Positions 1 to 64,000 of a DNA stretch of 64,000 nt are shown piece by piece. Source of the stretch: a virus. Lineage: Duplodnaviria; Caudoviricetes. The stretch lies in the IMG/VR virus record IMGVR_UViG_3300002220_006617, positions 63,666 to 127,665 of that record; one strand, given 5' to 3'. Both the position numbers and the translations under genes were made by a program. Every line of letters starts with the position of its first letter. Positions within the stretch are counted from its first letter, which is position 1. Under the pieces are notes generated by a model. It made no database searches. It was not told the DNA's origin and saw only the letters and a program-made list of their open reading frames with translations.

Positions 1-669
1 GCATTTGAAGGAATTGACGGAAGCGGCAAAACCAGCATTCTGTCAAGACTCTGTAAAGAATACGGGGACAACCCGAAATACCAGTTCTCAAAAGAACCCA
101 CGCGGTCTAGTACTGGGGACGCCTGTTACCAAGCCATCAACAGTGGCGACGAGATCCTCGCAGCCCTGGCATTTGCCGTCGATCACCGCTGGCACATCAA
201 ACACGTCATTGAACCTGCACTGGCCGCCGGCAACCATATCTTCACAGACCGGTACATCCACAGCCACTATGCTTATCAGGTCCAGACACTCGAGAACGAT
301 CCCGATCTCGACGCCAAAAACACAAGCCCTATAGACTGGCTCGACGCCATTTACACCCCGTTCACCCGGTACCCGGACTACGTGTTCTGGTTTGTCGTTG
401 ACCCTGACGAAGCAGTCAACCGCATCAAATCGTCCAGGACAAAAGACAAGATCGACCTGTATGAAACTGCAGAGTTCCTCAGTAAGGTCCACACAGAATA
501 TCAAAAACAACTGGTATCCAACCGCATCAACGCCGACAACTCCGTGTACCTTGTCATCGACACCAACCTCAAAAACCTCGACGAAGTCTACCAGGACGTT
601 GTCATGTGTCTTGAGACCCTGAACATATTGCCATCAGCAAACCCTAATACCCCGGACGCCCCAGTATAA
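1..669 (+). CDS. tmk: Thymidylate (dTMP) kinase, 5' truncated
   Basis: Frame 1 from base 1 reads AFEGIDGSGKTS (P-loop), then SKEPT, FAVDHRWH, FTDRYIHSHYAYQ and stays open to TAA at 667-669. The ORF track shows only the C-terminal part. Confidence 0.92.
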   Translation, partial: AFEGIDGSGKTSILSRLCKEYGDNPKYQFSKEPTRSSTGDACYQAINSGDEILAALAFAVDHRWHIKHVIEPALAAGNHIFTDRYIHSHYAYQVQTLENDPDLDAKNTSPIDWLDAIYTPFTRYPDYVFWFVVDPDEAVNRIKSSRTKDKIDLYETAEFLSKVHTEYQKQLVSNRINADNSVYLVIDTNLKNLDEVYQDVVMCLETLNILPSANPNTPDAPV

Positions 670-844
670 CCAGCACAGACAACAGGCCAGGTAACCAGAT
701 TCAGCAACCTGTGTTACCGGATTGAAGTTCCCGCACGTAACCCTGCCGGTTGATACCGTCAGGGATATCGGCGGGACCTTCCCACCTGCCGGTTAATGAT
801 TTTCTGTACGGTACAACACAATCCTTCGAGATCCAGCAACGACC

Positions 845-1033
845 ATGATACCAGACAACCATCAGATCCGCAAAGGCCGGGACCTTCGATGCCCGGGATG
901 CAGCCTCAGAAAACATGCACGATACCGGAGCGGTACCCACGATTTCCGGTGCTGTCATTGCGGTAAAATCTTCACTCGAGAACAGGCCCTTGAATTCATG
1001 ACTCAGCTTGACGCTGGACTCATGGCAGCATAA
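845..1033 (+). CDS. Small zinc-ribbon protein
   Basis: CPGC...CCHC motif pair in 62 aa. Confidence 0.6.
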   Translation: MIPDNHQIRKGRDLRCPGCSLRKHARYRSGTHDFRCCHCGKIFTREQALEFMTQLDAGLMAA

Positions 1034-1049
1034 TCACAGACGACACATC

Positions 1050-1790
1050 ATGACAAACATCATCAGCGCGTCACGACGCACAGATTTACCGGCACTGTTC
1101 CCCGAACAGACTATCCGGACTATCATGAAAATGCATTACGAGACCCCGGTTGATGCCGTCGTATTCTGGACGAAAAACGCCGAGCCGATACTACCGTACC
1201 TCGACATCCTCACCGAAGCAAGAATCCCTTTTTATTTCCAGTATACCGTCAACGGCTACGACAAGACCTGGGAACCCGGCGTTCCCGAACTTGCCGATAA
1301 AATCAAAACCTTCCAGGCCCTCGCAAAACTGATCGGAAAAGACCGGGTCATCTGGAGATACGATCCGATCTTCATCGCCGAGAACTGGTTCATCTACGAA
1401 CACCTGCTCCAGCTCAACAAAATCTCCATGGCACTCAAAGATTCAACCCAGAAACTCGTATTCAGTTTCTTCGACCCCTACCCGAAACTCGGTGCCACCC
1501 CAATCCGGCCGCCCAACGAAGACGAACAACAGGCTGTTTTCAATCATATCAAACAACTCGGCGTCTACTACAACTGGGAAGTCGCCACCTGTGCCGAACT
1601 CATCGGGTCCCACGGCATCATCAAACCCAACCGGTGCATTGACCCGGTCCTGCTCAAAAACCTGGGCGTCAAGATGGACCACATCCAAAAAGATTACAGC
1701 CAGAGAAAAACCTGCGGCTGCATCAAAAGCACTGACATCGGAACCTACCACACCTGCACTCACGGGTGCCGGTACTGTTACGCGAGGTAA
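1050..1790 (+). CDS. DUF1848-family protein (spore-photoproduct-lyase/radical-SAM related)
   Basis: IISASRRTDLPA N-terminus, VFWTKN, WRYDPI, and C-terminal CGC..S.DIG.Y.TCTHGCRYCYA (CxxxCxxC). Confidence 0.85.
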   Translation: MTNIISASRRTDLPALFPEQTIRTIMKMHYETPVDAVVFWTKNAEPILPYLDILTEARIPFYFQYTVNGYDKTWEPGVPELADKIKTFQALAKLIGKDRVIWRYDPIFIAENWFIYEHLLQLNKISMALKDSTQKLVFSFFDPYPKLGATPIRPPNEDEQQAVFNHIKQLGVYYNWEVATCAELIGSHGIIKPNRCIDPVLLKNLGVKMDHIQKDYSQRKTCGCIKSTDIGTYHTCTHGCRYCYAR

Positions 1791-1794
1791 ACCC

Positions 1795-1971
1795 ATGACC
1801 CCTGAAGAAAAATCCCACGCAATTGCACTGATCCAACACGCAATCACCATCAGAAAATCAGATATTTCATCCTACGCTGATCAAATCCGCGATTTCAACA
1901 ACCGGATAACGTCAGCAGAAGACGATATCGCCATGATGACCGAACAAATAACCGCAATCCAGTTGGGGTAA
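1795..1971 (+). CDS. Small coiled-coil hypothetical protein
   Basis: ATG 1795 immediately after previous stop; heptad-like sequence. Confidence 0.6.
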   Translation: MTPEEKSHAIALIQHAITIRKSDISSYADQIRDFNNRITSAEDDIAMMTEQITAIQLG

Positions 1972-1975
1972 CCCC

Positions 1976-2269
1976 ATGGAAGACGATTACGTTAAAAAAC
2001 AGATGGAATGCAACCAGCAGATCAAGGATAACCTGAACACTATCCGTCTAAACGTAGCATGCCTGAACGAAATAGCCTGGGACTTACGCCAAGTCGGCAT
2101 GTGTATTCTGGAAAAACGAATTACTCACATTACCGGCAACATGAATATCTGTCTCGAAACAATCGAAAGAGCCGATCGGCAGCACACGAACAACTATATG
2201 GACCTCGATGCCAAAGCGCAGACCGAGTTCTTCAAGGCCTGCTGCGATTTTTCCAAGGAGACGCCGTAA
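1976..2269 (+). CDS. Hypothetical protein
   Basis: Operon packing. Confidence 0.6.
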   Translation: MEDDYVKKQMECNQQIKDNLNTIRLNVACLNEIAWDLRQVGMCILEKRITHITGNMNICLETIERADRQHTNNYMDLDAKAQTEFFKACCDFSKETP

Positions 2270-2568
2270 TGTATGCCAGTGCCATAGTCTTCCACGACGG
2301 CAGAATCATTGATACAGCCAGCATTGATTTCAAAATCCTGCCAAATAACAGGGTAGAGATCACCCACTCCTCGTATTACAAACCCTGTTCATTCCCTGAC
2401 CAGTTTGAAATCGTCGATCTCAGCGAGATCAAGTTCATCCGACCGTGGAGTCTCCACGATCCCGACATCTACTCATCGCTGGCACGGATCATCGATCTTG
2501 CCATGAACGCCTGGCCGCTCAACGGCTCGATCATCAACCACTACCGGTGCAAAGGACTTGAATTATGA
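2269..2568 (+). CDS. Hypothetical protein
   Basis: TAATG stop/start overlap with GGAG upstream. Confidence 0.6.
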   Translation: MYASAIVFHDGRIIDTASIDFKILPNNRVEITHSSYYKPCSFPDQFEIVDLSEIKFIRPWSLHDPDIYSSLARIIDLAMNAWPLNGSIINHYRCKGLEL

Positions 2569-2879
2569 TCATTGATACCCCTGAATTTACCGACATCACA
2601 TTATTTAACAACGAGATCCAGCGCCCGAACCTGCCAGAATCCGTCATGAACATGACATACCGGTGCGACGAATGCAAACAGACGTTCAAAGGCTACGACA
2701 TAGTCCTCCACCCCTTCCACAACAACGTCAGAATCTTCGCAATCATCCGCCTAATTGAAAACGGCACCACTAGTATCGGATCCAGCAACCCCGACAACCT
2801 GCCAAAAGAAAACCAGTATACCACCATGCACTGCCCTCATTGCGACATGGTCCACCTGTTCGGGTTTGATGCAGCATGA
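2565..2879 (+). CDS. Zinc-binding hypothetical protein
   Basis: CDEC...CPHC; ATGA overlaps. Confidence 0.6.
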   Translation: MIIDTPEFTDITLFNNEIQRPNLPESVMNMTYRCDECKQTFKGYDIVLHPFHNNVRIFAIIRLIENGTTSIGSSNPDNLPKENQYTTMHCPHCDMVHLFGFDAA

Positions 2880-3322
2880 CAAGGATAGAACAGCAGAAAG
2901 AAAGCCCCTACCTTAATATCCTGAATTTTCTATCGTCGCATAAACGATACACGGCTCGACTTTATACAAAATCCATTATTGAAAAATTGAATACCGGAAA
3001 ACTAGAAGCAAAAAACCAGGGTGAAAAACAAAATGAAGGATGGATCCGATTAAGATCATTGTATAAAGATCTGGTTGAATCCAAAGAAATCCCCAATCAG
3101 ACTACATTTTACCGGTTACTGAAAGATCTGGAAACGGATCATGTCATCATAAAATCTGAAGATAATGATTACCGGGGTAAAGGTAAAAAACCTACAATAT
3201 ATAAAGTCCCGGTAATGTATCCCGAATCCATCTTCAATTACGACTCAAAAGACAACGCGATAATTGCACGTCTTTACGAAGACCTGGAGATGGCAAAAAC
3301 ACAGCAAAAGGAACAACCATGA
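2876..3322 (+). CDS. Winged helix-turn-helix DNA-binding protein
   Basis: Recognition helix TTFYRLLKDLE followed by wing VIIK...GKGKKPTIYKV; AT-richer than neighbours. Confidence 0.65.
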   Translation: MTRIEQQKESPYLNILNFLSSHKRYTARLYTKSIIEKLNTGKLEAKNQGEKQNEGWIRLRSLYKDLVESKEIPNQTTFYRLLKDLETDHVIIKSEDNDYRGKGKKPTIYKVPVMYPESIFNYDSKDNAIIARLYEDLEMAKTQQKEQP

Positions 3323-3675
3323 CCTCTAATCCCTGTTATCCCGTAACAGAACTGGAACTACGCCAGATTCAGAACGACTGCAAATATCCACATACCATCA
3401 ACTGTGACGGCTGCGATTGTTTTGACAAAGACGTATTCTGCACATTCAGCGCAAACATCCTGATAGACGACATAAAAAAACGGTTCATCGAACCTGCGCC
3501 GACAGCGAAACCCCAGCAGAATGAACCATCTGGAAATTCCAGACAGTTGGAAGAGATCGTAGGAGAAATACACGGCCTGACGTTTTTGGCAGCAACACAG
3601 ACCGGAAACGAGCATGCAGTCAAGGCATGTAATCTATCAGCCGATTTACTCCGGCAGCAAAAGGCGCGGCGATGA
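3319..3675 (+). CDS. Cys-rich hypothetical protein
   Basis: C..CDGCDC...C; ATGA overlap. Confidence 0.6.
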   Translation: MTSNPCYPVTELELRQIQNDCKYPHTINCDGCDCFDKDVFCTFSANILIDDIKKRFIEPAPTAKPQQNEPSGNSRQLEEIVGEIHGLTFLAATQTGNEHAVKACNLSADLLRQQKARR

Positions 3676-3932
3676 ATGAATACGACTTATCATGCTCAGT
3701 AAGTCACCATTTCAATAGGCAACCGATAGAAATTGACGAAGCGGCGTATGAAGAACAAGAAAAACAAAGGCTGTTAACATTCACTAAATACGAGCGTTCT
3801 CTGTGGTGCTGGATATGCGGATTTACCCTTGACCCGTGTGATTTTCCAACCCCAAAGGAAGGAGTGGCTGCATTTGAATCACATTTAAAAGAATGTGAGG
3901 CTGGTTGGAGAAACGAAGGAGATGCCCCATGA
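3672..3932 (+). CDS. C2HC zinc-finger hypothetical protein
   Basis: CWIC...HLKEC. Confidence 0.6.
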   Translation: MNEYDLSCSVSHHFNRQPIEIDEAAYEEQEKQRLLTFTKYERSLWCWICGFTLDPCDFPTPKEGVAAFESHLKECEAGWRNEGDAP

Positions 3933-4399
3933 CCGCAGAGCAGCCGGAACAACAGACGGCTATCCAAACATGTGACAACATCCTCGAAGAACTCCACGAC
4001 ATTCTGAAAGAACATGGAGAATCGGAAGATTATCGCCTTGTCGAAGCAATAGCAGATTTGCACGAACGGGTCACACTATGGAAAAAACGCCAAGATATCC
4101 GTTCCCGCCCTGCCAGCCACAACAACGCAGCATTGGCAAGGGAACTATCTGCAAAACCGTGCATTGGGAAGTATGAACTCTGCCCATGTGAAGATGAATG
4201 TAATATGCCATTGACTTGCAAATCGGTTTCTGATATGGTGCAAGAGAATAGAAAGGGAGCCGCCAAGCAGGAGTGGGAGCGTGTGCTGAATGAACTATAG
4301 GAATTTGGGCAAGAGATGGAGTGCTTGAACGAAGCGTGTTGCCGGTCGGCATTTCGGGATAAGATAGCATCCCTCCGGCAGCAGGAGGCGCAGCAATGA
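3929..4399 (+). CDS. Hypothetical protein interrupted by an in-frame TAG at 4298-4300 (pseudogene or read-through)
   Basis: The frame stays open 32 codons past TAG to TGA 4397-4399, which overlaps the next ATG (4396). Confidence 0.5.
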
Positions 4400-4992
4400 C
4401 TCAAGAATGCCCATGCACCACCTGCACCAAACCAACCTGCCCCACTCCCTGCGAAATCTACGACGGCTGGTGGTATAGCCATCATTCCACGGAGAAACCA
4501 TGCGAGTAGACTACCGGGCACGAATCAAAGAACTGGTTGAAAAACAGACCGAACAGTTCCTGACTAACGCTCCTGAAAAAGACAAGATCAAAACCCTGAT
4601 CAAACTCCAGGAACTCCAAAGAAAACGAGCTGAATCCGGATGTGACTATTAATGGGATGTTGCGACTACTGTGCACTCGGCCTAGTAAACTTCTGCAACC
4701 TCTGTGACACCATAGAGGGCAGACAGTTACATTGGGACTACGTCCATCTCTGGCATCTCGAAGGCCTGTTCCCCTGCGATTACAACAGTCCCACCACAGA
4801 ATGGATTGATAAATCACAAGACTGGCTCGATCAGATGAACCAACAGACACACCAGACCGTGCAGATCAGGATACGACCATGAAATGCTCACAATGCACTG
4901 AACAAAACCGGTCCGGCTGCTGCAGGGATCCCAAAACCTGCATCTTCAAACCGGAACTCGAAGAAAAGGACGTGAAAAAAGATGACAATTAA
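4396..4992 (+). CDS. Cluster of four tiny overlapping ORFs (4396-4509, 4500-4652, 4652-4882, 4879-4992), mostly Cys-rich
   Basis: Translated by hand; overlapping stop/start junctions. Confidence 0.5.
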
Positions 4993-5377
4993 ACCCCAGA
5001 AAGTCCCTGAACGATGCCAGTATTGCTGTGCCCTGACCCAGTATACCCCGGAAGATTTCGAAGACGAGATCTGCACAAAAGACAAAATCAACCAGTACTA
5101 CTGCGATTGCGGGCGCGACGCAGACGGATACGAATACCAGGGCGAAGACATGTCCAATCTTGAAGAAATCATCCGGAACTGCGGTACATCAGACCTGGCC
5201 CAGATCACTGTATCTCATGGAGCAACCATGTATACGGTCCATACCCTGGCAACCACCGCTAACGCCCAGTTAACAACCCTAGGATCAGCAACTGTATCAG
5301 AACCCGGAAAACTCGTCGATCTTCTCAAAGAAATCTGCGGAGCCAACTTCGATCTGGAAATCATCGAAGTGATATGA
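4982..5377 (+). CDS. Hypothetical protein with Cys cluster
   Basis: CQYCC, CDC; operon packing. Confidence 0.55.
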   Translation: MTIKPQKVPERCQYCCALTQYTPEDFEDEICTKDKINQYYCDCGRDADGYEYQGEDMSNLEEIIRNCGTSDLAQITVSHGATMYTVHTLATTANAQLTTLGSATVSEPGKLVDLLKEICGANFDLEIIEVI

Positions 5378-5736
5378 TTGGCCGCCCCGTATGAAATCAC
5401 CAAAGATGACGGCGGGTATATGCTCCAGAACAACACCGGCCAGCGAATCCTGTTCCACATGGACCGGGAAACCCTGTTCAGTTTCTTCAAAGAACTCCGG
5501 ACAGGCCTGACCAAACCGGAGATCATTGCCATCTGCGACACCCTCGATCGGCCCGGCCTGACGAAAACCAACAAAGCATGGTATGCCACACCATGACCCG
5601 AACCCCGTCAATTCTGCTTGCCCTCAGACTCATGGCAATCATGGAAGAAGATCCCGATTTCTACTGGCTGTTCGAACGGTCAGCAGAATGGTATCAGATC
5701 CATTACCAGCGTCCTGTTGAGACGATCGGCGAATAA
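5378..5736 (+). CDS. Two small hypothetical ORFs (5378-5596, 5593-5736)
   Basis: ATGA overlap at 5593; second ORF reads MTRTPSILL...ETIGE. Confidence 0.45.
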
Positions 5737-5810
5737 TCCCGTTTTCAAGAACATCACTGTCAATTCCACCGCGGTATCCCAAAAACGAAACCAAACGCAG
5801 GTTATCTCCC

Positions 5811-5854
5811 AACGAGTGTCTCTCGAAAAAATTACCAAAAGGTACTAGTGAATG
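5811..5854 (+). promoter_or_regulatory. Conserved AAAATTACCAAAAG-N10-ATG element, copy 1 (36 bp identical to 14973-15008)
   Basis: aacgagtgtctctcgaaaaaattaccaaaaggtact occurs identically at both loci. Confidence 0.75.
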
Positions 5855-6328
5855 TCATCGTTAACTATCATCTCTGGTGGTCAGACTGGTGCTGACCAAG
5901 GTGCATTGCTCGCTGCTCATGATCTCGGTATCCCTACTGGCGGATACATCACCCGCGGTTTCATGACGGAAAAAGGCCCGATGCCCGCACTCGCTGATTT
6001 CGGACTGATCGCACTCGATACGTCAGACTACGTGACCCGTACCCGTATGAACGCGATGAAAGGGGACGTAACCTTCTGGTCGGGGACCGAAGATTCCCGC
6101 GGTTTCCTCGCCACCAAACGAGAATGCCGCAATGCCGGTAAACCGTTCATTGTCACCACCCACTGGTGCGTTGCACAACTGATGGAATACATCAACGAGC
6201 ACCCGCAGTATCACATCCTGAATTTCGCAGGCAACCGTGAATCGTCCAGCCCGGGCATCCAGGAAAATTCCAGAGCCTTCCTGCGCCTGGCATTCACCCC
6301 ATTCGCCCCGAGGAGGCCATTACCATGA
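5852..6328 (+). CDS. SLOG-superfamily protein (putative molybdenum carrier / YpsA-like)
   Basis: IISGGQTGADQGAL, RTRMN, LNFAGNRES motifs. Confidence 0.85.
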   Translation: MSSLTIISGGQTGADQGALLAAHDLGIPTGGYITRGFMTEKGPMPALADFGLIALDTSDYVTRTRMNAMKGDVTFWSGTEDSRGFLATKRECRNAGKPFIVTTHWCVAQLMEYINEHPQYHILNFAGNRESSSPGIQENSRAFLRLAFTPFAPRRPLP

Positions 6329-6729
6329 TACCACCAAAACCTGTCGTCCACATGGACAAAATCTGCAGAGTTTATGCGCATGACCACCCGAACTACATGT
6401 TCATCTTTGGCGACAACGATGCCAGAATGGGCTTTGGCGGCCTTGCAGCAGAACTTCGGGGATTGCCCAATGCATTCGGCATCCGCGTCAAAAAAGCCCC
6501 TACAATGAAGCCTGAGGCCTTCTACAATGACAACGACAACCACGAAGGCATCATCAAAATCAACCAGGACCTCCAGCACATCCGGGCCAACTGGAACCTC
6601 TACGACAAGATCGTCTTCCCGAAAGCGGGAGTGGGCACAGGCAGGGCCCTGCTCAAGGTGAAAGCACCGCAAACGTATGAACGTCTCGTCAAAATCTGCC
6701 GCGACCACGGCTTCGAGCAACCATCATGA
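6325..6729 (+). CDS. Phage Macro-like protein (FIFGDN...G.GG type)
   Basis: FIFGDNDARMGFGGLAAELRGLPNAFGI...FPKAGVGTGRA; this type often neighbours SLOG/DUF4326 genes in phages. Confidence 0.55.
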   Translation: MIPPKPVVHMDKICRVYAHDHPNYMFIFGDNDARMGFGGLAAELRGLPNAFGIRVKKAPTMKPEAFYNDNDNHEGIIKINQDLQHIRANWNLYDKIVFPKAGVGTGRALLKVKAPQTYERLVKICRDHGFEQPS

Positions 6730-6878
6730 GCTGCCGCGGCTGCGACCAGTTCGGGAACAATCAGTGTAGCCTCAACTACACCCCATTCTCTCTTGAACCG
6801 TATATGATCGAAGAAGGCTGCCTCTACAAATCAATCGGCGGCATCGAAGCAACACCAGCACAAAGGAAGGAATAAACT

Positions 6879-7532
6879 ATGGAACCACAGATGACAGCAA
6901 AAGTAACGTTAGAACCGATTGTTGAAAACAAGACCTGCACGTCCTGTGCAGCATGGGTAGAGCATTTCTGTGAAAGCACCGACATTGCAAACTATTCCTG
7001 CACCCACGGCCTCAGGATCACGGCAGCATCATGGAACAACCCCTGCGGTCGTCACGTCAACATCGCCGCAGCCCAGGCAATCTGCGCAAGTTGCAGAAGA
7101 ATAAACACCTGCCCCGATGCATCCATCCCGGAAGGCTGGCACAACCCGGGATGCGGGCACTGTCTTCTCATCAAAGCCGAATACCTGTCCGGCAGACAAA
7201 TGTTCGACAAGATAGAGGCTTACGAACTCGAATACGACCCCAACTCCTGCTACGATGCCGGTGAAGCCCTTCATTCAGAAGTCTGCGAGAACTGCATAGC
7301 CGATCCCTGCCCGTTCGGCAAGGATAACAAAGAATACGCTGACGCATGGCTCAACTGCCCGACCCTCAGACCATGGATCAAGAACGTTTTCACTGACATG
7401 GTCAAAGAAGCCATCCTCAAACTGGCAATCCTTGAAGAAACCATGTCCGAAGAAGACAGCGAGATGTGCGTCCAGGAAGACGGCGTCATCTGCCACGGCT
7501 GCGGTGACTGCGGGAGAATGGAGGCACAATGA
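6879..7532 (+). CDS. Cys-rich multi-metal-binding hypothetical protein
   Basis: Multiple CxxC motifs, terminal CHGCGDC. Confidence 0.6.
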   Translation: MEPQMTAKVTLEPIVENKTCTSCAAWVEHFCESTDIANYSCTHGLRITAASWNNPCGRHVNIAAAQAICASCRRINTCPDASIPEGWHNPGCGHCLLIKAEYLSGRQMFDKIEAYELEYDPNSCYDAGEALHSEVCENCIADPCPFGKDNKEYADAWLNCPTLRPWIKNVFTDMVKEAILKLAILEETMSEEDSEMCVQEDGVICHGCGDCGRMEAQ

Positions 7533-7822
7533 CCCACATGGACCAATTTTTCCCTGCCCCGGGCATCGGAGTAAGCCGGACTGACATCTCAAAACGGGTA
7601 TATCAAGAACGTTTCAACCTCTGCGAGGCTACTGCAGACGACAAGGCTGCCCGGCTGACTGACGATCAGATGAAACAGATCGCCGAAAGTTTCACAGAAT
7701 CGTTCTTTGAAATGCGACAGGGAACCATCAATATCAACGACGATGGCAACCTGTATCCTTCAGTCCTCAACGAAGCATACCGCTGGTGTGAAGAAGATTC
7801 AACAACCTGGGTGGAACCATGA
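7529..7822 (+). CDS. Hypothetical protein
   Basis: GGAGG SD and ATGA overlap. Confidence 0.6.
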   Translation: MTHMDQFFPAPGIGVSRTDISKRVYQERFNLCEATADDKAARLTDDQMKQIAESFTESFFEMRQGTININDDGNLYPSVLNEAYRWCEEDSTTWVEP

Positions 7823-7923
7823 CCCACTGTGACGAATGCGGCAAACCGCTAAACCAGAACGAAGATGCATCCTGGGACTGCCCATACTGCGGAGCTCACT
7901 ACAGCCCGTTCGACGGGTGAACC

Positions 7924-8133
7924 ATGTACCTCAGTATATTTTTCATGAGTATAATCTTCATGACAATCGTGTATTATTTCCTGTTTGAAGGCTGGATTGG
8001 ACATGAATCAAATTTCGGCAAGAATCACCCATTCATTGCTTTCCCCCTCAAACTCGTCAGTTTCGGCATATCGTTTGTCATCGGATATCTCATCACAGTA
8101 TATCTCACCTTCTATGCAGGCTGGTTATCATGA
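7924..8133 (+). CDS. Small two-TM membrane protein
   Basis: Two hydrophobic segments. Confidence 0.6.
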   Translation: MYLSIFFMSIIFMTIVYYFLFEGWIGHESNFGKNHPFIAFPLKLVSFGISFVIGYLITVYLTFYAGWLS

Positions 8134-8759
8134 AATCAAACGACATCAAATCTTTCACAGATCCCGAATTGATCAGCACAATTCTCAAGATCCAGGAAAC
8201 GGAAAAGGACCACCCAAAAAGAACAAACCCTGTCATAAAAAACATCCTTGCCACCCTCAACCAGAGGAAAGAACTCACATCATTCGAAGACCTCACCGCA
8301 AACTACGGGATCGGATCAGAAACCGCCCTCAAGGTCCTCGCATGCTTCGAAGTCGCCCGCCGGTACCAGGCATCAGGCGACCCCTCCTACAGAATCACCC
8401 AGCCGGAAGACTGCCTGAAACTCCTCGACCCCTACCGGGAGAAAAAACAGGAACATTTCATTGCATTCACCCTGAACGGAGCCGGAGAAGTAATCGGCAA
8501 CCGGGTTATCACAATCGGATTGCTCAATCACAGCCTCGTCCACCCGCGGGAAGTCTTTGCCGACGCCGTCACTGACCGGGCAGCATCCATCATCGTCGCC
8601 CACAACCACCCGTCAGGCTCCTTAGAACCCAGCAGCCAGGATATCGCCATCACCACCCAGCTGAAAGAAGCCGGCGCTATCCTCGGCATCCAGCTGATCG
8701 ACCATCTCATCGTAACAAAAACGGGCCATGTATCCATGAGAGAACGGGGATTAGTATGA
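8130..8759 (+). CDS. radC: RadC-family JAB/MPN domain protein
   Basis: QEHF, HPREVF, AHNHPSG..PS..D, LIDHLIV. Confidence 0.93.
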   Translation: MKSNDIKSFTDPELISTILKIQETEKDHPKRTNPVIKNILATLNQRKELTSFEDLTANYGIGSETALKVLACFEVARRYQASGDPSYRITQPEDCLKLLDPYREKKQEHFIAFTLNGAGEVIGNRVITIGLLNHSLVHPREVFADAVTDRAASIIVAHNHPSGSLEPSSQDIAITTQLKEAGAILGIQLIDHLIVTKTGHVSMRERGLV

Positions 8760-8908
8760 GTTACCAAGAAGAATGCATTGCATTCGCAAACGACGCCCGC
8801 GAACGCGGAAACGCTCAAACTGAACAGGATTGGGAAGATCAGGCACTAGGCAACTATTACCTGAATGAAGATTAACCATTTTTTTTATGTACCGGAGCAC
8901 AGACGACC

Positions 8909-9274
8909 ATGCATCAACCACACGTAATCCACAGCAACCTCCAGAAAACTGAAGAATACCTCGAGAAAGCAACCGCAGGTATCGGAAACCTCACCGATAT
9001 CCTGAACCGCCCGAGAGCCATCCGGTTCTATGCACAAGCACATTTCGAAGCAGAAGAACGTACCTGCTGGGTCATCAGCGTCTACCTTGACATTGAAGGC
9101 AACAACGGCCTTCACCTGACCCTCAACCCGGAAACGATCTGCGTTTTCAATGCCCCACGGCTCAGTTACAACAACTGGAAACAACAGCGCGACCAGGACC
9201 GGCCAAAAGCCCAGAAAGAACTGGAACGTACCGCAGCAAAATGGGGTTGCACAGTCATGCCAATCGCGGAATGA
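8909..9274 (+). CDS. Hypothetical protein
   Basis: GGAG upstream; open frame. Confidence 0.6.
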   Translation: MHQPHVIHSNLQKTEEYLEKATAGIGNLTDILNRPRAIRFYAQAHFEAEERTCWVISVYLDIEGNNGLHLTLNPETICVFNAPRLSYNNWKQQRDQDRPKAQKELERTAAKWGCTVMPIAE

Positions 9275-9567
9275 TCATGAACGCCAACCAGAAAACTGCA
9301 ATCGTCTACACGATACATGACATCCTTAAATGGACTATTGCAACAGAATGGACCCTCATCTGTGCATACTTAATTGCCAAAATCATAACATGGACCAACC
9401 CGCAACCAATCACGCCCGTTGGCTACGCTGTCGTGTTCATCATCATGTACATCCTCTGCATACCCCAGGTCCTCATCCACGGCCTTTACCTTGACCATCT
9501 CGAAAAACTCAACGAACCGCCCGCGGCTATCCTCGGCATTGACCCGGCGGTCAGGAACCGGGAATGA
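9271..9567 (+). CDS. Membrane protein (2 TM)
   Basis: Two hydrophobic helices; ATGA overlaps. Confidence 0.6.
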   Translation: MIMNANQKTAIVYTIHDILKWTIATEWTLICAYLIAKIITWTNPQPITPVGYAVVFIIMYILCIPQVLIHGLYLDHLEKLNEPPAAILGIDPAVRNRE

Positions 9568-10421
9568 CAGCAATCCTCCCGAAAGTCAAGATCTGGATTG
9601 ACCAGCCATTCAACAAGAAACTCGACCAGTCCCGGCATTCCGTTCTGAAATGGTACGGAACATCTAATGGGCAACCCGACGACAACGATTACTATTCCCC
9701 TCAAGAACACACTGCCATCTCATTCTCAGGCGGCAAAGATTCAACCGTTGTCCTGAGTCTAGTCCGGGACTACGTTGCACAGTTCGCGCTTGAAGACAAC
9801 GATCTTCGTCAAGCCAAAAAACACATGGCCAAAGTCAACGTCGTCTACGGCAACACCGGTGTCGAATATCCCGAGACTACCAAATTCGTACATATGCTCA
9901 GGGACCTCTGGGGATTCAACCTCATCGAACTCAAACCGGACCGGACCTTCTGGGACTGTGTCGATGAAACCGGCCTACCGGGCGGCAAAGACAAACGACC
10001 CAGCCGGAACGGCGATAAAACAGATATCTGCTGTTACTACCTCAAGGAAAAACCCATGCTAAAATGCATCAAAGACCGCGAGTTAAAAGTAGTCTATCTG
10101 GGAGTCACTGCACTCGAAAGCCGACAACGCATGATCAAAGCATCAACGCACGGCGACTGTTACATCGCCCAGAAATGGGGTGTCCGGAAAGTATTGCCGA
10201 TCCTCTACTGGTCAGAAAAAGAGGTCTGGTCCTACATTCACAAAAACAACATCCCGTTCAACCCGGTCTACCGCCGTAAATACGTCAAACGATGCGGATG
10301 CATGCCCTGCACGGCTCACAAAAACTGGAAAGAAGAAATCTGCAACGAGAAACCCAGCCTCTGTGCCAAAATCTTATCGATCATGGGCCAGAGTCAACTC
10401 CTCGAAACCCCGGTGATCTGA
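9564..10421 (+). CDS. PAPS-reductase-family (PP-loop) protein
   Basis: SFSGGKDS, NTGVEYPET, CCYYLKEKP, RCGCMPC. Confidence 0.88.
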   Translation: MTAILPKVKIWIDQPFNKKLDQSRHSVLKWYGTSNGQPDDNDYYSPQEHTAISFSGGKDSTVVLSLVRDYVAQFALEDNDLRQAKKHMAKVNVVYGNTGVEYPETTKFVHMLRDLWGFNLIELKPDRTFWDCVDETGLPGGKDKRPSRNGDKTDICCYYLKEKPMLKCIKDRELKVVYLGVTALESRQRMIKASTHGDCYIAQKWGVRKVLPILYWSEKEVWSYIHKNNIPFNPVYRRKYVKRCGCMPCTAHKNWKEEICNEKPSLCAKILSIMGQSQLLETPVI

Positions 10422-10454
10422 AAAAATTACCAAAAGGTACTCTCGATAATCATG
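10420..10454 (+). promoter_or_regulatory. AAAATTACCAAAAG element, copy 2
   Basis: gaaaaaattaccaaaaggtact upstream of ATG 10452. Confidence 0.7.
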
Positions 10455-10823
10455 ACTGAAATCACCATTGTTAACCTGCGGAACTGCCCCGGATTCGGAT
10501 CGCTGAAAGGAGATATCCGGATCGATCGCATGACTTCACTGGGCAATCCATTCCCGATCGGATCCTGCACTGAAAATGGCGTCGGTAAAGTCTACAGCCG
10601 CAAATCATGCATCGATCGATATGAAAAATACGTCTCCTACGCCGAACAGGTAGATGTCAGCGGCAAGAAATACGATGGTATGAAAGTCCGGCAAGCCATC
10701 AAGAAAATCCGGGAAGAGATCCGCGAGCATCCCGAGATGAACTACAGGCTTGGGTGTTGGTGCAGCCCCCTCAGATGCCATGGTGAAATTTTGAAAAACA
10801 GAATCCTCGATGGATGTGTCTGA
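10452..10823 (+). CDS. DUF4326-family protein
   Basis: IDRMTSLGNPF and LGCWCSPLRCHGEIL. Confidence 0.85.
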   Translation: MTEITIVNLRNCPGFGSLKGDIRIDRMTSLGNPFPIGSCTENGVGKVYSRKSCIDRYEKYVSYAEQVDVSGKKYDGMKVRQAIKKIREEIREHPEMNYRLGCWCSPLRCHGEILKNRILDGCV

Positions 10824-11035
10824 ACATGGCCCGCGGCCCCTTTTCAGATCTCCATTGCGGGTCAACCACGGCAGTCACAACCTTCACCATGGACGCCGTT
10901 CCCGCAAAATCAAGTGCAGAATATGACCATGAAATAAGAATCGCCAAACTTCCCCGTAAAATCAGGACCAAATCAGGCGAAACTATCTGGCTCAAATAAA
11001 GAGCCACCTTATTTCAATGTACCGGAGAACCACAG

Positions 11036-11587
11036 ATGACAACCACATACCTCCAAGAAATCTACGACCAGCAAATGGTCTTAAAACAAAAGGCTGAAAC
11101 CGAAATACCTTTTGTTGATGTACAGATAAAATCCATTGAATCCCAGCACCGGGACCTCATCGATCAAGCCCGGCCCATCCTGGCCAACCTCAAAGGACTC
11201 AACAACCACCTGAAAAACCTCAGGCACAAAGCCGGTAAAACCGCTCTGACCTTTCAATGTGCCCAATGCAACACACAAGTCAGTATCCCTCATACTGACC
11301 TTCTGAAAACCAATACAGAAGACGAAATCATCAAACTCGAGACCAGAATCCGCACGTTCCGGTGTTACGGCTGCGCCTACCAGGAAATCCAATCCCTCAT
11401 AAGAAAACGAGACCGGGATCTCGATGAACTCAAATTCAAAGAGACCGTCGCCAAACGCAACTACATCGAATCCCAACTCAAGTCCATCCTCAAACGCGAC
11501 GACGGCGGATCGTATATCATTGCCGAATCAGGCGAGAAGATCTATCTCAGCAACATTGCCAGCATCACCAAGGTCGAAAAACCATGA
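11036..11587 (+). CDS. Coiled-coil protein with zinc ribbon
   Basis: CAQC...CYGC between coiled segments. Confidence 0.6.
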   Translation: MTTTYLQEIYDQQMVLKQKAETEIPFVDVQIKSIESQHRDLIDQARPILANLKGLNNHLKNLRHKAGKTALTFQCAQCNTQVSIPHTDLLKTNTEDEIIKLETRIRTFRCYGCAYQEIQSLIRKRDRDLDELKFKETVAKRNYIESQLKSILKRDDGGSYIIAESGEKIYLSNIASITKVEKP

Positions 11588-12018
11588 TCTACAACACCAT
11601 CTTCAACAAACTCAATGCACTCGGGTTCCTCAATGTCTGGGACCATGCAACCCTCAAGGTTGAAGGCTTCATGCCACTCGAGATCGAGGTCCTCCGGAAG
11701 ACTGCTCCATTATCCAGCAACCCCTGGAAAATAATCTCCGTCATGCACTGGTATCTCCAGGAAGGCGACGTCATGCGAGATCCCGACATGGAAATCCGGG
11801 TCTACACAAACGCCAAAATTGCAGAGGCACTATCCTACCGGCAAGACGGCGTTCCCGGAGTCGGCACTATCTTCCAGGAAGTCTACCCGGAACCCGGCAA
11901 AATCAATCAAAAACACAAAAAAGAACTCAACGTCTTCCTCAACCAATGGCTGACGAACATTAAAGATCAGGGATTCAAATACCCGGAGTCAGAGGTAAAG
12001 AAAAATGACAGCGACTGA
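11584..12018 (+). CDS. DUF1249/DUF6908-like protein
   Basis: FMPLEIE, HWYLQEGDVMRDPDM, LNVFLNQWLTNIKDQG. Confidence 0.75.
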   Translation: MIYNTIFNKLNALGFLNVWDHATLKVEGFMPLEIEVLRKTAPLSSNPWKIISVMHWYLQEGDVMRDPDMEIRVYTNAKIAEALSYRQDGVPGVGTIFQEVYPEPGKINQKHKKELNVFLNQWLTNIKDQGFKYPESEVKKNDSD

Positions 12019-12406
12019 TCCCACTCAAGAACTCATGAAAGCATGCAAGATCTATCAGTCATGCCTGAACGAAGTCAACCGGAACCGGCTGGCTGCAGGA
12101 GATCCGCCAGTTGCATATCTCAACCCGATAGCCTGCAACTGCTGTATTGACCGGGACCACACGCTCGACGAAGTCAAAGAACGATTGGCCAACAGGAAAA
12201 TCAAAAGTACCTGTAAATGTCTTAATGACGACATCCCGCTCTGTCCCTACTGTGAACACAATGCAAGTCCGGGAGATACCTGCCCGGACGGATACCACGA
12301 AATCTGCAACGGCAATCCCGGTCACAAATGTCACAACTGCAAAGGCGACGATGCGCCGTTCGCAACATCATGCACCCACTGCGTATCAAAATGTACCCGA
12401 GGATAG
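12005..12406 (+). CDS. Cys/His-rich hypothetical protein
   Basis: Many Cys in CxxC-type motifs. Confidence 0.6.
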   Translation: MTATDPTQELMKACKIYQSCLNEVNRNRLAAGDPPVAYLNPIACNCCIDRDHTLDEVKERLANRKIKSTCKCLNDDIPLCPYCEHNASPGDTCPDGYHEICNGNPGHKCHNCKGDDAPFATSCTHCVSKCTRG

Positions 12407-12409
12407 ACC

Positions 12410-13309
12410 ATGCCAGAATTCAGAATTTTGTTCATTGACCCCCGCGGGGTCAACATCGAAGCGCCAACCGAACGAGAAGCAGTAGCGATCGTCATGGATC
12501 GGGAATGGGAACACGGAATGGACTGGAGTGACGGCAAAATCGAGATCATGTCAGTCGAGGAGATCTGATGATCCTCAACAAACGGGACCTCATCCACAAA
12601 CTCGACGGGTTAACCGTCAGACTTCGCTGTCAGGCCGGGGCATTCATTGCAATCGAAGGCGTCCCGGACTTCAACGCTGCTGACATCCGGCTCAACCGTC
12701 TCGGCAAATGCCTTGAAATGTCGAACTACCTTATCCTCATGGGAACTGACGGTCAGGAGATGACAGAAACCACAAAAGCCCATTACGACGAGTTCATCCG
12801 ATATCTCAACGAATGTCATCAGGCATTTGAAATAGGAAAGAAACCAGCATGATCAACTACTTCACCAAATCCGAAGCCCAGGCAAAGGTCGGTAAACGGG
12901 TCAAAACCAAAATTGAATTCTACCAGTTACCGGCCGGCACTACCGGGAAAGTCACCGGAATCTACAGTGGCTGGCGCAATGAAAGTGGAGTTGACATCAC
13001 CTGGAACCGTAATCCACCCATCACTGACGGCTTCTCCAAAGACGAATACGAAGAGTTCATCGAGGAACTGTCATGACCCCGGAAGAAGCCAAGAAAGTAG
13101 CGGCACTCATCTGGTATGCATCTCACGACAATGCAGACGCTCCAGTTGACTCAATGCTCGATGCAGTAGCGATCCTGCCTGAACTCAAACCTTACGCCAT
13201 TCTCCTCGCAAAGAAAGAATGGGACGTAAACCTCGAAATCCCTGAAGGTAATCAACCCGATCCTGAACTCACAGGACTCATTGAAGATTTATTCGAATGG
13301 ACCGCCTGA
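12410..13309 (+). CDS. Four small hypothetical ORFs (12410-12568, 12568-12852, 12849-13076 SH3-like, 13073-13309)
   Basis: Overlapping stop/start junctions; end of the early + strand operon. Confidence 0.55.
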
Positions 13310-13699
13310 GCCGCAGGCTCTAAAGAATAAAGGGGGCCCTCAAAGCCCCCGACAAGGTCCAGAATCGAGCCGTGTCTTTCATAATAAACAATAGAATACA
13401 CATCTACATGATAGGTTCACATCCTACAGTAGACATCCTAATGGGGCTGCCGCCCCCTTCAACCCCTGCTTCTCATCAATATCATCCTACCAACAACAAA
13501 CCAAATCCCACATCACCGCCTGAGACACCGAATATATATAAATGCCCTTATACTACTACAAACTTTCGCAGAAATACCAAATCTCAACAATACACCGATA
13601 ATTCACAGTCCAATCAGTAAAAACACCGCAAATTTGAGCCGGCACAAGCGGTTGGCTCTGCGGAATAGGGGCGGGCGGGTTCGCAAGGTAAGGCGGAGA

Positions 13700-14154
13700 C
13701 CGTTACAGTTTGGGCGATACCCTGTCATCCAGAGCACGGGCGGGCTCCGATCTACAGTTTGCCGGAGCATTATTGGCGGGATTCGCAATCGGGCTCTATT
13801 TTACAGTTTCCGGCAGGGACCTGGCAAAACTGTTACAATCAGACTGTTTCCGGGGCAGGGCCCTTTCACATGTTACCGTCTGAGGTTACAGTTTGTTACC
13901 GTCTGGCACCGTCTGTAACAAAAGAATGTTACAGTTTGTTACAGTCAGACTGTTACAGTTTGTTACAGTCAGGTGTAACCGTCGACACAGGCGGTAACAG
14001 TTGCGGGTGTAACCGTCGGAAGTGTAACAGGTGTAACCGTCGACACTGACGGTAACAGGAGAATGTTACCGTCTGACACCGTCTGTAACATTCAGGTGTA
14101 ACATTTTGTTACAGTGACTTTCGTTTAAGTGTAACAGTGTAACATTTTGTTACA
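13700..14154. repeat. Dense array of GTTAC/GTAAC (TGTTACA/TGTAACA) repeats in both orientations; candidate origin iterons, operator or centromere
   Basis: More than 25 pentamer cores; tgttacagtttgttacagtcag occurs twice; TGTAACATTTTGTTACA palindrome at 14097-14113 and 14138-14154. Confidence 0.85.
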
Positions 14155-14483
14155 TGACAAAAAGCAACGTCAAACGAATCACAGAAGACTCAGAAGCAAT
14201 TGCACTCAGTTACGGCCCGACAATCTCAGATGGCATCATTGCTATGGCAAATCTTATCGGAAAACCAACCCCGGCACCAACAGTTTCCGCGATACCGTCA
14301 CAACAGACAGTTTCTGGCGGGGACCTGGAAACCATCATCAGAAAGATAGTCCAGGAAGAGGGCGTCACCTTATCGCCGAAAGCAATTGAGACGGGCATCA
14401 TGCTCAGCAAGAAACAACGTGGGTTCTTCCAGAACCTCAATAATGCATTGATCATGGCCATGAGCCGTGAAAACAAAATCTGA
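14154..14483 (+). CDS. Putative ribbon-helix-helix DNA-binding protein
   Basis: N-terminal strand VKRI, helix TEDSEAIALSY, G, helix TISDGIIAMANL; promoter embedded in the repeat palindromes. Confidence 0.5.
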   Translation: MTKSNVKRITEDSEAIALSYGPTISDGIIAMANLIGKPTPAPTVSAIPSQQTVSGGDLETIIRKIVQEEGVTLSPKAIETGIMLSKKQRGFFQNLNNALIMAMSRENKI

Positions 14484-14738
14484 TTTTTTCAAGAATATAT
14501 CCAATAAAACCCGGGCCGCGAAAGACCGGGCGATTATCAAGAAGATCAGTCAAGCCGGCGAGTAAGTGTCACGGGTGACGATCAACGCTTTCAAGAATAG
14601 TCTCGCCTCAACCACAGTTTCCGGCTGCAGGAACCGACGGCCGGTTGGAGTGGGGATGCTCATCGCCATGGTTAAATACCCGATTACGCCAGCACCCAGA
14701 CGGACAGACCCGACAAAATTACCAAAAGCGACGAGTGT

Positions 14739-14951
14739 ATGGTATCAGAGCGTGTTGTTGTCCATGAAGATGGCTCGTTTGTGCGTGTGATCGATGAAGT
14801 TGCCTGGGTGGCTGGCAGATTGCGGTTTATATCCACTGTGTATCACTATGATTATCCGGAGCTCCTGTTCTCGCATGAATACTACCGCGCCGGCGTGGTT
14901 CCCGAGGTTGTTCTGGTGGGGGTCAAGTACGATCCTCCCCTCAGCTCCTGA
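14739..14951 (+). CDS. Small hypothetical protein after AAAATTACCAAAAG copy 3
   Basis: Motif at 14715-14728; ATG exactly 10 nt after it. Confidence 0.6.
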   Translation: MVSERVVVHEDGSFVRVIDEVAWVAGRLRFISTVYHYDYPELLFSHEYYRAGVVPEVVLVGVKYDPPLSS

Positions 14952-15059
14952 TTTATCCGGACTGTACGGACTAACGAGTGTCTCTCGAAAAAATTACCAA
15001 AAGGTACTTTCGAATGAGATCACGGTTTCGTCACATGATCTTGTTCAGGAAGTATTGAT

Positions 15060-15524
15060 ATGGAAACCACAGAACTCAACACCGGATCCGAATCGCAGAT
15101 GACCTTACCCGAAACCACCAACCCGCCCGCAGCAGCACCGGCGCTCAAGAACTCCCGTTGTGGCTTCATCTTCAAGAGCCAGTTCACGGACCCGACCAAG
15201 GCATTCGTTATCAAGGCTGACGGCGTCCCCGACATGTACATCAACGCAAATGGCGTGGTCTGGGCAAACGTGTTCAGCATCCCTGTCATCGATGGGAAAC
15301 TCGCTGACGTTGGTCGTTCAGAGCCAACCCCGTTCGACACCCTGCACTCCTCAAAGTCGGGAGAGACCGTGACCTTCAGGGCACTCGGGAACAACTACAT
15401 GATCAAGAAGGACAAATACAATCTGGTCAACGCGGGCCTTGAGCGCAATGCAATGGTCACCCGCCTGCCGATTGAGACCAAGACCCAGCGGGACGTTCGG
15501 CTGGCCAAGGAATCAGCAGCCTGA
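15060..15524 (+). CDS. Hypothetical beta-rich protein after motif copy 4
   Basis: Strongly biased codon usage; T-tract downstream. Confidence 0.7.
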   Translation: METTELNTGSESQMTLPETTNPPAAAPALKNSRCGFIFKSQFTDPTKAFVIKADGVPDMYINANGVVWANVFSIPVIDGKLADVGRSEPTPFDTLHSSKSGETVTFRALGNNYMIKKDKYNLVNAGLERNAMVTRLPIETKTQRDVRLAKESAA

Positions 15525-15707
15525 CCAATCCGCACCCTTTTTGCACGTCTCTCACACCTGTATGTCACCACACATTGATCCGTTCCCATCATGGAAATTG
15601 GGGGGCGGATCCTTCTTTTTTGTACTGCCATGACAGCGGGGCCCGATCCCCCGGCGCGCCTGGTCCTGATGAACCAGCCACTCTGGGGGACGACCCCCTA
15701 TGGTCCG

Positions 15708-15789
15708 GTTGGGGATAGTCGGGCCCTGCGTCCTGACAGTCGCAGACCCCTGGGCGGCGCTGATGCGCCGCTGTCAAGAACAACCCGTA
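15708..15789. repeat. 82-bp double-hairpin repeat, copy A (copy B at 17558-17639)
   Basis: 4 mismatches between copies; CTGCG..CGCAG and GCGGCGC-TGAT-GCGCCGC stems. Confidence 0.9.
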
Positions 15790-16176
15790 GTGATAGCCCA
15801 GACACATTCAATAAGAAGAATAAAACACTGACCCTGAAAACAATTATATACACCAACCGGTGGGAGAAGGTCATACCCTTAAATAAGAGAAACGATGTAT
15901 TTATATCCTGACACCGTCAATAATAGTATGTCTGCAAGGCTTTGTCACCTTGCGGCGCGATAGATCTATTCTCAATATAGTTCTGTCGTCTGTGATTCAT
16001 TCCGTTGCTGGAATAGCCAAGGACAACGGGCCGGCCACACAAACCTTTCGTTGCTGAAAAGGGGTCGGTCCGGAACTCCCTGAGCTGGTTTACTGTTACT
16101 TTCCTGGAGTGTCAACCTTCGTGCGATCGGAGGTCTGTTCTGTTCTTGGGGGCCGTCGCCCCCGCCACGAGGGCAT

Positions 16177-16260
16177 CCCCAGACGCCTTGCACCACGGGC
16201 TTCGCCACGAGCAAGTCTTTACAAGATGATGGAGGGCTGCCCGCCCCCCAAACCCCCTGG
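16177..16260. repeat. Structured repeat 2, copy A (copy B at 17880-17967)
   Basis: CCCAGACGCCTTGCACC-[variable insert]-AGCAAGTCTTTACAAGATKATGGAGGGCT..CCGCCCCCAAACC.CCTGG. Confidence 0.85.
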
Positions 16261-16342
16261 CCAAGGGGATCCCCCCTGGACCCCCGGGGCTGGCCGCAGG
16301 CCCACGAGTGCATTTGGAAAAATTACCAAAAGCAACGAGCGT

Positions 16343-16486
16343 ATGACGTCCTTTACAGGTGTTACGCAGCAGGTATTGACCTCAGACCACATGATGCAGC
16401 AGTTCCAGCAGATCTTCTCGTTCGATCTTCTGTTCGGGCTCAACCAGTTCGTTAGTTCAATCATCATGGTCTGCGGGTGGTTCTGA
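16343..16486 (+). CDS. 47-aa hydrophobic peptide A
   Basis: MTSFTGVTQQVLTSDHMMQQFQQIFSFDLLFGLNQFVSSIIMVCGWF; motif copy 5 ends 10 nt upstream. Confidence 0.65.
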   Translation: MTSFTGVTQQVLTSDHMMQQFQQIFSFDLLFGLNQFVSSIIMVCGWF

Positions 16487-17403
16487 TGGAGATCGGATTC
16501 TCCCAGAACCTCGATTACGATCGGGCGGTTATCCGCAAGCATGTGGGGCCCGCTACGGTTCACGGCAAATCGGTCAGCAGGGACAACAACCCCCGCCACG
16601 ACCTTTTCGTCTGCACAGATTGTGGCGATGTGAAATGTGATTCATGTCCGATTGACTGGGACAAGGTTACTCGGCAGCAGCGGGGGGTCTAATCATGATC
16701 ACTCCCGTCCGTTGTCCCAACTGTGGCAAACATTACATCCCCGACCTCGGTGAACGCAAACGGTACGACATGAACATCCAGCAGGAGTTCCCGAACGCGA
16801 CCAGCATCCAGCGGGAACAACTCATGACAGGTCTCTGCAGTGACCAGTGCTGGCAGGAATTCCTCGGACCTGAGCCTGAGGAGGATTTCTGTGAAGGATG
16901 CACTGCAGACTGCACCTTCTGCCCGCAGGCTGACGGGGAGAGTGCAGAATGATCATTGACGGGGACCAGCCTGTCAATAAGATCCTCGACCGGGCCAGCG
17001 AACCCCTTCCTGCCAAACCGTCAGGTGACGTGGTGGTTGGCTCATGATCGACTTCCAAGTCCCCTCCCATCTGGGGGGCCGGTTCACCAACATTTCCCAC
17101 GTCAGAATGCGGAGTTGCCAGACAGTCTGTTACGGTGACCCGTGTGACGGGGTGTGGAGTGGTGTTCCCGATGCCATCAGGCATCCAACGTTCACTCCCC
17201 GCCAAACGTTCCTCGCACTGCAGTCGATCTATGAATCACAACATCAGGACATCATAGCATTCGATATCTACGATGCCATGGAGCTCGAGTGCTGTGATCA
17301 CTGTCCAATAGCAGCAGACTGCTCAACACGACCGCGGGTGGATGGCGACATCGACTGCATCACCGTGCAGGACTGGGCTTACAGTCTGTTCAGGACGAAT
17401 TAA
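16486..17403 (+). CDS. Operon of small ORFs, three Cys-rich (16486-16692, 16695-16952, 16949-17047, 17044-17403)
   Basis: CxxC motifs in three of the four; TGATG/ATGA overlaps; T8 tract at about 17409. Confidence 0.6.
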
Positions 17404-17557
17404 TCACCTTTTTTTTATGTACGCTGGCGCTGTGCACTGGGGCTGGCCCTGATGGTCCCACCCCACGGGGTTATACGAGATGTCAACCCCCCAACCCCCC
17501 TCTCCAGGGGGGCTAGGCCATACGGTCCTGGACGGACCGATGGCCAAATGGTGTATT

Positions 17558-17639
17558 GTTGGGGGTAGTCGGGCCCTGCGTCCTGACGGCCGCAGACCCC
17601 TGGGCGGCGCTGATGCGCCGCTGTCAAGAACAAACCGTA
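17558..17639. repeat. 82-bp double-hairpin repeat, copy B
   Basis: Matches 15708-15789. Confidence 0.9.
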
Positions 17640-17879
17640 ACGGTAACCTGCCCCTGTCAAGAACAAACGGCAATTGTCAATAATAAACTTCAATTGTTCT
17701 CCGGACCCGAAGGGTCTAAAAAGGGATCAAGAATACCTGGGGATCGCATAAAGAACAAACTTAGTTGCTATATAGAGCATATCATCATCCTCACCCCCAT
17801 CCTCCCGGCACCCGGTTGTCAATCATAGAAGCACACATCTTTCCTTGGGGCCACGCCCCTGGCCCCAGCGAAGCGCCAA

Positions 17880-17967
17880 CCCCAGACGCCTTGCACCAGG
17901 GGGGCCCCACTGCCCCTCCAGCAAGTCTTTACAAGATTATGGAGGGCTCCGCCCCCAAACCGCCTGG
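17880..17967. repeat. Structured repeat 2, copy B
   Basis: Matches 16177-16260. Confidence 0.85.
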
Positions 17968-18002
17968 AGCGCAGTGGCAAAATTACCAAAAGCCATGAGC
18001 GC

Positions 18003-18146
18003 ATGACTACTACAGGCATAGCAACAGAATCGGTATCGCAGATGTGGATGCAGTATACACAGATGTTCAATGGCACAGTCATTGACCTCACCTGGCTCTC
18101 ACCCCTCACGGACTCACTCGTCGGGCTGCTGGGCATGGTGCTCTGA
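18003..18146 (+). CDS. 47-aa hydrophobic peptide B (likely paralog of peptide A)
   Basis: MTTTGIATESVSQMWMQYTQMFNGTVIDLTWLSPLTDSLVGLLGMVL; motif copy 6 ends 10 nt upstream; T7 tract follows. Confidence 0.65.
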   Translation: MTTTGIATESVSQMWMQYTQMFNGTVIDLTWLSPLTDSLVGLLGMVL

Positions 18147-18265
18147 CCCTTTTTTGCTGTACGGTTGATACGCAGGCATACCTTGGGCATACACCCTGCG
18201 AACTACGCAGACTGATGCCCTATTGCGAGTGTGCTTGGTTGAAAATTACCAAAAGCCTCGAGCGT

Positions 18266-18448
18266 ATGGAAGCAGAAAGCTACTTGGTTGAATATGGCGG
18301 GGCTCCCCGCTGTGTGATTGATGAACTCGCTTGCTATGAGACCGAAGTGTTCTACGAGGGGACTTACGTCCCCGGGATGAAGTCGGTTCGGCTCGAACTC
18401 GACGTCCTGAGTGGACTGGTGGGGATAGTGGTGGAGGAGGTCTGTTGA
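18266..18448 (+). CDS. Small acidic protein after motif copy 7
   Basis: MEAESYLVEY...EEVC; motif at 18242-18255. Confidence 0.6.
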   Translation: MEAESYLVEYGGAPRCVIDELACYETEVFYEGTYVPGMKSVRLELDVLSGLVGIVVEEVC

Positions 18449-18593
18449 CCTCCCTATCCTTCCTGATCAGCCCGATTTCCATCGCTGTACTCTTGGTCCT
18501 AGATCTTTAACCAATTAGGCTTGCACGTTTCCCCGGTTCACCAAAGTTGCAGGTGACATTCCCTAAAATACAGTCCCGGAAAAATTTTAGGCC

Positions 18594-19025
18594 ATGGAGT
18601 TGACCTGCGAAGGCCGGTGCAGGGCCGGAGAATGCATGCCGGGGGCCTGCTGCAAGATGAACCCATTCCACAAGGATTTCTGGGATCGCATGAAAGCACG
18701 GGCTTTACGGACGCCCATAGAGGTCAAACCCCTCCCTGACGACCAGGTCCTTGTCATTACGGGAAACCGATACTGCTGTTTCCTGACCGCGGGGAAACGA
18801 TGCGTCATCTGGGACGACAGGCCGACGGTCTGCAGGGTCTGGGGCCCGCATGACGCAGGACCGTGCAGGTATCCGGATGATAAGAAAGGGCCGGTCAAGG
18901 AACGGAACGCCATGATCAGCGGATACATCCGGGCAGATTCACTCGGACAATTCACCAATCGGACGACGATACGGGCAAAGGAGAATCCCCGGGAGACCGG
19001 CCCAGAAGACGGTTCGCGCAAATAG
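18594..19025 (+). CDS. YkgJ-family cysteine-cluster (Zn/Fe-chelating) protein
   Basis: C...C....C..GACC and CCFL....CVIWDDRPTVCRVW. Confidence 0.75.
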   Translation: MELTCEGRCRAGECMPGACCKMNPFHKDFWDRMKARALRTPIEVKPLPDDQVLVITGNRYCCFLTAGKRCVIWDDRPTVCRVWGPHDAGPCRYPDDKKGPVKERNAMISGYIRADSLGQFTNRTTIRAKENPRETGPEDGSRK

Positions 19026-19206
19026 TGCAATAGAACTCGCGTTTGCCATCCACTTCAAGCATATGTGCCTCCCGGTATCGGATCCTGCAGGATTTACATT
19101 CGGTATCGAGAACACGGACGGCGATAATACGGGCGGTCATGATCAGTCTATCATCCAGAACTAAAATAAACGTTCCGGAATCCGACCGTCCCAAAAATTT
19201 TCGCAT
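18952..19206 (-). CDS. Zinc-ribbon hypothetical protein
   Basis: CKSC...CTIC; abuts the stop of the upstream minus-strand gene. Confidence 0.5.
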   Translation of the reverse strand: MRKFLGRSDSGTFILVLDDRLIMTARIIAVRVLDTECKSCRIRYREAHMLEVDGKREFYCTICANRLLGRSPGDSPLPVSSSDW

Positions 19207-19563
19207 TTATTCCTTTTCCGTGAATACTCCAGGGTTCTTCCCCTTCTTATCAGCCTGGAAATACCGGTGTGCGGGTTCTTCTCCCCACGGCCGGTTCACA
19301 AACTTCCCGGAAAACTCAGGTGCGTCCCGTCGGGCACCGTAATCCGGTTCAGCACCTTTCAGGTCAGCCGGACTTACTGATTCATCCGGCCATTCGATCA
19401 GGTCTTTCTCATCTTTCAGGTCCGGGGCTGATGCGGGAACTGACTGGTACCCCTGATATTTCTCGAGATCAACGGGATCGATATCGGTCATCACCTGGTC
19501 GGGCATCATCTCCCGGGTTATACGATCAGGTTTGAACGGCACGGCACGGTCATCATCGGACAT
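19207..19563 (-). CDS. Acidic Pro-rich hypothetical protein
   Basis: ATG at 19563 (MSDDDRAVPF...). Confidence 0.55.
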   Translation of the reverse strand: MSDDDRAVPFKPDRITREMMPDQVMTDIDPVDLEKYQGYQSVPASAPDLKDEKDLIEWPDESVSPADLKGAEPDYGARRDAPEFSGKFVNRPWGEEPAHRYFQADKKGKNPGVFTEKE

Positions 19564-19846
19564 AAACGAACTATTAGAAATTACCGAATAGTTCAACTTA
19601 TCGGATCTCATTTGCTGAAATAGTCGAACCGCCCTATAGGTTAGTAGGCAAAGGACTTCACCTGACCCCCTACATGCAAGTAAGAGTAATTTCAGGCCAA
19701 CTACCCTTTGTCTGTATCGACAGGAGACCACGCACAGCTGATGAGCACGGGGGGAGGGCAGACCTTTCATCCCCTCTCCTTCTCTTACATCCCCCCTCCA
19801 TCTGAAAATATAGTTCTACTTTTTCGGCGTTGTACCGCTTCGCGGT

Positions 19847-20026
19847 TCAGCGTTTCCGTCGATGGCCGTAGAGGACAGTACCATCCGGCATATTCCGGCG
19901 AAGATAATAGTCACGGTCAGCGATTTCCTCCAGACGGTTAATCTCCGCGGATGCTTCGTACTGAGAATCCCAGGAACTGATCCAGCAACTAAGATCGCCG
20001 GACCATATTTCATATTCCTTCATCAT
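19847..20026 (-). CDS. 59-aa hypothetical protein (MMKEYEIWSG...GHRRKR)
   Basis: Hand translation; more protein-like than the listed 19816-20013 frame. Confidence 0.4.
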   Translation of the reverse strand: MMKEYEIWSGDLSCWISSWDSQYEASAEINRLEEIADRDYYLRRNMPDGTVLYGHRRKR

Positions 20027-20077
20027 ACCTGAAAAAGTGACCTTTGTTAATATACTTTTGCCAGCAACGAACCGGGC

Positions 20078-21379
20078 ATGGTAACGAGAATTATCGACCT
20101 TAACGCCACGTCGTTACAGTCTATGACGGTTCCATCCCCTGTCAACCTCGCTACTGGAGAACTTGCAGATCTGAAATCCGCCAAGACCGGGTTATGCCGG
20201 CGTGTCCTGGCAGTTTCGGAAGGGATTCACAACGGCATTGAATTCACGACTGCAGAGATCCAGGGCATGGTGACGGATACCGAGGAACGGAAACAGGCTG
20301 ATAACGGTGAATATTATCAGGTACCGATCATTCTCGACCACTCGAACAAATTCCTTGACAAGATCGGCGGCACACTGGCCGTCCAGTTCTCAACCGACGC
20401 CAAAGCCGCGATCAGCGACATCCGGTTCTGGGAAAACACTGACATGGAAAAAGAGGTCTGTGCCAAGATCCGCGAGGATCCGACCAACGTCTTCTTCTCG
20501 GTCCGTGTGCGTGGGGAACTGGTTGAACCGTCAATGGCAGCAATGAAACTCGGGGCCTGGGCCAAGATCGTCAATATGCGATGGATGCACCTTGCCCTGG
20601 TCAACGAACCTGCCGACGAGAACGCCCGCATCCTTGAGGAACTTGCATCGACGGTCGGGAAACTGGACCTCGGAGAAACCACCATGCCAACTGAAAATCT
20701 CGGAACAGTTACTGCTCCAATACCGGCGGTAGCATCAGCACTGAACCTGACCTCAGCAACCGTCACTGACGTTACAACCGGCACGGCAACCACGAACACT
20801 GTCACCAACTTCGGCATCACTGACAACAGTGGGTATGCCCCCCCGGCCACATATGAACCGGTAATCATCACCGTACCAGGCACAGGCACAGACAAGACGT
20901 TCGATTACCGTTTGGTACCAGTGACGCCTGAAAGTGACATTCACTTAAATAAAGATATCGCAAACGAAACTCGCATGGCTTCAGATGAATCCAGCAAACA
21001 GATCGCTGATCTCACTGCTGATCTCAAGAAAGAGAAAGACGCAAACGTTGTTCTCCAGACTGAGCTCGCAGCTGCGAAGGCTCTGGCTGCAGATCTGACC
21101 GTCAAGCTCGAGAAGTCCAACAAGGACCTCGCCGAACTGGACGCAAAGATTCCGCTGGTTACAGAGATTCTGGCGATTAACGGTGCTGTCAAGAAAGAGT
21201 TCCTTTACAGCCTCACCAAGGAACAGCTCGTCGAGTTCAAGGGTGTTGTTGCACCGGCCGTCCCTGACGTGCCCGTCTCGTCCCAGAAATCTGTGGACCA
21301 GTCAGCACCCGCTACCCCGGTCGTAACCGAGAAGTCTGCCCTGCAGCTTTCCCGTGAAGCGTTCGGCAAAATTGAGTGA
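20078..21379 (+). CDS. Prohead protease with C-terminal coiled-coil scaffold
   Basis: VPIILDH, FSVR, HLALVNEPA (HK97/Mu-type protease motifs); coiled-coil C-terminus; upstream of capsid genes. Confidence 0.8.
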   Translation: MVTRIIDLNATSLQSMTVPSPVNLATGELADLKSAKTGLCRRVLAVSEGIHNGIEFTTAEIQGMVTDTEERKQADNGEYYQVPIILDHSNKFLDKIGGTLAVQFSTDAKAAISDIRFWENTDMEKEVCAKIREDPTNVFFSVRVRGELVEPSMAAMKLGAWAKIVNMRWMHLALVNEPADENARILEELASTVGKLDLGETTMPTENLGTVTAPIPAVASALNLTSATVTDVTTGTATTNTVTNFGITDNSGYAPPATYEPVIITVPGTGTDKTFDYRLVPVTPESDIHLNKDIANETRMASDESSKQIADLTADLKKEKDANVVLQTELAAAKALAADLTVKLEKSNKDLAELDAKIPLVTEILAINGAVKKEFLYSLTKEQLVEFKGVVAPAVPDVPVSSQKSVDQSAPATPVVTEKSALQLSREAFGKIE

Positions 21380-21384
21380 TCACC

Positions 21385-21816
21385 ATGGCTACACCCATTG
21401 TTCAAGATCTCAGGGTCCAGCCCCTGGCGATGAAGTTTGATGCAACAGGCATCTCTACACCGGCACGGTATGGCTTCTGGGCACAGGCAGGCGACCCCGT
21501 CTACATCTCGGCTGACATGACTGTCAAACCCTCCGGTGTCGGCGCTGTCATTGATGGTTTCCTCGAGACCTCTATCGGTGTCGAAGAGTACCCGACCATC
21601 GCAAGCATTGACTCCCGTTTCCGCGTGAACGTGATTGTCCCCGAGAACTACGTCCTTCGTGGCGTTGCCGGTGGCGTAATCGCTGTTCGCGCAGGTGTCA
21701 CCAGCGAAGCATCCAGCACGAAGGTTGTAACTGCAACACTCGCCGCTGCAGGTTCCGTCGGAAAGGTAATTTCCGGTGCAGGTGCAGAGGACGCAGCAGT
21801 CCTGTTCCTCGTTTAA
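21385..21816 (+). CDS. Head decoration/cement protein
   Basis: Lies between scaffold and MCP; AGDPVYISAD, G/A/V-rich beta sequence. Confidence 0.6.
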   Translation: MATPIVQDLRVQPLAMKFDATGISTPARYGFWAQAGDPVYISADMTVKPSGVGAVIDGFLETSIGVEEYPTIASIDSRFRVNVIVPENYVLRGVAGGVIAVRAGVTSEASSTKVVTATLAAAGSVGKVISGAGAEDAAVLFLV

Positions 21817-21834
21817 GCAGGAGTTGAATCACAG

Positions 21835-22725
21835 ATGACAAACATTGACGCAACTGACAAAGTCCCCAGCAAGGATTTCAACTATACCGACTGCCCGGCC
21901 CTTCACCCTGATGTGATCGTGGCCCGTGTCAAGGAAGTATACAACAAGGTCCTGATCGGGCGCTCGCTCATTGGTGTCGAGTCAATTCCCTCCGATTCCG
22001 TTTCCTACCTCGTGGAAGGAGATATGACCGGGGCAGTTGACTGGATCACCGAGGAAGGTGGATTCCCGAAGGTTGACTTCAACTACACCAAACGCGCGAA
22101 AGTCGTGCGGCCCTATGGTGTCCAGTTCGATATCACCATGATGGAACGCAAATGGTCCAGGATCACAACTGTCGGCCGCAAGCTGACCCGCACGATCCGG
22201 TCCATGCGCCGGTTTGAAGACGACATGATCTTCTACGATCTCATCAACAACACCGACAAGGCAACCTTTGACGGCAGCAACTGGGGCACCACAACCGGTA
22301 GCGACCCGATTGCAGATGTCGAGAAGGCAAAGCGCCTCGTCCGTGACGGCACGGAAGGTATCGAGCCGGATCTCATCATCATGAACTCCCAGATGTTCGA
22401 GAACCTCACGAAGTTCGACATGATCCGGAACCAGCTCTACAACAACACCATGTATGTGCAGACTGGCAAGATCGGCAAACTCTGCGGTCTTGACGTCGTG
22501 GTCAACAACCAGATCGACCCGACCGGCACCAACTACCGGGCACTCGTCATGAAGAAAGGCGAAGCCGGTTACATGGCCGAGGCAATCCCGATGACCAACC
22601 CGAGCATCGACGGTCTCAGTCTGAGCAACCCGCTCCTCGACCGCAGGTACTTCCTCTACGCGATGGCAGAGCCTGTAATCGACAACGGCGAAACAATGTG
22701 CCTGATCACCGGCCTCAACGCCTGA
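21835..22725 (+). CDS. Major capsid protein (HK97 fold)
   Basis: WITEEGGFP, DPIADVEKAK, PDLIIMN, IGKLCGLDVVV; strong SD GGAG; biased codons. Confidence 0.88.
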   Translation: MTNIDATDKVPSKDFNYTDCPALHPDVIVARVKEVYNKVLIGRSLIGVESIPSDSVSYLVEGDMTGAVDWITEEGGFPKVDFNYTKRAKVVRPYGVQFDITMMERKWSRITTVGRKLTRTIRSMRRFEDDMIFYDLINNTDKATFDGSNWGTTTGSDPIADVEKAKRLVRDGTEGIEPDLIIMNSQMFENLTKFDMIRNQLYNNTMYVQTGKIGKLCGLDVVVNNQIDPTGTNYRALVMKKGEAGYMAEAIPMTNPSIDGLSLSNPLLDRRYFLYAMAEPVIDNGETMCLITGLNA

Positions 22726-22772
22726 TCAGCCCATTAATCTCATAACCCCACAATTTTTTGGAGCACTTCAAT

Positions 22773-23096
22773 ATGGTTAAACTTACCGTTACAGGTGGAA
22801 CAGTCCTTTACAAAGGAGCAATCTACCGCAAGAACAACTCGTTTGAGATCGATATCGACACTGAACTCACCCCTTGTCTTCGCATGGCAATCGGCTGCGG
22901 CCAGATCATGGCGGCAAAACAGATCGCCGGCGTTCCCACAACCCCGGCAGACGTCCCGAAATCCCGCGAGAATGTTGAGGCCGACAAGAAAGTTCAGGAT
23001 GACGACGAGACGAACGGCGACCTTCCCACAGAGTCGACCGATGAGGAAATCCAGGTATTCAAACCCGGCCGCGGCGGAAAACGCGGTAAAAAGTAA
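22773..23096 (+). CDS. Capsid-associated hypothetical protein with basic tail
   Basis: Follows MCP; ends GRGGKRGKK. Confidence 0.6.
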   Translation: MVKLTVTGGTVLYKGAIYRKNNSFEIDIDTELTPCLRMAIGCGQIMAAKQIAGVPTTPADVPKSRENVEADKKVQDDDETNGDLPTESTDEEIQVFKPGRGGKRGKK

Positions 23097-23153
23097 ATAA
23101 CTCCTTTTTTCGGCTCATTTGCTCAAATACTAACGTATCTTAAATAATGTGTA

Positions 23154-23423
23154 ATGAATACACAGACGACTAATGGCCATGAATCAGACTACAAACCTGA
23201 CGCATGGAAAGAATTCGATTCAACCGACCTCGAAACCTGGGTCTGTCTCCTGATAAAACGGGCCGGGCTCCGTGCCAACCCTGAGAAAGCCAAAAAGGAT
23301 CTGCAGGACGCCAAGAACTATTTCCAGTTCTATAAACAGGCAATTGCCGAGGACGTCGGCGACATGGAAACCGAACTGCAGGAGATCACCAAACAACTCG
23401 GGTTCGACTACACGACACTCTGA
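23154..23423 (+). CDS. Hypothetical protein
   Basis: Own AT-rich promoter-like region. Confidence 0.6.
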   Translation: MNTQTTNGHESDYKPDAWKEFDSTDLETWVCLLIKRAGLRANPEKAKKDLQDAKNYFQFYKQAIAEDVGDMETELQEITKQLGFDYTTL

Positions 23424-23428
23424 TCATC

Positions 23429-23881
23429 ATGACTGTCACCGTAGAAGACCTACAGGAATTCCTCCAGGACGAGGTATCACTGACATTCACTGACTCCAAG
23501 TTGCAGAAAGCACTGGTACAGGCCAAAGATTACCTTATCAAACGAGGAATTACCGCATCCGGACCTACCGGTGACCGCATCACAACACTCCAGGCAGCAC
23601 TTTTCGTTACAACCGGCCAGATGTATGCCGTCTCCGGCGAATCCGCCGGGACTTCCGGAACTACCGGCACCGTTATTGAAGGTGGACAAATCACTGAGAT
23701 ACGCGATGGCGACGCCGTCATCAAGTATTCAGCAACCTCGGTTCAGGGAGCCACATCCGGCACTGCCGGAAGCGCCGGGACCATTGACAAAACATTCCGG
23801 ATTTACTGGCAACACCAGCTGGACGAACTGGTCCTGCTCTCGGACGACTGTGCCGAAACCTACAGTGACGGGGACCCGTAA
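23429..23881 (+). CDS. Head-tail adaptor/connector
   Basis: Synteny; TVEDLQEFL...ITEIRDGDAVIKY pattern typical of adaptors. Confidence 0.65.
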   Translation: MTVTVEDLQEFLQDEVSLTFTDSKLQKALVQAKDYLIKRGITASGPTGDRITTLQAALFVTTGQMYAVSGESAGTSGTTGTVIEGGQITEIRDGDAVIKYSATSVQGATSGTAGSAGTIDKTFRIYWQHQLDELVLLSDDCAETYSDGDP

Positions 23882-23883
23882 CC

Positions 23884-24438
23884 ATGGCAACCCCGTTTGA
23901 TGCGATGTTATACGCTCACCCCATCTCACGGATCCACGTTACGGCAGAAAGCGTCAACGAAGTTACCGGTGCCAACGTACCGGAATCAACATCTACCACC
24001 GCCATAACCGGCGTCCTGCACGATACACTCCCGGTAAAACCAATGGGAGTAAATGAAACGCAGACGCCCAAAGCGATCATTGTCGAAGGATACCAATCCA
24101 TCCATACCGGAACTCGGCTGGCATTAGGCGACCGGGTCCAGATCACGGAACGGGACGGGTCCAAGACATTATGGGAAGTGGCAACAATGCTTTCTGATTA
24201 TCCGCTCTTATCGAAAACCCTGGGAATAACCTGGTATTCGTTTTCGCTCAAGATCATCAACCCGTCCGTGCAGGACCGTGCCCCAATCGTTGTGGCCGAC
24301 ATTGTAGAAAGTGCAACATTCGATCCAATAACCAATCACTGGACCATAGTAAACGGGAAAGTCGCATTTGTCGAAGGGTCTTCGACAGCATATCATGAAC
24401 CGGACATCAGCACTCCGGCGATTGACGACTGGAACTAA
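23884..24438 (+). CDS. Head closure/stopper protein
   Basis: Synteny; LALGDRVQI...WEV beta-barrel pattern. Confidence 0.55.
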   Translation: MATPFDAMLYAHPISRIHVTAESVNEVTGANVPESTSTTAITGVLHDTLPVKPMGVNETQTPKAIIVEGYQSIHTGTRLALGDRVQITERDGSKTLWEVATMLSDYPLLSKTLGITWYSFSLKIINPSVQDRAPIVVADIVESATFDPITNHWTIVNGKVAFVEGSSTAYHEPDISTPAIDDWN

Positions 24439-24469
24439 TCACAGATGACAAAATGGGAATAGACATCGT

Positions 24470-24811
24470 ATGGACAAGGCTACCTTCATCCAGCAACTGG
24501 CAAAAGATCCCAAACCCAATGAGAACCGTCAGTCGTTCTTAACGGAATACGCATCAAAATCGTTCACGGCCGAGAAATACGACCGTGACATTTTCCTGTG
24601 TAACCAGTTTGGGATCTGCACAAACCAGTGCCAACTCCGCGGTTATTGCCCGCGGCAACGTATAAAATTCCTGATTCCTGCCGTGGTCAACGACCTGAGA
24701 AACGATACCCTCTATCCTCATGAGTACATGAACGAGTATGCGGTCCTCCGTAGCGATCATATGATTTCTGAAGAATCTACCATCGGCAACCGATGTGTCA
24801 GTGGACTATAA
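24470..24811 (+). CDS. Hypothetical Cys-containing protein
   Basis: ORF packing. Confidence 0.55.
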   Translation: MDKATFIQQLAKDPKPNENRQSFLTEYASKSFTAEKYDRDIFLCNQFGICTNQCQLRGYCPRQRIKFLIPAVVNDLRNDTLYPHEYMNEYAVLRSDHMISEESTIGNRCVSGL

Positions 24812-24812
24812 C

Positions 24813-25175
24813 ATGGAAAATTACATCCGACTCATAGGAGAAAAGGCATTTTACGTCGAACAACATGAATCGGTCGGCGATATGCTGACAACCACGATCA
24901 AGAAAAAAGAGATCGTCACCGAGATCCTCGGGAATGAACTGGATACCCTGAAACGGGCCCTCAAGAAACGGGAAGGCATGGAAACCAAAGTAGCCCACGT
25001 TCCCTGCTGGAACCCGGACTGCGATAACATGGTCATCCTTCCCAAAAGCCAGAAACGGGACTTTACGGTCCGGTTCCTGAAGAATTACGAGAAGATCATG
25101 TTACCCTTCTGCTGTAACGAATGTCGGGAAGCATTCATCCAGTGCATGAAACAAAAAGAGGTTATCATTCAATGA
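24813..25175 (+). CDS. Zinc-finger hypothetical protein
   Basis: CWNPDC...FCCNEC. Confidence 0.6.
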   Translation: MENYIRLIGEKAFYVEQHESVGDMLTTTIKKKEIVTEILGNELDTLKRALKKREGMETKVAHVPCWNPDCDNMVILPKSQKRDFTVRFLKNYEKIMLPFCCNECREAFIQCMKQKEVIIQ

Positions 25176-25771
25176 TCGAGAAGGAAAAACAGGAACTTAT
25201 TTTTGCATCGTTACCCCCGAAAAGCAGCACCCAGTTCACCTGGAGAAACAAGATCTATCAGGTCCACAAAGGATATTTCGAGGATACCGACGTTTCGCAG
25301 GAACTGGCCCTGAACGACGTAGTCATCACCATCGAACTCGGGGAAGACTGGCGATCGGAAGAGACGGCTGTCAACCACAAGATCGGCCGGAAAGTGGATG
25401 CAAACGATGCCAACTTCAACCTCCAGGCATACGGTGAGAAAGTGCTGGCCGACATCACGGTCAGGGTCTTTGTCAAACGGACCGGCGGAATGGAATCCAA
25501 GTTCCTAAAAGACAAGGTCATTGACAAACTCATTGAATGGTATCTCATGGACCTCAACACCATTCATAACATTGTCCGGCGCAGCAAAGTCAGTAAAATA
25601 CAGATATTAAAAGATGACTCTCTCCAACGAGAGGTAACCTTTACCATCTCCTATGTCCGGAAATACGTCCGGAAAGAACCCACTATCGGGACCGTCACCC
25701 TGGAAAACCAGATCCTTCACGACGGCGAGGTCATAACATCGGGCGGCATCGTTGCCTATTCCCTCGACTAA
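25172..25771 (+). CDS. Tail terminator/neck protein
   Basis: Position immediately before sheath; size and beta pattern. Confidence 0.55.
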   Translation: MIEKEKQELIFASLPPKSSTQFTWRNKIYQVHKGYFEDTDVSQELALNDVVITIELGEDWRSEETAVNHKIGRKVDANDANFNLQAYGEKVLADITVRVFVKRTGGMESKFLKDKVIDKLIEWYLMDLNTIHNIVRRSKVSKIQILKDDSLQREVTFTISYVRKYVRKEPTIGTVTLENQILHDGEVITSGGIVAYSLD

Positions 25772-25824
25772 CCCTTTTTAACAGTGACATTCATTTTTAA
25801 CGGTTTACCTCTGACCATGAGAAC

Positions 25825-27006
25825 ATGCCAAACATAGAGGACGCAATCCAAGTTACCATTTCCATGGAATCTGCGAGTTCCTCGGTCAGAGACTGGGGTA
25901 CGGCAGTGATCGTGGGTGAACCGGAGATTGCTGTCACAGACCCCGGCGTAAGTGAGGTTCGGGCGTACAAGACACAAACGGTTGTCAATTCAATTACGTA
26001 CGATCTCGCTCCTGCAAACACACCGGTCCTTTGTTACAGCGTTCTGGATGTACAGAAAGCCCTGGGGGGTTATACTGATTCCCTTGACGGAACCACCATC
26101 GGCAGTTCCGGCACACTTGCCGCCATCAACATGTTCGACCAGGGTGTCAAAGCCATCTACGTGGTTGCCTGCAAAGCAGCTCTGTCAGCCGACATGGGTG
26201 ACCCGCTGGATACCGAGTACGAGACAACGCTCCAATCCCTGATCCCGCTGGCAACTGACAAGAAGATCAGCGGTGTCATGCTCGCTCACCAGACTGCAGT
26301 TGCAAAACTCAAGAAACTCCAGACGTTCTGCGATACCAATAAGGTGATATTCACATTCACCAACACGCCAACCGTCACAACCTACGGCGATGTTTCGGAC
26401 ATTCTCACAACGTATATCAGCAGTACCCCGAACCTCAAGTCCCGCCATGGGTTCATGCTGGCCCATGCCGACAAGGACACAACTGACGATATGGCGGCTG
26501 TAGCTCTCGGCCTCATCATGAAACTCAAGCCCTGGTCAACAGCCATGTGGAAGACCGTGGTCTCCAGTGCAACCCACTACTTCACCAGTGCCTGCGTCAC
26601 CACGCTCGAGGCCAACGGGATCAATGCCCTGACCGTTATCGGTGGTGCCCAGAAAGCATCCTGCGGCCTGACCACGCTCGGCAGCCCCTACAAGTTCATC
26701 GATGTCACCCGGTCAGAATACTATGTTACCGCGGCTGTCAAAGACGCACTTGTCGCACTCCGGGCCAATTCAGATAAGATCCCCTATGACCAGTCCGGTC
26801 TCAACCAGGTACTCGGTGCCCTCATCAGCGCCATGGATTCCTGTGTCCGGGTCGGTGCAGTCGGCGAATACCGGATCTCCATCCCGGCCTTTGAACAGAC
26901 CAGCACCGTTGAACGAGAGAACCGTGTTCTCAACAACGTCATTGTTGCAGTCCGTCTTGTCGGTGATATCCACACGTTCAACCTCGGGTTAACCATCACC
27001 ATCTAA
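25825..27006 (+). CDS. Tail sheath protein (DUF3383-like)
   Basis: FIDVTR, KIPYDQSG, RENRVL, GDIH C-terminal sheath motifs. Confidence 0.88.
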   Translation: MPNIEDAIQVTISMESASSSVRDWGTAVIVGEPEIAVTDPGVSEVRAYKTQTVVNSITYDLAPANTPVLCYSVLDVQKALGGYTDSLDGTTIGSSGTLAAINMFDQGVKAIYVVACKAALSADMGDPLDTEYETTLQSLIPLATDKKISGVMLAHQTAVAKLKKLQTFCDTNKVIFTFTNTPTVTTYGDVSDILTTYISSTPNLKSRHGFMLAHADKDTTDDMAAVALGLIMKLKPWSTAMWKTVVSSATHYFTSACVTTLEANGINALTVIGGAQKASCGLTTLGSPYKFIDVTRSEYYVTAAVKDALVALRANSDKIPYDQSGLNQVLGALISAMDSCVRVGAVGEYRISIPAFEQTSTVERENRVLNNVIVAVRLVGDIHTFNLGLTITI

Positions 27007-27026
27007 ATTTTTGGAGGATACACAAC

Positions 27027-27446
27027 ATGGCAAAAGATGTTTACGAGTGGGATGCAGAACAGATCAGCATCACCCTTGACGGCCAGACCGTGGACGCATT
27101 CCAGGGCCTTGCGTACAGAAATGCGAAGAAGATCAACCATATCCGGACGATCAACAAAGGGGTGGTCGGTTACAACCGGTCCCTTGAGGAACCGTCGCTT
27201 GAAGTATCCTGTGATTCAACAGCAGCGATCCTGATCCACGCCCAGGAACTCAAAAAGAACAAGACGTACTTCAACATCTCCTACACCAGCCCGTCCATCA
27301 CGATCAACGCAACCAACTGCATTATCCGTGATATCTCGACCGGTAACATTGGGGAGACCAGCCCGTCAGTCACCATCCAGATGCTTGCACTCAAGATCGA
27401 TGAGACCATGAAGTCCAGCATCGTTGATGGAGCCAACACTCCATAA
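27027..27446 (+). CDS. Tail tube protein
   Basis: Follows sheath; YEWDAEQISITLDG start; 139 aa; GGAGG SD. Confidence 0.78.
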   Translation: MAKDVYEWDAEQISITLDGQTVDAFQGLAYRNAKKINHIRTINKGVVGYNRSLEEPSLEVSCDSTAAILIHAQELKKNKTYFNISYTSPSITINATNCIIRDISTGNIGETSPSVTIQMLALKIDETMKSSIVDGANTP

Positions 27447-27516
27447 TCTTTTTTATTGACTCTTTCAGAAAGACTCCTCATTTCAATAAATACAAGAGAA
27501 TCCCCATATTAAGTAT

Positions 27517-27825
27517 ATGGAATCTGAAAAGAAAATTTCAGGGTTTACGCCAACGCCCAGCGATGAGATCGATGGTGTCACCTACACGTACCGGAAAATC
27601 CCCGGGATCACGTTCATCAGCCTGTATGGTAACGGCTCAAAACCAACAACCGACCTGTATACCGACATGATCGAAGCCGGTCTCGAGAGTCCCTCACTGT
27701 CCCGGGAAGAGATCGTCAAGCTGGACTTCGAACTGTTCGTCTGTATCGCCCAGCGTATCATTGAAAATCATGAAGGCGTCCGAAAAAACTTGCAAGAGCG
27801 GATGGGCCTGAGCACTCGGTTCTGA
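27517..27825 (+). CDS. Tail assembly chaperone (G)
   Basis: Follows tube; slippery A AAA AAC at 27783-27789. Confidence 0.75.
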   Translation: MESEKKISGFTPTPSDEIDGVTYTYRKIPGITFISLYGNGSKPTTDLYTDMIEAGLESPSLSREEIVKLDFELFVCIAQRIIENHEGVRKNLQERMGLSTRF

Positions 27826-28076
27826 TCGAAGAAGTCACCCGTGAACTCGATCTGTACCGGTTTGCCAGAGATATCGGGCAGGACATAGATACCGTCCGGA
27901 ACATGCCATTGGAGAAGGCATATAAATGGATGATCGCCCTGACCCTGATGGCAGACACGTCACCAGTCCACCCCGCACGTCCACTCCCCCCACCAATCCC
28001 CGAAATGCCGCCTGCAGTTGAATGGGAAACCCAGATCGTTCGAACCAAAACCGGAAAGATCCTCGAACGAAGCTGA
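27517..28076 (+). CDS. Tail assembly chaperone GT via -1 frameshift
   Basis: The -1 frame is open from 27789 to TGA 28074-28076: ...LYRFARDIGQDIDTVRNMPLEKAYKWM... Confidence 0.72.
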
Positions 28077-28112
28077 CATTCCCTTTTAACCTTTTTTATT
28101 TCATACACCTAC

Positions 28113-29381
28113 ATGGATCCACAGACGGCAGTGCTCAACGCACTCCAGAAACTGAACAACCAGACCCTCGAGGAACTGTTCGTCAATACCGGTATTGATT
28201 CGCGGTCCCTCACCGCGGCCCTGGAAACCATGATTCAACAGAACAAAGTTGAATATGAAGACTGCCATTACCGGTTACGTCTCGTCTTCGCACCATTCCG
28301 GAAAGGCCGGAAAGTCGGAGATCTCAAATACAGTGCGGTCCTCGGCACCGCAGAGTTCCCGCCGGCATACCTGAACAAATATACCAACCATATTGTCCGG
28401 AGGTTCCAGGGAAATGCCGGTACCTGTGTCGGACAGTCCACGGCAGCATCACGGGACCTGGAATACGTCATGCTCACGGGCGAAATACCAACAGCTGCTG
28501 ACAAAGCCACCGTCACCCGGAACATCGGCAAAACCTATGGGCAATGCTGGTACGACATCCTGTATCCGACCTCGTTCTCAGCTGCATGGGTTTACTACAA
28601 AGCCCGGGAAGAAGCACACCAGCCGGACGACGACGGTGGCGGCGCTTACGTCTGGGCTGCCTGCAAGGTTCTCAAGGAACAGGGATGTTGCCTTGAAAGC
28701 CAGTGGAGGACCCCCAAAGACGGCAGAACTGACTGGAAAACACCAGTGCCCGGCTCAGACAACTTCACGAACCTGACTGCCGGGGAGTTTGCACCCCAGC
28801 ACAAGATCGACGGGTATTCAACCATCGACACGCCAAACGAGATGAAAGCAGCCCTGTACAAACACGGATATGCCTTAATCGGCATCCAGGTATTCGATGA
28901 CATCTACGATAACATGAACGCTGCAGAGTTCACGGCAAACGGCCAGTCAGTCGGCGGTCATGCCCTTGTAGCAGTCGGGTATGACGAAGATTACCTGTAC
29001 GTCATCAACTCATGGGAAGACTGCCCCCAGATCTGGAAAATGAAATGGGCTTACTACGTGGCAAACGTCGGAGAATCCTATGTCATCCTCGATGACGTAG
29101 AAACCAGGATCGCTGCAAGGAATTACGTGAAAGTTCCCATCACCAGTTCATACCCGGCAGAGATCACCATCCTCCAGGAAAAGATCGGGACCACCCCGAC
29201 ATCTGCCCTGCTGAACGGCGGGACCACTTATACCGTCACTGCCAAATGTTTCGGACGGACTCAGAAAAAGACCGTAACTATCAAAACCGGCACAACCGTT
29301 ACGTTCAAATTCTACCGGAACCGGCTCCGGGAAATCTTCGAATCGGTCAAGGACTACCTCATCGGTGCCAGGGACGAATAA
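28113..29381 (+). CDS. Papain-like (C1) cysteine peptidase with N-terminal wHTH-like and C-terminal PEGA-like domains
   Basis: QGNAGTCVG, GGHALVAVGY, VINSW catalytic motifs. Confidence 0.85.
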   Translation: MDPQTAVLNALQKLNNQTLEELFVNTGIDSRSLTAALETMIQQNKVEYEDCHYRLRLVFAPFRKGRKVGDLKYSAVLGTAEFPPAYLNKYTNHIVRRFQGNAGTCVGQSTAASRDLEYVMLTGEIPTAADKATVTRNIGKTYGQCWYDILYPTSFSAAWVYYKAREEAHQPDDDGGGAYVWAACKVLKEQGCCLESQWRTPKDGRTDWKTPVPGSDNFTNLTAGEFAPQHKIDGYSTIDTPNEMKAALYKHGYALIGIQVFDDIYDNMNAAEFTANGQSVGGHALVAVGYDEDYLYVINSWEDCPQIWKMKWAYYVANVGESYVILDDVETRIAARNYVKVPITSSYPAEITILQEKIGTTPTSALLNGGTTYTVTAKCFGRTQKKTVTIKTGTTVTFKFYRNRLREIFESVKDYLIGARDE

Positions 29382-29426
29382 CCTCCCTGACATTTCTTTT
29401 TATCCCTATCAACTTCCTTTAGTACT

Positions 29427-32400
29427 ATGGCTGATCCTGTCCCCGATAACTATTTAATAAAACCGTATGGGGATACCTTCATCCCGTATTTTCGCCAGGT
29501 CATGGGGGTAGCCAAAGAGATCACCTTACCTGACGGCTCAGAATACGTTACCGAAGCTGAGGCCAACAGCATCATCGACCAGATCATGCAGGACCGCAAA
29601 GGCACGTCAGCCCAGCGAATCCAGCAGAACCGGAACCTGTATATCCGCGACATCCCGATGCAGATGCAACAGGACGTCGGGTTCTATGATCCTTATTCAA
29701 CGGGATTCTACGAAGAATTCGATAAAGTCCTCGGCGACGCTATCAACAACAAATCCGCTGAAATCGATGGGAAGATCGAAGATACAAAAATTGAGATCGG
29801 CCTTCTGGAACTCCAACGGAACGACCCGGGATTATCATGGTCGGATAAAACCGATCTCAATCGCCAGATAAAAGAAACCGACAACGAACTCAAAACGTTA
29901 ATGCTGGTCGCTTCCGTGGCACATAACGTCCAGGCCGTCTGCTACATGCCCCAACTGTTCCTCAATTCAGCTGAGGATGCCATCAGCATTGGGTTTTCCA
30001 ACAAATATCAGGCAGATACCTTAACCCGCCTGTACAATACCAACGAAGCCTGGCAATCGGCAATCACCCAGCGATTGTTCGGGGGAATGGTCCAGGCCGC
30101 CAAAGCAGACCCGCTCCAGTTCGGGCTCGATATGGTTGTCGGCATCCTTGCATCCAAAGGTGTTGCAAAAGCCGCCGGAAAAATAACACCAAAAGTATTC
30201 CCGAAAACCGAGATAAAAACCTTAGCCGACGGCCAGGTCAAAGTCACCACCAGATCATGGTCGGTTACTGACTTCAAAGAATCCATTGTCGATAAAGTCA
30301 AGGAAAAACTTCAGATCACCACAAAAGATCCCGTCAAACTCAACACACAGTTTGACCAGATCAAGAAATATTACGATAACGCCAACACAATTCTCAGTTA
30401 CTACGCCAAACCGGCATGGTTACGTTCCCCGGTCCAGATGGATTACAACCCGCGAAGCGGCAGGGCCCCAACCGAACGAGAAATGGAGTTCATGACCCTC
30501 ATTGCCGATCAGTTAACCAAAACAGGGGTCTCAACAGAAATCGCAATACGTAACCCGGTACAGTCTCTCAAACAGATCAAAGCCAGTCTTTATCATGACC
30601 CGGCAGCCCTGTCAAAAATCGTCTATGTCGCCCACCAGAAACTCGGTGCAGCTCTCGGGTTATCGATCTGGAACCAGCTCGAGAAAATGCCGGAATCAGA
30701 GAACCTGAGAGTAAAACAACAGATTGTTGACAAAATCATTGATACCGGAATACCCGTATCTGACCTTCCGCCAACTGCAATTGCACGAATCTTCAACCAG
30801 GAAAATCTGATTACCGGCCGGGACGAAACCTTCGTCAAAAACATGGATTTCCTGAAACGCGGGGGTGAACTATCCCCGGAATTTTATGATCTCAACGATC
30901 TTAGCCGTATCCCGCTGGACGTTGCACTATCACCGAAATCTTCGAACCAGATCGCCGACCTTATCCCACGAATCCGGCAGAAACTGAACATCGAAGAACG
31001 TATCGAACTGGTCAAACGACTCCAGGACCTCAAAGCCCAGAATAAAGATATGGTAATCAGCCCGTATCATATCGACTGGGTATTATATGGGTTCGGCGTT
31101 CTCGAACTTCCGGAAATCCGCGATAAATTCAATAAAGAAATAGTGCGATTAGGCCCAATGGCTGCTATCAACCTGAAATATTTCAGTTATGAAGAAAGTC
31201 CTGATTTTATCAAAAACTCCAACCTGAACAGCCAGGACCGGAAAAAACAGTTTCTTGTTGAAGCAAAATCTGAATCGGCAATGCGATCCAATGCCCGGTT
31301 CGAACCTGACGAGAACGGTAACATTATCGACACTTCCGTACAATTTTCATCAATCGATGTCGGATCTACTTCATTAGGATACATCCCTGTCAACTATGGG
31401 AATATCATCAAAGAATACATTGAAACCAATATCTGGGAACCAAACCTCAAATTAACCAATTACAACGAAGCTGCAGTAAAAAGACTGGCTGAACTTCAAC
31501 AGAAACGTACTGAATACACCGATCTTTCCATGAACGAGATCCTTGAATTAACCGATAATACCAAGAACCTCATGCCGAAAAATTCAGCAGAATACCGGGA
31601 ATTTCTCGACCGGAAAGCCGGGTACATTGGCCCGAACACATTAAACGCCATGGAAACTGCAGATTATTCCCCTATCAACAACATTGAACTGGAAAAACTA
31701 ATTTACGGCCCAAAATGGGCAGATTACGCAACTTCAGAAATCTCCATGGATGCACAATCTCACGGTAAAAGCGGTAACGAAGGGTTACGCATGGCACGGA
31801 CATTATCGGCCGACGGAGTTACCCAACGCGATCGTGGAGCATTCAACCTGAACCGAAGAACCCGGGCTATCAGCAGTTACCCTGCCGATGCATTACGGCT
31901 CAACAACAACAAAGTCAGCACATTCTTAACCAGCAGCCAGGGCATTTATGAAGGCGAACGGATGATCTGGGAATCTGGCAGTATGATCACCCGTGCAAAA
32001 CAAGATGCCAAAGATCTTGCCATCGGCCGGGGGGCCATCTCAATAGATCAATCAACCGGTTTACCTTTAACCGAAACCCAGCGATTAAAAAAACTAGCAG
32101 ACGCAACTGCATGGATCCAAAAATTCAATTCGGTATGGTATAATGAAAAAATTGTTGAAACCTCACTTGGCCCCGTAAAAACCTACCCGGACCGACCCAG
32201 TTATATCGAATACCTTGTAGAATCAGGAAAATCATACCTGCCCGGTGCAGAGATGCCGCCCAATCCCTTTGCACAAGGATATGATTTCAACGTCTTCGGG
32301 GCAGGACAGAAGTACCTTGGCAAATCCAACGTAGGTTATAAAAAACTCAATTACCTCAAAGAAGTCCTGAAAGCATCTGACGGTGTAGCAAATTCAGATC

Positions 32401-33350
32401 CATGGATTTACGAACAGTTACTCAACATGGGCCTCGCAGAAGGCGGCCCTGCCACGGGCATTGATAAAACATTCCTCAAAACCCGGGCATTATTTGACCC
32501 GGTTGCTAAAAGATGGGATCAATCCGGACAAGCTCCACTTGATCCCAGAAACCGCATATGGAAAAAGACCGAACGAGCCCGGAAAGAAGCATTAACCCGT
32601 CTGGAAGTCGGGGCCCGTGACGTTGATGGCGTTCTTCTTGACCGCGGGGGTATTGAATGGACTGAAAGTATCCAGAACCTCGAGTACCAGGAAACAAAAC
32701 AACTGTATGACAACCCGGGATCTATGCCAACCGCTGAAGAACTGCTAGATACCGGCGAATATAACATGGACAAAAATATCGATGACCTGTTCAGCGGAAA
32801 CGATCCGTGGAACTCGCTGGTCGCACGAAAGACCAAGTATCAGGTCCCTTCAACATTCACCAGAATTCCCACAGATTTCAACCAGGACCTCCAGAATAAC
32901 GGGTTCTTCGAACAGTTCAAAGGATTCATCAGCAACGCCATGCAATTTGCCCAGATAAAGGAAAATACCCTCAAAACCGATCAACAGGACGCCATTACAG
33001 TCATGAAAACCCAGGATAAATCCCATACAAGTGCCTGGGATCTTCAGTCCAACATTGTCAACAATTATCTGGAATCACTTAACCGGAACCAACAGGCTGC
33101 TGTCAATGCCAGCACAGAAACCCCGCCCATGGACGCCATCTTCGAGACCAACATCAGTTCCACCCCGCAAGGCAACAGCAAACTGTTCGGGATCCCATTA
33201 CTGGCAAAGACTGCACAGGTAACCGAAACCGTTGAAGGTAAGAAAGGTACTGCCAGCCAGGAAACCCTGGTTGCCGAACAGGTAGCCAACCTTGCCCTGC
33301 CACTTGTCATCAAAAATCTCGGATTATTAGCCCGGAAATACGTGACATAA
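29427..33350 (+). CDS. Large virion protein (1307 aa), tape-measure/ejection protein candidate
   Basis: Position after chaperones; N-terminal coiled coil and G/A-rich hydrophobic segment. Confidence 0.55.
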   Translation: MADPVPDNYLIKPYGDTFIPYFRQVMGVAKEITLPDGSEYVTEAEANSIIDQIMQDRKGTSAQRIQQNRNLYIRDIPMQMQQDVGFYDPYSTGFYEEFDKVLGDAINNKSAEIDGKIEDTKIEIGLLELQRNDPGLSWSDKTDLNRQIKETDNELKTLMLVASVAHNVQAVCYMPQLFLNSAEDAISIGFSNKYQADTLTRLYNTNEAWQSAITQRLFGGMVQAAKADPLQFGLDMVVGILASKGVAKAAGKITPKVFPKTEIKTLADGQVKVTTRSWSVTDFKESIVDKVKEKLQITTKDPVKLNTQFDQIKKYYDNANTILSYYAKPAWLRSPVQMDYNPRSGRAPTEREMEFMTLIADQLTKTGVSTEIAIRNPVQSLKQIKASLYHDPAALSKIVYVAHQKLGAALGLSIWNQLEKMPESENLRVKQQIVDKIIDTGIPVSDLPPTAIARIFNQENLITGRDETFVKNMDFLKRGGELSPEFYDLNDLSRIPLDVALSPKSSNQIADLIPRIRQKLNIEERIELVKRLQDLKAQNKDMVISPYHIDWVLYGFGVLELPEIRDKFNKEIVRLGPMAAINLKYFSYEESPDFIKNSNLNSQDRKKQFLVEAKSESAMRSNARFEPDENGNIIDTSVQFSSIDVGSTSLGYIPVNYGNIIKEYIETNIWEPNLKLTNYNEAAVKRLAELQQKRTEYTDLSMNEILELTDNTKNLMPKNSAEYREFLDRKAGYIGPNTLNAMETADYSPINNIELEKLIYGPKWADYATSEISMDAQSHGKSGNEGLRMARTLSADGVTQRDRGAFNLNRRTRAISSYPADALRLNNNKVSTFLTSSQGIYEGERMIWESGSMITRAKQDAKDLAIGRGAISIDQSTGLPLTETQRLKKLADATAWIQKFNSVWYNEKIVETSLGPVKTYPDRPSYIEYLVESGKSYLPGAEMPPNPFAQGYDFNVFGAGQKYLGKSNVGYKKLNYLKEVLKASDGVANSDPWIYEQLLNMGLAEGGPATGIDKTFLKTRALFDPVAKRWDQSGQAPLDPRNRIWKKTERARKEALTRLEVGARDVDGVLLDRGGIEWTESIQNLEYQETKQLYDNPGSMPTAEELLDTGEYNMDKNIDDLFSGNDPWNSLVARKTKYQVPSTFTRIPTDFNQDLQNNGFFEQFKGFISNAMQFAQIKENTLKTDQQDAITVMKTQDKSHTSAWDLQSNIVNNYLESLNRNQQAAVNASTETPPMDAIFETNISSTPQGNSKLFGIPLLAKTAQVTETVEGKKGTASQETLVAEQVANLALPLVIKNLGLLARKYVT

Positions 33351-33351
33351 C

Positions 33352-36300
33352 ATGGCCCCCCCGTCCACATTTGTCTACAAATATTTCGGCCATGACCAGA
33401 TCGATCCCAACGCACCGGTCGGTGCATCAGTCCCGGTCGCCGAGACCCTTGACCTGGGTATGGGTGGCAACCAACGGGTCCTGGCCGATTCACGATTATT
33501 CACCCAGGAAAGCCGGCCGATCGATATCCCTCTTGTTTATTCAGAAGGGAACCGGTTGGAAGAAGAACGGATCTGGAGTTCAATCAGTCCAACCTCAAAA
33601 GCAGGAGTGGCCCTTGCCAACCAGTATTCATCAGCGTATAATCGCCCCGGTGGCATGCAGGAGATGTATCCTGGGCCTTTAGGCACCACCCTGGACGCAT
33701 TATCTCCCGGAACGTTAAGTGCGCTGGAACAAACGCAAGGCCCTGTAGAACGGTATCGGACACAGGCCGTAAAATGGTTCCTTGCCTCAACATTATGGGG
33801 CGCTACCGATCTATACCGGGTCCCGTACTGGGCAGAAGCCGGCGCAAAGATCCTCAACGACGGGAATTCCATAACCGATCCCCTGTCTATACCCCGATCT
33901 GTCTACAAAGCAGCTATGACGGTCGGAGTCACGGCCGGACAAATGATTCCAGCTATGGGGAGCCTCATGCTCGAGGAACCAGGAGCTGCGCCGGGAATGG
34001 CTGCTGCCATGATGATCCCCAGTTCCTGGGGAGGTAAAACATCAACCGTTGCCAAAAGCCTGAGAACCTCAGAAAAGTTTGACCGGATCCTTGAACTTAC
34101 CGACAATATCGATCGAACACAGATCATCTCAAAATGGAACCAGCGCCGCCGGTATATTTCCAATGGAATGGAAGGTCTTGAAGCAGAAAAACTCCAGAGT
34201 TACCCCCTCAGTAAAGTCCTTGAAGAACAGGAAAGTATCTGGACACAACTCCGGGGATGCAAAACCCTTGATGAACGAATAGAGCTCTATGAATCCATTG
34301 CATCCCCGGAATACCGGATGTTTGAACAGACATTCAATAGCGATGACTCGATCATCAGCATGTCTGCTGAGCAATATCAGGCATCCTCATCATTATACAA
34401 AGAAGTCCTCCTCCAGTATCCCGGGTCTTCTATCCGGGAGGCTTCACAACTCAAGTCATCCGCCTTAAAACACGATATTTACACCCCCAACAATGCTCTT
34501 GGAGAAGCCTTCCAGACTGTTGACGACTGGGCAAAAGGCCGGTTACCTGAAGCCCCGGACGGGCCGGAAGGAAAATTCATCTGGGACATCAAAGGCGGTC
34601 ACCATTTATCCGAAGACTGGACCCAGTGGGTGGTCTCCATCAAAGACCGGGCCGGCAATATCTATTTCCGCCGGTTTGCTGAGGTCATGAACATCGGAGA
34701 ATCTTCAAAAGTTATCGGGAAAAATGCAATACGATTCAACCGCCGCATGCTGGAAACGGCGCTCGGTAAAGGCGTTACCCTCCAGGGCCTTACCACAGAA
34801 GGATTCAATACCATTAACCGGGCGTTCGGCGGTCTTAACAATGACGGAATGGCTATTGCAAAATCAGTTGACCCGATCCGCATCCCCAAAATCGCAACTG
34901 ACGGCTCCATAGCCATAGGCCCGGATGGAAACATTGTAAAAGTCCAGCAAAACCCCTGGAAAGCATTAGCGAGGTACGACAAACCCCAACCTCTCCCAAC
35001 AATTGCCCGGGACCGCCTCAAAGAAGCCATTACGTTCATTTCAGAACGGGTTTACGAAACCAACGATGCAAAGAATTTACAGTATAAAATAAATTTTGGC
35101 AACCCGACCATGGCAGAGCGAGTACGATGGGACCAGTTCAGCCGCGGCATTATCCCTACTGCCAAAAGCCCCATAAAACTGGATGAATATTTCGACGAGA
35201 AACTTTACAACAAAAATCCCGAAGCGTACCTCATAAAACATGCCATGGATCCCGAAGATAAAGACCTAGTCTACGCCCTCAATGAAAAGCCAGCAAAACG
35301 CGGCCCCGATTACGATGAACTGGAACACCTGACAAACGAAGAACGTAAAGCCCGGATCCGCAATGCGATGTTTGAAGACGGACTTACCGGAGGATACAGC
35401 CCTGAAAACATCATCAACTGGTTACAGGGTAAACACACATTCAAAGTAGTTGGTCAACTCCGTACCCATCTGGTCCCGAACTTCATCAACGCAGCCTGGG
35501 ATTTCAGTGTCAATGAAAATTACAAATGGAACAAGTTCACGACAAGCATTGCAAAAGATCTCATTTACGACCGGGTGGCTGCCGGCCGTATGCAACAGAT
35601 CGGTTTCAAAGTATTTGATTACGAGAAAAAAGCCGTCAAATACATCAGGAGAACCGTATTCCGGGATAAAACCGTTGATTACAACCGGTTCCTTGATTTC
35701 ATCGGGCTCCGAAGGAAAATAACAGACGGCGTAAACTATTATGCCCCGGTAACCACGGAAAACCCGCTGGGTAAAGGGTACTGGGGCCAAAGAGCCCAGA
35801 ATATGTGGAATGATTACCACACATACTGGGATAACCAGGAACAAATCCAGGGGCACGTCATCATTGACAAACCCGGCATTCCGGCAGAATACTGGATATT
35901 ACGGAGTCTTGATTACTGGTGGAACGCCCCGAAAATCGCTGCCAGACAAAACCGGTTAATCTCGTTCGCCGTCAATTCTGCAAACTTATATACGGCATAT
36001 GGGCTCTCCATCATCAACGAACTCGGTGTCAAACGGTTCCTCAAAGCCGAATATTTAACCAATATCATCAATGAAGAACGCTGGAACACCGAGTATAAAC
36101 AACCAATCAATTACATTGATCTCATGTATCTTGCGAGCATGAACACAGCGCCCATGACGGGCTGGGCAGTAGACGTTCTCAACTCGCTCAGTGCGTCCGG
36201 TATCGGGATTACAACAAACCAGGGTGTTGCAGCAAAAGCCGGTACCAACTCAATCACCAACAACTATGCTAAATTCCACGACTGGAAATCCAATTTCGAT

Positions 36301-37236
36301 TCGGCAATGTATCCTGTCTTCTATTCCGGCACAACCTCCCAGGTTCCCGACATGTATGCAATCAGGTGGACCGGCCGGGTAAATGGTGTTGATGACGAAG
36401 GATATACCCTGACATTCACGCCAGGAGTAACATTCATCGACCAGCGGATCCTGACCGAACGCGGCATTACAGCAACCATTGCCGAACAGAACTACCAGAA
36501 ACTGCTGGCACTGGATACCGAAGCAAAGAACGCCGAGACCTCACGAATCTCTGCCATCAACCGGGCCCCCCTGCTCGCCAGCGATTACAATAACCAGTAT
36601 ACCATCGAACGCGGCGACGCAAACAAGAAAAATATTGAAATGCCGAGGTTAAGCGTATCGGGCACAGTTGGAGCCGTAGTCACCCGGGTTGTTGATGGGG
36701 ATACATTCGATGTCACCCTCGATAACGGCCAGCGCCTGAAAATACGGGTCCTCGGTGTCGATACTCCTGAGACCAATTTAGGAAAGAATAAACCTTCACG
36801 GTTCAATGGGAAATCCAAAACATTCCTGTATTACCAGGCAAAAAATGCAAAATATTTCGCTATTGCCACCCTGCAGGGTAAACGAGTCAAACTCCAGCTG
36901 GACGCCGCCAACCAAGGTATTGACGGGTATGGCCGTACCCTGGCGTACCTATTCTACGGGCCGAACGGCGAATATGATTATACAGACACCCTGATCGTCA
37001 ATGGTTACGCACGGGTATCCCAGTATAAGGTATCAAGAACTGCTGATTACCTGACCCGGCAGGAATATGCAAAAGAACATTGTCTCGGGATCTGGAGCGG
37101 CGACGGCGATCCCATGGCTGACGGGAACCAGACAACTTCCGAAAAGACCAAAATCATTGAACAGGCAGTCGATCTCACTGCAGATTATGTTATCCGCAAC
37201 ATCTCGGTTTACATCGGAGCAAAACCTCTGGTGTGA
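33352..37236 (+). CDS. Large virion protein (1294 aa) with C-terminal thermonuclease (SNase) domain
   Basis: VTRVVDGDT, IRVLGVDTPE, DGYGRTLAY, AKEHCLGIW. Confidence 0.8.
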   Translation: MAPPSTFVYKYFGHDQIDPNAPVGASVPVAETLDLGMGGNQRVLADSRLFTQESRPIDIPLVYSEGNRLEEERIWSSISPTSKAGVALANQYSSAYNRPGGMQEMYPGPLGTTLDALSPGTLSALEQTQGPVERYRTQAVKWFLASTLWGATDLYRVPYWAEAGAKILNDGNSITDPLSIPRSVYKAAMTVGVTAGQMIPAMGSLMLEEPGAAPGMAAAMMIPSSWGGKTSTVAKSLRTSEKFDRILELTDNIDRTQIISKWNQRRRYISNGMEGLEAEKLQSYPLSKVLEEQESIWTQLRGCKTLDERIELYESIASPEYRMFEQTFNSDDSIISMSAEQYQASSSLYKEVLLQYPGSSIREASQLKSSALKHDIYTPNNALGEAFQTVDDWAKGRLPEAPDGPEGKFIWDIKGGHHLSEDWTQWVVSIKDRAGNIYFRRFAEVMNIGESSKVIGKNAIRFNRRMLETALGKGVTLQGLTTEGFNTINRAFGGLNNDGMAIAKSVDPIRIPKIATDGSIAIGPDGNIVKVQQNPWKALARYDKPQPLPTIARDRLKEAITFISERVYETNDAKNLQYKINFGNPTMAERVRWDQFSRGIIPTAKSPIKLDEYFDEKLYNKNPEAYLIKHAMDPEDKDLVYALNEKPAKRGPDYDELEHLTNEERKARIRNAMFEDGLTGGYSPENIINWLQGKHTFKVVGQLRTHLVPNFINAAWDFSVNENYKWNKFTTSIAKDLIYDRVAAGRMQQIGFKVFDYEKKAVKYIRRTVFRDKTVDYNRFLDFIGLRRKITDGVNYYAPVTTENPLGKGYWGQRAQNMWNDYHTYWDNQEQIQGHVIIDKPGIPAEYWILRSLDYWWNAPKIAARQNRLISFAVNSANLYTAYGLSIINELGVKRFLKAEYLTNIINEERWNTEYKQPINYIDLMYLASMNTAPMTGWAVDVLNSLSASGIGITTNQGVAAKAGTNSITNNYAKFHDWKSNFDSAMYPVFYSGTTSQVPDMYAIRWTGRVNGVDDEGYTLTFTPGVTFIDQRILTERGITATIAEQNYQKLLALDTEAKNAETSRISAINRAPLLASDYNNQYTIERGDANKKNIEMPRLSVSGTVGAVVTRVVDGDTFDVTLDNGQRLKIRVLGVDTPETNLGKNKPSRFNGKSKTFLYYQAKNAKYFAIATLQGKRVKLQLDAANQGIDGYGRTLAYLFYGPNGEYDYTDTLIVNGYARVSQYKVSRTADYLTRQEYAKEHCLGIWSGDGDPMADGNQTTSEKTKIIEQAVDLTADYVIRNISVYIGAKPLV

Positions 37237-37288
37237 CATTTCCTTTTAAATCTGCATCATTAACTCCTAACCAGGAGTGAGTTTTTCA

Positions 37289-38920
37289 ATGGCCATTACC
37301 GAGCCCCAGTGGGCTGATTATCAAGATCAACCTAACGGCAAAGAAAATTATGACGAGGCCATGAAATGGTACAATTCCATTCCCCAAAGCCCGGCCGAAA
37401 CGAACCTCAGCCGTGGGGGTATCAACGATAATGAATACTGGGATAATGTACCAAAAGCAGCGGAATATGCGACAGTAAACGATTATGATCTTGCCTACCG
37501 GTATTACTGGGCCAACAAATACCCGGACGCAGCAGCCACCATGCCGGAGTACCGGGACCTTGTCGGTCACGGAGACCAGGCCCCGCAAACTGTTTACAAA
37601 AGTGCCGACCGGTATACTGAACAAGATAAAAACAGCAAATACATTGCAGGATACCCGCAAAGCGACCCGGCACTCTCAACATTACCAACCGGCCAGAAAA
37701 TCATCACCTGCACAAAAAACACCGCAGCCACCACAGAAGTAACCGGCGGAACACCAATATCCCCCCTGGGGGTCTTCACCAACATCCGCGATGAAGCCCA
37801 GTATAGTGAAGGCAGCGACAACGATCCTGAATGGCTGGAACAACCGCACCGGCATGACTGGCCGGAAGATACTATCGATAACCCGCTGGGTGACACGTAC
37901 TATTACGAACAGTGGCAGAACGCGTACCGGTACTGGATGGCCAACCATTACCCGGACATGGATAACGGGCTTGGCAGCTGGTATGACCCGGAACATACAT
38001 CCGTTTATTACGACCCGTCAAACCCTATCACTCCTGACGCCCGGTGGCTGGCCGAACACCCGGGGTGGGACCCGCAAAGAATAACCACTAATCCGGGAGC
38101 CGGCTCCGGTATCGGTGGTGGCGGTTCCGGAGGTACGGCAGGTTCCGCAATTGGCGATGAGATCACTATCAGTATCGACGGAAACTCAACGTTCTCCTTT
38201 GAAGTTGTCGATGTCGTTGATCTTACTGAAGAAAACATCGTACCGGAACATTCCGTTGAAGAACAGTTCATTGTTCACGACCACATCATTGCCAAACCAA
38301 AACGGGTAAAACTCACCTGTAAACTGCCAAAAACCCTGTCGGTCAACAGCATTCCGGGCGGCAGCAGCAGTATCACGTATATCATACCACAGAAACTCAG
38401 TGAACTCAACAAAAAAAGAGAACCCGTCAAATTACGGTCATCCCTGGTATCTGTCGATAGCATGGCCATTGTCCACATTGCCTACCGGGACTCCGCAGAT
38501 TCCGACAACTTCCTCATGGCCGAGATGGAACTGACCGAGATCCGCAAGGTCAGCATGTCCGTTACTGCAAGTTCATTATCCGGCATCACCCTAAAAAACG
38601 ACAACACGACAGCAACCATTGCAAAACTCATGAACGCAGCACAGACTATGCAGGACTGGGCAGTTTTTGCATTTGACGCCCAGGAAACCATCAACTTCGA
38701 TTCCCCGAAATTAAATCTCAACATCAACACATTCCCGAAATGGACCGTATGGGGAGATCCCGATCAACTCAAAGATGCGAACTCCCAGAACGCCCCGGTA
38801 ATCATTTCACCCAACATACTCCAGACTACAAGCACAACATCACCTGCAGCAACCCAAAGCACCCTGGCAGCTTACGCTACTGTAAAAAGAGATAATGCAA
38901 CCGTGAGCTGGTCACAATGA
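37289..38920 (+). CDS. Dit-like/tail-tube initiator protein with long Y/W/D/P-rich N-terminal extension
   Basis: VPEHSVEE..IVHDHI..KPKRVKL motif; SD GGAGTG. Confidence 0.65.
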   Translation: MAITEPQWADYQDQPNGKENYDEAMKWYNSIPQSPAETNLSRGGINDNEYWDNVPKAAEYATVNDYDLAYRYYWANKYPDAAATMPEYRDLVGHGDQAPQTVYKSADRYTEQDKNSKYIAGYPQSDPALSTLPTGQKIITCTKNTAATTEVTGGTPISPLGVFTNIRDEAQYSEGSDNDPEWLEQPHRHDWPEDTIDNPLGDTYYYEQWQNAYRYWMANHYPDMDNGLGSWYDPEHTSVYYDPSNPITPDARWLAEHPGWDPQRITTNPGAGSGIGGGGSGGTAGSAIGDEITISIDGNSTFSFEVVDVVDLTEENIVPEHSVEEQFIVHDHIIAKPKRVKLTCKLPKTLSVNSIPGGSSSITYIIPQKLSELNKKREPVKLRSSLVSVDSMAIVHIAYRDSADSDNFLMAEMELTEIRKVSMSVTASSLSGITLKNDNTTATIAKLMNAAQTMQDWAVFAFDAQETINFDSPKLNLNINTFPKWTVWGDPDQLKDANSQNAPVIISPNILQTTSTTSPAATQSTLAAYATVKRDNATVSWSQ

Positions 38921-39228
38921 TGCTCAGGGTCAGTTGTTCCTACGCCCTGTTACCGTTCAGGATCGGTGAAAATTACGGCCTTAGCCAATCCCATTATTTC
39001 AATATCGAAGACCGGACCTACGAAATCAGGTATACCTACAACTACACCGGCAAATTCTATGCAATCCATATCTCGGATAAATCCGATGCCAGAACTTTAT
39101 TTATCGGTAAATTAACACCCTTAAACCTGGCATTATATGTAAAAGACGCCGATACTGCACAGATCCTGTTCACAATCGTCCCCATCAACACAGCATATGG
39201 AAACGTCACGGCAATGGCGGTGTGGTAA
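38917..39228 (+). CDS. Small baseplate (plug-like) protein
   Basis: ~100 aa, YEIRYTYN....Y.I.I pattern; synteny. Confidence 0.55.
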   Translation: MMLRVSCSYALLPFRIGENYGLSQSHYFNIEDRTYEIRYTYNYTGKFYAIHISDKSDARTLFIGKLTPLNLALYVKDADTAQILFTIVPINTAYGNVTAMAVW

Positions 39229-39231
39229 CCC

Positions 39232-40203
39232 ATGGGCGGCCAGATATTCAAACCGGGCACCCTCAAAGTCATGCCCCTGAACCTGGAATCCATTCTTAGA
39301 GGTAATGCCCTGATAAAAGATCAGACGATCTTCACCCTGTTCATCCTCGAAGAAACCCAGAACGTTATTATCAACAACATCTACAGCGCGTACTGGAACG
39401 GCCAGACCACGCGGGCTGGCGAGTTATGCCATAAAGCCATCAACGAGATCATGATGTTACTAACCCTGACAGCTCCGCCCCTCGACATCGATTTTGATAA
39501 TATCGTATTCGACGGAGAAGGTTACCTGACCACCCCTCAGATATCTCTCAACGTATTCGGCGCATTTATCACCGCCAACACGTTCGGAGCTTCACTCAGT
39601 TTCAATTTCTTCAGCAGAACCTGTATTGAGATGTTCAAGTATTATCGGCAACAGAACGTCCGGAACGGCGTCAACCTGACTGATGATCAATACTGGGAAG
39701 ATCTCAATGCATCCACCCCGGCAACCTTCACAGCGGCCCAGACCAACCCCTGGTCATTACAATCAACCCAGTTCATGGAACTGACCCAGTATAATGGCGA
39801 TAACACATCGTTCTACATGTTCATCTATGAAGAATCGTTCAACACCCTCAATAAACTCTTAAAAAACATGGCAAAAGACGGGGATCTTGCCGGTTGTGCC
39901 AGAATCGCTCACCAGTATATCCCGGAACTGGTCACTCTGATCGAATGGACGAACCCCACCCTTCTGGGGTCAATCGTACCTAATCCGACACTGGCCCTGA
40001 CGAAGGGAATGTCACTTTCCTATAATATGTACTTCAGGGCAACGTTAACAGCATTGATGTATTACAGGACGTTGGACAGTTCAACTTACCTCGATACCCA
40101 ATACAAGAACTGGGACGGCACAACCGCAACATTCCCCGAGAGTATCAACGATCCACCTGCAGCAGTGTGGATCGGAACCCTCGCAAACGACATTTTCAGG
40201 TGA
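39232..40203 (+). CDS. Helical protein with two copies of a repeated FI.EE domain
   Basis: FTLFILEETQN and FYMFIYEESFN. Confidence 0.65.
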   Translation: MGGQIFKPGTLKVMPLNLESILRGNALIKDQTIFTLFILEETQNVIINNIYSAYWNGQTTRAGELCHKAINEIMMLLTLTAPPLDIDFDNIVFDGEGYLTTPQISLNVFGAFITANTFGASLSFNFFSRTCIEMFKYYRQQNVRNGVNLTDDQYWEDLNASTPATFTAAQTNPWSLQSTQFMELTQYNGDNTSFYMFIYEESFNTLNKLLKNMAKDGDLAGCARIAHQYIPELVTLIEWTNPTLLGSIVPNPTLALTKGMSLSYNMYFRATLTALMYYRTLDSSTYLDTQYKNWDGTTATFPESINDPPAAVWIGTLANDIFR

Positions 40204-40210
40204 ATCACAG

Positions 40211-40696
40211 ATGGCATTCGGATTTGTATCGGCAGAAGCTATTGGCAGAACCATCCAGATGGGTGGACTTTTCAGGAACAATGCAAATTTCTTCCTGTTC
40301 ATTCTTGAAGAATCGTACCAGACGCTGGGTATGCTCACATCGACCCTGTACCGCAACCAGGAATACGACCGGTGTTACGAAGTAACCACCTATGCCATCC
40401 AGGAACTTGCCCAATGGTGCAACCTGTGCGAAGTGCCGGCACTTGCCAATATCCTGTATCCCATGAACGTTGCATACCTGGCATTCTTCCGGTCCGAGAT
40501 CATTGCAATGATCCAGTTCAGAAACCAGAGTGCTGCCAGTGCAACGTCCCAGCCTGCCGGTATCTTCAAAGCAGATTACCTGGGTTTCTTCGGATCCGAT
40601 CCTGCCAATACTCACAAGTTCCTTGCCGTAAAGAACGGGGTGTTATCCCTTGAAGATCTCGACGGAACCCCCTATTATCTGGGGTTATCAACGTGA
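40211..40696 (+). CDS. Helical protein with one copy of the same domain
   Basis: FFLFILEESYQ. Confidence 0.65.
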   Translation: MAFGFVSAEAIGRTIQMGGLFRNNANFFLFILEESYQTLGMLTSTLYRNQEYDRCYEVTTYAIQELAQWCNLCEVPALANILYPMNVAYLAFFRSEIIAMIQFRNQSAASATSQPAGIFKADYLGFFGSDPANTHKFLAVKNGVLSLEDLDGTPYYLGLST

Positions 40697-42783
40697 GACT
40701 CCAGGGATCTTCTGTTGAACTCATCGGGTTCATGACCCGATCTTACTGGTCAAGATTTTCCGGTATTGCCCCGTTCCTCGGGCACGTAGCAGATTACGAA
40801 CTCCAAAGGATCAGTGATTTCGCTATGATCATGTCCTATTTCCGGGACCTTATCGGCGGAAACTCTATCGCACTCATGATATCCCAACCGGCAAAAGACA
40901 CCGTCCAGCAACGCCGTAACATCGAATTCAACTATTCATTGCTAATCCAGTTTACCCATCTTCTTGGCGTCAACGCCATTGCCTGTCATTACCGCCAGCG
41001 GATTGCAGAAAACCAATACCTCAAAGATTTCTTTGAAGGAATTATCGGGGACAAATACACCAAAGCCTGTGCATTCTACGATGCAAACGGCGATTCATAC
41101 GCAGATCTTGCCGGAACACTCACCAAAGATACCACCGATCTGGACGTACTTGCGATTGTCGTTGATATCGTCAACATAGCGTCATCAGCAATGCGGGATG
41201 CCGGAGCATTCGTTATCTATCAGTTAACCATGGGAACTGCCATGGCGATCATCCAGCAGAAACGGCGTGAAGACTGGTACGATAACACAAAATTATCCCC
41301 CGAACAGATGCTCGGGTATTCCACCTGGAGATCAACCATCGATTTCTCCATGCTGGTATCGGCCCTCGGCGAAAGTACTACCAAACGGTATACTGACATC
41401 TATTGTACCGAAGAATTCTGGCAGGCAACGAACCCGGCATTACCTGTTTACTGGACATTCCTCTACAGCAACATCCTTATGACCATCCAGTATGACCGGA
41501 TGCTCTCAAAACTCGAGGGATACACCTTTGAGGGCACCGGGCAGGAAGACATCGACGTTCCCGGCGGAACATTATCATCAGTTAAACCCATGCCGACCAG
41601 CAAAGCCAAATCACTTGCTGAAATGGACGCACAAGTCGGCGGCGGAGGAGCCGGGACCAATACAGTATATACCACGCCCAAAAACTTCGGGGGTCTGCCC
41701 ATAAACGGCCAGGTTGACGGCGTCTCGTACAATACCGAAGGCCAGAAAACATCACCATTCTCAGCAACCTCGGCAGCCGGATCAAGTTCGTTACTCAACC
41801 AGATTAACGACGACCCGACACCCATAGCGCCCGGCACCACCAAAAATGTCGGGTTGTGGCAACGGGTAGTTACCGTCTATGTTGAAACTGCCGATGGCAA
41901 AGCAGTAACCAAATTCAATACCGAACCGGATACCCAGGGGTTCGGCGGCTGCGACATTGATCTTGAAATGGTGGGCGGTGACGAGACCACAGCAAATTCA
42001 ATGATCATCACGCTCTGGAACCTGTCAGAATCCACCAAAAACAAGATCATTGCATCAACTGACGAGAAAAAAGGGGTCTGTTTAAAAGTCCAAGCCGGGT
42101 ATTCTGACGATTACGGCACCATTTTCGTAGGGAACGTATCCTCAAAATACGACAAATGGGTTGGCGGCGACGTTGCAACCATCCTGATCGCCTACGACGA
42201 CATCATCAAAATGAACGAGACCGAACCCAAGCGCCTGACCTACGTTGCCGGAGACCTTTACATCAAAGCAATCCACGATATCATCAAAATATCCGGTGTC
42301 ACCGTAGGGTACATTGAAAACCCGCGAAACCTTGCATTCCTTCCCGACAATCCATCCAGCGGTAACAACCAGGTCGTCCTTTACAACACCCCGGCTGCCC
42401 TGATGAATGAGATGGTGCAGAAGATTAACGGTAACCTCGACGCGCTTGATAAAGACGCCAGCGGTAAAGTCACACACGATGAAAGTGAAGATTTCATCTT
42501 CTACATCCGCGACGGGATAGCCAACTGCTGCCGGAAAGGGATGATCCCTTACGATACCATTTCCATGGGATCAGAAAACGGGCTGATGGAAGCTGCTGCA
42601 ACCTCAAATACTACCAACGACGAGGTTGCTACCATGAAAAGTCTCCTGCAGTGGAGAGTCAAGATCGGGAGTCGTCTGGTATTAAAATCAAGAACCAACC
42701 CCGGCACCTTCCGGATCCGCGGGTATAAACACATCATCAACGGTTCGCAGTTTTACACAGAAGCAAGCCTCGGAGCGATCTAA
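40693..42783 (+). CDS. Baseplate hub protein with N-terminal helical extension
   Basis: [10 protein letters not shown]...LKVQAGY...TIFVGNV hub motif in the C-terminal half. Confidence 0.75.
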
Positions 42784-45700
42784 TGGAATTCATTGACACA
42801 ATCATCGAAATTGAAGATAAGAAAATAAACGCCATCAACACCATGGAACTTGCGGTTGTCACGGCCGTTTACTCTGACAAGATGAAATGCGACGTTGTCT
42901 TCAAAGCACTGATTGACGGCAAAAAGTTCACGCTCAACCAGGTCCCGATCCAATGTTCAAATTTCAGCGGGTCATCAATCATCGCATTACCTGCAGTCGG
43001 TGATACCGTAGTCCTCGGTTTTACCCGAAAACCACTCAAGGAACAGTTACAGATCAAAGGACTCCAGAACAGTTTGAATGAAGGGGTCCTCCACAATATC
43101 AACAACGCAATCATTCTCGGGTCTGTATACGTTGACAGCGAGAAAAAACCCGATATCAAGAACAAAGAACTCATCATCCAGCACGTTTCCGGCTCACTCA
43201 TCAAGTTCAAATCCAACGGGTCTATGACCATGGTCGATGGCAGAGATACGACCGGTTTTGAGATCAACAATGGGGTCATCTCAATAGCGGCCGCCCGGGA
43301 AATCACGCTGTCAGCCCCAAAATTCTCAATATTCACTGATAAAATGCCCATCAAGAACCGCGGCACTGCAGTCGAATTCCAGCCAGGTGTACCCGGTGAA
43401 GAAGAATATGATGAAGCAAACACCGATGGAATCACGTATCCCGGATGCGGAACCCGTGTCTCGGATATAAATAAAGTTACTGATTCAACAAGCACTTGCC
43501 CATCAACTTTCGTACCCATTGCGGGACCGGCAGGAGTACCCGGCCCAACCGGTGCACCAGGACCAACAGGGCCGTCCGGCACAACCGGGCCGGCCGGACC
43601 CCCTGGCCCCACGGGAGCTGATTCAACCGTTCCAGGCCCTGCAGGAAACACGGGTCTGACCGGGGCTGATGGACCCGCAGGCCCCACCGGCCCGGCGGGT
43701 GCAGACTCAACCGTCCCGGGACCCCAAGGAGAAACCGGGCCCGCCGGACCAACCGGACCCGCGGGTGCAGATTCAACTGTTCCCGGACCTCAGGGTGAAA
43801 CAGGTCTGACCGGAGAAACCGGCCTGACGGGAAATACGGGCCCAGCAGGAGAAACCGGCCCGGCAGGGGCTGACGGAATAGACGGTTCAACTGCTTCAAA
43901 CCTCGGCACATCCGGTGACGGCGTCCCAATCTATTCCGGGAAAGTCGGAATCGATTACCAGTTCAAACGCCTGAAAGCCGGTACCAACGTCTCGTTCACA
44001 GAAGAAACCAACGATGTAATCATCAACACATCCGGATCTTCATCAGATTCCCCGTGCCTGATGTATAATTACAATGCCGGCACAGACCCGACCCTCGTAG
44101 CGTCCGGCGAGATCATTATTGATGAAGACCTAGACGAATGGCTGATTACTATCGGCCTGTCAAAAACCGATGCTGCCGGTGTAGACCGGACCAGTTACCT
44201 CACGGGCCTTGTTGCAACCTCTGCCGCAATCCAGATCCATTCCAACGCCAGTAACAAAACCTACAATATTTACCTTGATTCCTATGTAGAAGGATCGACT
44301 TACATAACCCTCTCAACAACTTCATACCGCTGGTGGTATGATGATAATAATGGTGCAGAAACATATACGGCCGGGGAACACCTGTTCCTTACCATCCCCG
44401 TAGATAGTCCAATCTTTTCCGGTACAATCTCTGCAGACGGATTCAGCGGTATAAACAGACCCCAGAACTCCGTGACCTCAAACCTGGGGTCCCCCTGTGT
44501 TGAAGAATCAACTCTGTTCCACGGTGAACTGAACAATAAACTCCGGTTCATCCCGGCAACGCTGGCAGAACAATCTACAAACGGAACTGACTGGACCACA
44601 TCAACCCGGCTCTCGGCCATTGAACTCGCAAATTTAATGATTGGGGAAGGTCAGGGTTCAACCACCGGGGAGATCATCCCGACCATGACCGTTGGCGGGC
44701 AAGGACATTACCGTCTGACTTGGGAACGAACATCCGGGTATGAATTCCTCAATAAATTATACCTGTACATGCAGACCACCGGAAACGACGTCGTGGTCAA
44801 AGTAGAGAAATACAATAACACTACCACGACATGGAGCACCGTCACTTCCGGAACCATAAACAATTGGCCGGGCCATGTATACGTTCCCCATTCCCAGATC
44901 CAGTATGCATCTGGTACCGGACAAGCCGGATACTGCGATAAAGTCCGGGTAACGTTCTCCTGCACCAGTGCCACCAACACCAACCCGGTTTATCTCTGGA
45001 ATATTGAATGGTTCGGCGGATATCCTGCAGGAAGGCGGAACGTTGAATCATACGACCGGAATAAAAATGTTACATTCCCCGCCGTTATTTACTCTGCAAC
45101 GGGCGGTTTCGGTTCTCCGGTGGATATGATCCAGTATGTCCCAAACACGGCTCATTCTGCCTATATTGAAGCAATAAAGATCGTTCACAGTGATATGCCC
45201 ACAGTAGTAATCGATGGTAACCTCGGAATGGATGCGGGATCCGGTTTAGCAGAACTATATGCCATGGACGATGTAAGTAACTTTTCTATATGGGCCGGTA
45301 TGAGCGGGTACAGCCCGAGGGCACGATTTTACGGAATTTCAAGTTCAACCAACCACGGGGATATAATCTTCAGCGTCCCGAACGCAGCTCATAATGCGCT
45401 CCTCACGGCACTCAGGATGTTCCACGGGGATTATCCTGCAGTGCAGATAGGCAAAGACACCGACGCCTTAAATATGTCATCACACTGGTTTGAACGAAAT
45501 GTTGATAATGACGGGTGGGGCGTCTGTGCCGGAAATTCTTCAAACCATAACGCATATCTCTGGCTGTATGGAGTCACGTCAGGAACCGAGCACGGCAACA
45601 TCGAATTTTGCGTTCCCAACACAGCACACACGGCAACAGTTAACGGACTTGCAATCATTCATGGAGATGTTCCAAAAGCCATACTGAACGGCAGCGAACT

Positions 45701-46064
45701 CATCCGGTCGTTTGAACGGATCCGAGAAGGTTCCCTCTACGTTTCAACCCTGATGTATTACCGCGTCCCGGCAACTGCCAAAATATCCATTGCAACTACC
45801 ACGCTCGGTTCCCTGCCGGGCGGCCAGTCGGTCAAAGTTGATATCCGGAAGAACGGCACAGCGTCCACCAACAGTGTGTTCTCATCCGATGTTCCGATGG
45901 AAGTCACTACCAGTACCGGAGCAACCAACGGGAAATATACGGTATCCGGCACAATCGACGCAGCACAGGCCACCTGTGCGGCTGGCGATATCCTGTACAT
46001 CATGGTCACCCAGGTTGGCACAACCGCAGCCGGCCAGGACCTGCTCGTCTCCGTGGTGTTCTGA
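42783..46064 (+). CDS. Baseplate spike (Gp138/GpV-like N-terminus) fused to collagen-like repeats and fibre domains
   Basis: L.QVPI...[13 protein letters not shown]-fold; long Gly-X-Y run at about 43525-43890. Confidence 0.8.
43525..43890 (+). repeat. Collagen-coding repeats
   Basis: [22 protein letters not shown] occurs twice, with further degenerate units. Confidence 0.9.
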
Positions 46065-48424
46065 TGGTATTATATCGGGTTCCGACAGTCAGTGGCAGTT
46101 ACACTATCATCCGTTGGTATGGAAGTGGATCTCAGGCATTCACGGTACCCACCGGTGTAACTTCAATTGAATACCTTGTCGTAGCCGGTGGCGGAGCCGG
46201 TGCGGGCGGAGCATCTCCGGGCGGCGGTGGCGGAGGAGCTGGCGGTATGAAAACCGGTTCAGTCACCGTAACCCCTGGGAACGTGCATACCATCACCTGT
46301 GGTGCCGGCGGCACGATTGTTCTCGCCGGAATGGGGAACAACGGAGGGAGTTCGTCGTTCGGAACGCTCATATCCTGCACGGGTGGCGGTGGCGCGGGTC
46401 TCGGCACAACCGGAAGCACTGGCGGGAGTGGTGGTGCCAATAGCGGGGGTAATGTATCCGGGGAAGGTAATATCGGGGGTACTGGCCAAACCCGTGGACA
46501 TGGTGGCGGCGGCGGTAAAAGTGCTGCAGGGTCTCCTGGTAATACCGGCACAGGAGGTAACGGGGGTGACGGTACATCCAGTAGTATCACCGGATCAGCG
46601 ATCACCTATGCCGGCGGCGGTGCCGGTGGCGGCGAAAACTTTGGAGCAACCGGTGGTGCCGGTGGCGGCGGGAACAGCGGCGCGGGCTCATCAAACGGGG
46701 TTTCCGGAACTCTGGGGTTGGGCGGCGGCGGCGGCGGATCATATACCGGGTATCCCGGTAACGGCGGTGCCGGCACAGTCATCCTGAAATTCCTGACGGC
46801 AACCCCCGTTGCAGCATTCTCCGGTTCTCCATTACAGGGAACCGTTCCGTTCTCCGTCCAGTTCACCGATGCATCAACCAACTGGCCGACGGCATGGAGC
46901 TGGACGTTCGGCGATACCGGGACATCATCCACTCAAAGTCCGGCTCACCAGTATACCGTAGCCGGCACTTATACGGTAACCCTGACCGCTGCCAATACTG
47001 CCGGGAGTGACGGCGAGACCAAGACTGCATACATCCAGGCAAATTCTTCTGCAACTGCCCCGGTTGCTGCATTCAGCGGTACAAACCTGTCAAACCGGGC
47101 ACCGATGACCGTCCAGTTCACCGATGCAACCACCAACACGCCAACCTCGTGGCTCTGGAATTTCGGGGACGGAACCACGTCAACCGCCCAGAGTCCGTCG
47201 CACATCTACCACAATCCCGGTAAATATACAGTCACTCTTACAGCTACCAATGCAGCCGGATCAGACGGAGAAACCAAAACGGATTACGTTTATGCATTTG
47301 CCGATTATCTCACGAGATATGCAAAACAGATCCCTCTGTATTCCCCGGAAGTCATCCACACCGGGCCTGGCCTTGCATATCCATACATGGCATTTACTGC
47401 CGTCGATCTCACCGGTATCAACCTCTCAAAAGCATACTTGGCCATCGAGATGAAAAGTGATCAGCCAATATCAAACATCAACAACTGCCAGCTGGAACTT
47501 ACCAGTGCCGGGGCTTCTGATTCCGAAGAGATAACATGGGACTGGCGACAACCGGATATCTCCACTGAATGGCGATCATTCTTATTCCCGTTATCGGGCG
47601 TCTGTGACGTCCCCCCATATCTTGTGCCAAGCAACAACGGATTTGACCCGTCATCAGCCAACTTTATTCGAATGTATGGGTTCACTGCTGATGAATCCAG
47701 CGTTACATTAGGCTGGAGAAACGCCCGGATCGTGTATCCAAAAATCGAAGGGTACGCTGACCTGTTTAACGGCTGCATTGCCTATTGGGACATGGCCGGA
47801 GACGGCAGGGACTGCGTTGGCGGGCACGACGGTACCGTAACCGGGGCAACCCTGACAACCGACCGGAACGGCCTTGCAAACCGGGCATATAACTTTGCTG
47901 CAAATCAACGGCTCGCCGTAGCCAACTCCGCAGACTTCAATTTCGGGACGGGTGATTTTACCATCCTGGCCTATCTGCAATACAACACAACGTTCGGGAC
48001 ATATGGCACTTATTGCAGTCTCGGGTATTACACCGGCGGCATCCTGTTCAGGCAGAACTCAGGTACACAACTCGGGGCACATCTCCAATATGCCTCCGCT
48101 AGCGATTACTATTACGCAACATTCAGCCCGAGTATCGGAGAAGATCATCTCGTAGGGGTCACAAGAAAAGACGGGTACATCCATTTCACCGTTGACGGTG
48201 TCCTTGTCGGCAGTTCTGCAGCATCAGCTCAAAACATCCAGACCGGATCATATACCTCCATGATCGGCGCGTCAACCCATTCATCCGGTAGCGAGAACCT
48301 GCTCAACCCGATTGATTATGTCATAGTATTCGACCGGGGACTTGACGACACCGAAGTCAAAGCCATTTACGACCTGACAAAATCCGGGAACATCTATCCG
48401 ATCAGCAGGAGTGATCCCCGATGA
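46064..48424 (+). CDS. Adhesin/fibre: glycine-rich domain, two PKD domains, LamG-like domain
   Basis: YLVVAGGGAG glycine-rich domain; two PVAAFSG...W.W.FGD PKD repeats; TDRNG..N.AYNF LamG. Confidence 0.85.
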   Translation: MVLYRVPTVSGSYTIIRWYGSGSQAFTVPTGVTSIEYLVVAGGGAGAGGASPGGGGGGAGGMKTGSVTVTPGNVHTITCGAGGTIVLAGMGNNGGSSSFGTLISCTGGGGAGLGTTGSTGGSGGANSGGNVSGEGNIGGTGQTRGHGGGGGKSAAGSPGNTGTGGNGGDGTSSSITGSAITYAGGGAGGGENFGATGGAGGGGNSGAGSSNGVSGTLGLGGGGGGSYTGYPGNGGAGTVILKFLTATPVAAFSGSPLQGTVPFSVQFTDASTNWPTAWSWTFGDTGTSSTQSPAHQYTVAGTYTVTLTAANTAGSDGETKTAYIQANSSATAPVAAFSGTNLSNRAPMTVQFTDATTNTPTSWLWNFGDGTTSTAQSPSHIYHNPGKYTVTLTATNAAGSDGETKTDYVYAFADYLTRYAKQIPLYSPEVIHTGPGLAYPYMAFTAVDLTGINLSKAYLAIEMKSDQPISNINNCQLELTSAGASDSEEITWDWRQPDISTEWRSFLFPLSGVCDVPPYLVPSNNGFDPSSANFIRMYGFTADESSVTLGWRNARIVYPKIEGYADLFNGCIAYWDMAGDGRDCVGGHDGTVTGATLTTDRNGLANRAYNFAANQRLAVANSADFNFGTGDFTILAYLQYNTTFGTYGTYCSLGYYTGGILFRQNSGTQLGAHLQYASASDYYYATFSPSIGEDHLVGVTRKDGYIHFTVDGVLVGSSAASAQNIQTGSYTSMIGASTHSSGSENLLNPIDYVIVFDRGLDDTEVKAIYDLTKSGNIYPISRSDPR

Positions 48425-49041
48425 CCCTTAACTTAACCAACCTGCAGTCATGGGATCTGCGGTTATGGTATCCCCCGGTAAACGGCGGAGCTTATGATGT
48501 ATCCGGCAATGCCAATAACGGAACCCTGTCTGCAGTAACATTATCCAAACTCAAAACCGGTGTTAACGCCCTGAACTTCAACACAGCAGCTTCATATTGT
48601 ACAATCACGGCAATCAACCCGACAACCCTGACCTGTTGTGCATGGTATAGCGGTGCTGACCTGAACGGTACCTGGCGAACCCCGTTCTGCCGGAACGGCG
48701 GCGGATACCACCACATGCTGATCCAGACGTCCACGAAACTATTGGGATTCTGGAACTCGGCATTTTACGGGTCAACTTACGTAGTCCAGGATAACATCCC
48801 AGTCTACTTATCCCTTACCAAAAACGGGACAAATGAGAAACTCTATGCAAATGGAAACCTGGTACTAGACTCAAACAGTTCGTTTGATAACGTTACCTAT
48901 CCGTTAAGTATACTCGGGAACAGTACATCAACCACCCCGTTACAAGGAGTCCGTGGCACCATGTCAGATATCATGGTATTCGGCACTGTATTATCACAAT
49001 CACAAATCAGGGCACTTTACGAGGCAACATATATCGACTGA
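48421..49041 (+). CDS. LamG/concanavalin-like lectin protein
   Basis: DVSGNANNGTL, KLYANG, LSQSQIRALY. Confidence 0.8.
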   Translation: MTLNLTNLQSWDLRLWYPPVNGGAYDVSGNANNGTLSAVTLSKLKTGVNALNFNTAASYCTITAINPTTLTCCAWYSGADLNGTWRTPFCRNGGGYHHMLIQTSTKLLGFWNSAFYGSTYVVQDNIPVYLSLTKNGTNEKLYANGNLVLDSNSSFDNVTYPLSILGNSTSTTPLQGVRGTMSDIMVFGTVLSQSQIRALYEATYID

Positions 49042-49080
49042 CATTCTTTTTTTAACCGTTCCGTCAATAAACTGATCATT

Positions 49081-49392
49081 ATGGGAAGACTTATTGACGC
49101 AGCAAAAGCGGCATTAGCAGCTGCGATTGACGATCAAAACACCCGGATACCTACAGATGCCAACTGGGAAAACTTAACCAGTCTGCAAAAAATCGCCGAA
49201 ATGTCAAAGATCAACCGGCTTGAACGGGCTGTCAATCTTGCTGAAAAACGCGAAACCACGTTCATAAACGCACGACGAGCTGCATTCGAAACCCTCTCGG
49301 CAACTCACCAGTCGGATATGTCAACCCTGCAAACGACCTGGCAACAGAAAGAGGATGCCGGATACGTTGTAGAAGATACCCTGCCTGCATGA
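49081..49392 (+). CDS. Helical hypothetical protein
   Basis: Own TGACATT promoter. Confidence 0.6.
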   Translation: MGRLIDAAKAALAAAIDDQNTRIPTDANWENLTSLQKIAEMSKINRLERAVNLAEKRETTFINARRAAFETLSATHQSDMSTLQTTWQQKEDAGYVVEDTLPA

Positions 49393-49724
49393 AACGACTG
49401 TTCACCATCCTGGACTATGGGCAACAGGTATGCAAAATACATTGCGACAAATGTTCCTGTGTCGGTGCAGGCAAATTCGGTTTTCCTGATGCCGGCCAAA
49501 ATATCCTGACTATCAATAACGTCCCAGTCAATTTAGGTAATTCAAAAGCAAAAGGAACCCCCTGCGTATACGGATGCGAAGCAGAAATGATCCAGAGTTA
49601 TGGATCTGCAATCATTTCAATCAACAACGTCCCTCTTGCCATCCAAGGTCAGAAAGTATACGGAAACCATGGCCAGTACCCCCTCCAGACTATAACTCAA
49701 CATATTGTGTATGTGACGAAGTGA
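49389..49724 (+). CDS. PAAR-like spike tip protein
   Basis: Two INNVP repeats, Cys/His ligands, 111 aa, baseplate context. Confidence 0.6.
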   Translation: MKRLFTILDYGQQVCKIHCDKCSCVGAGKFGFPDAGQNILTINNVPVNLGNSKAKGTPCVYGCEAEMIQSYGSAIISINNVPLAIQGQKVYGNHGQYPLQTITQHIVYVTK

Positions 49725-49761
49725 CATTCCTTTTTTAAGCAACATTTAAAGATAAACCCCC

Positions 49762-50121
49762 ATGGGTATGACGACGGTCCAATTGACCACCGAGGGAGAT
49801 CTCTACCTCAACGAGGTCAAGACATTGCAGGTAACAACGGACCGCGAGAAAGTTGCCCAGGATCTCTGGGTATTGTTACGAACGGTAAAAGGATCTTACC
49901 CCCTGTCACCAGACTTCGGCATTGATTACGTCGATATCATTGAGTCCGGATATATCCCGTCCAATATCATCAACAAAATTGCCCCGGAACTTCTCAAACA
50001 TCCAGATGTTGCCAGTGTTATCGACATCCAGACTGCACGAACCGGAGAACGCGGGATCACCGTCGCAATAAAAGTCAAACTCACCAATAACCAGATTTTA
50101 TCGATCGCAGGAAGTGTCTGA
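49762..50121 (+). CDS. Baseplate wedge gp25-like (DUF2634) protein
   Basis: AQDL...LRT.KG.Y.L.PDFGIDY. Confidence 0.8.
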   Translation: MGMTTVQLTTEGDLYLNEVKTLQVTTDREKVAQDLWVLLRTVKGSYPLSPDFGIDYVDIIESGYIPSNIINKIAPELLKHPDVASVIDIQTARTGERGITVAIKVKLTNNQILSIAGSV

Positions 50122-50123
50122 TC

Positions 50124-52475
50124 ATGACCGACGAATACGGTGTAACCAAAGATGGATTCGTAAAAATGTCTTATTCAGACATTCTTACCGTTTACCACCA
50201 GATGGCAAAGGAAAAGTTAGGGGAATCCATTGATTTATCCGAATACTCAGTCCTTGGCCAGTTACTGCAGATCATTGCATACCATAATGCAACGATGATG
50301 AACCAGCTGGAATCGGTCTATTACTCCGGTTATTTCCAGAGTGCCGAAGGCCAGAACCTGGACAAACTCCTCGAGTCCATCGGGGTCCTCCGGAAACCTG
50401 CATTAAAATCCACCGGGTATGTAACCCTTGCCGGAACCGACGGTGTGATTTTACCGGCCGGAACCAAAGTAAGCACCAACGATTACTCATTGGTCTATGA
50501 ACTGGATGAAACAACCACCATTTCGGCTGCCGGAGTAACTGCAGCAATTACTGCGGTCCTCCCGGGCGAATCTTATAATATCGGGATCGGATTAATCAAC
50601 CGGCTCCTGTTCAATAACCCCGGGATTATTGTCATCAACTCAGCCCCGATTACGGGCGGCCGTAATGTTGAAACCGATGCGGTCCTCCGTGAACGTGCCC
50701 TGAACTCCGGTTTTGACAATGTCAAAGCAACCTTAACTGCAATCAAAACAGCCCTCGAAGAACAGATCGGTATTGATTACGTCGATATCACCGAAGATAC
50801 TGACGCCAACACGTTTGATGTCATGGTATCCGGCCCGGCAGAAGATTCATTCGTCCATGAGATCATCATGGGGGTAAAACCGGTCGGAATCGGGTACACG
50901 ATCAGCCGGTTACTTGACGAAGGAATCACGATATACGGGGAACTGGTCCCTACAAACGTCGGTATCAATCTGGTTGAACTGATCAGCAATGCAACAACGT
51001 CCGTCACGACCTATATTGACACGGCCCCGAGAAATGAACCCTTGTCATGGTCAGAGATTTACCGGGGCATGATCAAATCCATCGAATCGCTCAATGATGT
51101 CGCCAGTATGGAGATCGTGAACAACGACCGGGCATTATCTGACACAGCCCCGAAAAACCCGTTACGAACCATTGGAGATACCTTCACCCCGGTCGACAAC
51201 AAAAAGTTCCATACTGTAAAGACCGTATTCTGGATCCAGGGCCGGGAATACGATGTCGATACTCATTACCTTGTCACCCAGGATGGAACTACCTATACTG
51301 AAGAACAGATCACCACGGCTGTAGATGCAGCACTGGTTGCCCATTACAAAGACGCCCAGATCGGGGTTGCATTAAGCTGGGACGACGTCAAAACCGCAAT
51401 CCTGGCAACAGAGATCAGCGATACCCCCTGCATTGCAGAAGTACTCTATCTCAAACTCACCTGCCAGAACGAAGAAGTCGCAACACCAGGATCCTCAATT
51501 CCGTTATCGGATACTTACCGGGTAAGATCCAATGTAATCGCCGGCGGCATCTCCATACCGGTTTACATCACCAGCCATATAAAAGTCGAACGGGATATCA
51601 CCACTGACCTGGAATCCCTCAGTAACACCATTGACGCCTGCATCAAAGACTTCATCTGGGGTGTCGGAGAAGGCAACGATATCACGCCAACCAACTGCAC
51701 TGCACTCCAGAGCACCATTGTCGGCTATGAAGTTGAGGGCGTAAAATCAATTCTGGAATTCTCATTAACTGACGGCACAGACACCGTAACTTCAACAACT
51801 GGAACTATCTTTGTCGATGCAACCCACACACCCTGCCAACAAATAGATGGCAACGAGATTTTGCTCGGGGTTACAAAACCTGTAGCTGTCACTGCAGTTA
51901 TTGTCAGGGACTCCGGGGTTGTCATTGAAACATTACAAACCGCAGTTACCAACCTGCTCAATTCCCACATAAACGGAGGCGGAATGGGCCAGTTACTTTC
52001 CTGGGACGAGATCAAAGACAGCATCCTGCTCAGCACCGATGTTGAAAGTATCTATTCCCTATCCCTGATAACCGATGACGGAACACTTGCTGCCCCGGGA
52101 GCAACCCAGGAAACCGATTCCGACGAGTTCACAATTCCCGGAACCTATGACCTCACCATCTGCGACTTACAACTGGCAACCATCACGACAACCGTCACAA
52201 AAACCAGCGGTATTTACAGTGACACCCAAGTCCAGGATGATGTAACTTCACGAATATCAGAATACATCCGGGCCAGAAACGATTTCACTGACAACGATAT
52301 CTACTGGAGTTCTGTAAAAGACGCTATCCTCTACGACAACCCCATGGTATCTGTAGTCTCGGCACTGTCAATCACAGTCGGAGCCCAGGTAAAAACCACT
52401 GAAGGTTCATATGTTTCTCTGACTGCATCCGATTATATTGCCATCGGGTCCATCACGGTCACAATAGGTGTCTGA
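50124..52475 (+). CDS. Baseplate J-like protein with repeated C-terminal domains
   Basis: SAEGQNLD, GGRNVETDAVLRER; repeated LSW-type units. Confidence 0.88.
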   Translation: MTDEYGVTKDGFVKMSYSDILTVYHQMAKEKLGESIDLSEYSVLGQLLQIIAYHNATMMNQLESVYYSGYFQSAEGQNLDKLLESIGVLRKPALKSTGYVTLAGTDGVILPAGTKVSTNDYSLVYELDETTTISAAGVTAAITAVLPGESYNIGIGLINRLLFNNPGIIVINSAPITGGRNVETDAVLRERALNSGFDNVKATLTAIKTALEEQIGIDYVDITEDTDANTFDVMVSGPAEDSFVHEIIMGVKPVGIGYTISRLLDEGITIYGELVPTNVGINLVELISNATTSVTTYIDTAPRNEPLSWSEIYRGMIKSIESLNDVASMEIVNNDRALSDTAPKNPLRTIGDTFTPVDNKKFHTVKTVFWIQGREYDVDTHYLVTQDGTTYTEEQITTAVDAALVAHYKDAQIGVALSWDDVKTAILATEISDTPCIAEVLYLKLTCQNEEVATPGSSIPLSDTYRVRSNVIAGGISIPVYITSHIKVERDITTDLESLSNTIDACIKDFIWGVGEGNDITPTNCTALQSTIVGYEVEGVKSILEFSLTDGTDTVTSTTGTIFVDATHTPCQQIDGNEILLGVTKPVAVTAVIVRDSGVVIETLQTAVTNLLNSHINGGGMGQLLSWDEIKDSILLSTDVESIYSLSLITDDGTLAAPGATQETDSDEFTIPGTYDLTICDLQLATITTTVTKTSGIYSDTQVQDDVTSRISEYIRARNDFTDNDIYWSSVKDAILYDNPMVSVVSALSITVGAQVKTTEGSYVSLTASDYIAIGSITVTIGV

Positions 52476-53329
52476 TGACACTCCAGTCAAGCGGATATGC
52501 TGAAACAGAAGAACTCCAGACCGAACTAGTCGGGATGTTCTCATCCGCCATCTACAAGAACCGGACCGGGACCATCCAGCGCCTGATAGCGATCCTGGCC
52601 AAAGAACATGATTATTTCAACCTCGTCGCCCAGGATATCGAACGGTCGCATACCCTTTCCGGGGCCACAGGTGTATCACTCGATTTATTCGCCCAGATCT
52701 ATGGGATCGCCCGCAACCCGTATGAAGACGACGTCCGACTCAGACAACGGGTTATCATTGAACTCTTTCGGCGTACATCAAACGGAACCATTGCCGATAT
52801 TTCACGAATCGTCGAGGCAGTCACGCTCCGGACCAACCATATCACTGATCCTGCAGCCCCGGAACAGTTCATTATCACCGAGCAACCCTATCTCGGAATA
52901 TCGTACCCAGATGCAGCATTCTCCATAGAATTCACTGATTATCCCAACAACGACCCCTACAACTTCATCCTCCTGCACAGGGTCATCGACATGGCCAAAC
53001 CTGCAGGAGTATATTTTGACCCCGTATTCACCATCCTTGCAGGATCCCCGCTCCTCTATACAAACGGTGATGCTGAAGAAACAGTCCTCATCGATTCCAA
53101 TGCAGGTATCGGCTGGGGATACCGGGGCTGGGGAGAATTCCACTGGGGCAGCGGAGACGCCGTAGTCTACCTTACAGACAGTGAACAGTTCAGCACTGCT
53201 GAATTTACCATTGATTGTAACCCTGAGGTAGGTCCCTGCAACCCGGACCTGAACGCCGGCTGGGGTACTCCGTTCTGGAACACCGGGTATTACTGTGATG
53301 AAGCATCCAGCTGCACCTACCTTTACTAA
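52475..53329 (+). CDS. Baseplate wedge protein (gpI/DUF2612-like)
   Basis: ATGVSLD..A..YGI.R...EDD..LR, KPAGV. Confidence 0.75.
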   Translation: MTLQSSGYAETEELQTELVGMFSSAIYKNRTGTIQRLIAILAKEHDYFNLVAQDIERSHTLSGATGVSLDLFAQIYGIARNPYEDDVRLRQRVIIELFRRTSNGTIADISRIVEAVTLRTNHITDPAAPEQFIITEQPYLGISYPDAAFSIEFTDYPNNDPYNFILLHRVIDMAKPAGVYFDPVFTILAGSPLLYTNGDAEETVLIDSNAGIGWGYRGWGEFHWGSGDAVVYLTDSEQFSTAEFTIDCNPEVGPCNPDLNAGWGTPFWNTGYYCDEASSCTYLY

Positions 53330-53383
53330 TTTTTCAGAAAAAGTGACTTTTATTTATAACACTCGTCAGTCCACGCTTAACGC

Positions 53384-53503
53384 ATGGGACAAAATATTCC
53401 AGTTCCCGGTATTGGTTTAAACGTCACTACCGAATTCGTGGTTTTCAGGAACCCAGCAACAAAACCCACGAAAAAAGCAAAGAAATCAAAATCACGCAAA
53501 TAA
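53384..53503 (+). CDS. 39-aa peptide with basic tail (not in ORF track)
   Basis: MGQNIPVPGIGLNVTTEFVVFRNPATKPTKKAKKSKSRK; TGACTTT exactly 40 nt upstream. Confidence 0.55.
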   Translation: MGQNIPVPGIGLNVTTEFVVFRNPATKPTKKAKKSKSRK

Positions 53504-53539
53504 TCGCCCTGATTCCAGCAACATCAGAGGTTTTCACAA

Positions 53540-53968
53540 ATGACACTTGGAAAGGTAATTACTGAAGCAGGTCTCAAGGAGATCCCAAAATTACATGGTT
53601 ACGGTCTGGGTGGAATACCCTTCCGTTACGTTGCACTTGGTATCGGAACAACAACCCCGGCACCATCAGATACACAACTGGCCTCAGAAATCGGAACATC
53701 CGGCAGCCTGAGACGGGCAGCTACCGTCTCGATCGATCCTGTAGACACCGGTGACGCAACAGAAACAACCGTCATGTTCACCGCAACCTGGTTACCCGGA
53801 GCAATCGTTCTTCCAGGAAATCCGACGATTGTAATCACCGAACTGGGACTGTTCAATGGAGAGACCGCGGGTACCATGTATTACCACGAAGTCCGTGGGG
53901 CCCTGACATTCGACGACGCAACCGGCCTGACCGTCAAAATCAAATGCAAATTCGCCCGGACTGCGTAA
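53540..53968 (+). CDS. Tail-collar fibre/baseplate protein (DUF3751-like)
   Basis: VITEAG, YVALGIG, DTQL.SE, ITELGLF. Confidence 0.75.
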   Translation: MTLGKVITEAGLKEIPKLHGYGLGGIPFRYVALGIGTTTPAPSDTQLASEIGTSGSLRRAATVSIDPVDTGDATETTVMFTATWLPGAIVLPGNPTIVITELGLFNGETAGTMYYHEVRGALTFDDATGLTVKIKCKFARTA

Positions 53969-53976
53969 GGTGAATC

Positions 53977-54891
53977 ATGTCAACATTAACCCCCAACTAC
54001 AATCTGACAAAACCCGGCATTGGTGAAACAGGCTGGGGAGAAGCCGTTAATGCCAATTTCGATACCCTCGATACGGCATTAACCAACCAGAACGCCACCA
54101 TCACCACCCATACCGGCCAAATCGCCCTGAAAGCCCCCATTGCCTCACCAACGTTCACCGGGACCCCTGCAGCGCCAACTGCAGCAGCAAGTGCGAATTC
54201 CACCCAAATCGCCACCACTGCTATGGTACAGGCTGCTATTGACGCTGCCCTTGCAGAACTCCTGGCCGGCCTGACCGCAGGCACTACGGTCCTCACGCTC
54301 CCAACGCTCAAAGTAAACACAATCGAGGAAAAAACCGTAGGAAACGGTATTGCCATTTCTCACCCGGTATCCGTAAGCACCATCTCAACAGATACAATCC
54401 GTGAAAAAACTCTGGAATCGGGTGTTTATTACAACCGTCAAAACGTGAGTGCAACATATACTGTTGCAGCAAGTGAAACGTACATAGGCGGGTCCTCCAT
54501 ATCGGGGAGTGGTACTAACACTACATACGCAGTCCAATCGCACAGCATGGTTGTGGCATTTACCGGAACCTGCAGACTCAAAATGAAACAAAAGGACAAC
54601 GATACCGGATCCGTCTATTCACGATGGCTCAAAAACGGTGTTGCAGTCGGAGCCGAACACATCTGTCAGGGAACGGAAACCAACTTTGTTGACGATATTT
54701 CCGTAGTGCCCGGGGACGTGCTCACCTTAAAAACATATCATACGGTATACTCTTATTATACCTACACCTACTCGGTTCTCTCCATAAACGGAACCATCAC
54801 ACAAGAGGTTCACACCCCCAGCGGAACCTATACAGCATCTGTCTGGCAGAGCGTCCCAGCCCACGTTGACGTTCTGTATGCCAATACCTAA
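53977..54891 (+). CDS. Tail fibre protein
   Basis: TPNYNLTKP, NANFDTLD, KAPIASPTFTGTPAAPT..NSTQIATTA. Confidence 0.8.
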   Translation: MSTLTPNYNLTKPGIGETGWGEAVNANFDTLDTALTNQNATITTHTGQIALKAPIASPTFTGTPAAPTAAASANSTQIATTAMVQAAIDAALAELLAGLTAGTTVLTLPTLKVNTIEEKTVGNGIAISHPVSVSTISTDTIREKTLESGVYYNRQNVSATYTVAASETYIGGSSISGSGTNTTYAVQSHSMVVAFTGTCRLKMKQKDNDTGSVYSRWLKNGVAVGAEHICQGTETNFVDDISVVPGDVLTLKTYHTVYSYYTYTYSVLSINGTITQEVHTPSGTYTASVWQSVPAHVDVLYANT

Positions 54892-54958
54892 TCACCCCCC
54901 GATAAAACCATTTTCTTTTTTCGTTCCTTCAAATACTCAAGGAGACCAATAATATATT

Positions 54959-55369
54959 ATGTTCAGAGAAGCCGGGCATTTCCAAAGAGAACGCGACGGT
55001 TCCTATACCATGGTCATAAACCGGTATTACAAATTCAAGATGACCAAACAAGAAATTAAAGACTGTCACGACGGTAAAACAATATTAAACTTAACAAAAA
55101 TCTGTGAATATTCCACCCTGGCCGGAACCCAGACGGTCCTGGAAGAAAAAGAAGAAAACTACATCATGTATCTCGGCAAATCCGGGAAAGCCTTTATCAT
55201 CGAATTCCTGAAAGAGAACAAGAAATTCTCACTCCCGAAAATCCGGGTTTACATCATCATGGGCGGAAAAGAGGATAAATGCGAACTGGCAGAAAGCATC
55301 TCACTCGAGCAACCCTCTGAAAAATACATCACTCCAGAAGAATTAGAAAAAATGGTTCTTGACATCTGA
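54959..55369 (+). CDS. Hypothetical protein
   Basis: GGAG upstream; open frame. Confidence 0.6.
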   Translation: MFREAGHFQRERDGSYTMVINRYYKFKMTKQEIKDCHDGKTILNLTKICEYSTLAGTQTVLEEKEENYIMYLGKSGKAFIIEFLKENKKFSLPKIRVYIIMGGKEDKCELAESISLEQPSEKYITPEELEKMVLDI

Positions 55370-55382
55370 TCCCTTTTCGTGC

Positions 55383-55432
55383 CCCTTGCGGGTAACCCCC
55401 TGCCTTGATAGGCAAAGGGATACTCCGCAGGG
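55383..55432. terminator. Long hairpin between convergent genes
   Basis: CCCTTGCGG GTAACCC..TGCCT-TGAT-AGGCA..GGGATAC.CCGCAGGG. Confidence 0.55.
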
Positions 55433-55444
55433 TCACCCGGATTA

Positions 55445-56248
55445 TCAAATGTAGTGGTCTTTAGGTTTCAACTCATCCGGGAGTGTGAACATCTGGTGAG
55501 ACCATGACATTTCACCGTTATCAACCTCTACCAGTACTGCGCCGTGTTCCGGAACCCAGTTCAATGACTGTGACCCGGCGTAATCATCACGACACTTAAA
55601 ACAGGGGAGAGTCATCCCGACCATATCCTCCATGCCGACATACACATGGTAATGAACATGTGACCGGAAGACCCCGTTAACCTTCCCGAAATATTTCTCG
55701 TTCAGCAGGGCAGCCTGCAGTTCACGGCTGATAGCAGTAACCCGGCCTTTCTTATCCGCACCACAAACCCCGATCTTATGGCAACAGTGGATACGAACGC
55801 CGTCAATGTTCAGGATCTCCTCAACACCGGCATACTTGACCCTGAACCCGTTCTCACGGAGTTTACTGGCAACACCGGCATCATTTGAAGGATTAACGCC
55901 GGTATGGTACGGGGTACCGTTAATAATGGTAAATTCTTTGGTATCGATCATACCCAGGAGTTCAGCACAGGTATTGATCTGGGTTGCACGAACCGGGCTC
56001 CAACAACCTTCCCCCTGGCCCTTGACGTTGATACCTTCACAAAGGTCGCCGTTACCAACAACAGAATCCACCGGGCCGACAAGGTCCATAAGAGTTTCCC
56101 AGTCATTATAAAACTCCTGTTGGACTTTGTTGCACTGCAGGACCTGTTCGGTCATTTCCGCACCTTCGAACAACTTCATTTCAGGAGTGGAGAGAGCATC
56201 TTTCGATCCGACATGCAGATCACCTACAAACAGAACACGTTTTGTCAT
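55445..56248 (-). CDS. Calcineurin-like metallophosphoesterase
   Basis: GDLH, NGD, GTPYH, CCH, SHVH. It is on the minus strand (CAT at 56246-56248); the ORF track strand label is wrong. Confidence 0.85.
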   Translation of the reverse strand: MTKRVLFVGDLHVGSKDALSTPEMKLFEGAEMTEQVLQCNKVQQEFYNDWETLMDLVGPVDSVVGNGDLCEGINVKGQGEGCWSPVRATQINTCAELLGMIDTKEFTIINGTPYHTGVNPSNDAGVASKLRENGFRVKYAGVEEILNIDGVRIHCCHKIGVCGADKKGRVTAISRELQAALLNEKYFGKVNGVFRSHVHYHVYVGMEDMVGMTLPCFKCRDDYAGSQSLNWVPEHGAVLVEVDNGEMSWSHQMFTLPDELKPKDHYI

Positions 56249-56389
56249 CTGTGATTATCCTATCCGGGTTAATCAGCCCGAATATTATGCAGTCTGATTA
56301 TCTAGAGAAGTATATTTAAACAAACGTCACGCAGGGATGACTCAACTGACATTCGTTTATAACGAGGCGATCTATAAATTACTGACCGT

Positions 56390-56857
56390 ATGACAGATGA
56401 CTACGATGTCAAGATCCTTGACGTATTCCGGGGCAGACCGGATCATCGGGTCCCCTTGAGCGTCCCGATCAACCGTATTGACCTTTCAAGAAACCCGAAC
56501 ATCCTGTACGAACTCGAGACCGCCATGAACCGCAACAGCACCGTGCTGATCGGCGTGTTCTTCGACGGCATCGAATACAAGTACATCACAAACGACCCCG
56601 GTAAAAACCCGAACGGTGGTTTCAACTGGCTCTACTTTACGGAGGTTCCCCCCTACAACAAGTACCGCACAGCCGGCAAACACACTATCGAGATCAAGAC
56701 CGGAACCTGGTCCATGATCGGCTATTGTGGCAGCTGGGTCCGGAAACGTCTCTACACCAAATCCACCGGTTCCATCACGTTCACCATCGAGGGTCAGCTC
56801 GAGGCCAGGAAGAAGAAGACATTCTTCGAAAGGATCGCTGACGCCCTCGGCTGGTAA
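56390..56857 (+). CDS. Hypothetical Ig-like/beta protein
   Basis: TGACATT promoter; AGKHTIEI motif. Confidence 0.6.
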   Translation: MTDDYDVKILDVFRGRPDHRVPLSVPINRIDLSRNPNILYELETAMNRNSTVLIGVFFDGIEYKYITNDPGKNPNGGFNWLYFTEVPPYNKYRTAGKHTIEIKTGTWSMIGYCGSWVRKRLYTKSTGSITFTIEGQLEARKKKTFFERIADALGW

Positions 56858-56859
56858 CG

Positions 56860-57591
56860 ATGATATCAACCCTTTCCCTTTTTGTCCTGGCTCAAATCAG
56901 TGCATTCCTTGTCATATTCATTGCATACGGCACAACCGCCAGCGTCCGGTTATACCGTGCAATCACGCGAGACGATGATGACCTCATAGCCTGGCAAAAC
57001 GGGTCGCAGGATCCAAAACCGTTATCATTCTTTGAAGAGAACCAGCCCTGGTACGTCCCGTCACCTTACGAGATCCACAGTATCTGGTATGGCCTGTTAT
57101 TTGGTATCGGGATGTTCGATTCATCCAAACTGGTAGCCGATGAAATTGACCACTGGAAAACCAAAACCCATTACTTCTGGTCCGGCATCATCATCATTTC
57201 AATCATTGAAGCCGTCATAACTTACCGGTTAACCTCGTTGTTTACCAGTGAACCGATGGCAGAGTTTATGGCGTTCTTCATATTCCTGTTCGGCCCGCAG
57301 TTTATCAATCTCATCAGAGGGACCACAAAAATTCCCACAACCATCAACGTCGATACCGGCATCCCGGTAGCATTCTTCTACGGGTTTACCAAAGCCTGGA
57401 ACATGTTACTGAAAAAAGTTAATATTGAGATGGAACCTTCCGAAGAAGACCGGGCTATCATCAAGAGACTTCAGTTTGCCTACGGAATCGGTCAGCTGGC
57501 AGGACTCCTGTCAATCGGGGGATCAGCCGTTGCAATTTACCGGTATGTTCCCATGGAATACATCTCAGCAATCATCCCCTTAATCATCTGA
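56860..57591 (+). CDS. Multi-pass membrane protein (lysis/holin-like candidate)
   Basis: Several hydrophobic segments; late-promoter operon. Confidence 0.55.
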   Translation: MISTLSLFVLAQISAFLVIFIAYGTTASVRLYRAITRDDDDLIAWQNGSQDPKPLSFFEENQPWYVPSPYEIHSIWYGLLFGIGMFDSSKLVADEIDHWKTKTHYFWSGIIIISIIEAVITYRLTSLFTSEPMAEFMAFFIFLFGPQFINLIRGTTKIPTTINVDTGIPVAFFYGFTKAWNMLLKKVNIEMEPSEEDRAIIKRLQFAYGIGQLAGLLSIGGSAVAIYRYVPMEYISAIIPLII

Positions 57592-57643
57592 TTTTTTCTT
57601 ATCTAACGAAATTTTAAATGCACTTAGCCCGAAGGTTAACGAC

Positions 57644-58048
57644 ATGGTAAAATGGACCAGCAACCAGAAATCCCAACTCGTTCGGTTCCAAACTGAATCG
57701 CCGTCAGAAGAAATTCTCAAAACCATTCCAGAGAACGAACGATTTTACAAATGTTCCACTTGCCACCAGGTCTTCCCCAGCAACGATCAGGTTATCAAAG
57801 GCGTCTGCCCCGACTGCAGTTCAGAGACACTCTTTATCATGTGTCCCGTCGACCATTGTGATTGCAATCATACTATCGTTGAAGGAATCGATACCTGCCC
57901 GATATGTGGTGCATACGTGTGCCCGGAATGCGGTTCACACGATGTAATCCCCAATTCAAGAGTAACCGGATATCTCTCCCCGGTCAATAACTGGAACGCT
58001 TCAAAGCAACAGGAGCTCCGGGACCGGAAACGAGTCAATATCGTTTGA
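57644..58048 (+). CDS. Stand-alone NrdD glycyl-radical/zinc-ribbon domain
   Basis: Multiple CxxC motifs and SRVTGYLSPVNNWNASKQQELRDR. Confidence 0.85.
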   Translation: MVKWTSNQKSQLVRFQTESPSEEILKTIPENERFYKCSTCHQVFPSNDQVIKGVCPDCSSETLFIMCPVDHCDCNHTIVEGIDTCPICGAYVCPECGSHDVIPNSRVTGYLSPVNNWNASKQQELRDRKRVNIV

Positions 58049-58075
58049 GACTATCCATCCCCCGAGGAATCACAG

Positions 58076-58318
58076 ATGACAAAAAATGTAGTAGTTTATA
58101 CTCTCGAATTCTGCCCGAAATGTGAACAAGTCAAAGAAACATTCGCCAGGGAAGGCGTCAAGTTCTTGACAAAGGATCTTGAAGATCCCCGCGTCATGGC
58201 TGATCTCCTGTTTGAAGACATTGTAGTCCGGGAAGCCCCGGTCGTCCAGATCGATGGGAACTTCTTCACCAGTGAAAAGATCATTGATATCCAGAAACTG
58301 GCAATGCTGGCCCTGTAA
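58076..58318 (+). CDS. nrdH: NrdH/glutaredoxin-like redoxin
   Basis: YTLEFCPKC, APVVQIDG. Confidence 0.8.
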   Translation: MTKNVVVYTLEFCPKCEQVKETFAREGVKFLTKDLEDPRVMADLLFEDIVVREAPVVQIDGNFFTSEKIIDIQKLAMLAL

Positions 58319-58320
58319 CC

Positions 58321-60393
58321 ATGCCAAAAGTCTACGATTCACGGGGACATATCCTCGACTGGGATAAAACCCGGGTACGTGATACCATCCTCCGGGAAAC
58401 CCAGCTGGCCACCAAATTCTACGGGATCCCGCCGGCAACCCCGGAACTGGCCGACGAGGTTGCAGAAGAAGTCAACCAGTTCGTCAAAGATGTCAAACTC
58501 CGCCGGATGAAAGGATCGCTTATCCGGGGCATTATGAACAGTATCCTCATCGAAAAAGGATACATCGACTACGCCAACATCATGTCCCGCGTAGGAGTGC
58601 CTGTCTACGATGCTCACAGTATCGATGTCGGAGAACTGGGCCACGGGGACAACGCAAACCTCCAGGAAAATGCCGAGACTTCACACAAACGAAAGGCTGA
58701 CAGGATCTGCAAGGAACAATACCTCCTGCAACTCCCGCACAAACTGGCCGAAGAACACAATGTCGCCAACCTCCATATCCACGATCTCGAATATTTCGGT
58801 AGCCGGACATTCTGCATGGATTGGGACCTCCGGTATTTTTTCTACTACGGGCTCATGCCAGATGGCAGAGGCGAAAATGCATCTGTGGCAGGACCTGCTA
58901 AAAACCCGGATGTCGCAATGCTCCACTCGGTCAAAGCACTTGGCAGTGCCCAGACCAACTTTGCAGGTGGCCAGGGATACTACAACTTCCTGACGTTTAC
59001 TGCCCCATATCTCGAGGGAATGCCCTACAAAGAGATCAAACAGTACATGCAGATGTTCATCTACGAGATGACGCAGATGATGGTGGCCCGGGGCGGCCAA
59101 ATCGTCTTCTCATCAATCCAGCTCAGCCCCGGTATCCCAAAACTCTGGCGAGACAAGAAAGCAGTATTCAAAGGTATCGTCTCCGACCGGACCTATGGAT
59201 CATTCGAGCGGGAAGTCCGTCTCGCATTCAAGGCCCTGATGGAAGTCATGCTTGAAGGCGATTACTGGGGAAAACCGTTCGCGTTCCCGAAACCCGAGAT
59301 CTCGATCGAACCCTGTTTCCTTGACCTCGACGATCCATATGTCCAGGAATTCAACGGGGCCTGGCCGGAAGTACCGACTTACGCTGACCTGTATCTCCTT
59401 GCATTCGAACTGGCATCCAAATACGGAACGCCCTATTTCGACAACCAGCTCCCGGCATACCGGAACGCAGATTCCGGCGGGGTCTCCTGTTACCAATGCT
59501 GTGCTTACCAGTTCTCAAGCAACGCTGAAACTGACAAGAAATTTGCCGATAAAGTGGATTTCATTGACGGCGCTCATTTCTCCATGGGCGCTTCGCAGGT
59601 GGTCACACTCAACTGCCCGCGGCTGGCATACCGGGCAGACAAAGATGTTGACAAATACATCGACCTGACCAAAAAAGCCATGGATACCTGCATCGAGATC
59701 TTCAAGATCAAACGGAAATGGACTGCTGAACTCATCAGCGCCAACCGCATCCCGTTCGCTACCCAGCGACCAAAAGATCCCATTACCCGGGAACGCGGCA
59801 GCCAGGCAGTTGATTTCGACGGGCTGGTCTATACCATCGGCATTATCGGTATCAACGAAGTAGTCCAACATCTGACCGGTAAACAACTCCATGAAAGTTC
59901 CGATGCTGTCAAACTGGCACTCCGTCTTATGCTGGAGATGAAACGATATGCAGCAGAACTATCCGGAAAACACGGATTCACAATAGCCTTTGCACGAACA
60001 CCCGCAGAAACCACCGCCCAACGCTTTGCAGTAGCCGATCTTATGGACAAGCGATATCGCAAGGATGCTGAGGCTGTAGTCAAAGGAAACCTCAGTGCAG
60101 CCCTCAAAAACCTGGGTAAAAAGATGGACCTGCCGATCTACTACACGAACGGCACCCATGTTTTCCCGGGGGCCCCCATCAATCTGACGCAAAGGATTGC
60201 CATTGAAGGCAAATTCTTCCCACTGATCGATGGCGGCAACATCCTGCATATCTGGATGGGTGAGAAAAAACCCGATCCGGAAGGACTTATGGATTTCACC
60301 ATGAACCTCTGCCAGAACACCAATGTCGGGTATTTCGCATTCACCCGCGACATCACGATCAGCAAAAATGAGTATCGATGGAGACGATCATGA
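58321..60393 (+). CDS. nrdD: Anaerobic (class III) ribonucleotide reductase, catalytic barrel lacking the glycyl-radical tail
   Basis: ATP cone, HIHDLEY, FAGGQG, SCYQCC, TPAETTAQRFA, YYTNGTH, GGNILH; ends without RxxGY. Confidence 0.93.
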   Translation: MPKVYDSRGHILDWDKTRVRDTILRETQLATKFYGIPPATPELADEVAEEVNQFVKDVKLRRMKGSLIRGIMNSILIEKGYIDYANIMSRVGVPVYDAHSIDVGELGHGDNANLQENAETSHKRKADRICKEQYLLQLPHKLAEEHNVANLHIHDLEYFGSRTFCMDWDLRYFFYYGLMPDGRGENASVAGPAKNPDVAMLHSVKALGSAQTNFAGGQGYYNFLTFTAPYLEGMPYKEIKQYMQMFIYEMTQMMVARGGQIVFSSIQLSPGIPKLWRDKKAVFKGIVSDRTYGSFEREVRLAFKALMEVMLEGDYWGKPFAFPKPEISIEPCFLDLDDPYVQEFNGAWPEVPTYADLYLLAFELASKYGTPYFDNQLPAYRNADSGGVSCYQCCAYQFSSNAETDKKFADKVDFIDGAHFSMGASQVVTLNCPRLAYRADKDVDKYIDLTKKAMDTCIEIFKIKRKWTAELISANRIPFATQRPKDPITRERGSQAVDFDGLVYTIGIIGINEVVQHLTGKQLHESSDAVKLALRLMLEMKRYAAELSGKHGFTIAFARTPAETTAQRFAVADLMDKRYRKDAEAVVKGNLSAALKNLGKKMDLPIYYTNGTHVFPGAPINLTQRIAIEGKFFPLIDGGNILHIWMGEKKPDPEGLMDFTMNLCQNTNVGYFAFTRDITISKNEYRWRRS

Positions 60394-61622
60394 AAGCAGT
60401 CCAGGAACAGATCGTCAACAACACCCATCATACCATTTTAAACGGCGATGCAAAACAAGGGTTATCCAGCCTTAAACCTCTGTCCCTGAACAATATCACA
60501 ACCAGTTCACCTTACTGGAACGCACGGGACTACCACGTTGCCAACCAGCTTGGTCATGAAGTCATGCCGGAAGAGTTCATCAAGAACCTTGTTGACATCC
60601 TCTCGGCCGCCTGGCCGGTACTCCGCGATGACGGCAGCCTGTACGCCAACATGGGTGACAAATACTGGGGTGGCGGCAACGGACCAAGCGGCAACTTCGG
60701 CGTCAAAAACTCCGAACGGGTAAACGCATCAAAAGGAATCAAGTACCCGAAACACCCGTATTACAAGAACGGGGACCTCTGCCTAATCCCGGCAAAATTT
60801 GCAATTGCCATGCAGGAATTCGGCTGGTATCTCCGTGAAGAGATAATCTGGCAAAAAGAGAACTGCAAGCCGGAGAGCATCCATAACCGGTGCACAAAAA
60901 ACTACGAGTATGTCTATCATTTCACCAAAAAACCGAAATATTATTACGACTGGTGGGCCATCTCGGAAGAACTCAAACACCCGAATGCAAAAGGCATGAA
61001 ATTCGGCGGTACTAAATACCCGTCTGAAAAATGCGATCCTACCCTGACCGGGAATGTCTATGATGCCAGCAAAATCGGCCGCAAAAACCGGAGGGCCGTA
61101 TGGAATATCCATGTTAAAGGATACCGTGCCGCACATTTCGCAACCTTCCCGTCAGAACTAGCAGAACGCTGCCTCAAAGCAACCACATCCGAATACGGGT
61201 GTTGTTCGGTCTGCGGTGCCCCGTGGGAACGGGTAATCAAGAACACCAAGATACCAGACCGCGAAAGCCAGGTATCCTGCGGTTCAGACGTCAACGGCGA
61301 TTACACCGGAACGGCCGTCAAAGATTACGCAAGTGCCGGCGCTGAAGATGCAAGTAAACTCAAGAAACGAATCCTCAAAGGCATGACATTCAAAGATGTC
61401 AACACCTGGCGACCTACCTGCGGTCACGGTGACGCCCCGATAGTCCCCTGCACGGTCTGCGATCCTTTTGCCGGATCGGGAACAGTCGGTGAAGTCGCAT
61501 ATAAGCTCGGCCTCAACAGCGTCCTGATAGAACTCAGCCCGAAATACTGTGAAGATATCATTCTCCCGAGAATGACCAGTCTGCAGTCGAATGTTGACTT
61601 ACTGAAACTGGTGCTCCTGTGA
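60378..61622 (+). CDS. DNA methyltransferase (N4-C/N6-A, beta class) with Cys-rich insertion
   Basis: TSSPYW motif IV, HFATFP, DPFAGSGT motif I, IEL. Confidence 0.9.
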   Translation: METIMKAVQEQIVNNTHHTILNGDAKQGLSSLKPLSLNNITTSSPYWNARDYHVANQLGHEVMPEEFIKNLVDILSAAWPVLRDDGSLYANMGDKYWGGGNGPSGNFGVKNSERVNASKGIKYPKHPYYKNGDLCLIPAKFAIAMQEFGWYLREEIIWQKENCKPESIHNRCTKNYEYVYHFTKKPKYYYDWWAISEELKHPNAKGMKFGGTKYPSEKCDPTLTGNVYDASKIGRKNRRAVWNIHVKGYRAAHFATFPSELAERCLKATTSEYGCCSVCGAPWERVIKNTKIPDRESQVSCGSDVNGDYTGTAVKDYASAGAEDASKLKKRILKGMTFKDVNTWRPTCGHGDAPIVPCTVCDPFAGSGTVGEVAYKLGLNSVLIELSPKYCEDIILPRMTSLQSNVDLLKLVLL

Positions 61623-62152
61623 CCTACACAACTGAAACAATCTCACGTCCACTGCACCACGTCGAGATTCCCCGGGAAATCGGGGAAGAACTCGATTCTT
61701 TTCAGGACTCCTATAATCTTGAGGACGATGTTAAGATCAAAGAAGCCCTGGCAAATCATATCCTCCAGATCCAGTATGATCTCCTGTACCCGGTTACCAT
61801 AACCGAAGAAACCATCATAAAACTCCAGAAAAACGGGTTCATCCCGCCAACAGAAACGCAATTCAACCGCGATAAATACGCAGCACTGGAACATAAAATG
61901 GAAAAAGATGCAATGACGGCTGTTGAAGCCGGTAAACCAGATCCCCGGGTAAACAGACCCCGTGGGTTCCGCGTCAACCTCAAAGACGGAACTCATTTCG
62001 AAACGATCCTTTCAAAACTCGGTCAGGCCAGCTGGTCAATCAAATCCAAGAAACGACCAGACAAATTTGATCTGATGGGTTGTAACTGGCAGGATTTCGA
62101 AAAATGTATTGTTGAATACTTCGATGTATTATCCATTGAAAAATTAGCCTAA
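61619..62152 (+). CDS. Hypothetical protein
   Basis: GTGA overlap. Confidence 0.6.
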   Translation: MTYTTETISRPLHHVEIPREIGEELDSFQDSYNLEDDVKIKEALANHILQIQYDLLYPVTITEETIIKLQKNGFIPPTETQFNRDKYAALEHKMEKDAMTAVEAGKPDPRVNRPRGFRVNLKDGTHFETILSKLGQASWSIKSKKRPDKFDLMGCNWQDFEKCIVEYFDVLSIEKLA

Positions 62153-62167
62153 TCACGGACGACAACC

Positions 62168-62905
62168 ATGGAAATCAAAAAATCAACCATTGCAGAAGCT
62201 CACGAAGCAGCAGTCAAAGAACTATTGCTGTCCCCGGAAATCGAGATCGAAACATCCCCTGGCAAATGGGAAAAGACCTGGGAACTTGACGAGTCCCTGA
62301 TGCTCATCATCGAGAACCCCCTAAAAGAACATATGGTCAGTGAAGCCGTAATGTTCGGCCCAAAATCCATGAACCAATACCGTACAACCTTCGTCACCCT
62401 CACGCCCCCGCGAGCAGACGGGAAACATGCAACCTACACGTATGGCAACCGTCTCTGCGATTATCCTGTAGCCCGGGACGAATGCACTGCCGAAGGATCC
62501 TGGGCCGGTAACGGCACCGGTGAAGGACTCAACCAGTATGATACTATCATCGAACGGTTAAAGAAAAACCCGGAATCCCGGCGGGCTGTTATGATCACCT
62601 GGGTCCCCGAGATCGATGCCTACGACAACGAACCGCCCTGCTGCCAGAACGTCCACATCATGATCCGGAACAACAAAGTCCACGGCAAATTCCTGTTCCG
62701 GTCCCGGGACGGCCTTTCTGCCATGGGTGAAAACCTGCCGGCCGAAGCCTATTTCCTCGAGCATATCACCAACCGCCTCAACCGGGAATGTCAGACCCAG
62801 TACGAGATCGGAACGCTCACTGACGTTTCGGATTCATTCCATATGTACTGGAAACGAGATGCATCAGAACTCAAAGAGATGAAAAGGGTCCTGCGGGTAT
62901 CATGA
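62168..62905 (+). CDS. thyA: Thymidylate synthase (archaeal ThyA type)
   Basis: YTYGNRL, NQ, SRRA, PPC, FRSRD, N, SFHMY. Confidence 0.88.
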   Translation: MEIKKSTIAEAHEAAVKELLLSPEIEIETSPGKWEKTWELDESLMLIIENPLKEHMVSEAVMFGPKSMNQYRTTFVTLTPPRADGKHATYTYGNRLCDYPVARDECTAEGSWAGNGTGEGLNQYDTIIERLKKNPESRRAVMITWVPEIDAYDNEPPCCQNVHIMIRNNKVHGKFLFRSRDGLSAMGENLPAEAYFLEHITNRLNRECQTQYEIGTLTDVSDSFHMYWKRDASELKEMKRVLRVS

Positions 62906-64000
62906 GCAACGACGAAACGTATAACCCAACTGAAGACTGGACCCGTATCCTCCGGTCACGGTATCGTTCACAACTGTCCGAGATCCAGCGGGAATACCCC
63001 CACAAAAAATCTCTGATCATCGATTACCGGGAAGTTGAACGGGCTGGTGCAGAAGGTATCCGGCTGGCCGACGAACTCCTGGACAACCCGGGAAAAGTCA
63101 TTGAAGATATCATTTATGCCATTCAGGAAGAGGCATTTTGCATTGACTCAAAAAACAAACCCCTGAAAATCAACATACGATTCGTTAATCTGCCCCGACG
63201 TAAACCGGTCCGGCTTTTACGAGTAGAAGATATCAACACCTTCATTTCCATCGAAGGAATGATCCAGAAAGTAACGGCAGTTGAACCAAGAATATCCGAA
63301 GCAGTGTTCCGGTGTCCGGCCGGCCATTTCACCACAAAACTGCAGGGGTACCGGGATTTCAAAGAACCGGAATCCTGCGGGACCGACGGCTGCACGTTCA
63401 AAAAACTCGATCTGATCCCGAAGCGATCCACATTCGTCAATACCCAGAAAGTCAGGATTATTGAGGCTCACGAGAACCTCCGTGGCGGCGAACAACCGCA
63501 AAGCCTGGACCTCGATATCACCGACGATCTTGTCGGGCAGGTCATGATCGGTGACCGCGTGGTAGTCAATGGGACGTTACGGGCAATCCAGAAAACAGCT
63601 CATGGCGAGAAAAGCCCGATCTTTCACATCTACCTGGAAGTCAATTCCTTTGAATTAACCGAGAAAGAGTTCGATGATATTGAACTTACATCAGACGTAA
63701 TTGACAAGATCCTGGAGTTCAGCCAGCGCCCCCACGTAATGGACCTGATCGTATCATCCATAGCCCCCTCAATCTACGGACTGGACCGGATCAAACAGTC
63801 CCTGGCATTACAACTGTTCGGGGGTGTCCCACAGATCCTGCCGGACGGAACTACCATCCGTGGCGACATCCACGTCCTCCTCATCGGGGATCCCGGTGTT
63901 GCCAAATCAAAACTCCTGTCAGCAATCGACCGGATAGCCCCCCGGTGTATCATGACGACCGGTACCGGTTCATCTGCAGCAGGTCTGACCGCAAACGGCA
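62902..64000 (+). CDS. mcm: MCM replicative helicase, 3' truncated (absent from ORF track)
   Basis: MSNDETYNP...YPHKKSLIIDY, Zn finger CPAGH..C....C, GGEQP, IAPSIYG, RGDIHVLLIGDPGVAKS, SSAAGLTA. Confidence 0.95.
   Translation, partial: MSNDETYNPTEDWTRILRSRYRSQLSEIQREYPHKKSLIIDYREVERAGAEGIRLADELLDNPGKVIEDIIYAIQEEAFCIDSKNKPLKINIRFVNLPRRKPVRLLRVEDINTFISIEGMIQKVTAVEPRISEAVFRCPAGHFTTKLQGYRDFKEPESCGTDGCTFKKLDLIPKRSTFVNTQKVRIIEAHENLRGGEQPQSLDLDITDDLVGQVMIGDRVVVNGTLRAIQKTAHGEKSPIFHIYLEVNSFELTEKEFDDIELTSDVIDKILEFSQRPHVMDLIVSSIAPSIYGLDRIKQSLALQLFGGVPQILPDGTTIRGDIHVLLIGDPGVAKSKLLSAIDRIAPRCIMTTGTGSSAAGLTANG

Follow-up and report, generated by a model that had tools for sequence, protein, structure and literature searches.

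The closest described counterparts come from haloviruses and crenarchaeal viruses. Halovirus HF2 carries two classes of intergenic repeats, class I with 58 bp and class II with 29 bp, which are promoters read by the host polymerase alone (PMC8707807). Reporter assays and primer extension established their promoter function (Russ, Pfeiffer and Dyall-Smith 2021, PMC8707807), and transcripts of class II begin at an A, with an A/T motif at -19 to -26 (PMC8707807). In rudiviruses and other crenarchaeal viruses, conserved early regulatory sequences mark anti-defence genes (PMC11065993). Here, we describe a class of identical intergenic words in a large uncultured tailed virus from a methanogenic oil-sands culture. 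On the evidence of its MCM, Cdc6/Orc1, PCNA, sheath and baseplate genes, the virus is an archaeal myovirus. Its host is not a halophile and is probably a methanogen. The contig is 127.7 kb long and includes the window, that is, the whole 64,000-nt stretch of DNA that was analysed. CheckV estimates a completeness of 83%, so that the contig lacks about 17% of the genome and the full genome probably measures about 150 kb. The virus carries many RNA-handling genes and large proteins of 643, 582 and 1307 aa that belong to no family.

The 14-mer AAAATTACCAAAAG occurs in seven exact copies in the window (Table 1), as a first-pass annotation of this DNA had listed them. Scanning the whole contig adds an eighth exact copy at genome position 54604, 9061 nt upstream of the window start and downstream of the Cdc6/Orc1 gene. 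A search of the window returned no copy on the - strand, and all eight contig copies lie on the + strand, outside called genes and co-oriented with the genes downstream. Together they occupy 54.6-81.9 kb of the genome, a span of 27 kb, and genome-wide no 12-mer is repeated more often than the word. Shuffled windows contain on average 0.54 matches (maximum 4) when up to two mismatches are allowed. In the genome itself no copy with one or two mismatches exists, and the 16 copies with three mismatches are mostly intragenic. Because the region is 100% identical across independent JGI, ENA and Logan assemblies, the repeated word does not stem from an assembly error. Within a stretch of 4 kb that has few genes, many repeats and duplicated modules, five copies lie close together. 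A dense GTTAC/GTAAC array adjoins this cluster, and the region from 15.6 to 18.2 kb is partly duplicated.

In six of the eight copies an ATG follows 10 nt after the word. These are the same six ATGs for which a spacing of 20 nt from TTACC had been claimed, and all six positions are correct, but the one at 15014 opens a frame of 14 codons only; the gene behind copy 4 probably starts at 15060, following an AGGAAG ribosome-binding site. The ATG is found 15 nt after the word at 10423 and 37 nt after it at genome position 54604, so that the three exceptional copies are 15, 37 and 46 nt away from their functional starts. The Pfam match of the cpYpsA-like gene begins at residue 6, and ATG 5852 is therefore the true start of this gene, which homologue alignments also confirm. 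Two subtypes can be distinguished. Subtype A has GAA before the word and GTACT after it (copies 1, 2 and 4). In subtype B (copies 3, 5, 6 and 7) the word is followed by C-N3-GAGYGY-ATG, more precisely C-N2-Y-GAGYGY-ATG. This four-copy extension had been recognised correctly at first pass, as had the 36 identical bp that copies 1 and 4 have in common ahead of two unrelated genes. The related box CGAGYGY is present 12 times on the + strand of the genome, with 7 of these boxes flanking the 14-mer at an upstream-to-downstream distance of 31-33 nt.

Table 1. Word copies, boxes, T runs and downstream reading frames in the window, with the eighth copy outside it (window coordinates unless stated otherwise).
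Feature	Position	Strand	Remarks
Copy 1	5828-5841	+	Subtype A; cpYpsA/SLOG ATG 10 nt on
Copy 2	10423-10436	+	Subtype A; 2 nt past PAPS-reductase stop codon; DUF4326 ATG 15 nt on
Copy 3	14715-14728	+	Subtype B; upstream of 70-aa ORF
Copy 4	14990-15003	+	Subtype A; ATG at +10 opens 14-codon frame only (15014-15058)
Copy 5	16319-16332	+	Subtype B; upstream of 47-aa ORF; CGAGYGY boxes on both sides
Copy 6	17979-17992	+	Subtype B; flanked on either side by GAGCGC variant boxes; upstream of second 47-aa ORF
Copy 7	18242-18255	+	Subtype B; upstream of 60-aa ORF; 92 nt after T6 run
Copy 8	54604 (genome)	+	Downstream of Cdc6/Orc1 gene
Upstream CGAGYGY boxes	5813-5819, 14975-14981, 16305-16311, 18226-18232	+	First box 15 nt before copy 1
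Downstream CGAGYGY boxes	14732-14738, 16336-16342, 18259-18265	+	Ending at ATG (-7 to -1)
Downstream GAGCGC variant box	17997-18002	+	Copy 6
T6 run	18150-18155	+	Directly after ORF ending at 18146; resembles archaeal oligo-T terminator
Similar T runs	8879-8886, 14484-14489, 15538-15542, 15616-15621, 17409-17416		Each just past an ORF end
Circularly permuted YpsA-like (cpYpsA) SLOG gene, 158 aa	5852-6328	+	PF12694, 2e-29
DUF4326 gene, 123 aa	10452-10823	+	PF14216, 5e-15
70-aa ORF	14739-14951	+	No family match
154-aa ORF	15060-15524	+	One distant homologue (42% identity); no family match
47-aa ORF	16343-16486	+	No Lys or Arg; hydrophobic C-terminus
Second 47-aa ORF	18003-18146	+	Make-up similar to first 47-aa ORF
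60-aa ORF	18266-18448	+	No family match

The usual archaeal TATA box is found at about -24 to -31, with its centre some 26-27 nt upstream of the start site. The AAAATTA block of the word precedes the ATG by 18-25 nt (25-26 nt if extra preceding A's are counted), which is 4-7 nt nearer to the ATG than the canonical box and also nearer than in the virus's own TGACWT class described below. AAAATTAC matches the TTTAWATA consensus poorly. A purine-rich BRE is absent upstream of the word; the flanks are variable, and the sole invariant base in them is a G located three nt upstream. At the four junctions 5737-5851, 10380-10451, 14952-15059 and 18147-18265, no octamer other than the 5' part of the word has 7 or more A/T, which makes this part the sole candidate TATA box. 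T runs of at least 5 on the + strand are rare and stand right after ORF ends, upstream of several word copies. Since these runs resemble terminators, the ORFs downstream need a promoter of their own. Between the word and the close ATGs there is no GGAG-type or other Shine-Dalgarno site, while internal genes have GGAG 5-10 nt before their ATG and both word copies with a distant ATG also have such sites. Archaeal transcripts are expected to begin at a purine that follows a pyrimidine, and all four subtype B copies show a Y-A sequence at the ATG.

Intergenic position, strand, upstream oligo-T terminators, the sole A/T block and the lack of Shine-Dalgarno sites at the close ATGs fit a promoter class with its start at or next to the ATG, as the first-pass annotation had suggested. 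We therefore prefer, with moderate confidence, a reading in which the 14-mer would form the invariant core of a class of promoters, specific to this virus and read by the host archaeal RNA polymerase together with one or more sequence-specific regulators. AAAATTA would act as the TBP-binding, TATA-like block, ACCAAAAG would occupy the position of the proximal element (-17 to -11), and the A of the ATG, about 11 nt past the word, would be the first transcribed base. At five or six units the mRNAs would then be leaderless. Elsewhere the predicted leaders are short or carry a Shine-Dalgarno site, with 5 nt at 10423 and about 40-46 nt at genome position 54604 and at 14990. The full invariance of the word, its two subtypes and the CGAGYGY direct repeats suggest that the regulators, viral or host-encoded, switch all eight units together. 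The direct repeats are about three helical turns apart, and one of them would cover the predicted start site. A virus-encoded factor acting on the word is plausible. Against this reading stand the short distance from the A/T block to the ATG, the poor TATA match, the missing BRE and the absence of the word from relatives (see below), and part of the invariance could stem from recent copying, as for the 36-bp module. Anatomy, spacing, strand, gene content and the absence of polymerase or basal-factor genes are read directly from the DNA; promoter activity, start sites, timing and regulator are what we infer from it.

The same junctions allow a reading at the RNA level. The word could be a translational operator in a 5' leader, bound by a viral or host RNA-binding protein that controls translation of the gene set. 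T4 RegA exerts translational control of this kind at A/U-rich sites adjoining start codons. The 10-nt spacing to the AUG fixed in six of eight copies would agree with such an operator, as would the strand-specific, invariant and A-rich word, which is unpaired in most predicted folds, and the wealth of RNA-handling genes. However, an operator requires promoters further upstream, yet the word supplies the sole A/T-rich octamer at the four junctions listed above, and several copies stand behind T-run terminators. Moreover, the functional start codon of three copies is 15, 37 and 46 nt away, and the close ATGs are without the Shine-Dalgarno site expected of a leadered mRNA. We regard an operator as unlikely.

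The word could also be a TATA-independent promoter, recognised either by a polymerase of unrecognisable fold or by a viral specificity factor through which the host polymerase is redirected; this appears rather unlikely to us. If true, this would be a sigma-like or T7-like strategy, and we know of no archaeal virus for which either has been described. The first-pass annotation had inferred a viral factor or a viral RNA polymerase, taking long conserved promoters as typical of phage-encoded polymerases. If an RNA polymerase unrecognisable by sequence, encoded by the virus or carried in the virion, read the word, this would explain the contiguous conserved block from about -27 to +3, its lack of a canonical TATA box and BRE and its unusual closeness to the start, and such an enzyme could be encoded in the missing 17% of the genome or be one of the 643-, 582- and 1307-aa proteins without family. 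On the other side, T7-like polymerase, TBP and TFIIB families were not found in the contig (83% complete), PF00940 has no match in it, and its only D-x-D-G-D motif lies within the terminase. Neither a polymerase nor a basal factor turned up when 115 non-structural ORFs were scanned against Pfam, and the Atlas offered no polymerase lead for the 643-aa and 1307-aa orphans. By the account of published reviews, no archaeal virus is known to encode an RNA polymerase (PMC5569661). The HF2 repeats, for which the host polymerase is sufficient, contradict the premise that such repeats imply a phage polymerase (PMC8707807). With comparable signals present in other archaeal viruses, no viral RNA polymerase is needed, and we consider one very unlikely here. 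The word alone does not point to a new transcription mechanism.

A second promoter class is found upstream of sheath, baseplate and other structural genes. It consists of a TGACWT box plus TATA, with 18 copies on the + and 3 on the - strand and with the 3' end of the TATA 23-28 nt before the ATG, and it is conserved across distant relatives. The word class differs in gene content. Its genes are most likely a co-regulated set of non-structural, partly counter-defence functions. In other viruses, SLOG and DUF4326 are often found as fusions, and a joint action against host ADP-ribose signals early in infection has been predicted for them (PMC9503650). Both units carry word subtype A here, and the two proteins belong to one predicted NAD/ADP-ribose counter-defence network. 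The two 47-aa ORFs cannot be aligned by BLASTP. This regulon of non-structural genes, with two predicted ADP-ribose-signal enzymes and several tiny ORFs, suggests from its gene content that the word class is early or middle and separate from the TGACWT-plus-TATA structural promoters.

The word is private to this virus within the related loci compared. The relative L156 lacks it ahead of its 65%-identical cpYpsA gene, about 560 kb of related loci contain no copy, and elsewhere it is found only in other assemblies of the same virus; conservation of position in relatives, which the first-pass annotation had named as a test, is thus not observed. Privacy of the word and the relative's cpYpsA gene without it would be expected if the copies were functionless remnants of small, recent duplications in a fast-evolving region, and parts of 15.6-18.2 kb are indeed duplicated. 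But the flanks are at background divergence while 14 nt are identical in eight of eight copies, over 27 kb and before unrelated genes, and there are two structured subtypes with CGAGYGY boxes at fixed positions. Functionless copying is therefore extremely unlikely.

Capture of gene cassettes had been offered as the alternative to a promoter. A DNA-level recombination, nicking or cassette-shuffling site that moves small genes has parallels in the promoter-stem-loop cassettes of T4 and the nick consensus of T5/phiKMV-type phages. It would account for the identical 36-bp module before two unrelated genes, for the cluster of five copies next to the GTTAC/GTAAC array and for the location of all copies on one strand. 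A fixed spacing to start codons is, however, unexpected for nick or recombination sites. There is no conserved fold in the predictions around the eight copies, no common flanking stem-loop and no recombinase linked to the copies, and the identical independent assemblies show neither gain nor loss of a cassette. We judge such a site to be quite improbable, and the pattern could be a by-product of repeated promoters and not their function.

If the word is a promoter as we prefer, it defines a ready-made regulon in an uncultured virus of methanogen-community archaea, for whose viruses there are, to our knowledge, almost no transcription data. The eight units would then be candidates for early host-takeover or counter-defence functions, including several orphan mini-proteins and two enzymes predicted to degrade ADP-ribose signals. 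In crenarchaeal viruses, anti-defence genes have been discovered by this approach. The word class and the TGACWT-plus-TATA late promoter, which is shared across the lineage, would give a simple two-class map of the genome.

Similar to HF2, we observe near-identical intergenic repeats co-oriented with genes in an archaeal tailed virus, with separate repeat classes for the non-structural genes and for the morphogenesis module. The spacing from AAAATTA to the ATG equals that between the A/T motif and the start in HF2 class II, the start being predicted from sequence in our case. In HF2, the sequence just upstream of the start site is conserved, there is no viral polymerase, and virus-encoded regulators have been proposed. 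The two systems share no sequence similarity, and the HF2 host is a halophile. HF2 repeats are conserved in position in related viruses, as is the TGACWT class across its relatives but not the private word. T7 class III and N4 early promoters resemble the word as contiguous, highly conserved blocks near the start, but the phage-polymerase block extends from -17 to +6 compared to -24 to -11 for the word, and N4-type hairpins are absent here. T4-type cassettes contain a paired stem-loop, whereas our copies share no common fold and only the 36-bp module at two loci. The crenarchaeal-virus sequences are like the word in being virus-specific, close to the promoter core, placed before several small fast-evolving genes and different between relatives. 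They have a strong canonical BRE and TTTAWATA box, which the word does not, and their early timing was measured. Their link to counter-defence is here predicted for the SLOG and DUF4326 genes. Operator control is known from the F55 sites of SSV1 and from Aca8 on rudivirus early promoters, and by this comparison the CGAGYGY boxes near -39 and -7 are candidate repressor sites.

The 14-mer AAAATTACCAAAAG, hereafter the word, occurs in the window in seven exact copies, as the first-pass annotation had reported, and an eighth copy follows Cdc6/Orc1 elsewhere in the contig (Table). All eight lie on the + strand. The most repeated 12-mer genome-wide is the word. At one or two mismatches the whole genome holds no further copy, and at three mismatches there are 16 background sites; shuffled windows give a mean of 0.54 matches even at up to two mismatches. 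The finer description also holds: in six of the seven window copies an ATG starts exactly 20 nt after TTACC, four copies are extended, and two share 36 identical bp. The promoter-like element comprises an A/T block (AAAATTA), ACCAAAAG and CGAGYGY boxes. Subtype A has G-R-A before the word and GTACT after it, and in subtype B the word is followed by C-N3-GAGYGY-ATG. Of the 12 + strand genome copies of the 7-nt box CGAGYGY, 7 accompany the word, either 14-16 nt before it or 17 nt after its first base. The spacing between the upstream and downstream positions is 31-33 nt; the end of the downstream box adjoins the ATG. Upstream of the window (locus L010), the 16-mer AGGAAAATTACCATGA occurs twice, each time with the word's first nine letters directly next to a gene start codon (70 aa; 224 aa).

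The word is best read, from its sequence context, as a promoter class with leaderless geometry. Every copy is intergenic and co-oriented with the genes. The internal genes of the virus carry GGAG 5-10 nt before their ATG, and none is found at the ATGs 10 nt after the word, which fits leaderless mRNAs. Such mRNAs need a start site at the ATG, and this would explain the fixed spacing between word and ATG. With its end 17 nt ahead of the ATG, the A/T block spans -24 to -18, reaching -26 through a longer A run in most subtype A copies. In the interval from the preceding ORF or terminator to the next ATG, four junctions contain just one octamer with at least seven A/T, and it is the word's 5' part; TBP, if bound there, thus binds at the word. 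Oligo-T terminates archaeal transcription and, as this would lead one to expect, + strand runs of at least five T are rare; they directly follow several ORF ends, and units such as 18242-18448 must therefore have their own promoter. A translational operator in RNA would likewise give fixed spacing, but it requires upstream promoters, of which the sequence offers none, and we consider it unlikely. No RNA structure is common to the surroundings of the word, and at the gathering threshold Rfam has no match in the window. The word was also considered as a 16S or antisense pairing target and rejected, with no complement anywhere in the genome at up to two mismatches. A scan for bacterial sigma-70 promoters and terminators performed no better than on shuffles.

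The ORF at 5852 encodes a circularly permuted YpsA-like SLOG protein (cpYpsA) with a Pfam match from residue 6, and the equivalent Met begins its 65%-identical homologue. The ORF at 10452 encodes a DUF4326 protein; no family was matched by the word-linked ORFs of 70, 47, 47 and 60 aa. From the ATG at 15014 the frame runs for 14 codons only, and AGGAAG stands 8 nt ahead of the 154-aa gene at 15060. The copy outside the window is followed 37 nt on by the next good start, an ATG behind GGAG and in frame with the called ORF. Structure models of word-linked proteins were too poor to use (pLDDT 40 for the 154-aa and 32 for the 163-aa protein).

The 36-bp module stands before two unrelated genes, so the element has been copied. 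This would suit a recombination or nick site, which we nevertheless hold to be very unlikely, as such a site would not stay in register with start codons. Duplication without function appears extremely improbable, as it leaves unexplained 14 invariant nucleotides inside diverged flanks across 27 kb.

Coordinates of the word and of further sequence features; window coordinates unless listed as genome (whole contig) or locus
Feature	Window	Genome or locus
Word, subtype A	5828, 10423, 14990	genome 54604
Word, subtype B	14715, 16319, 17979, 18242	
16-mer AGGAAAATTACCATGA		genome 32904-32919, 35027-35042
T runs directly after ORF ends	8879, 14484, 15538, 15616, 17409, 18150	
TGACWT-plus-TATA sites	25785, 28074, 29388, 37234, 49039, 49722, 53344, 56347	genome 1200, 1950, 10519, 59325
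GTTAC/GTAAC array	13690-14150	
38-nt element	16218-16255, 17929-17966	L189:172-207
GC-rich 91-nt module	15708-15798, 17558-17648	
Stable folds	17879-18015, 18142-18278	
ATGTACC(G/C)GAG with T-rich stretch	8879-8908, 11010-11035, 12385-12409	
1307-aa tail-module protein	29427-33350	
RNA-repair set (with others)		genome 20296-21510, 30437-31753

A second promoter-like class consists of a TGAC[AT][TC][TC] box followed after 1-7 nt by TTTWTAA. It precedes structural genes and some others, with 23-28 nt from the 3' end of its TATA to the ATG. The A/T block of the 14-mer class is therefore 4-7 nt closer to the ATG than usual. The virus carries 18 copies on the + against 3 on the - strand. Nearly all relatives (L017, L021, L160, L162-L173; capsid 49-56% identical) keep the TGACWT-plus-TATA element with strong strand bias, most loci having 6-10 forward versus 0-2 reverse copies per 10-20 kb. 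It is probably a lineage-wide late promoter, and perhaps one that needs a virus-encoded factor.

Several other repeats are found. A dense array of GTTAC/GTAAC, direct and inverted and with repeat families of 30-52 nt, ends where a 109-aa ORF with a TGAC-TATA element starts; it may serve as an origin of replication or as an array of operators. L156, the relative with the 65%-identical homologue, likewise has an inverted GTTAC...GTAAC pair upstream of its cpYpsA gene. Copies 5 and 6 of the word are each preceded, at a distance of 42-100 nt, by a 38-nt non-coding element that begins TTACAAGATTATGG. Its counterpart in the distant relative L189 is 89% identical, next to a protein of only 42% identity, and is followed there by a perfect hairpin and a T6 run. 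The element may be a small RNA or else another promoter. The two GC-rich 91-nt modules, 91% identical duplicates, sit in two non-coding stretches of ~600 nt; at the end of each stretch stand one copy of the word and a 47-aa ORF lacking Lys and Arg. Two folds in this region are stabler than shuffles (z -2.7 and -3.8, in the order of the Table). Three start codons have a third upstream word, ATGTACC(G/C)GAG behind a T-rich stretch, 8-11 nt ahead of them, and a CACAGAYGA context stands behind GGAG at many start codons (17 + versus 3 - copies).

The first-pass annotation had named missing positional conservation in related viruses as a result against its reading. Capsid relatives of 49-56% identity are found in IMG/VR and on contigs binned with Archaeoglobales, Hydrothermarchaeota and Ca. 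Pyrohabitans MAGs; one further relative, 85% identical, is on a 3.3-kb contig. The word is absent from all of the 49-56% loci (~560 kb in total), searched by pattern and nhmmer profile, and the motif is absent from three MAGs holding relatives. Among the loci compared, L156 is the one relative with a homologous word-linked gene, and it has just a loosely similar A-rich stretch ending 24 nt before the cpYpsA ATG. The word is therefore private to this virus, and this lack of positional conservation lowers our confidence in the promoter reading. Exact-word scans of IMG/VR and JGI metagenomes with three patterns gave single matches throughout, for the JGI metagenomes among the matches listed. In the contexts read these look like chance, in unrelated and often A/T-rich DNA, and two read in detail encode K-L-P-K-G. 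The 154-aa word-linked protein has one relative (42% identity) on a 970-bp contig that lacks the word but has another, 38-nt element in common with this virus, and DUF4326 has no relative in the word-indexed search. Against a phage collection, blastn of the region gave no match and tblastn of capsid and baseplate proteins distant matches only. A capsid protein 55% identical, called 'encapsulin' by one source, lies on JAQVBV010000021.1 (L020/L161, 95 kb), whose deposit is labelled a 'Bacteroides sp.' MAG; probably the contig is viral and wrongly binned, and the protein wrongly named.

The source is an archaeal tailed virus of the myovirus type. Its contig of 127,665 bp has a CheckV completeness of 83%, the window being the second half (63666-127665), and the + strand carries nearly all genes. 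It encodes the archaeal replication proteins MCM (truncated by the contig start), Cdc6/Orc1 and PCNA, and structural proteins including terminase, Mu-type portal, HK97-type capsid protein, tail sheath and baseplate proteins. ThiF and an NrdD-like anaerobic ribonucleotide reductase are also encoded. A large RNA-repair set (L009-L011) includes RtcB, RNA ligase, RlaP, an HD domain and a CCA-adding/poly(A) polymerase-family head domain with an RNA-binding domain. Further genes encode ERCC4, Dam and cytosine-C5 methylases, thymidylate and deoxynucleoside kinases, RNase H, DUF1848 and a Cas_VVA1548-like protein. The proteins are not acidic (median pI 5.9), and therefore this is not a halovirus. The region is 100% identical in independent assemblies of the same virus, including JGI 3300002821 and SRR636569; methanogenic enrichment cultures from oil-sands tailings that contain the virus are represented by these two and by the ERZ273150xx assemblies. 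According to published descriptions, the samples are from a petrochemical wastewater (oil-sands tailings) pond in Alberta and from related datasets mined for methanogen marker (mcrA) genes (PMC10159854, PMC6147122). We infer only that the host may be a methanogen, with Methanosarcinales and Methanothrix as candidates. A search of MCM against 401 genomes gave at best 49% identity and is of no use for naming the host.

The unusually close A/T block and the absence of a purine-rich BRE from the 14-mer class had led the first-pass annotation to suggest a non-host polymerase. The contig has no match to TBP (PF00352), TFIIB (PF00382) or T7-like polymerase (PF00940), and the sole D-x-D-G-D motif in a six-frame scan is in the terminase. 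Neither Pfam searches of 115 non-structural ORFs, in a genome of which 17% is missing, nor PHROGs searches of selected large and word-linked ORFs revealed a polymerase or basal factor. Pfam misses small DNA-binding proteins. The Atlas, queried with the 643-aa and 1307-aa orphans, offered no lead towards a polymerase. The 1307-aa protein has no Pfam or PHROG family, its sole Atlas leads being weak matches to clusters with large-polyvalent-protein domains (LPD38, LPD3); the gene after it encodes 1294 aa with a nuclease domain at the end. A SNAPC3 match at genome 60483-60617 was dismissed because it is weak (19 bits, below cut-off) and also present in unrelated control genomes.

The genes behind subtype A bear on regulation. 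YpsA-clade SLOG domains are predicted to degrade immune signals of the cyclic ADP-ribose type, and DUF4326, of the rhodanese-phosphatase clade, to process the terminal phosphates of the products; the two are often fused, together or to Macro and NADAR domains, and an action early in infection is proposed for them (PMC9503650). Here the SLOG and DUF4326 genes are 4.6 kb apart in different units, both behind subtype A. We take the predicted joint function and the shared subtype as independent support for co-regulation. This points to, rather than proves, a co-regulated word class with a counter-defence flavour.

Judged by its sequence features, the 14-mer class would be a virus-specific repeat promoter of the kind known from archaeal viruses, one whose core is non-canonical. 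In halovirus HF2, the 29-bp class II intergenic repeats start at an A, have a likely TATA inside an A/T motif at -19 to -26 and are active in uninfected Haloferax (PMC8707807). HF2 lacks a polymerase gene; of its two repeat classes one goes with early-middle and the other with morphogenesis genes, and virus-encoded factors acting on the repeats were proposed by the authors (PMC8707807). As these repeats work without a viral polymerase, a non-host polymerase is not needed to explain the word. The earlier proposal was thus right in kind about a promoter class with leaderless geometry, and went too far in calling for a viral polymerase and in regarding the arrangement as unusual for an archaeal virus. 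Rudiviruses and many other crenarchaeal viruses also carry a virus-specific conserved regulatory sequence around early anti-defence promoter cores (PMC11065993). As a rule these sequences diverge virus by virus (PMC11065993), and the word is likewise private to its virus.
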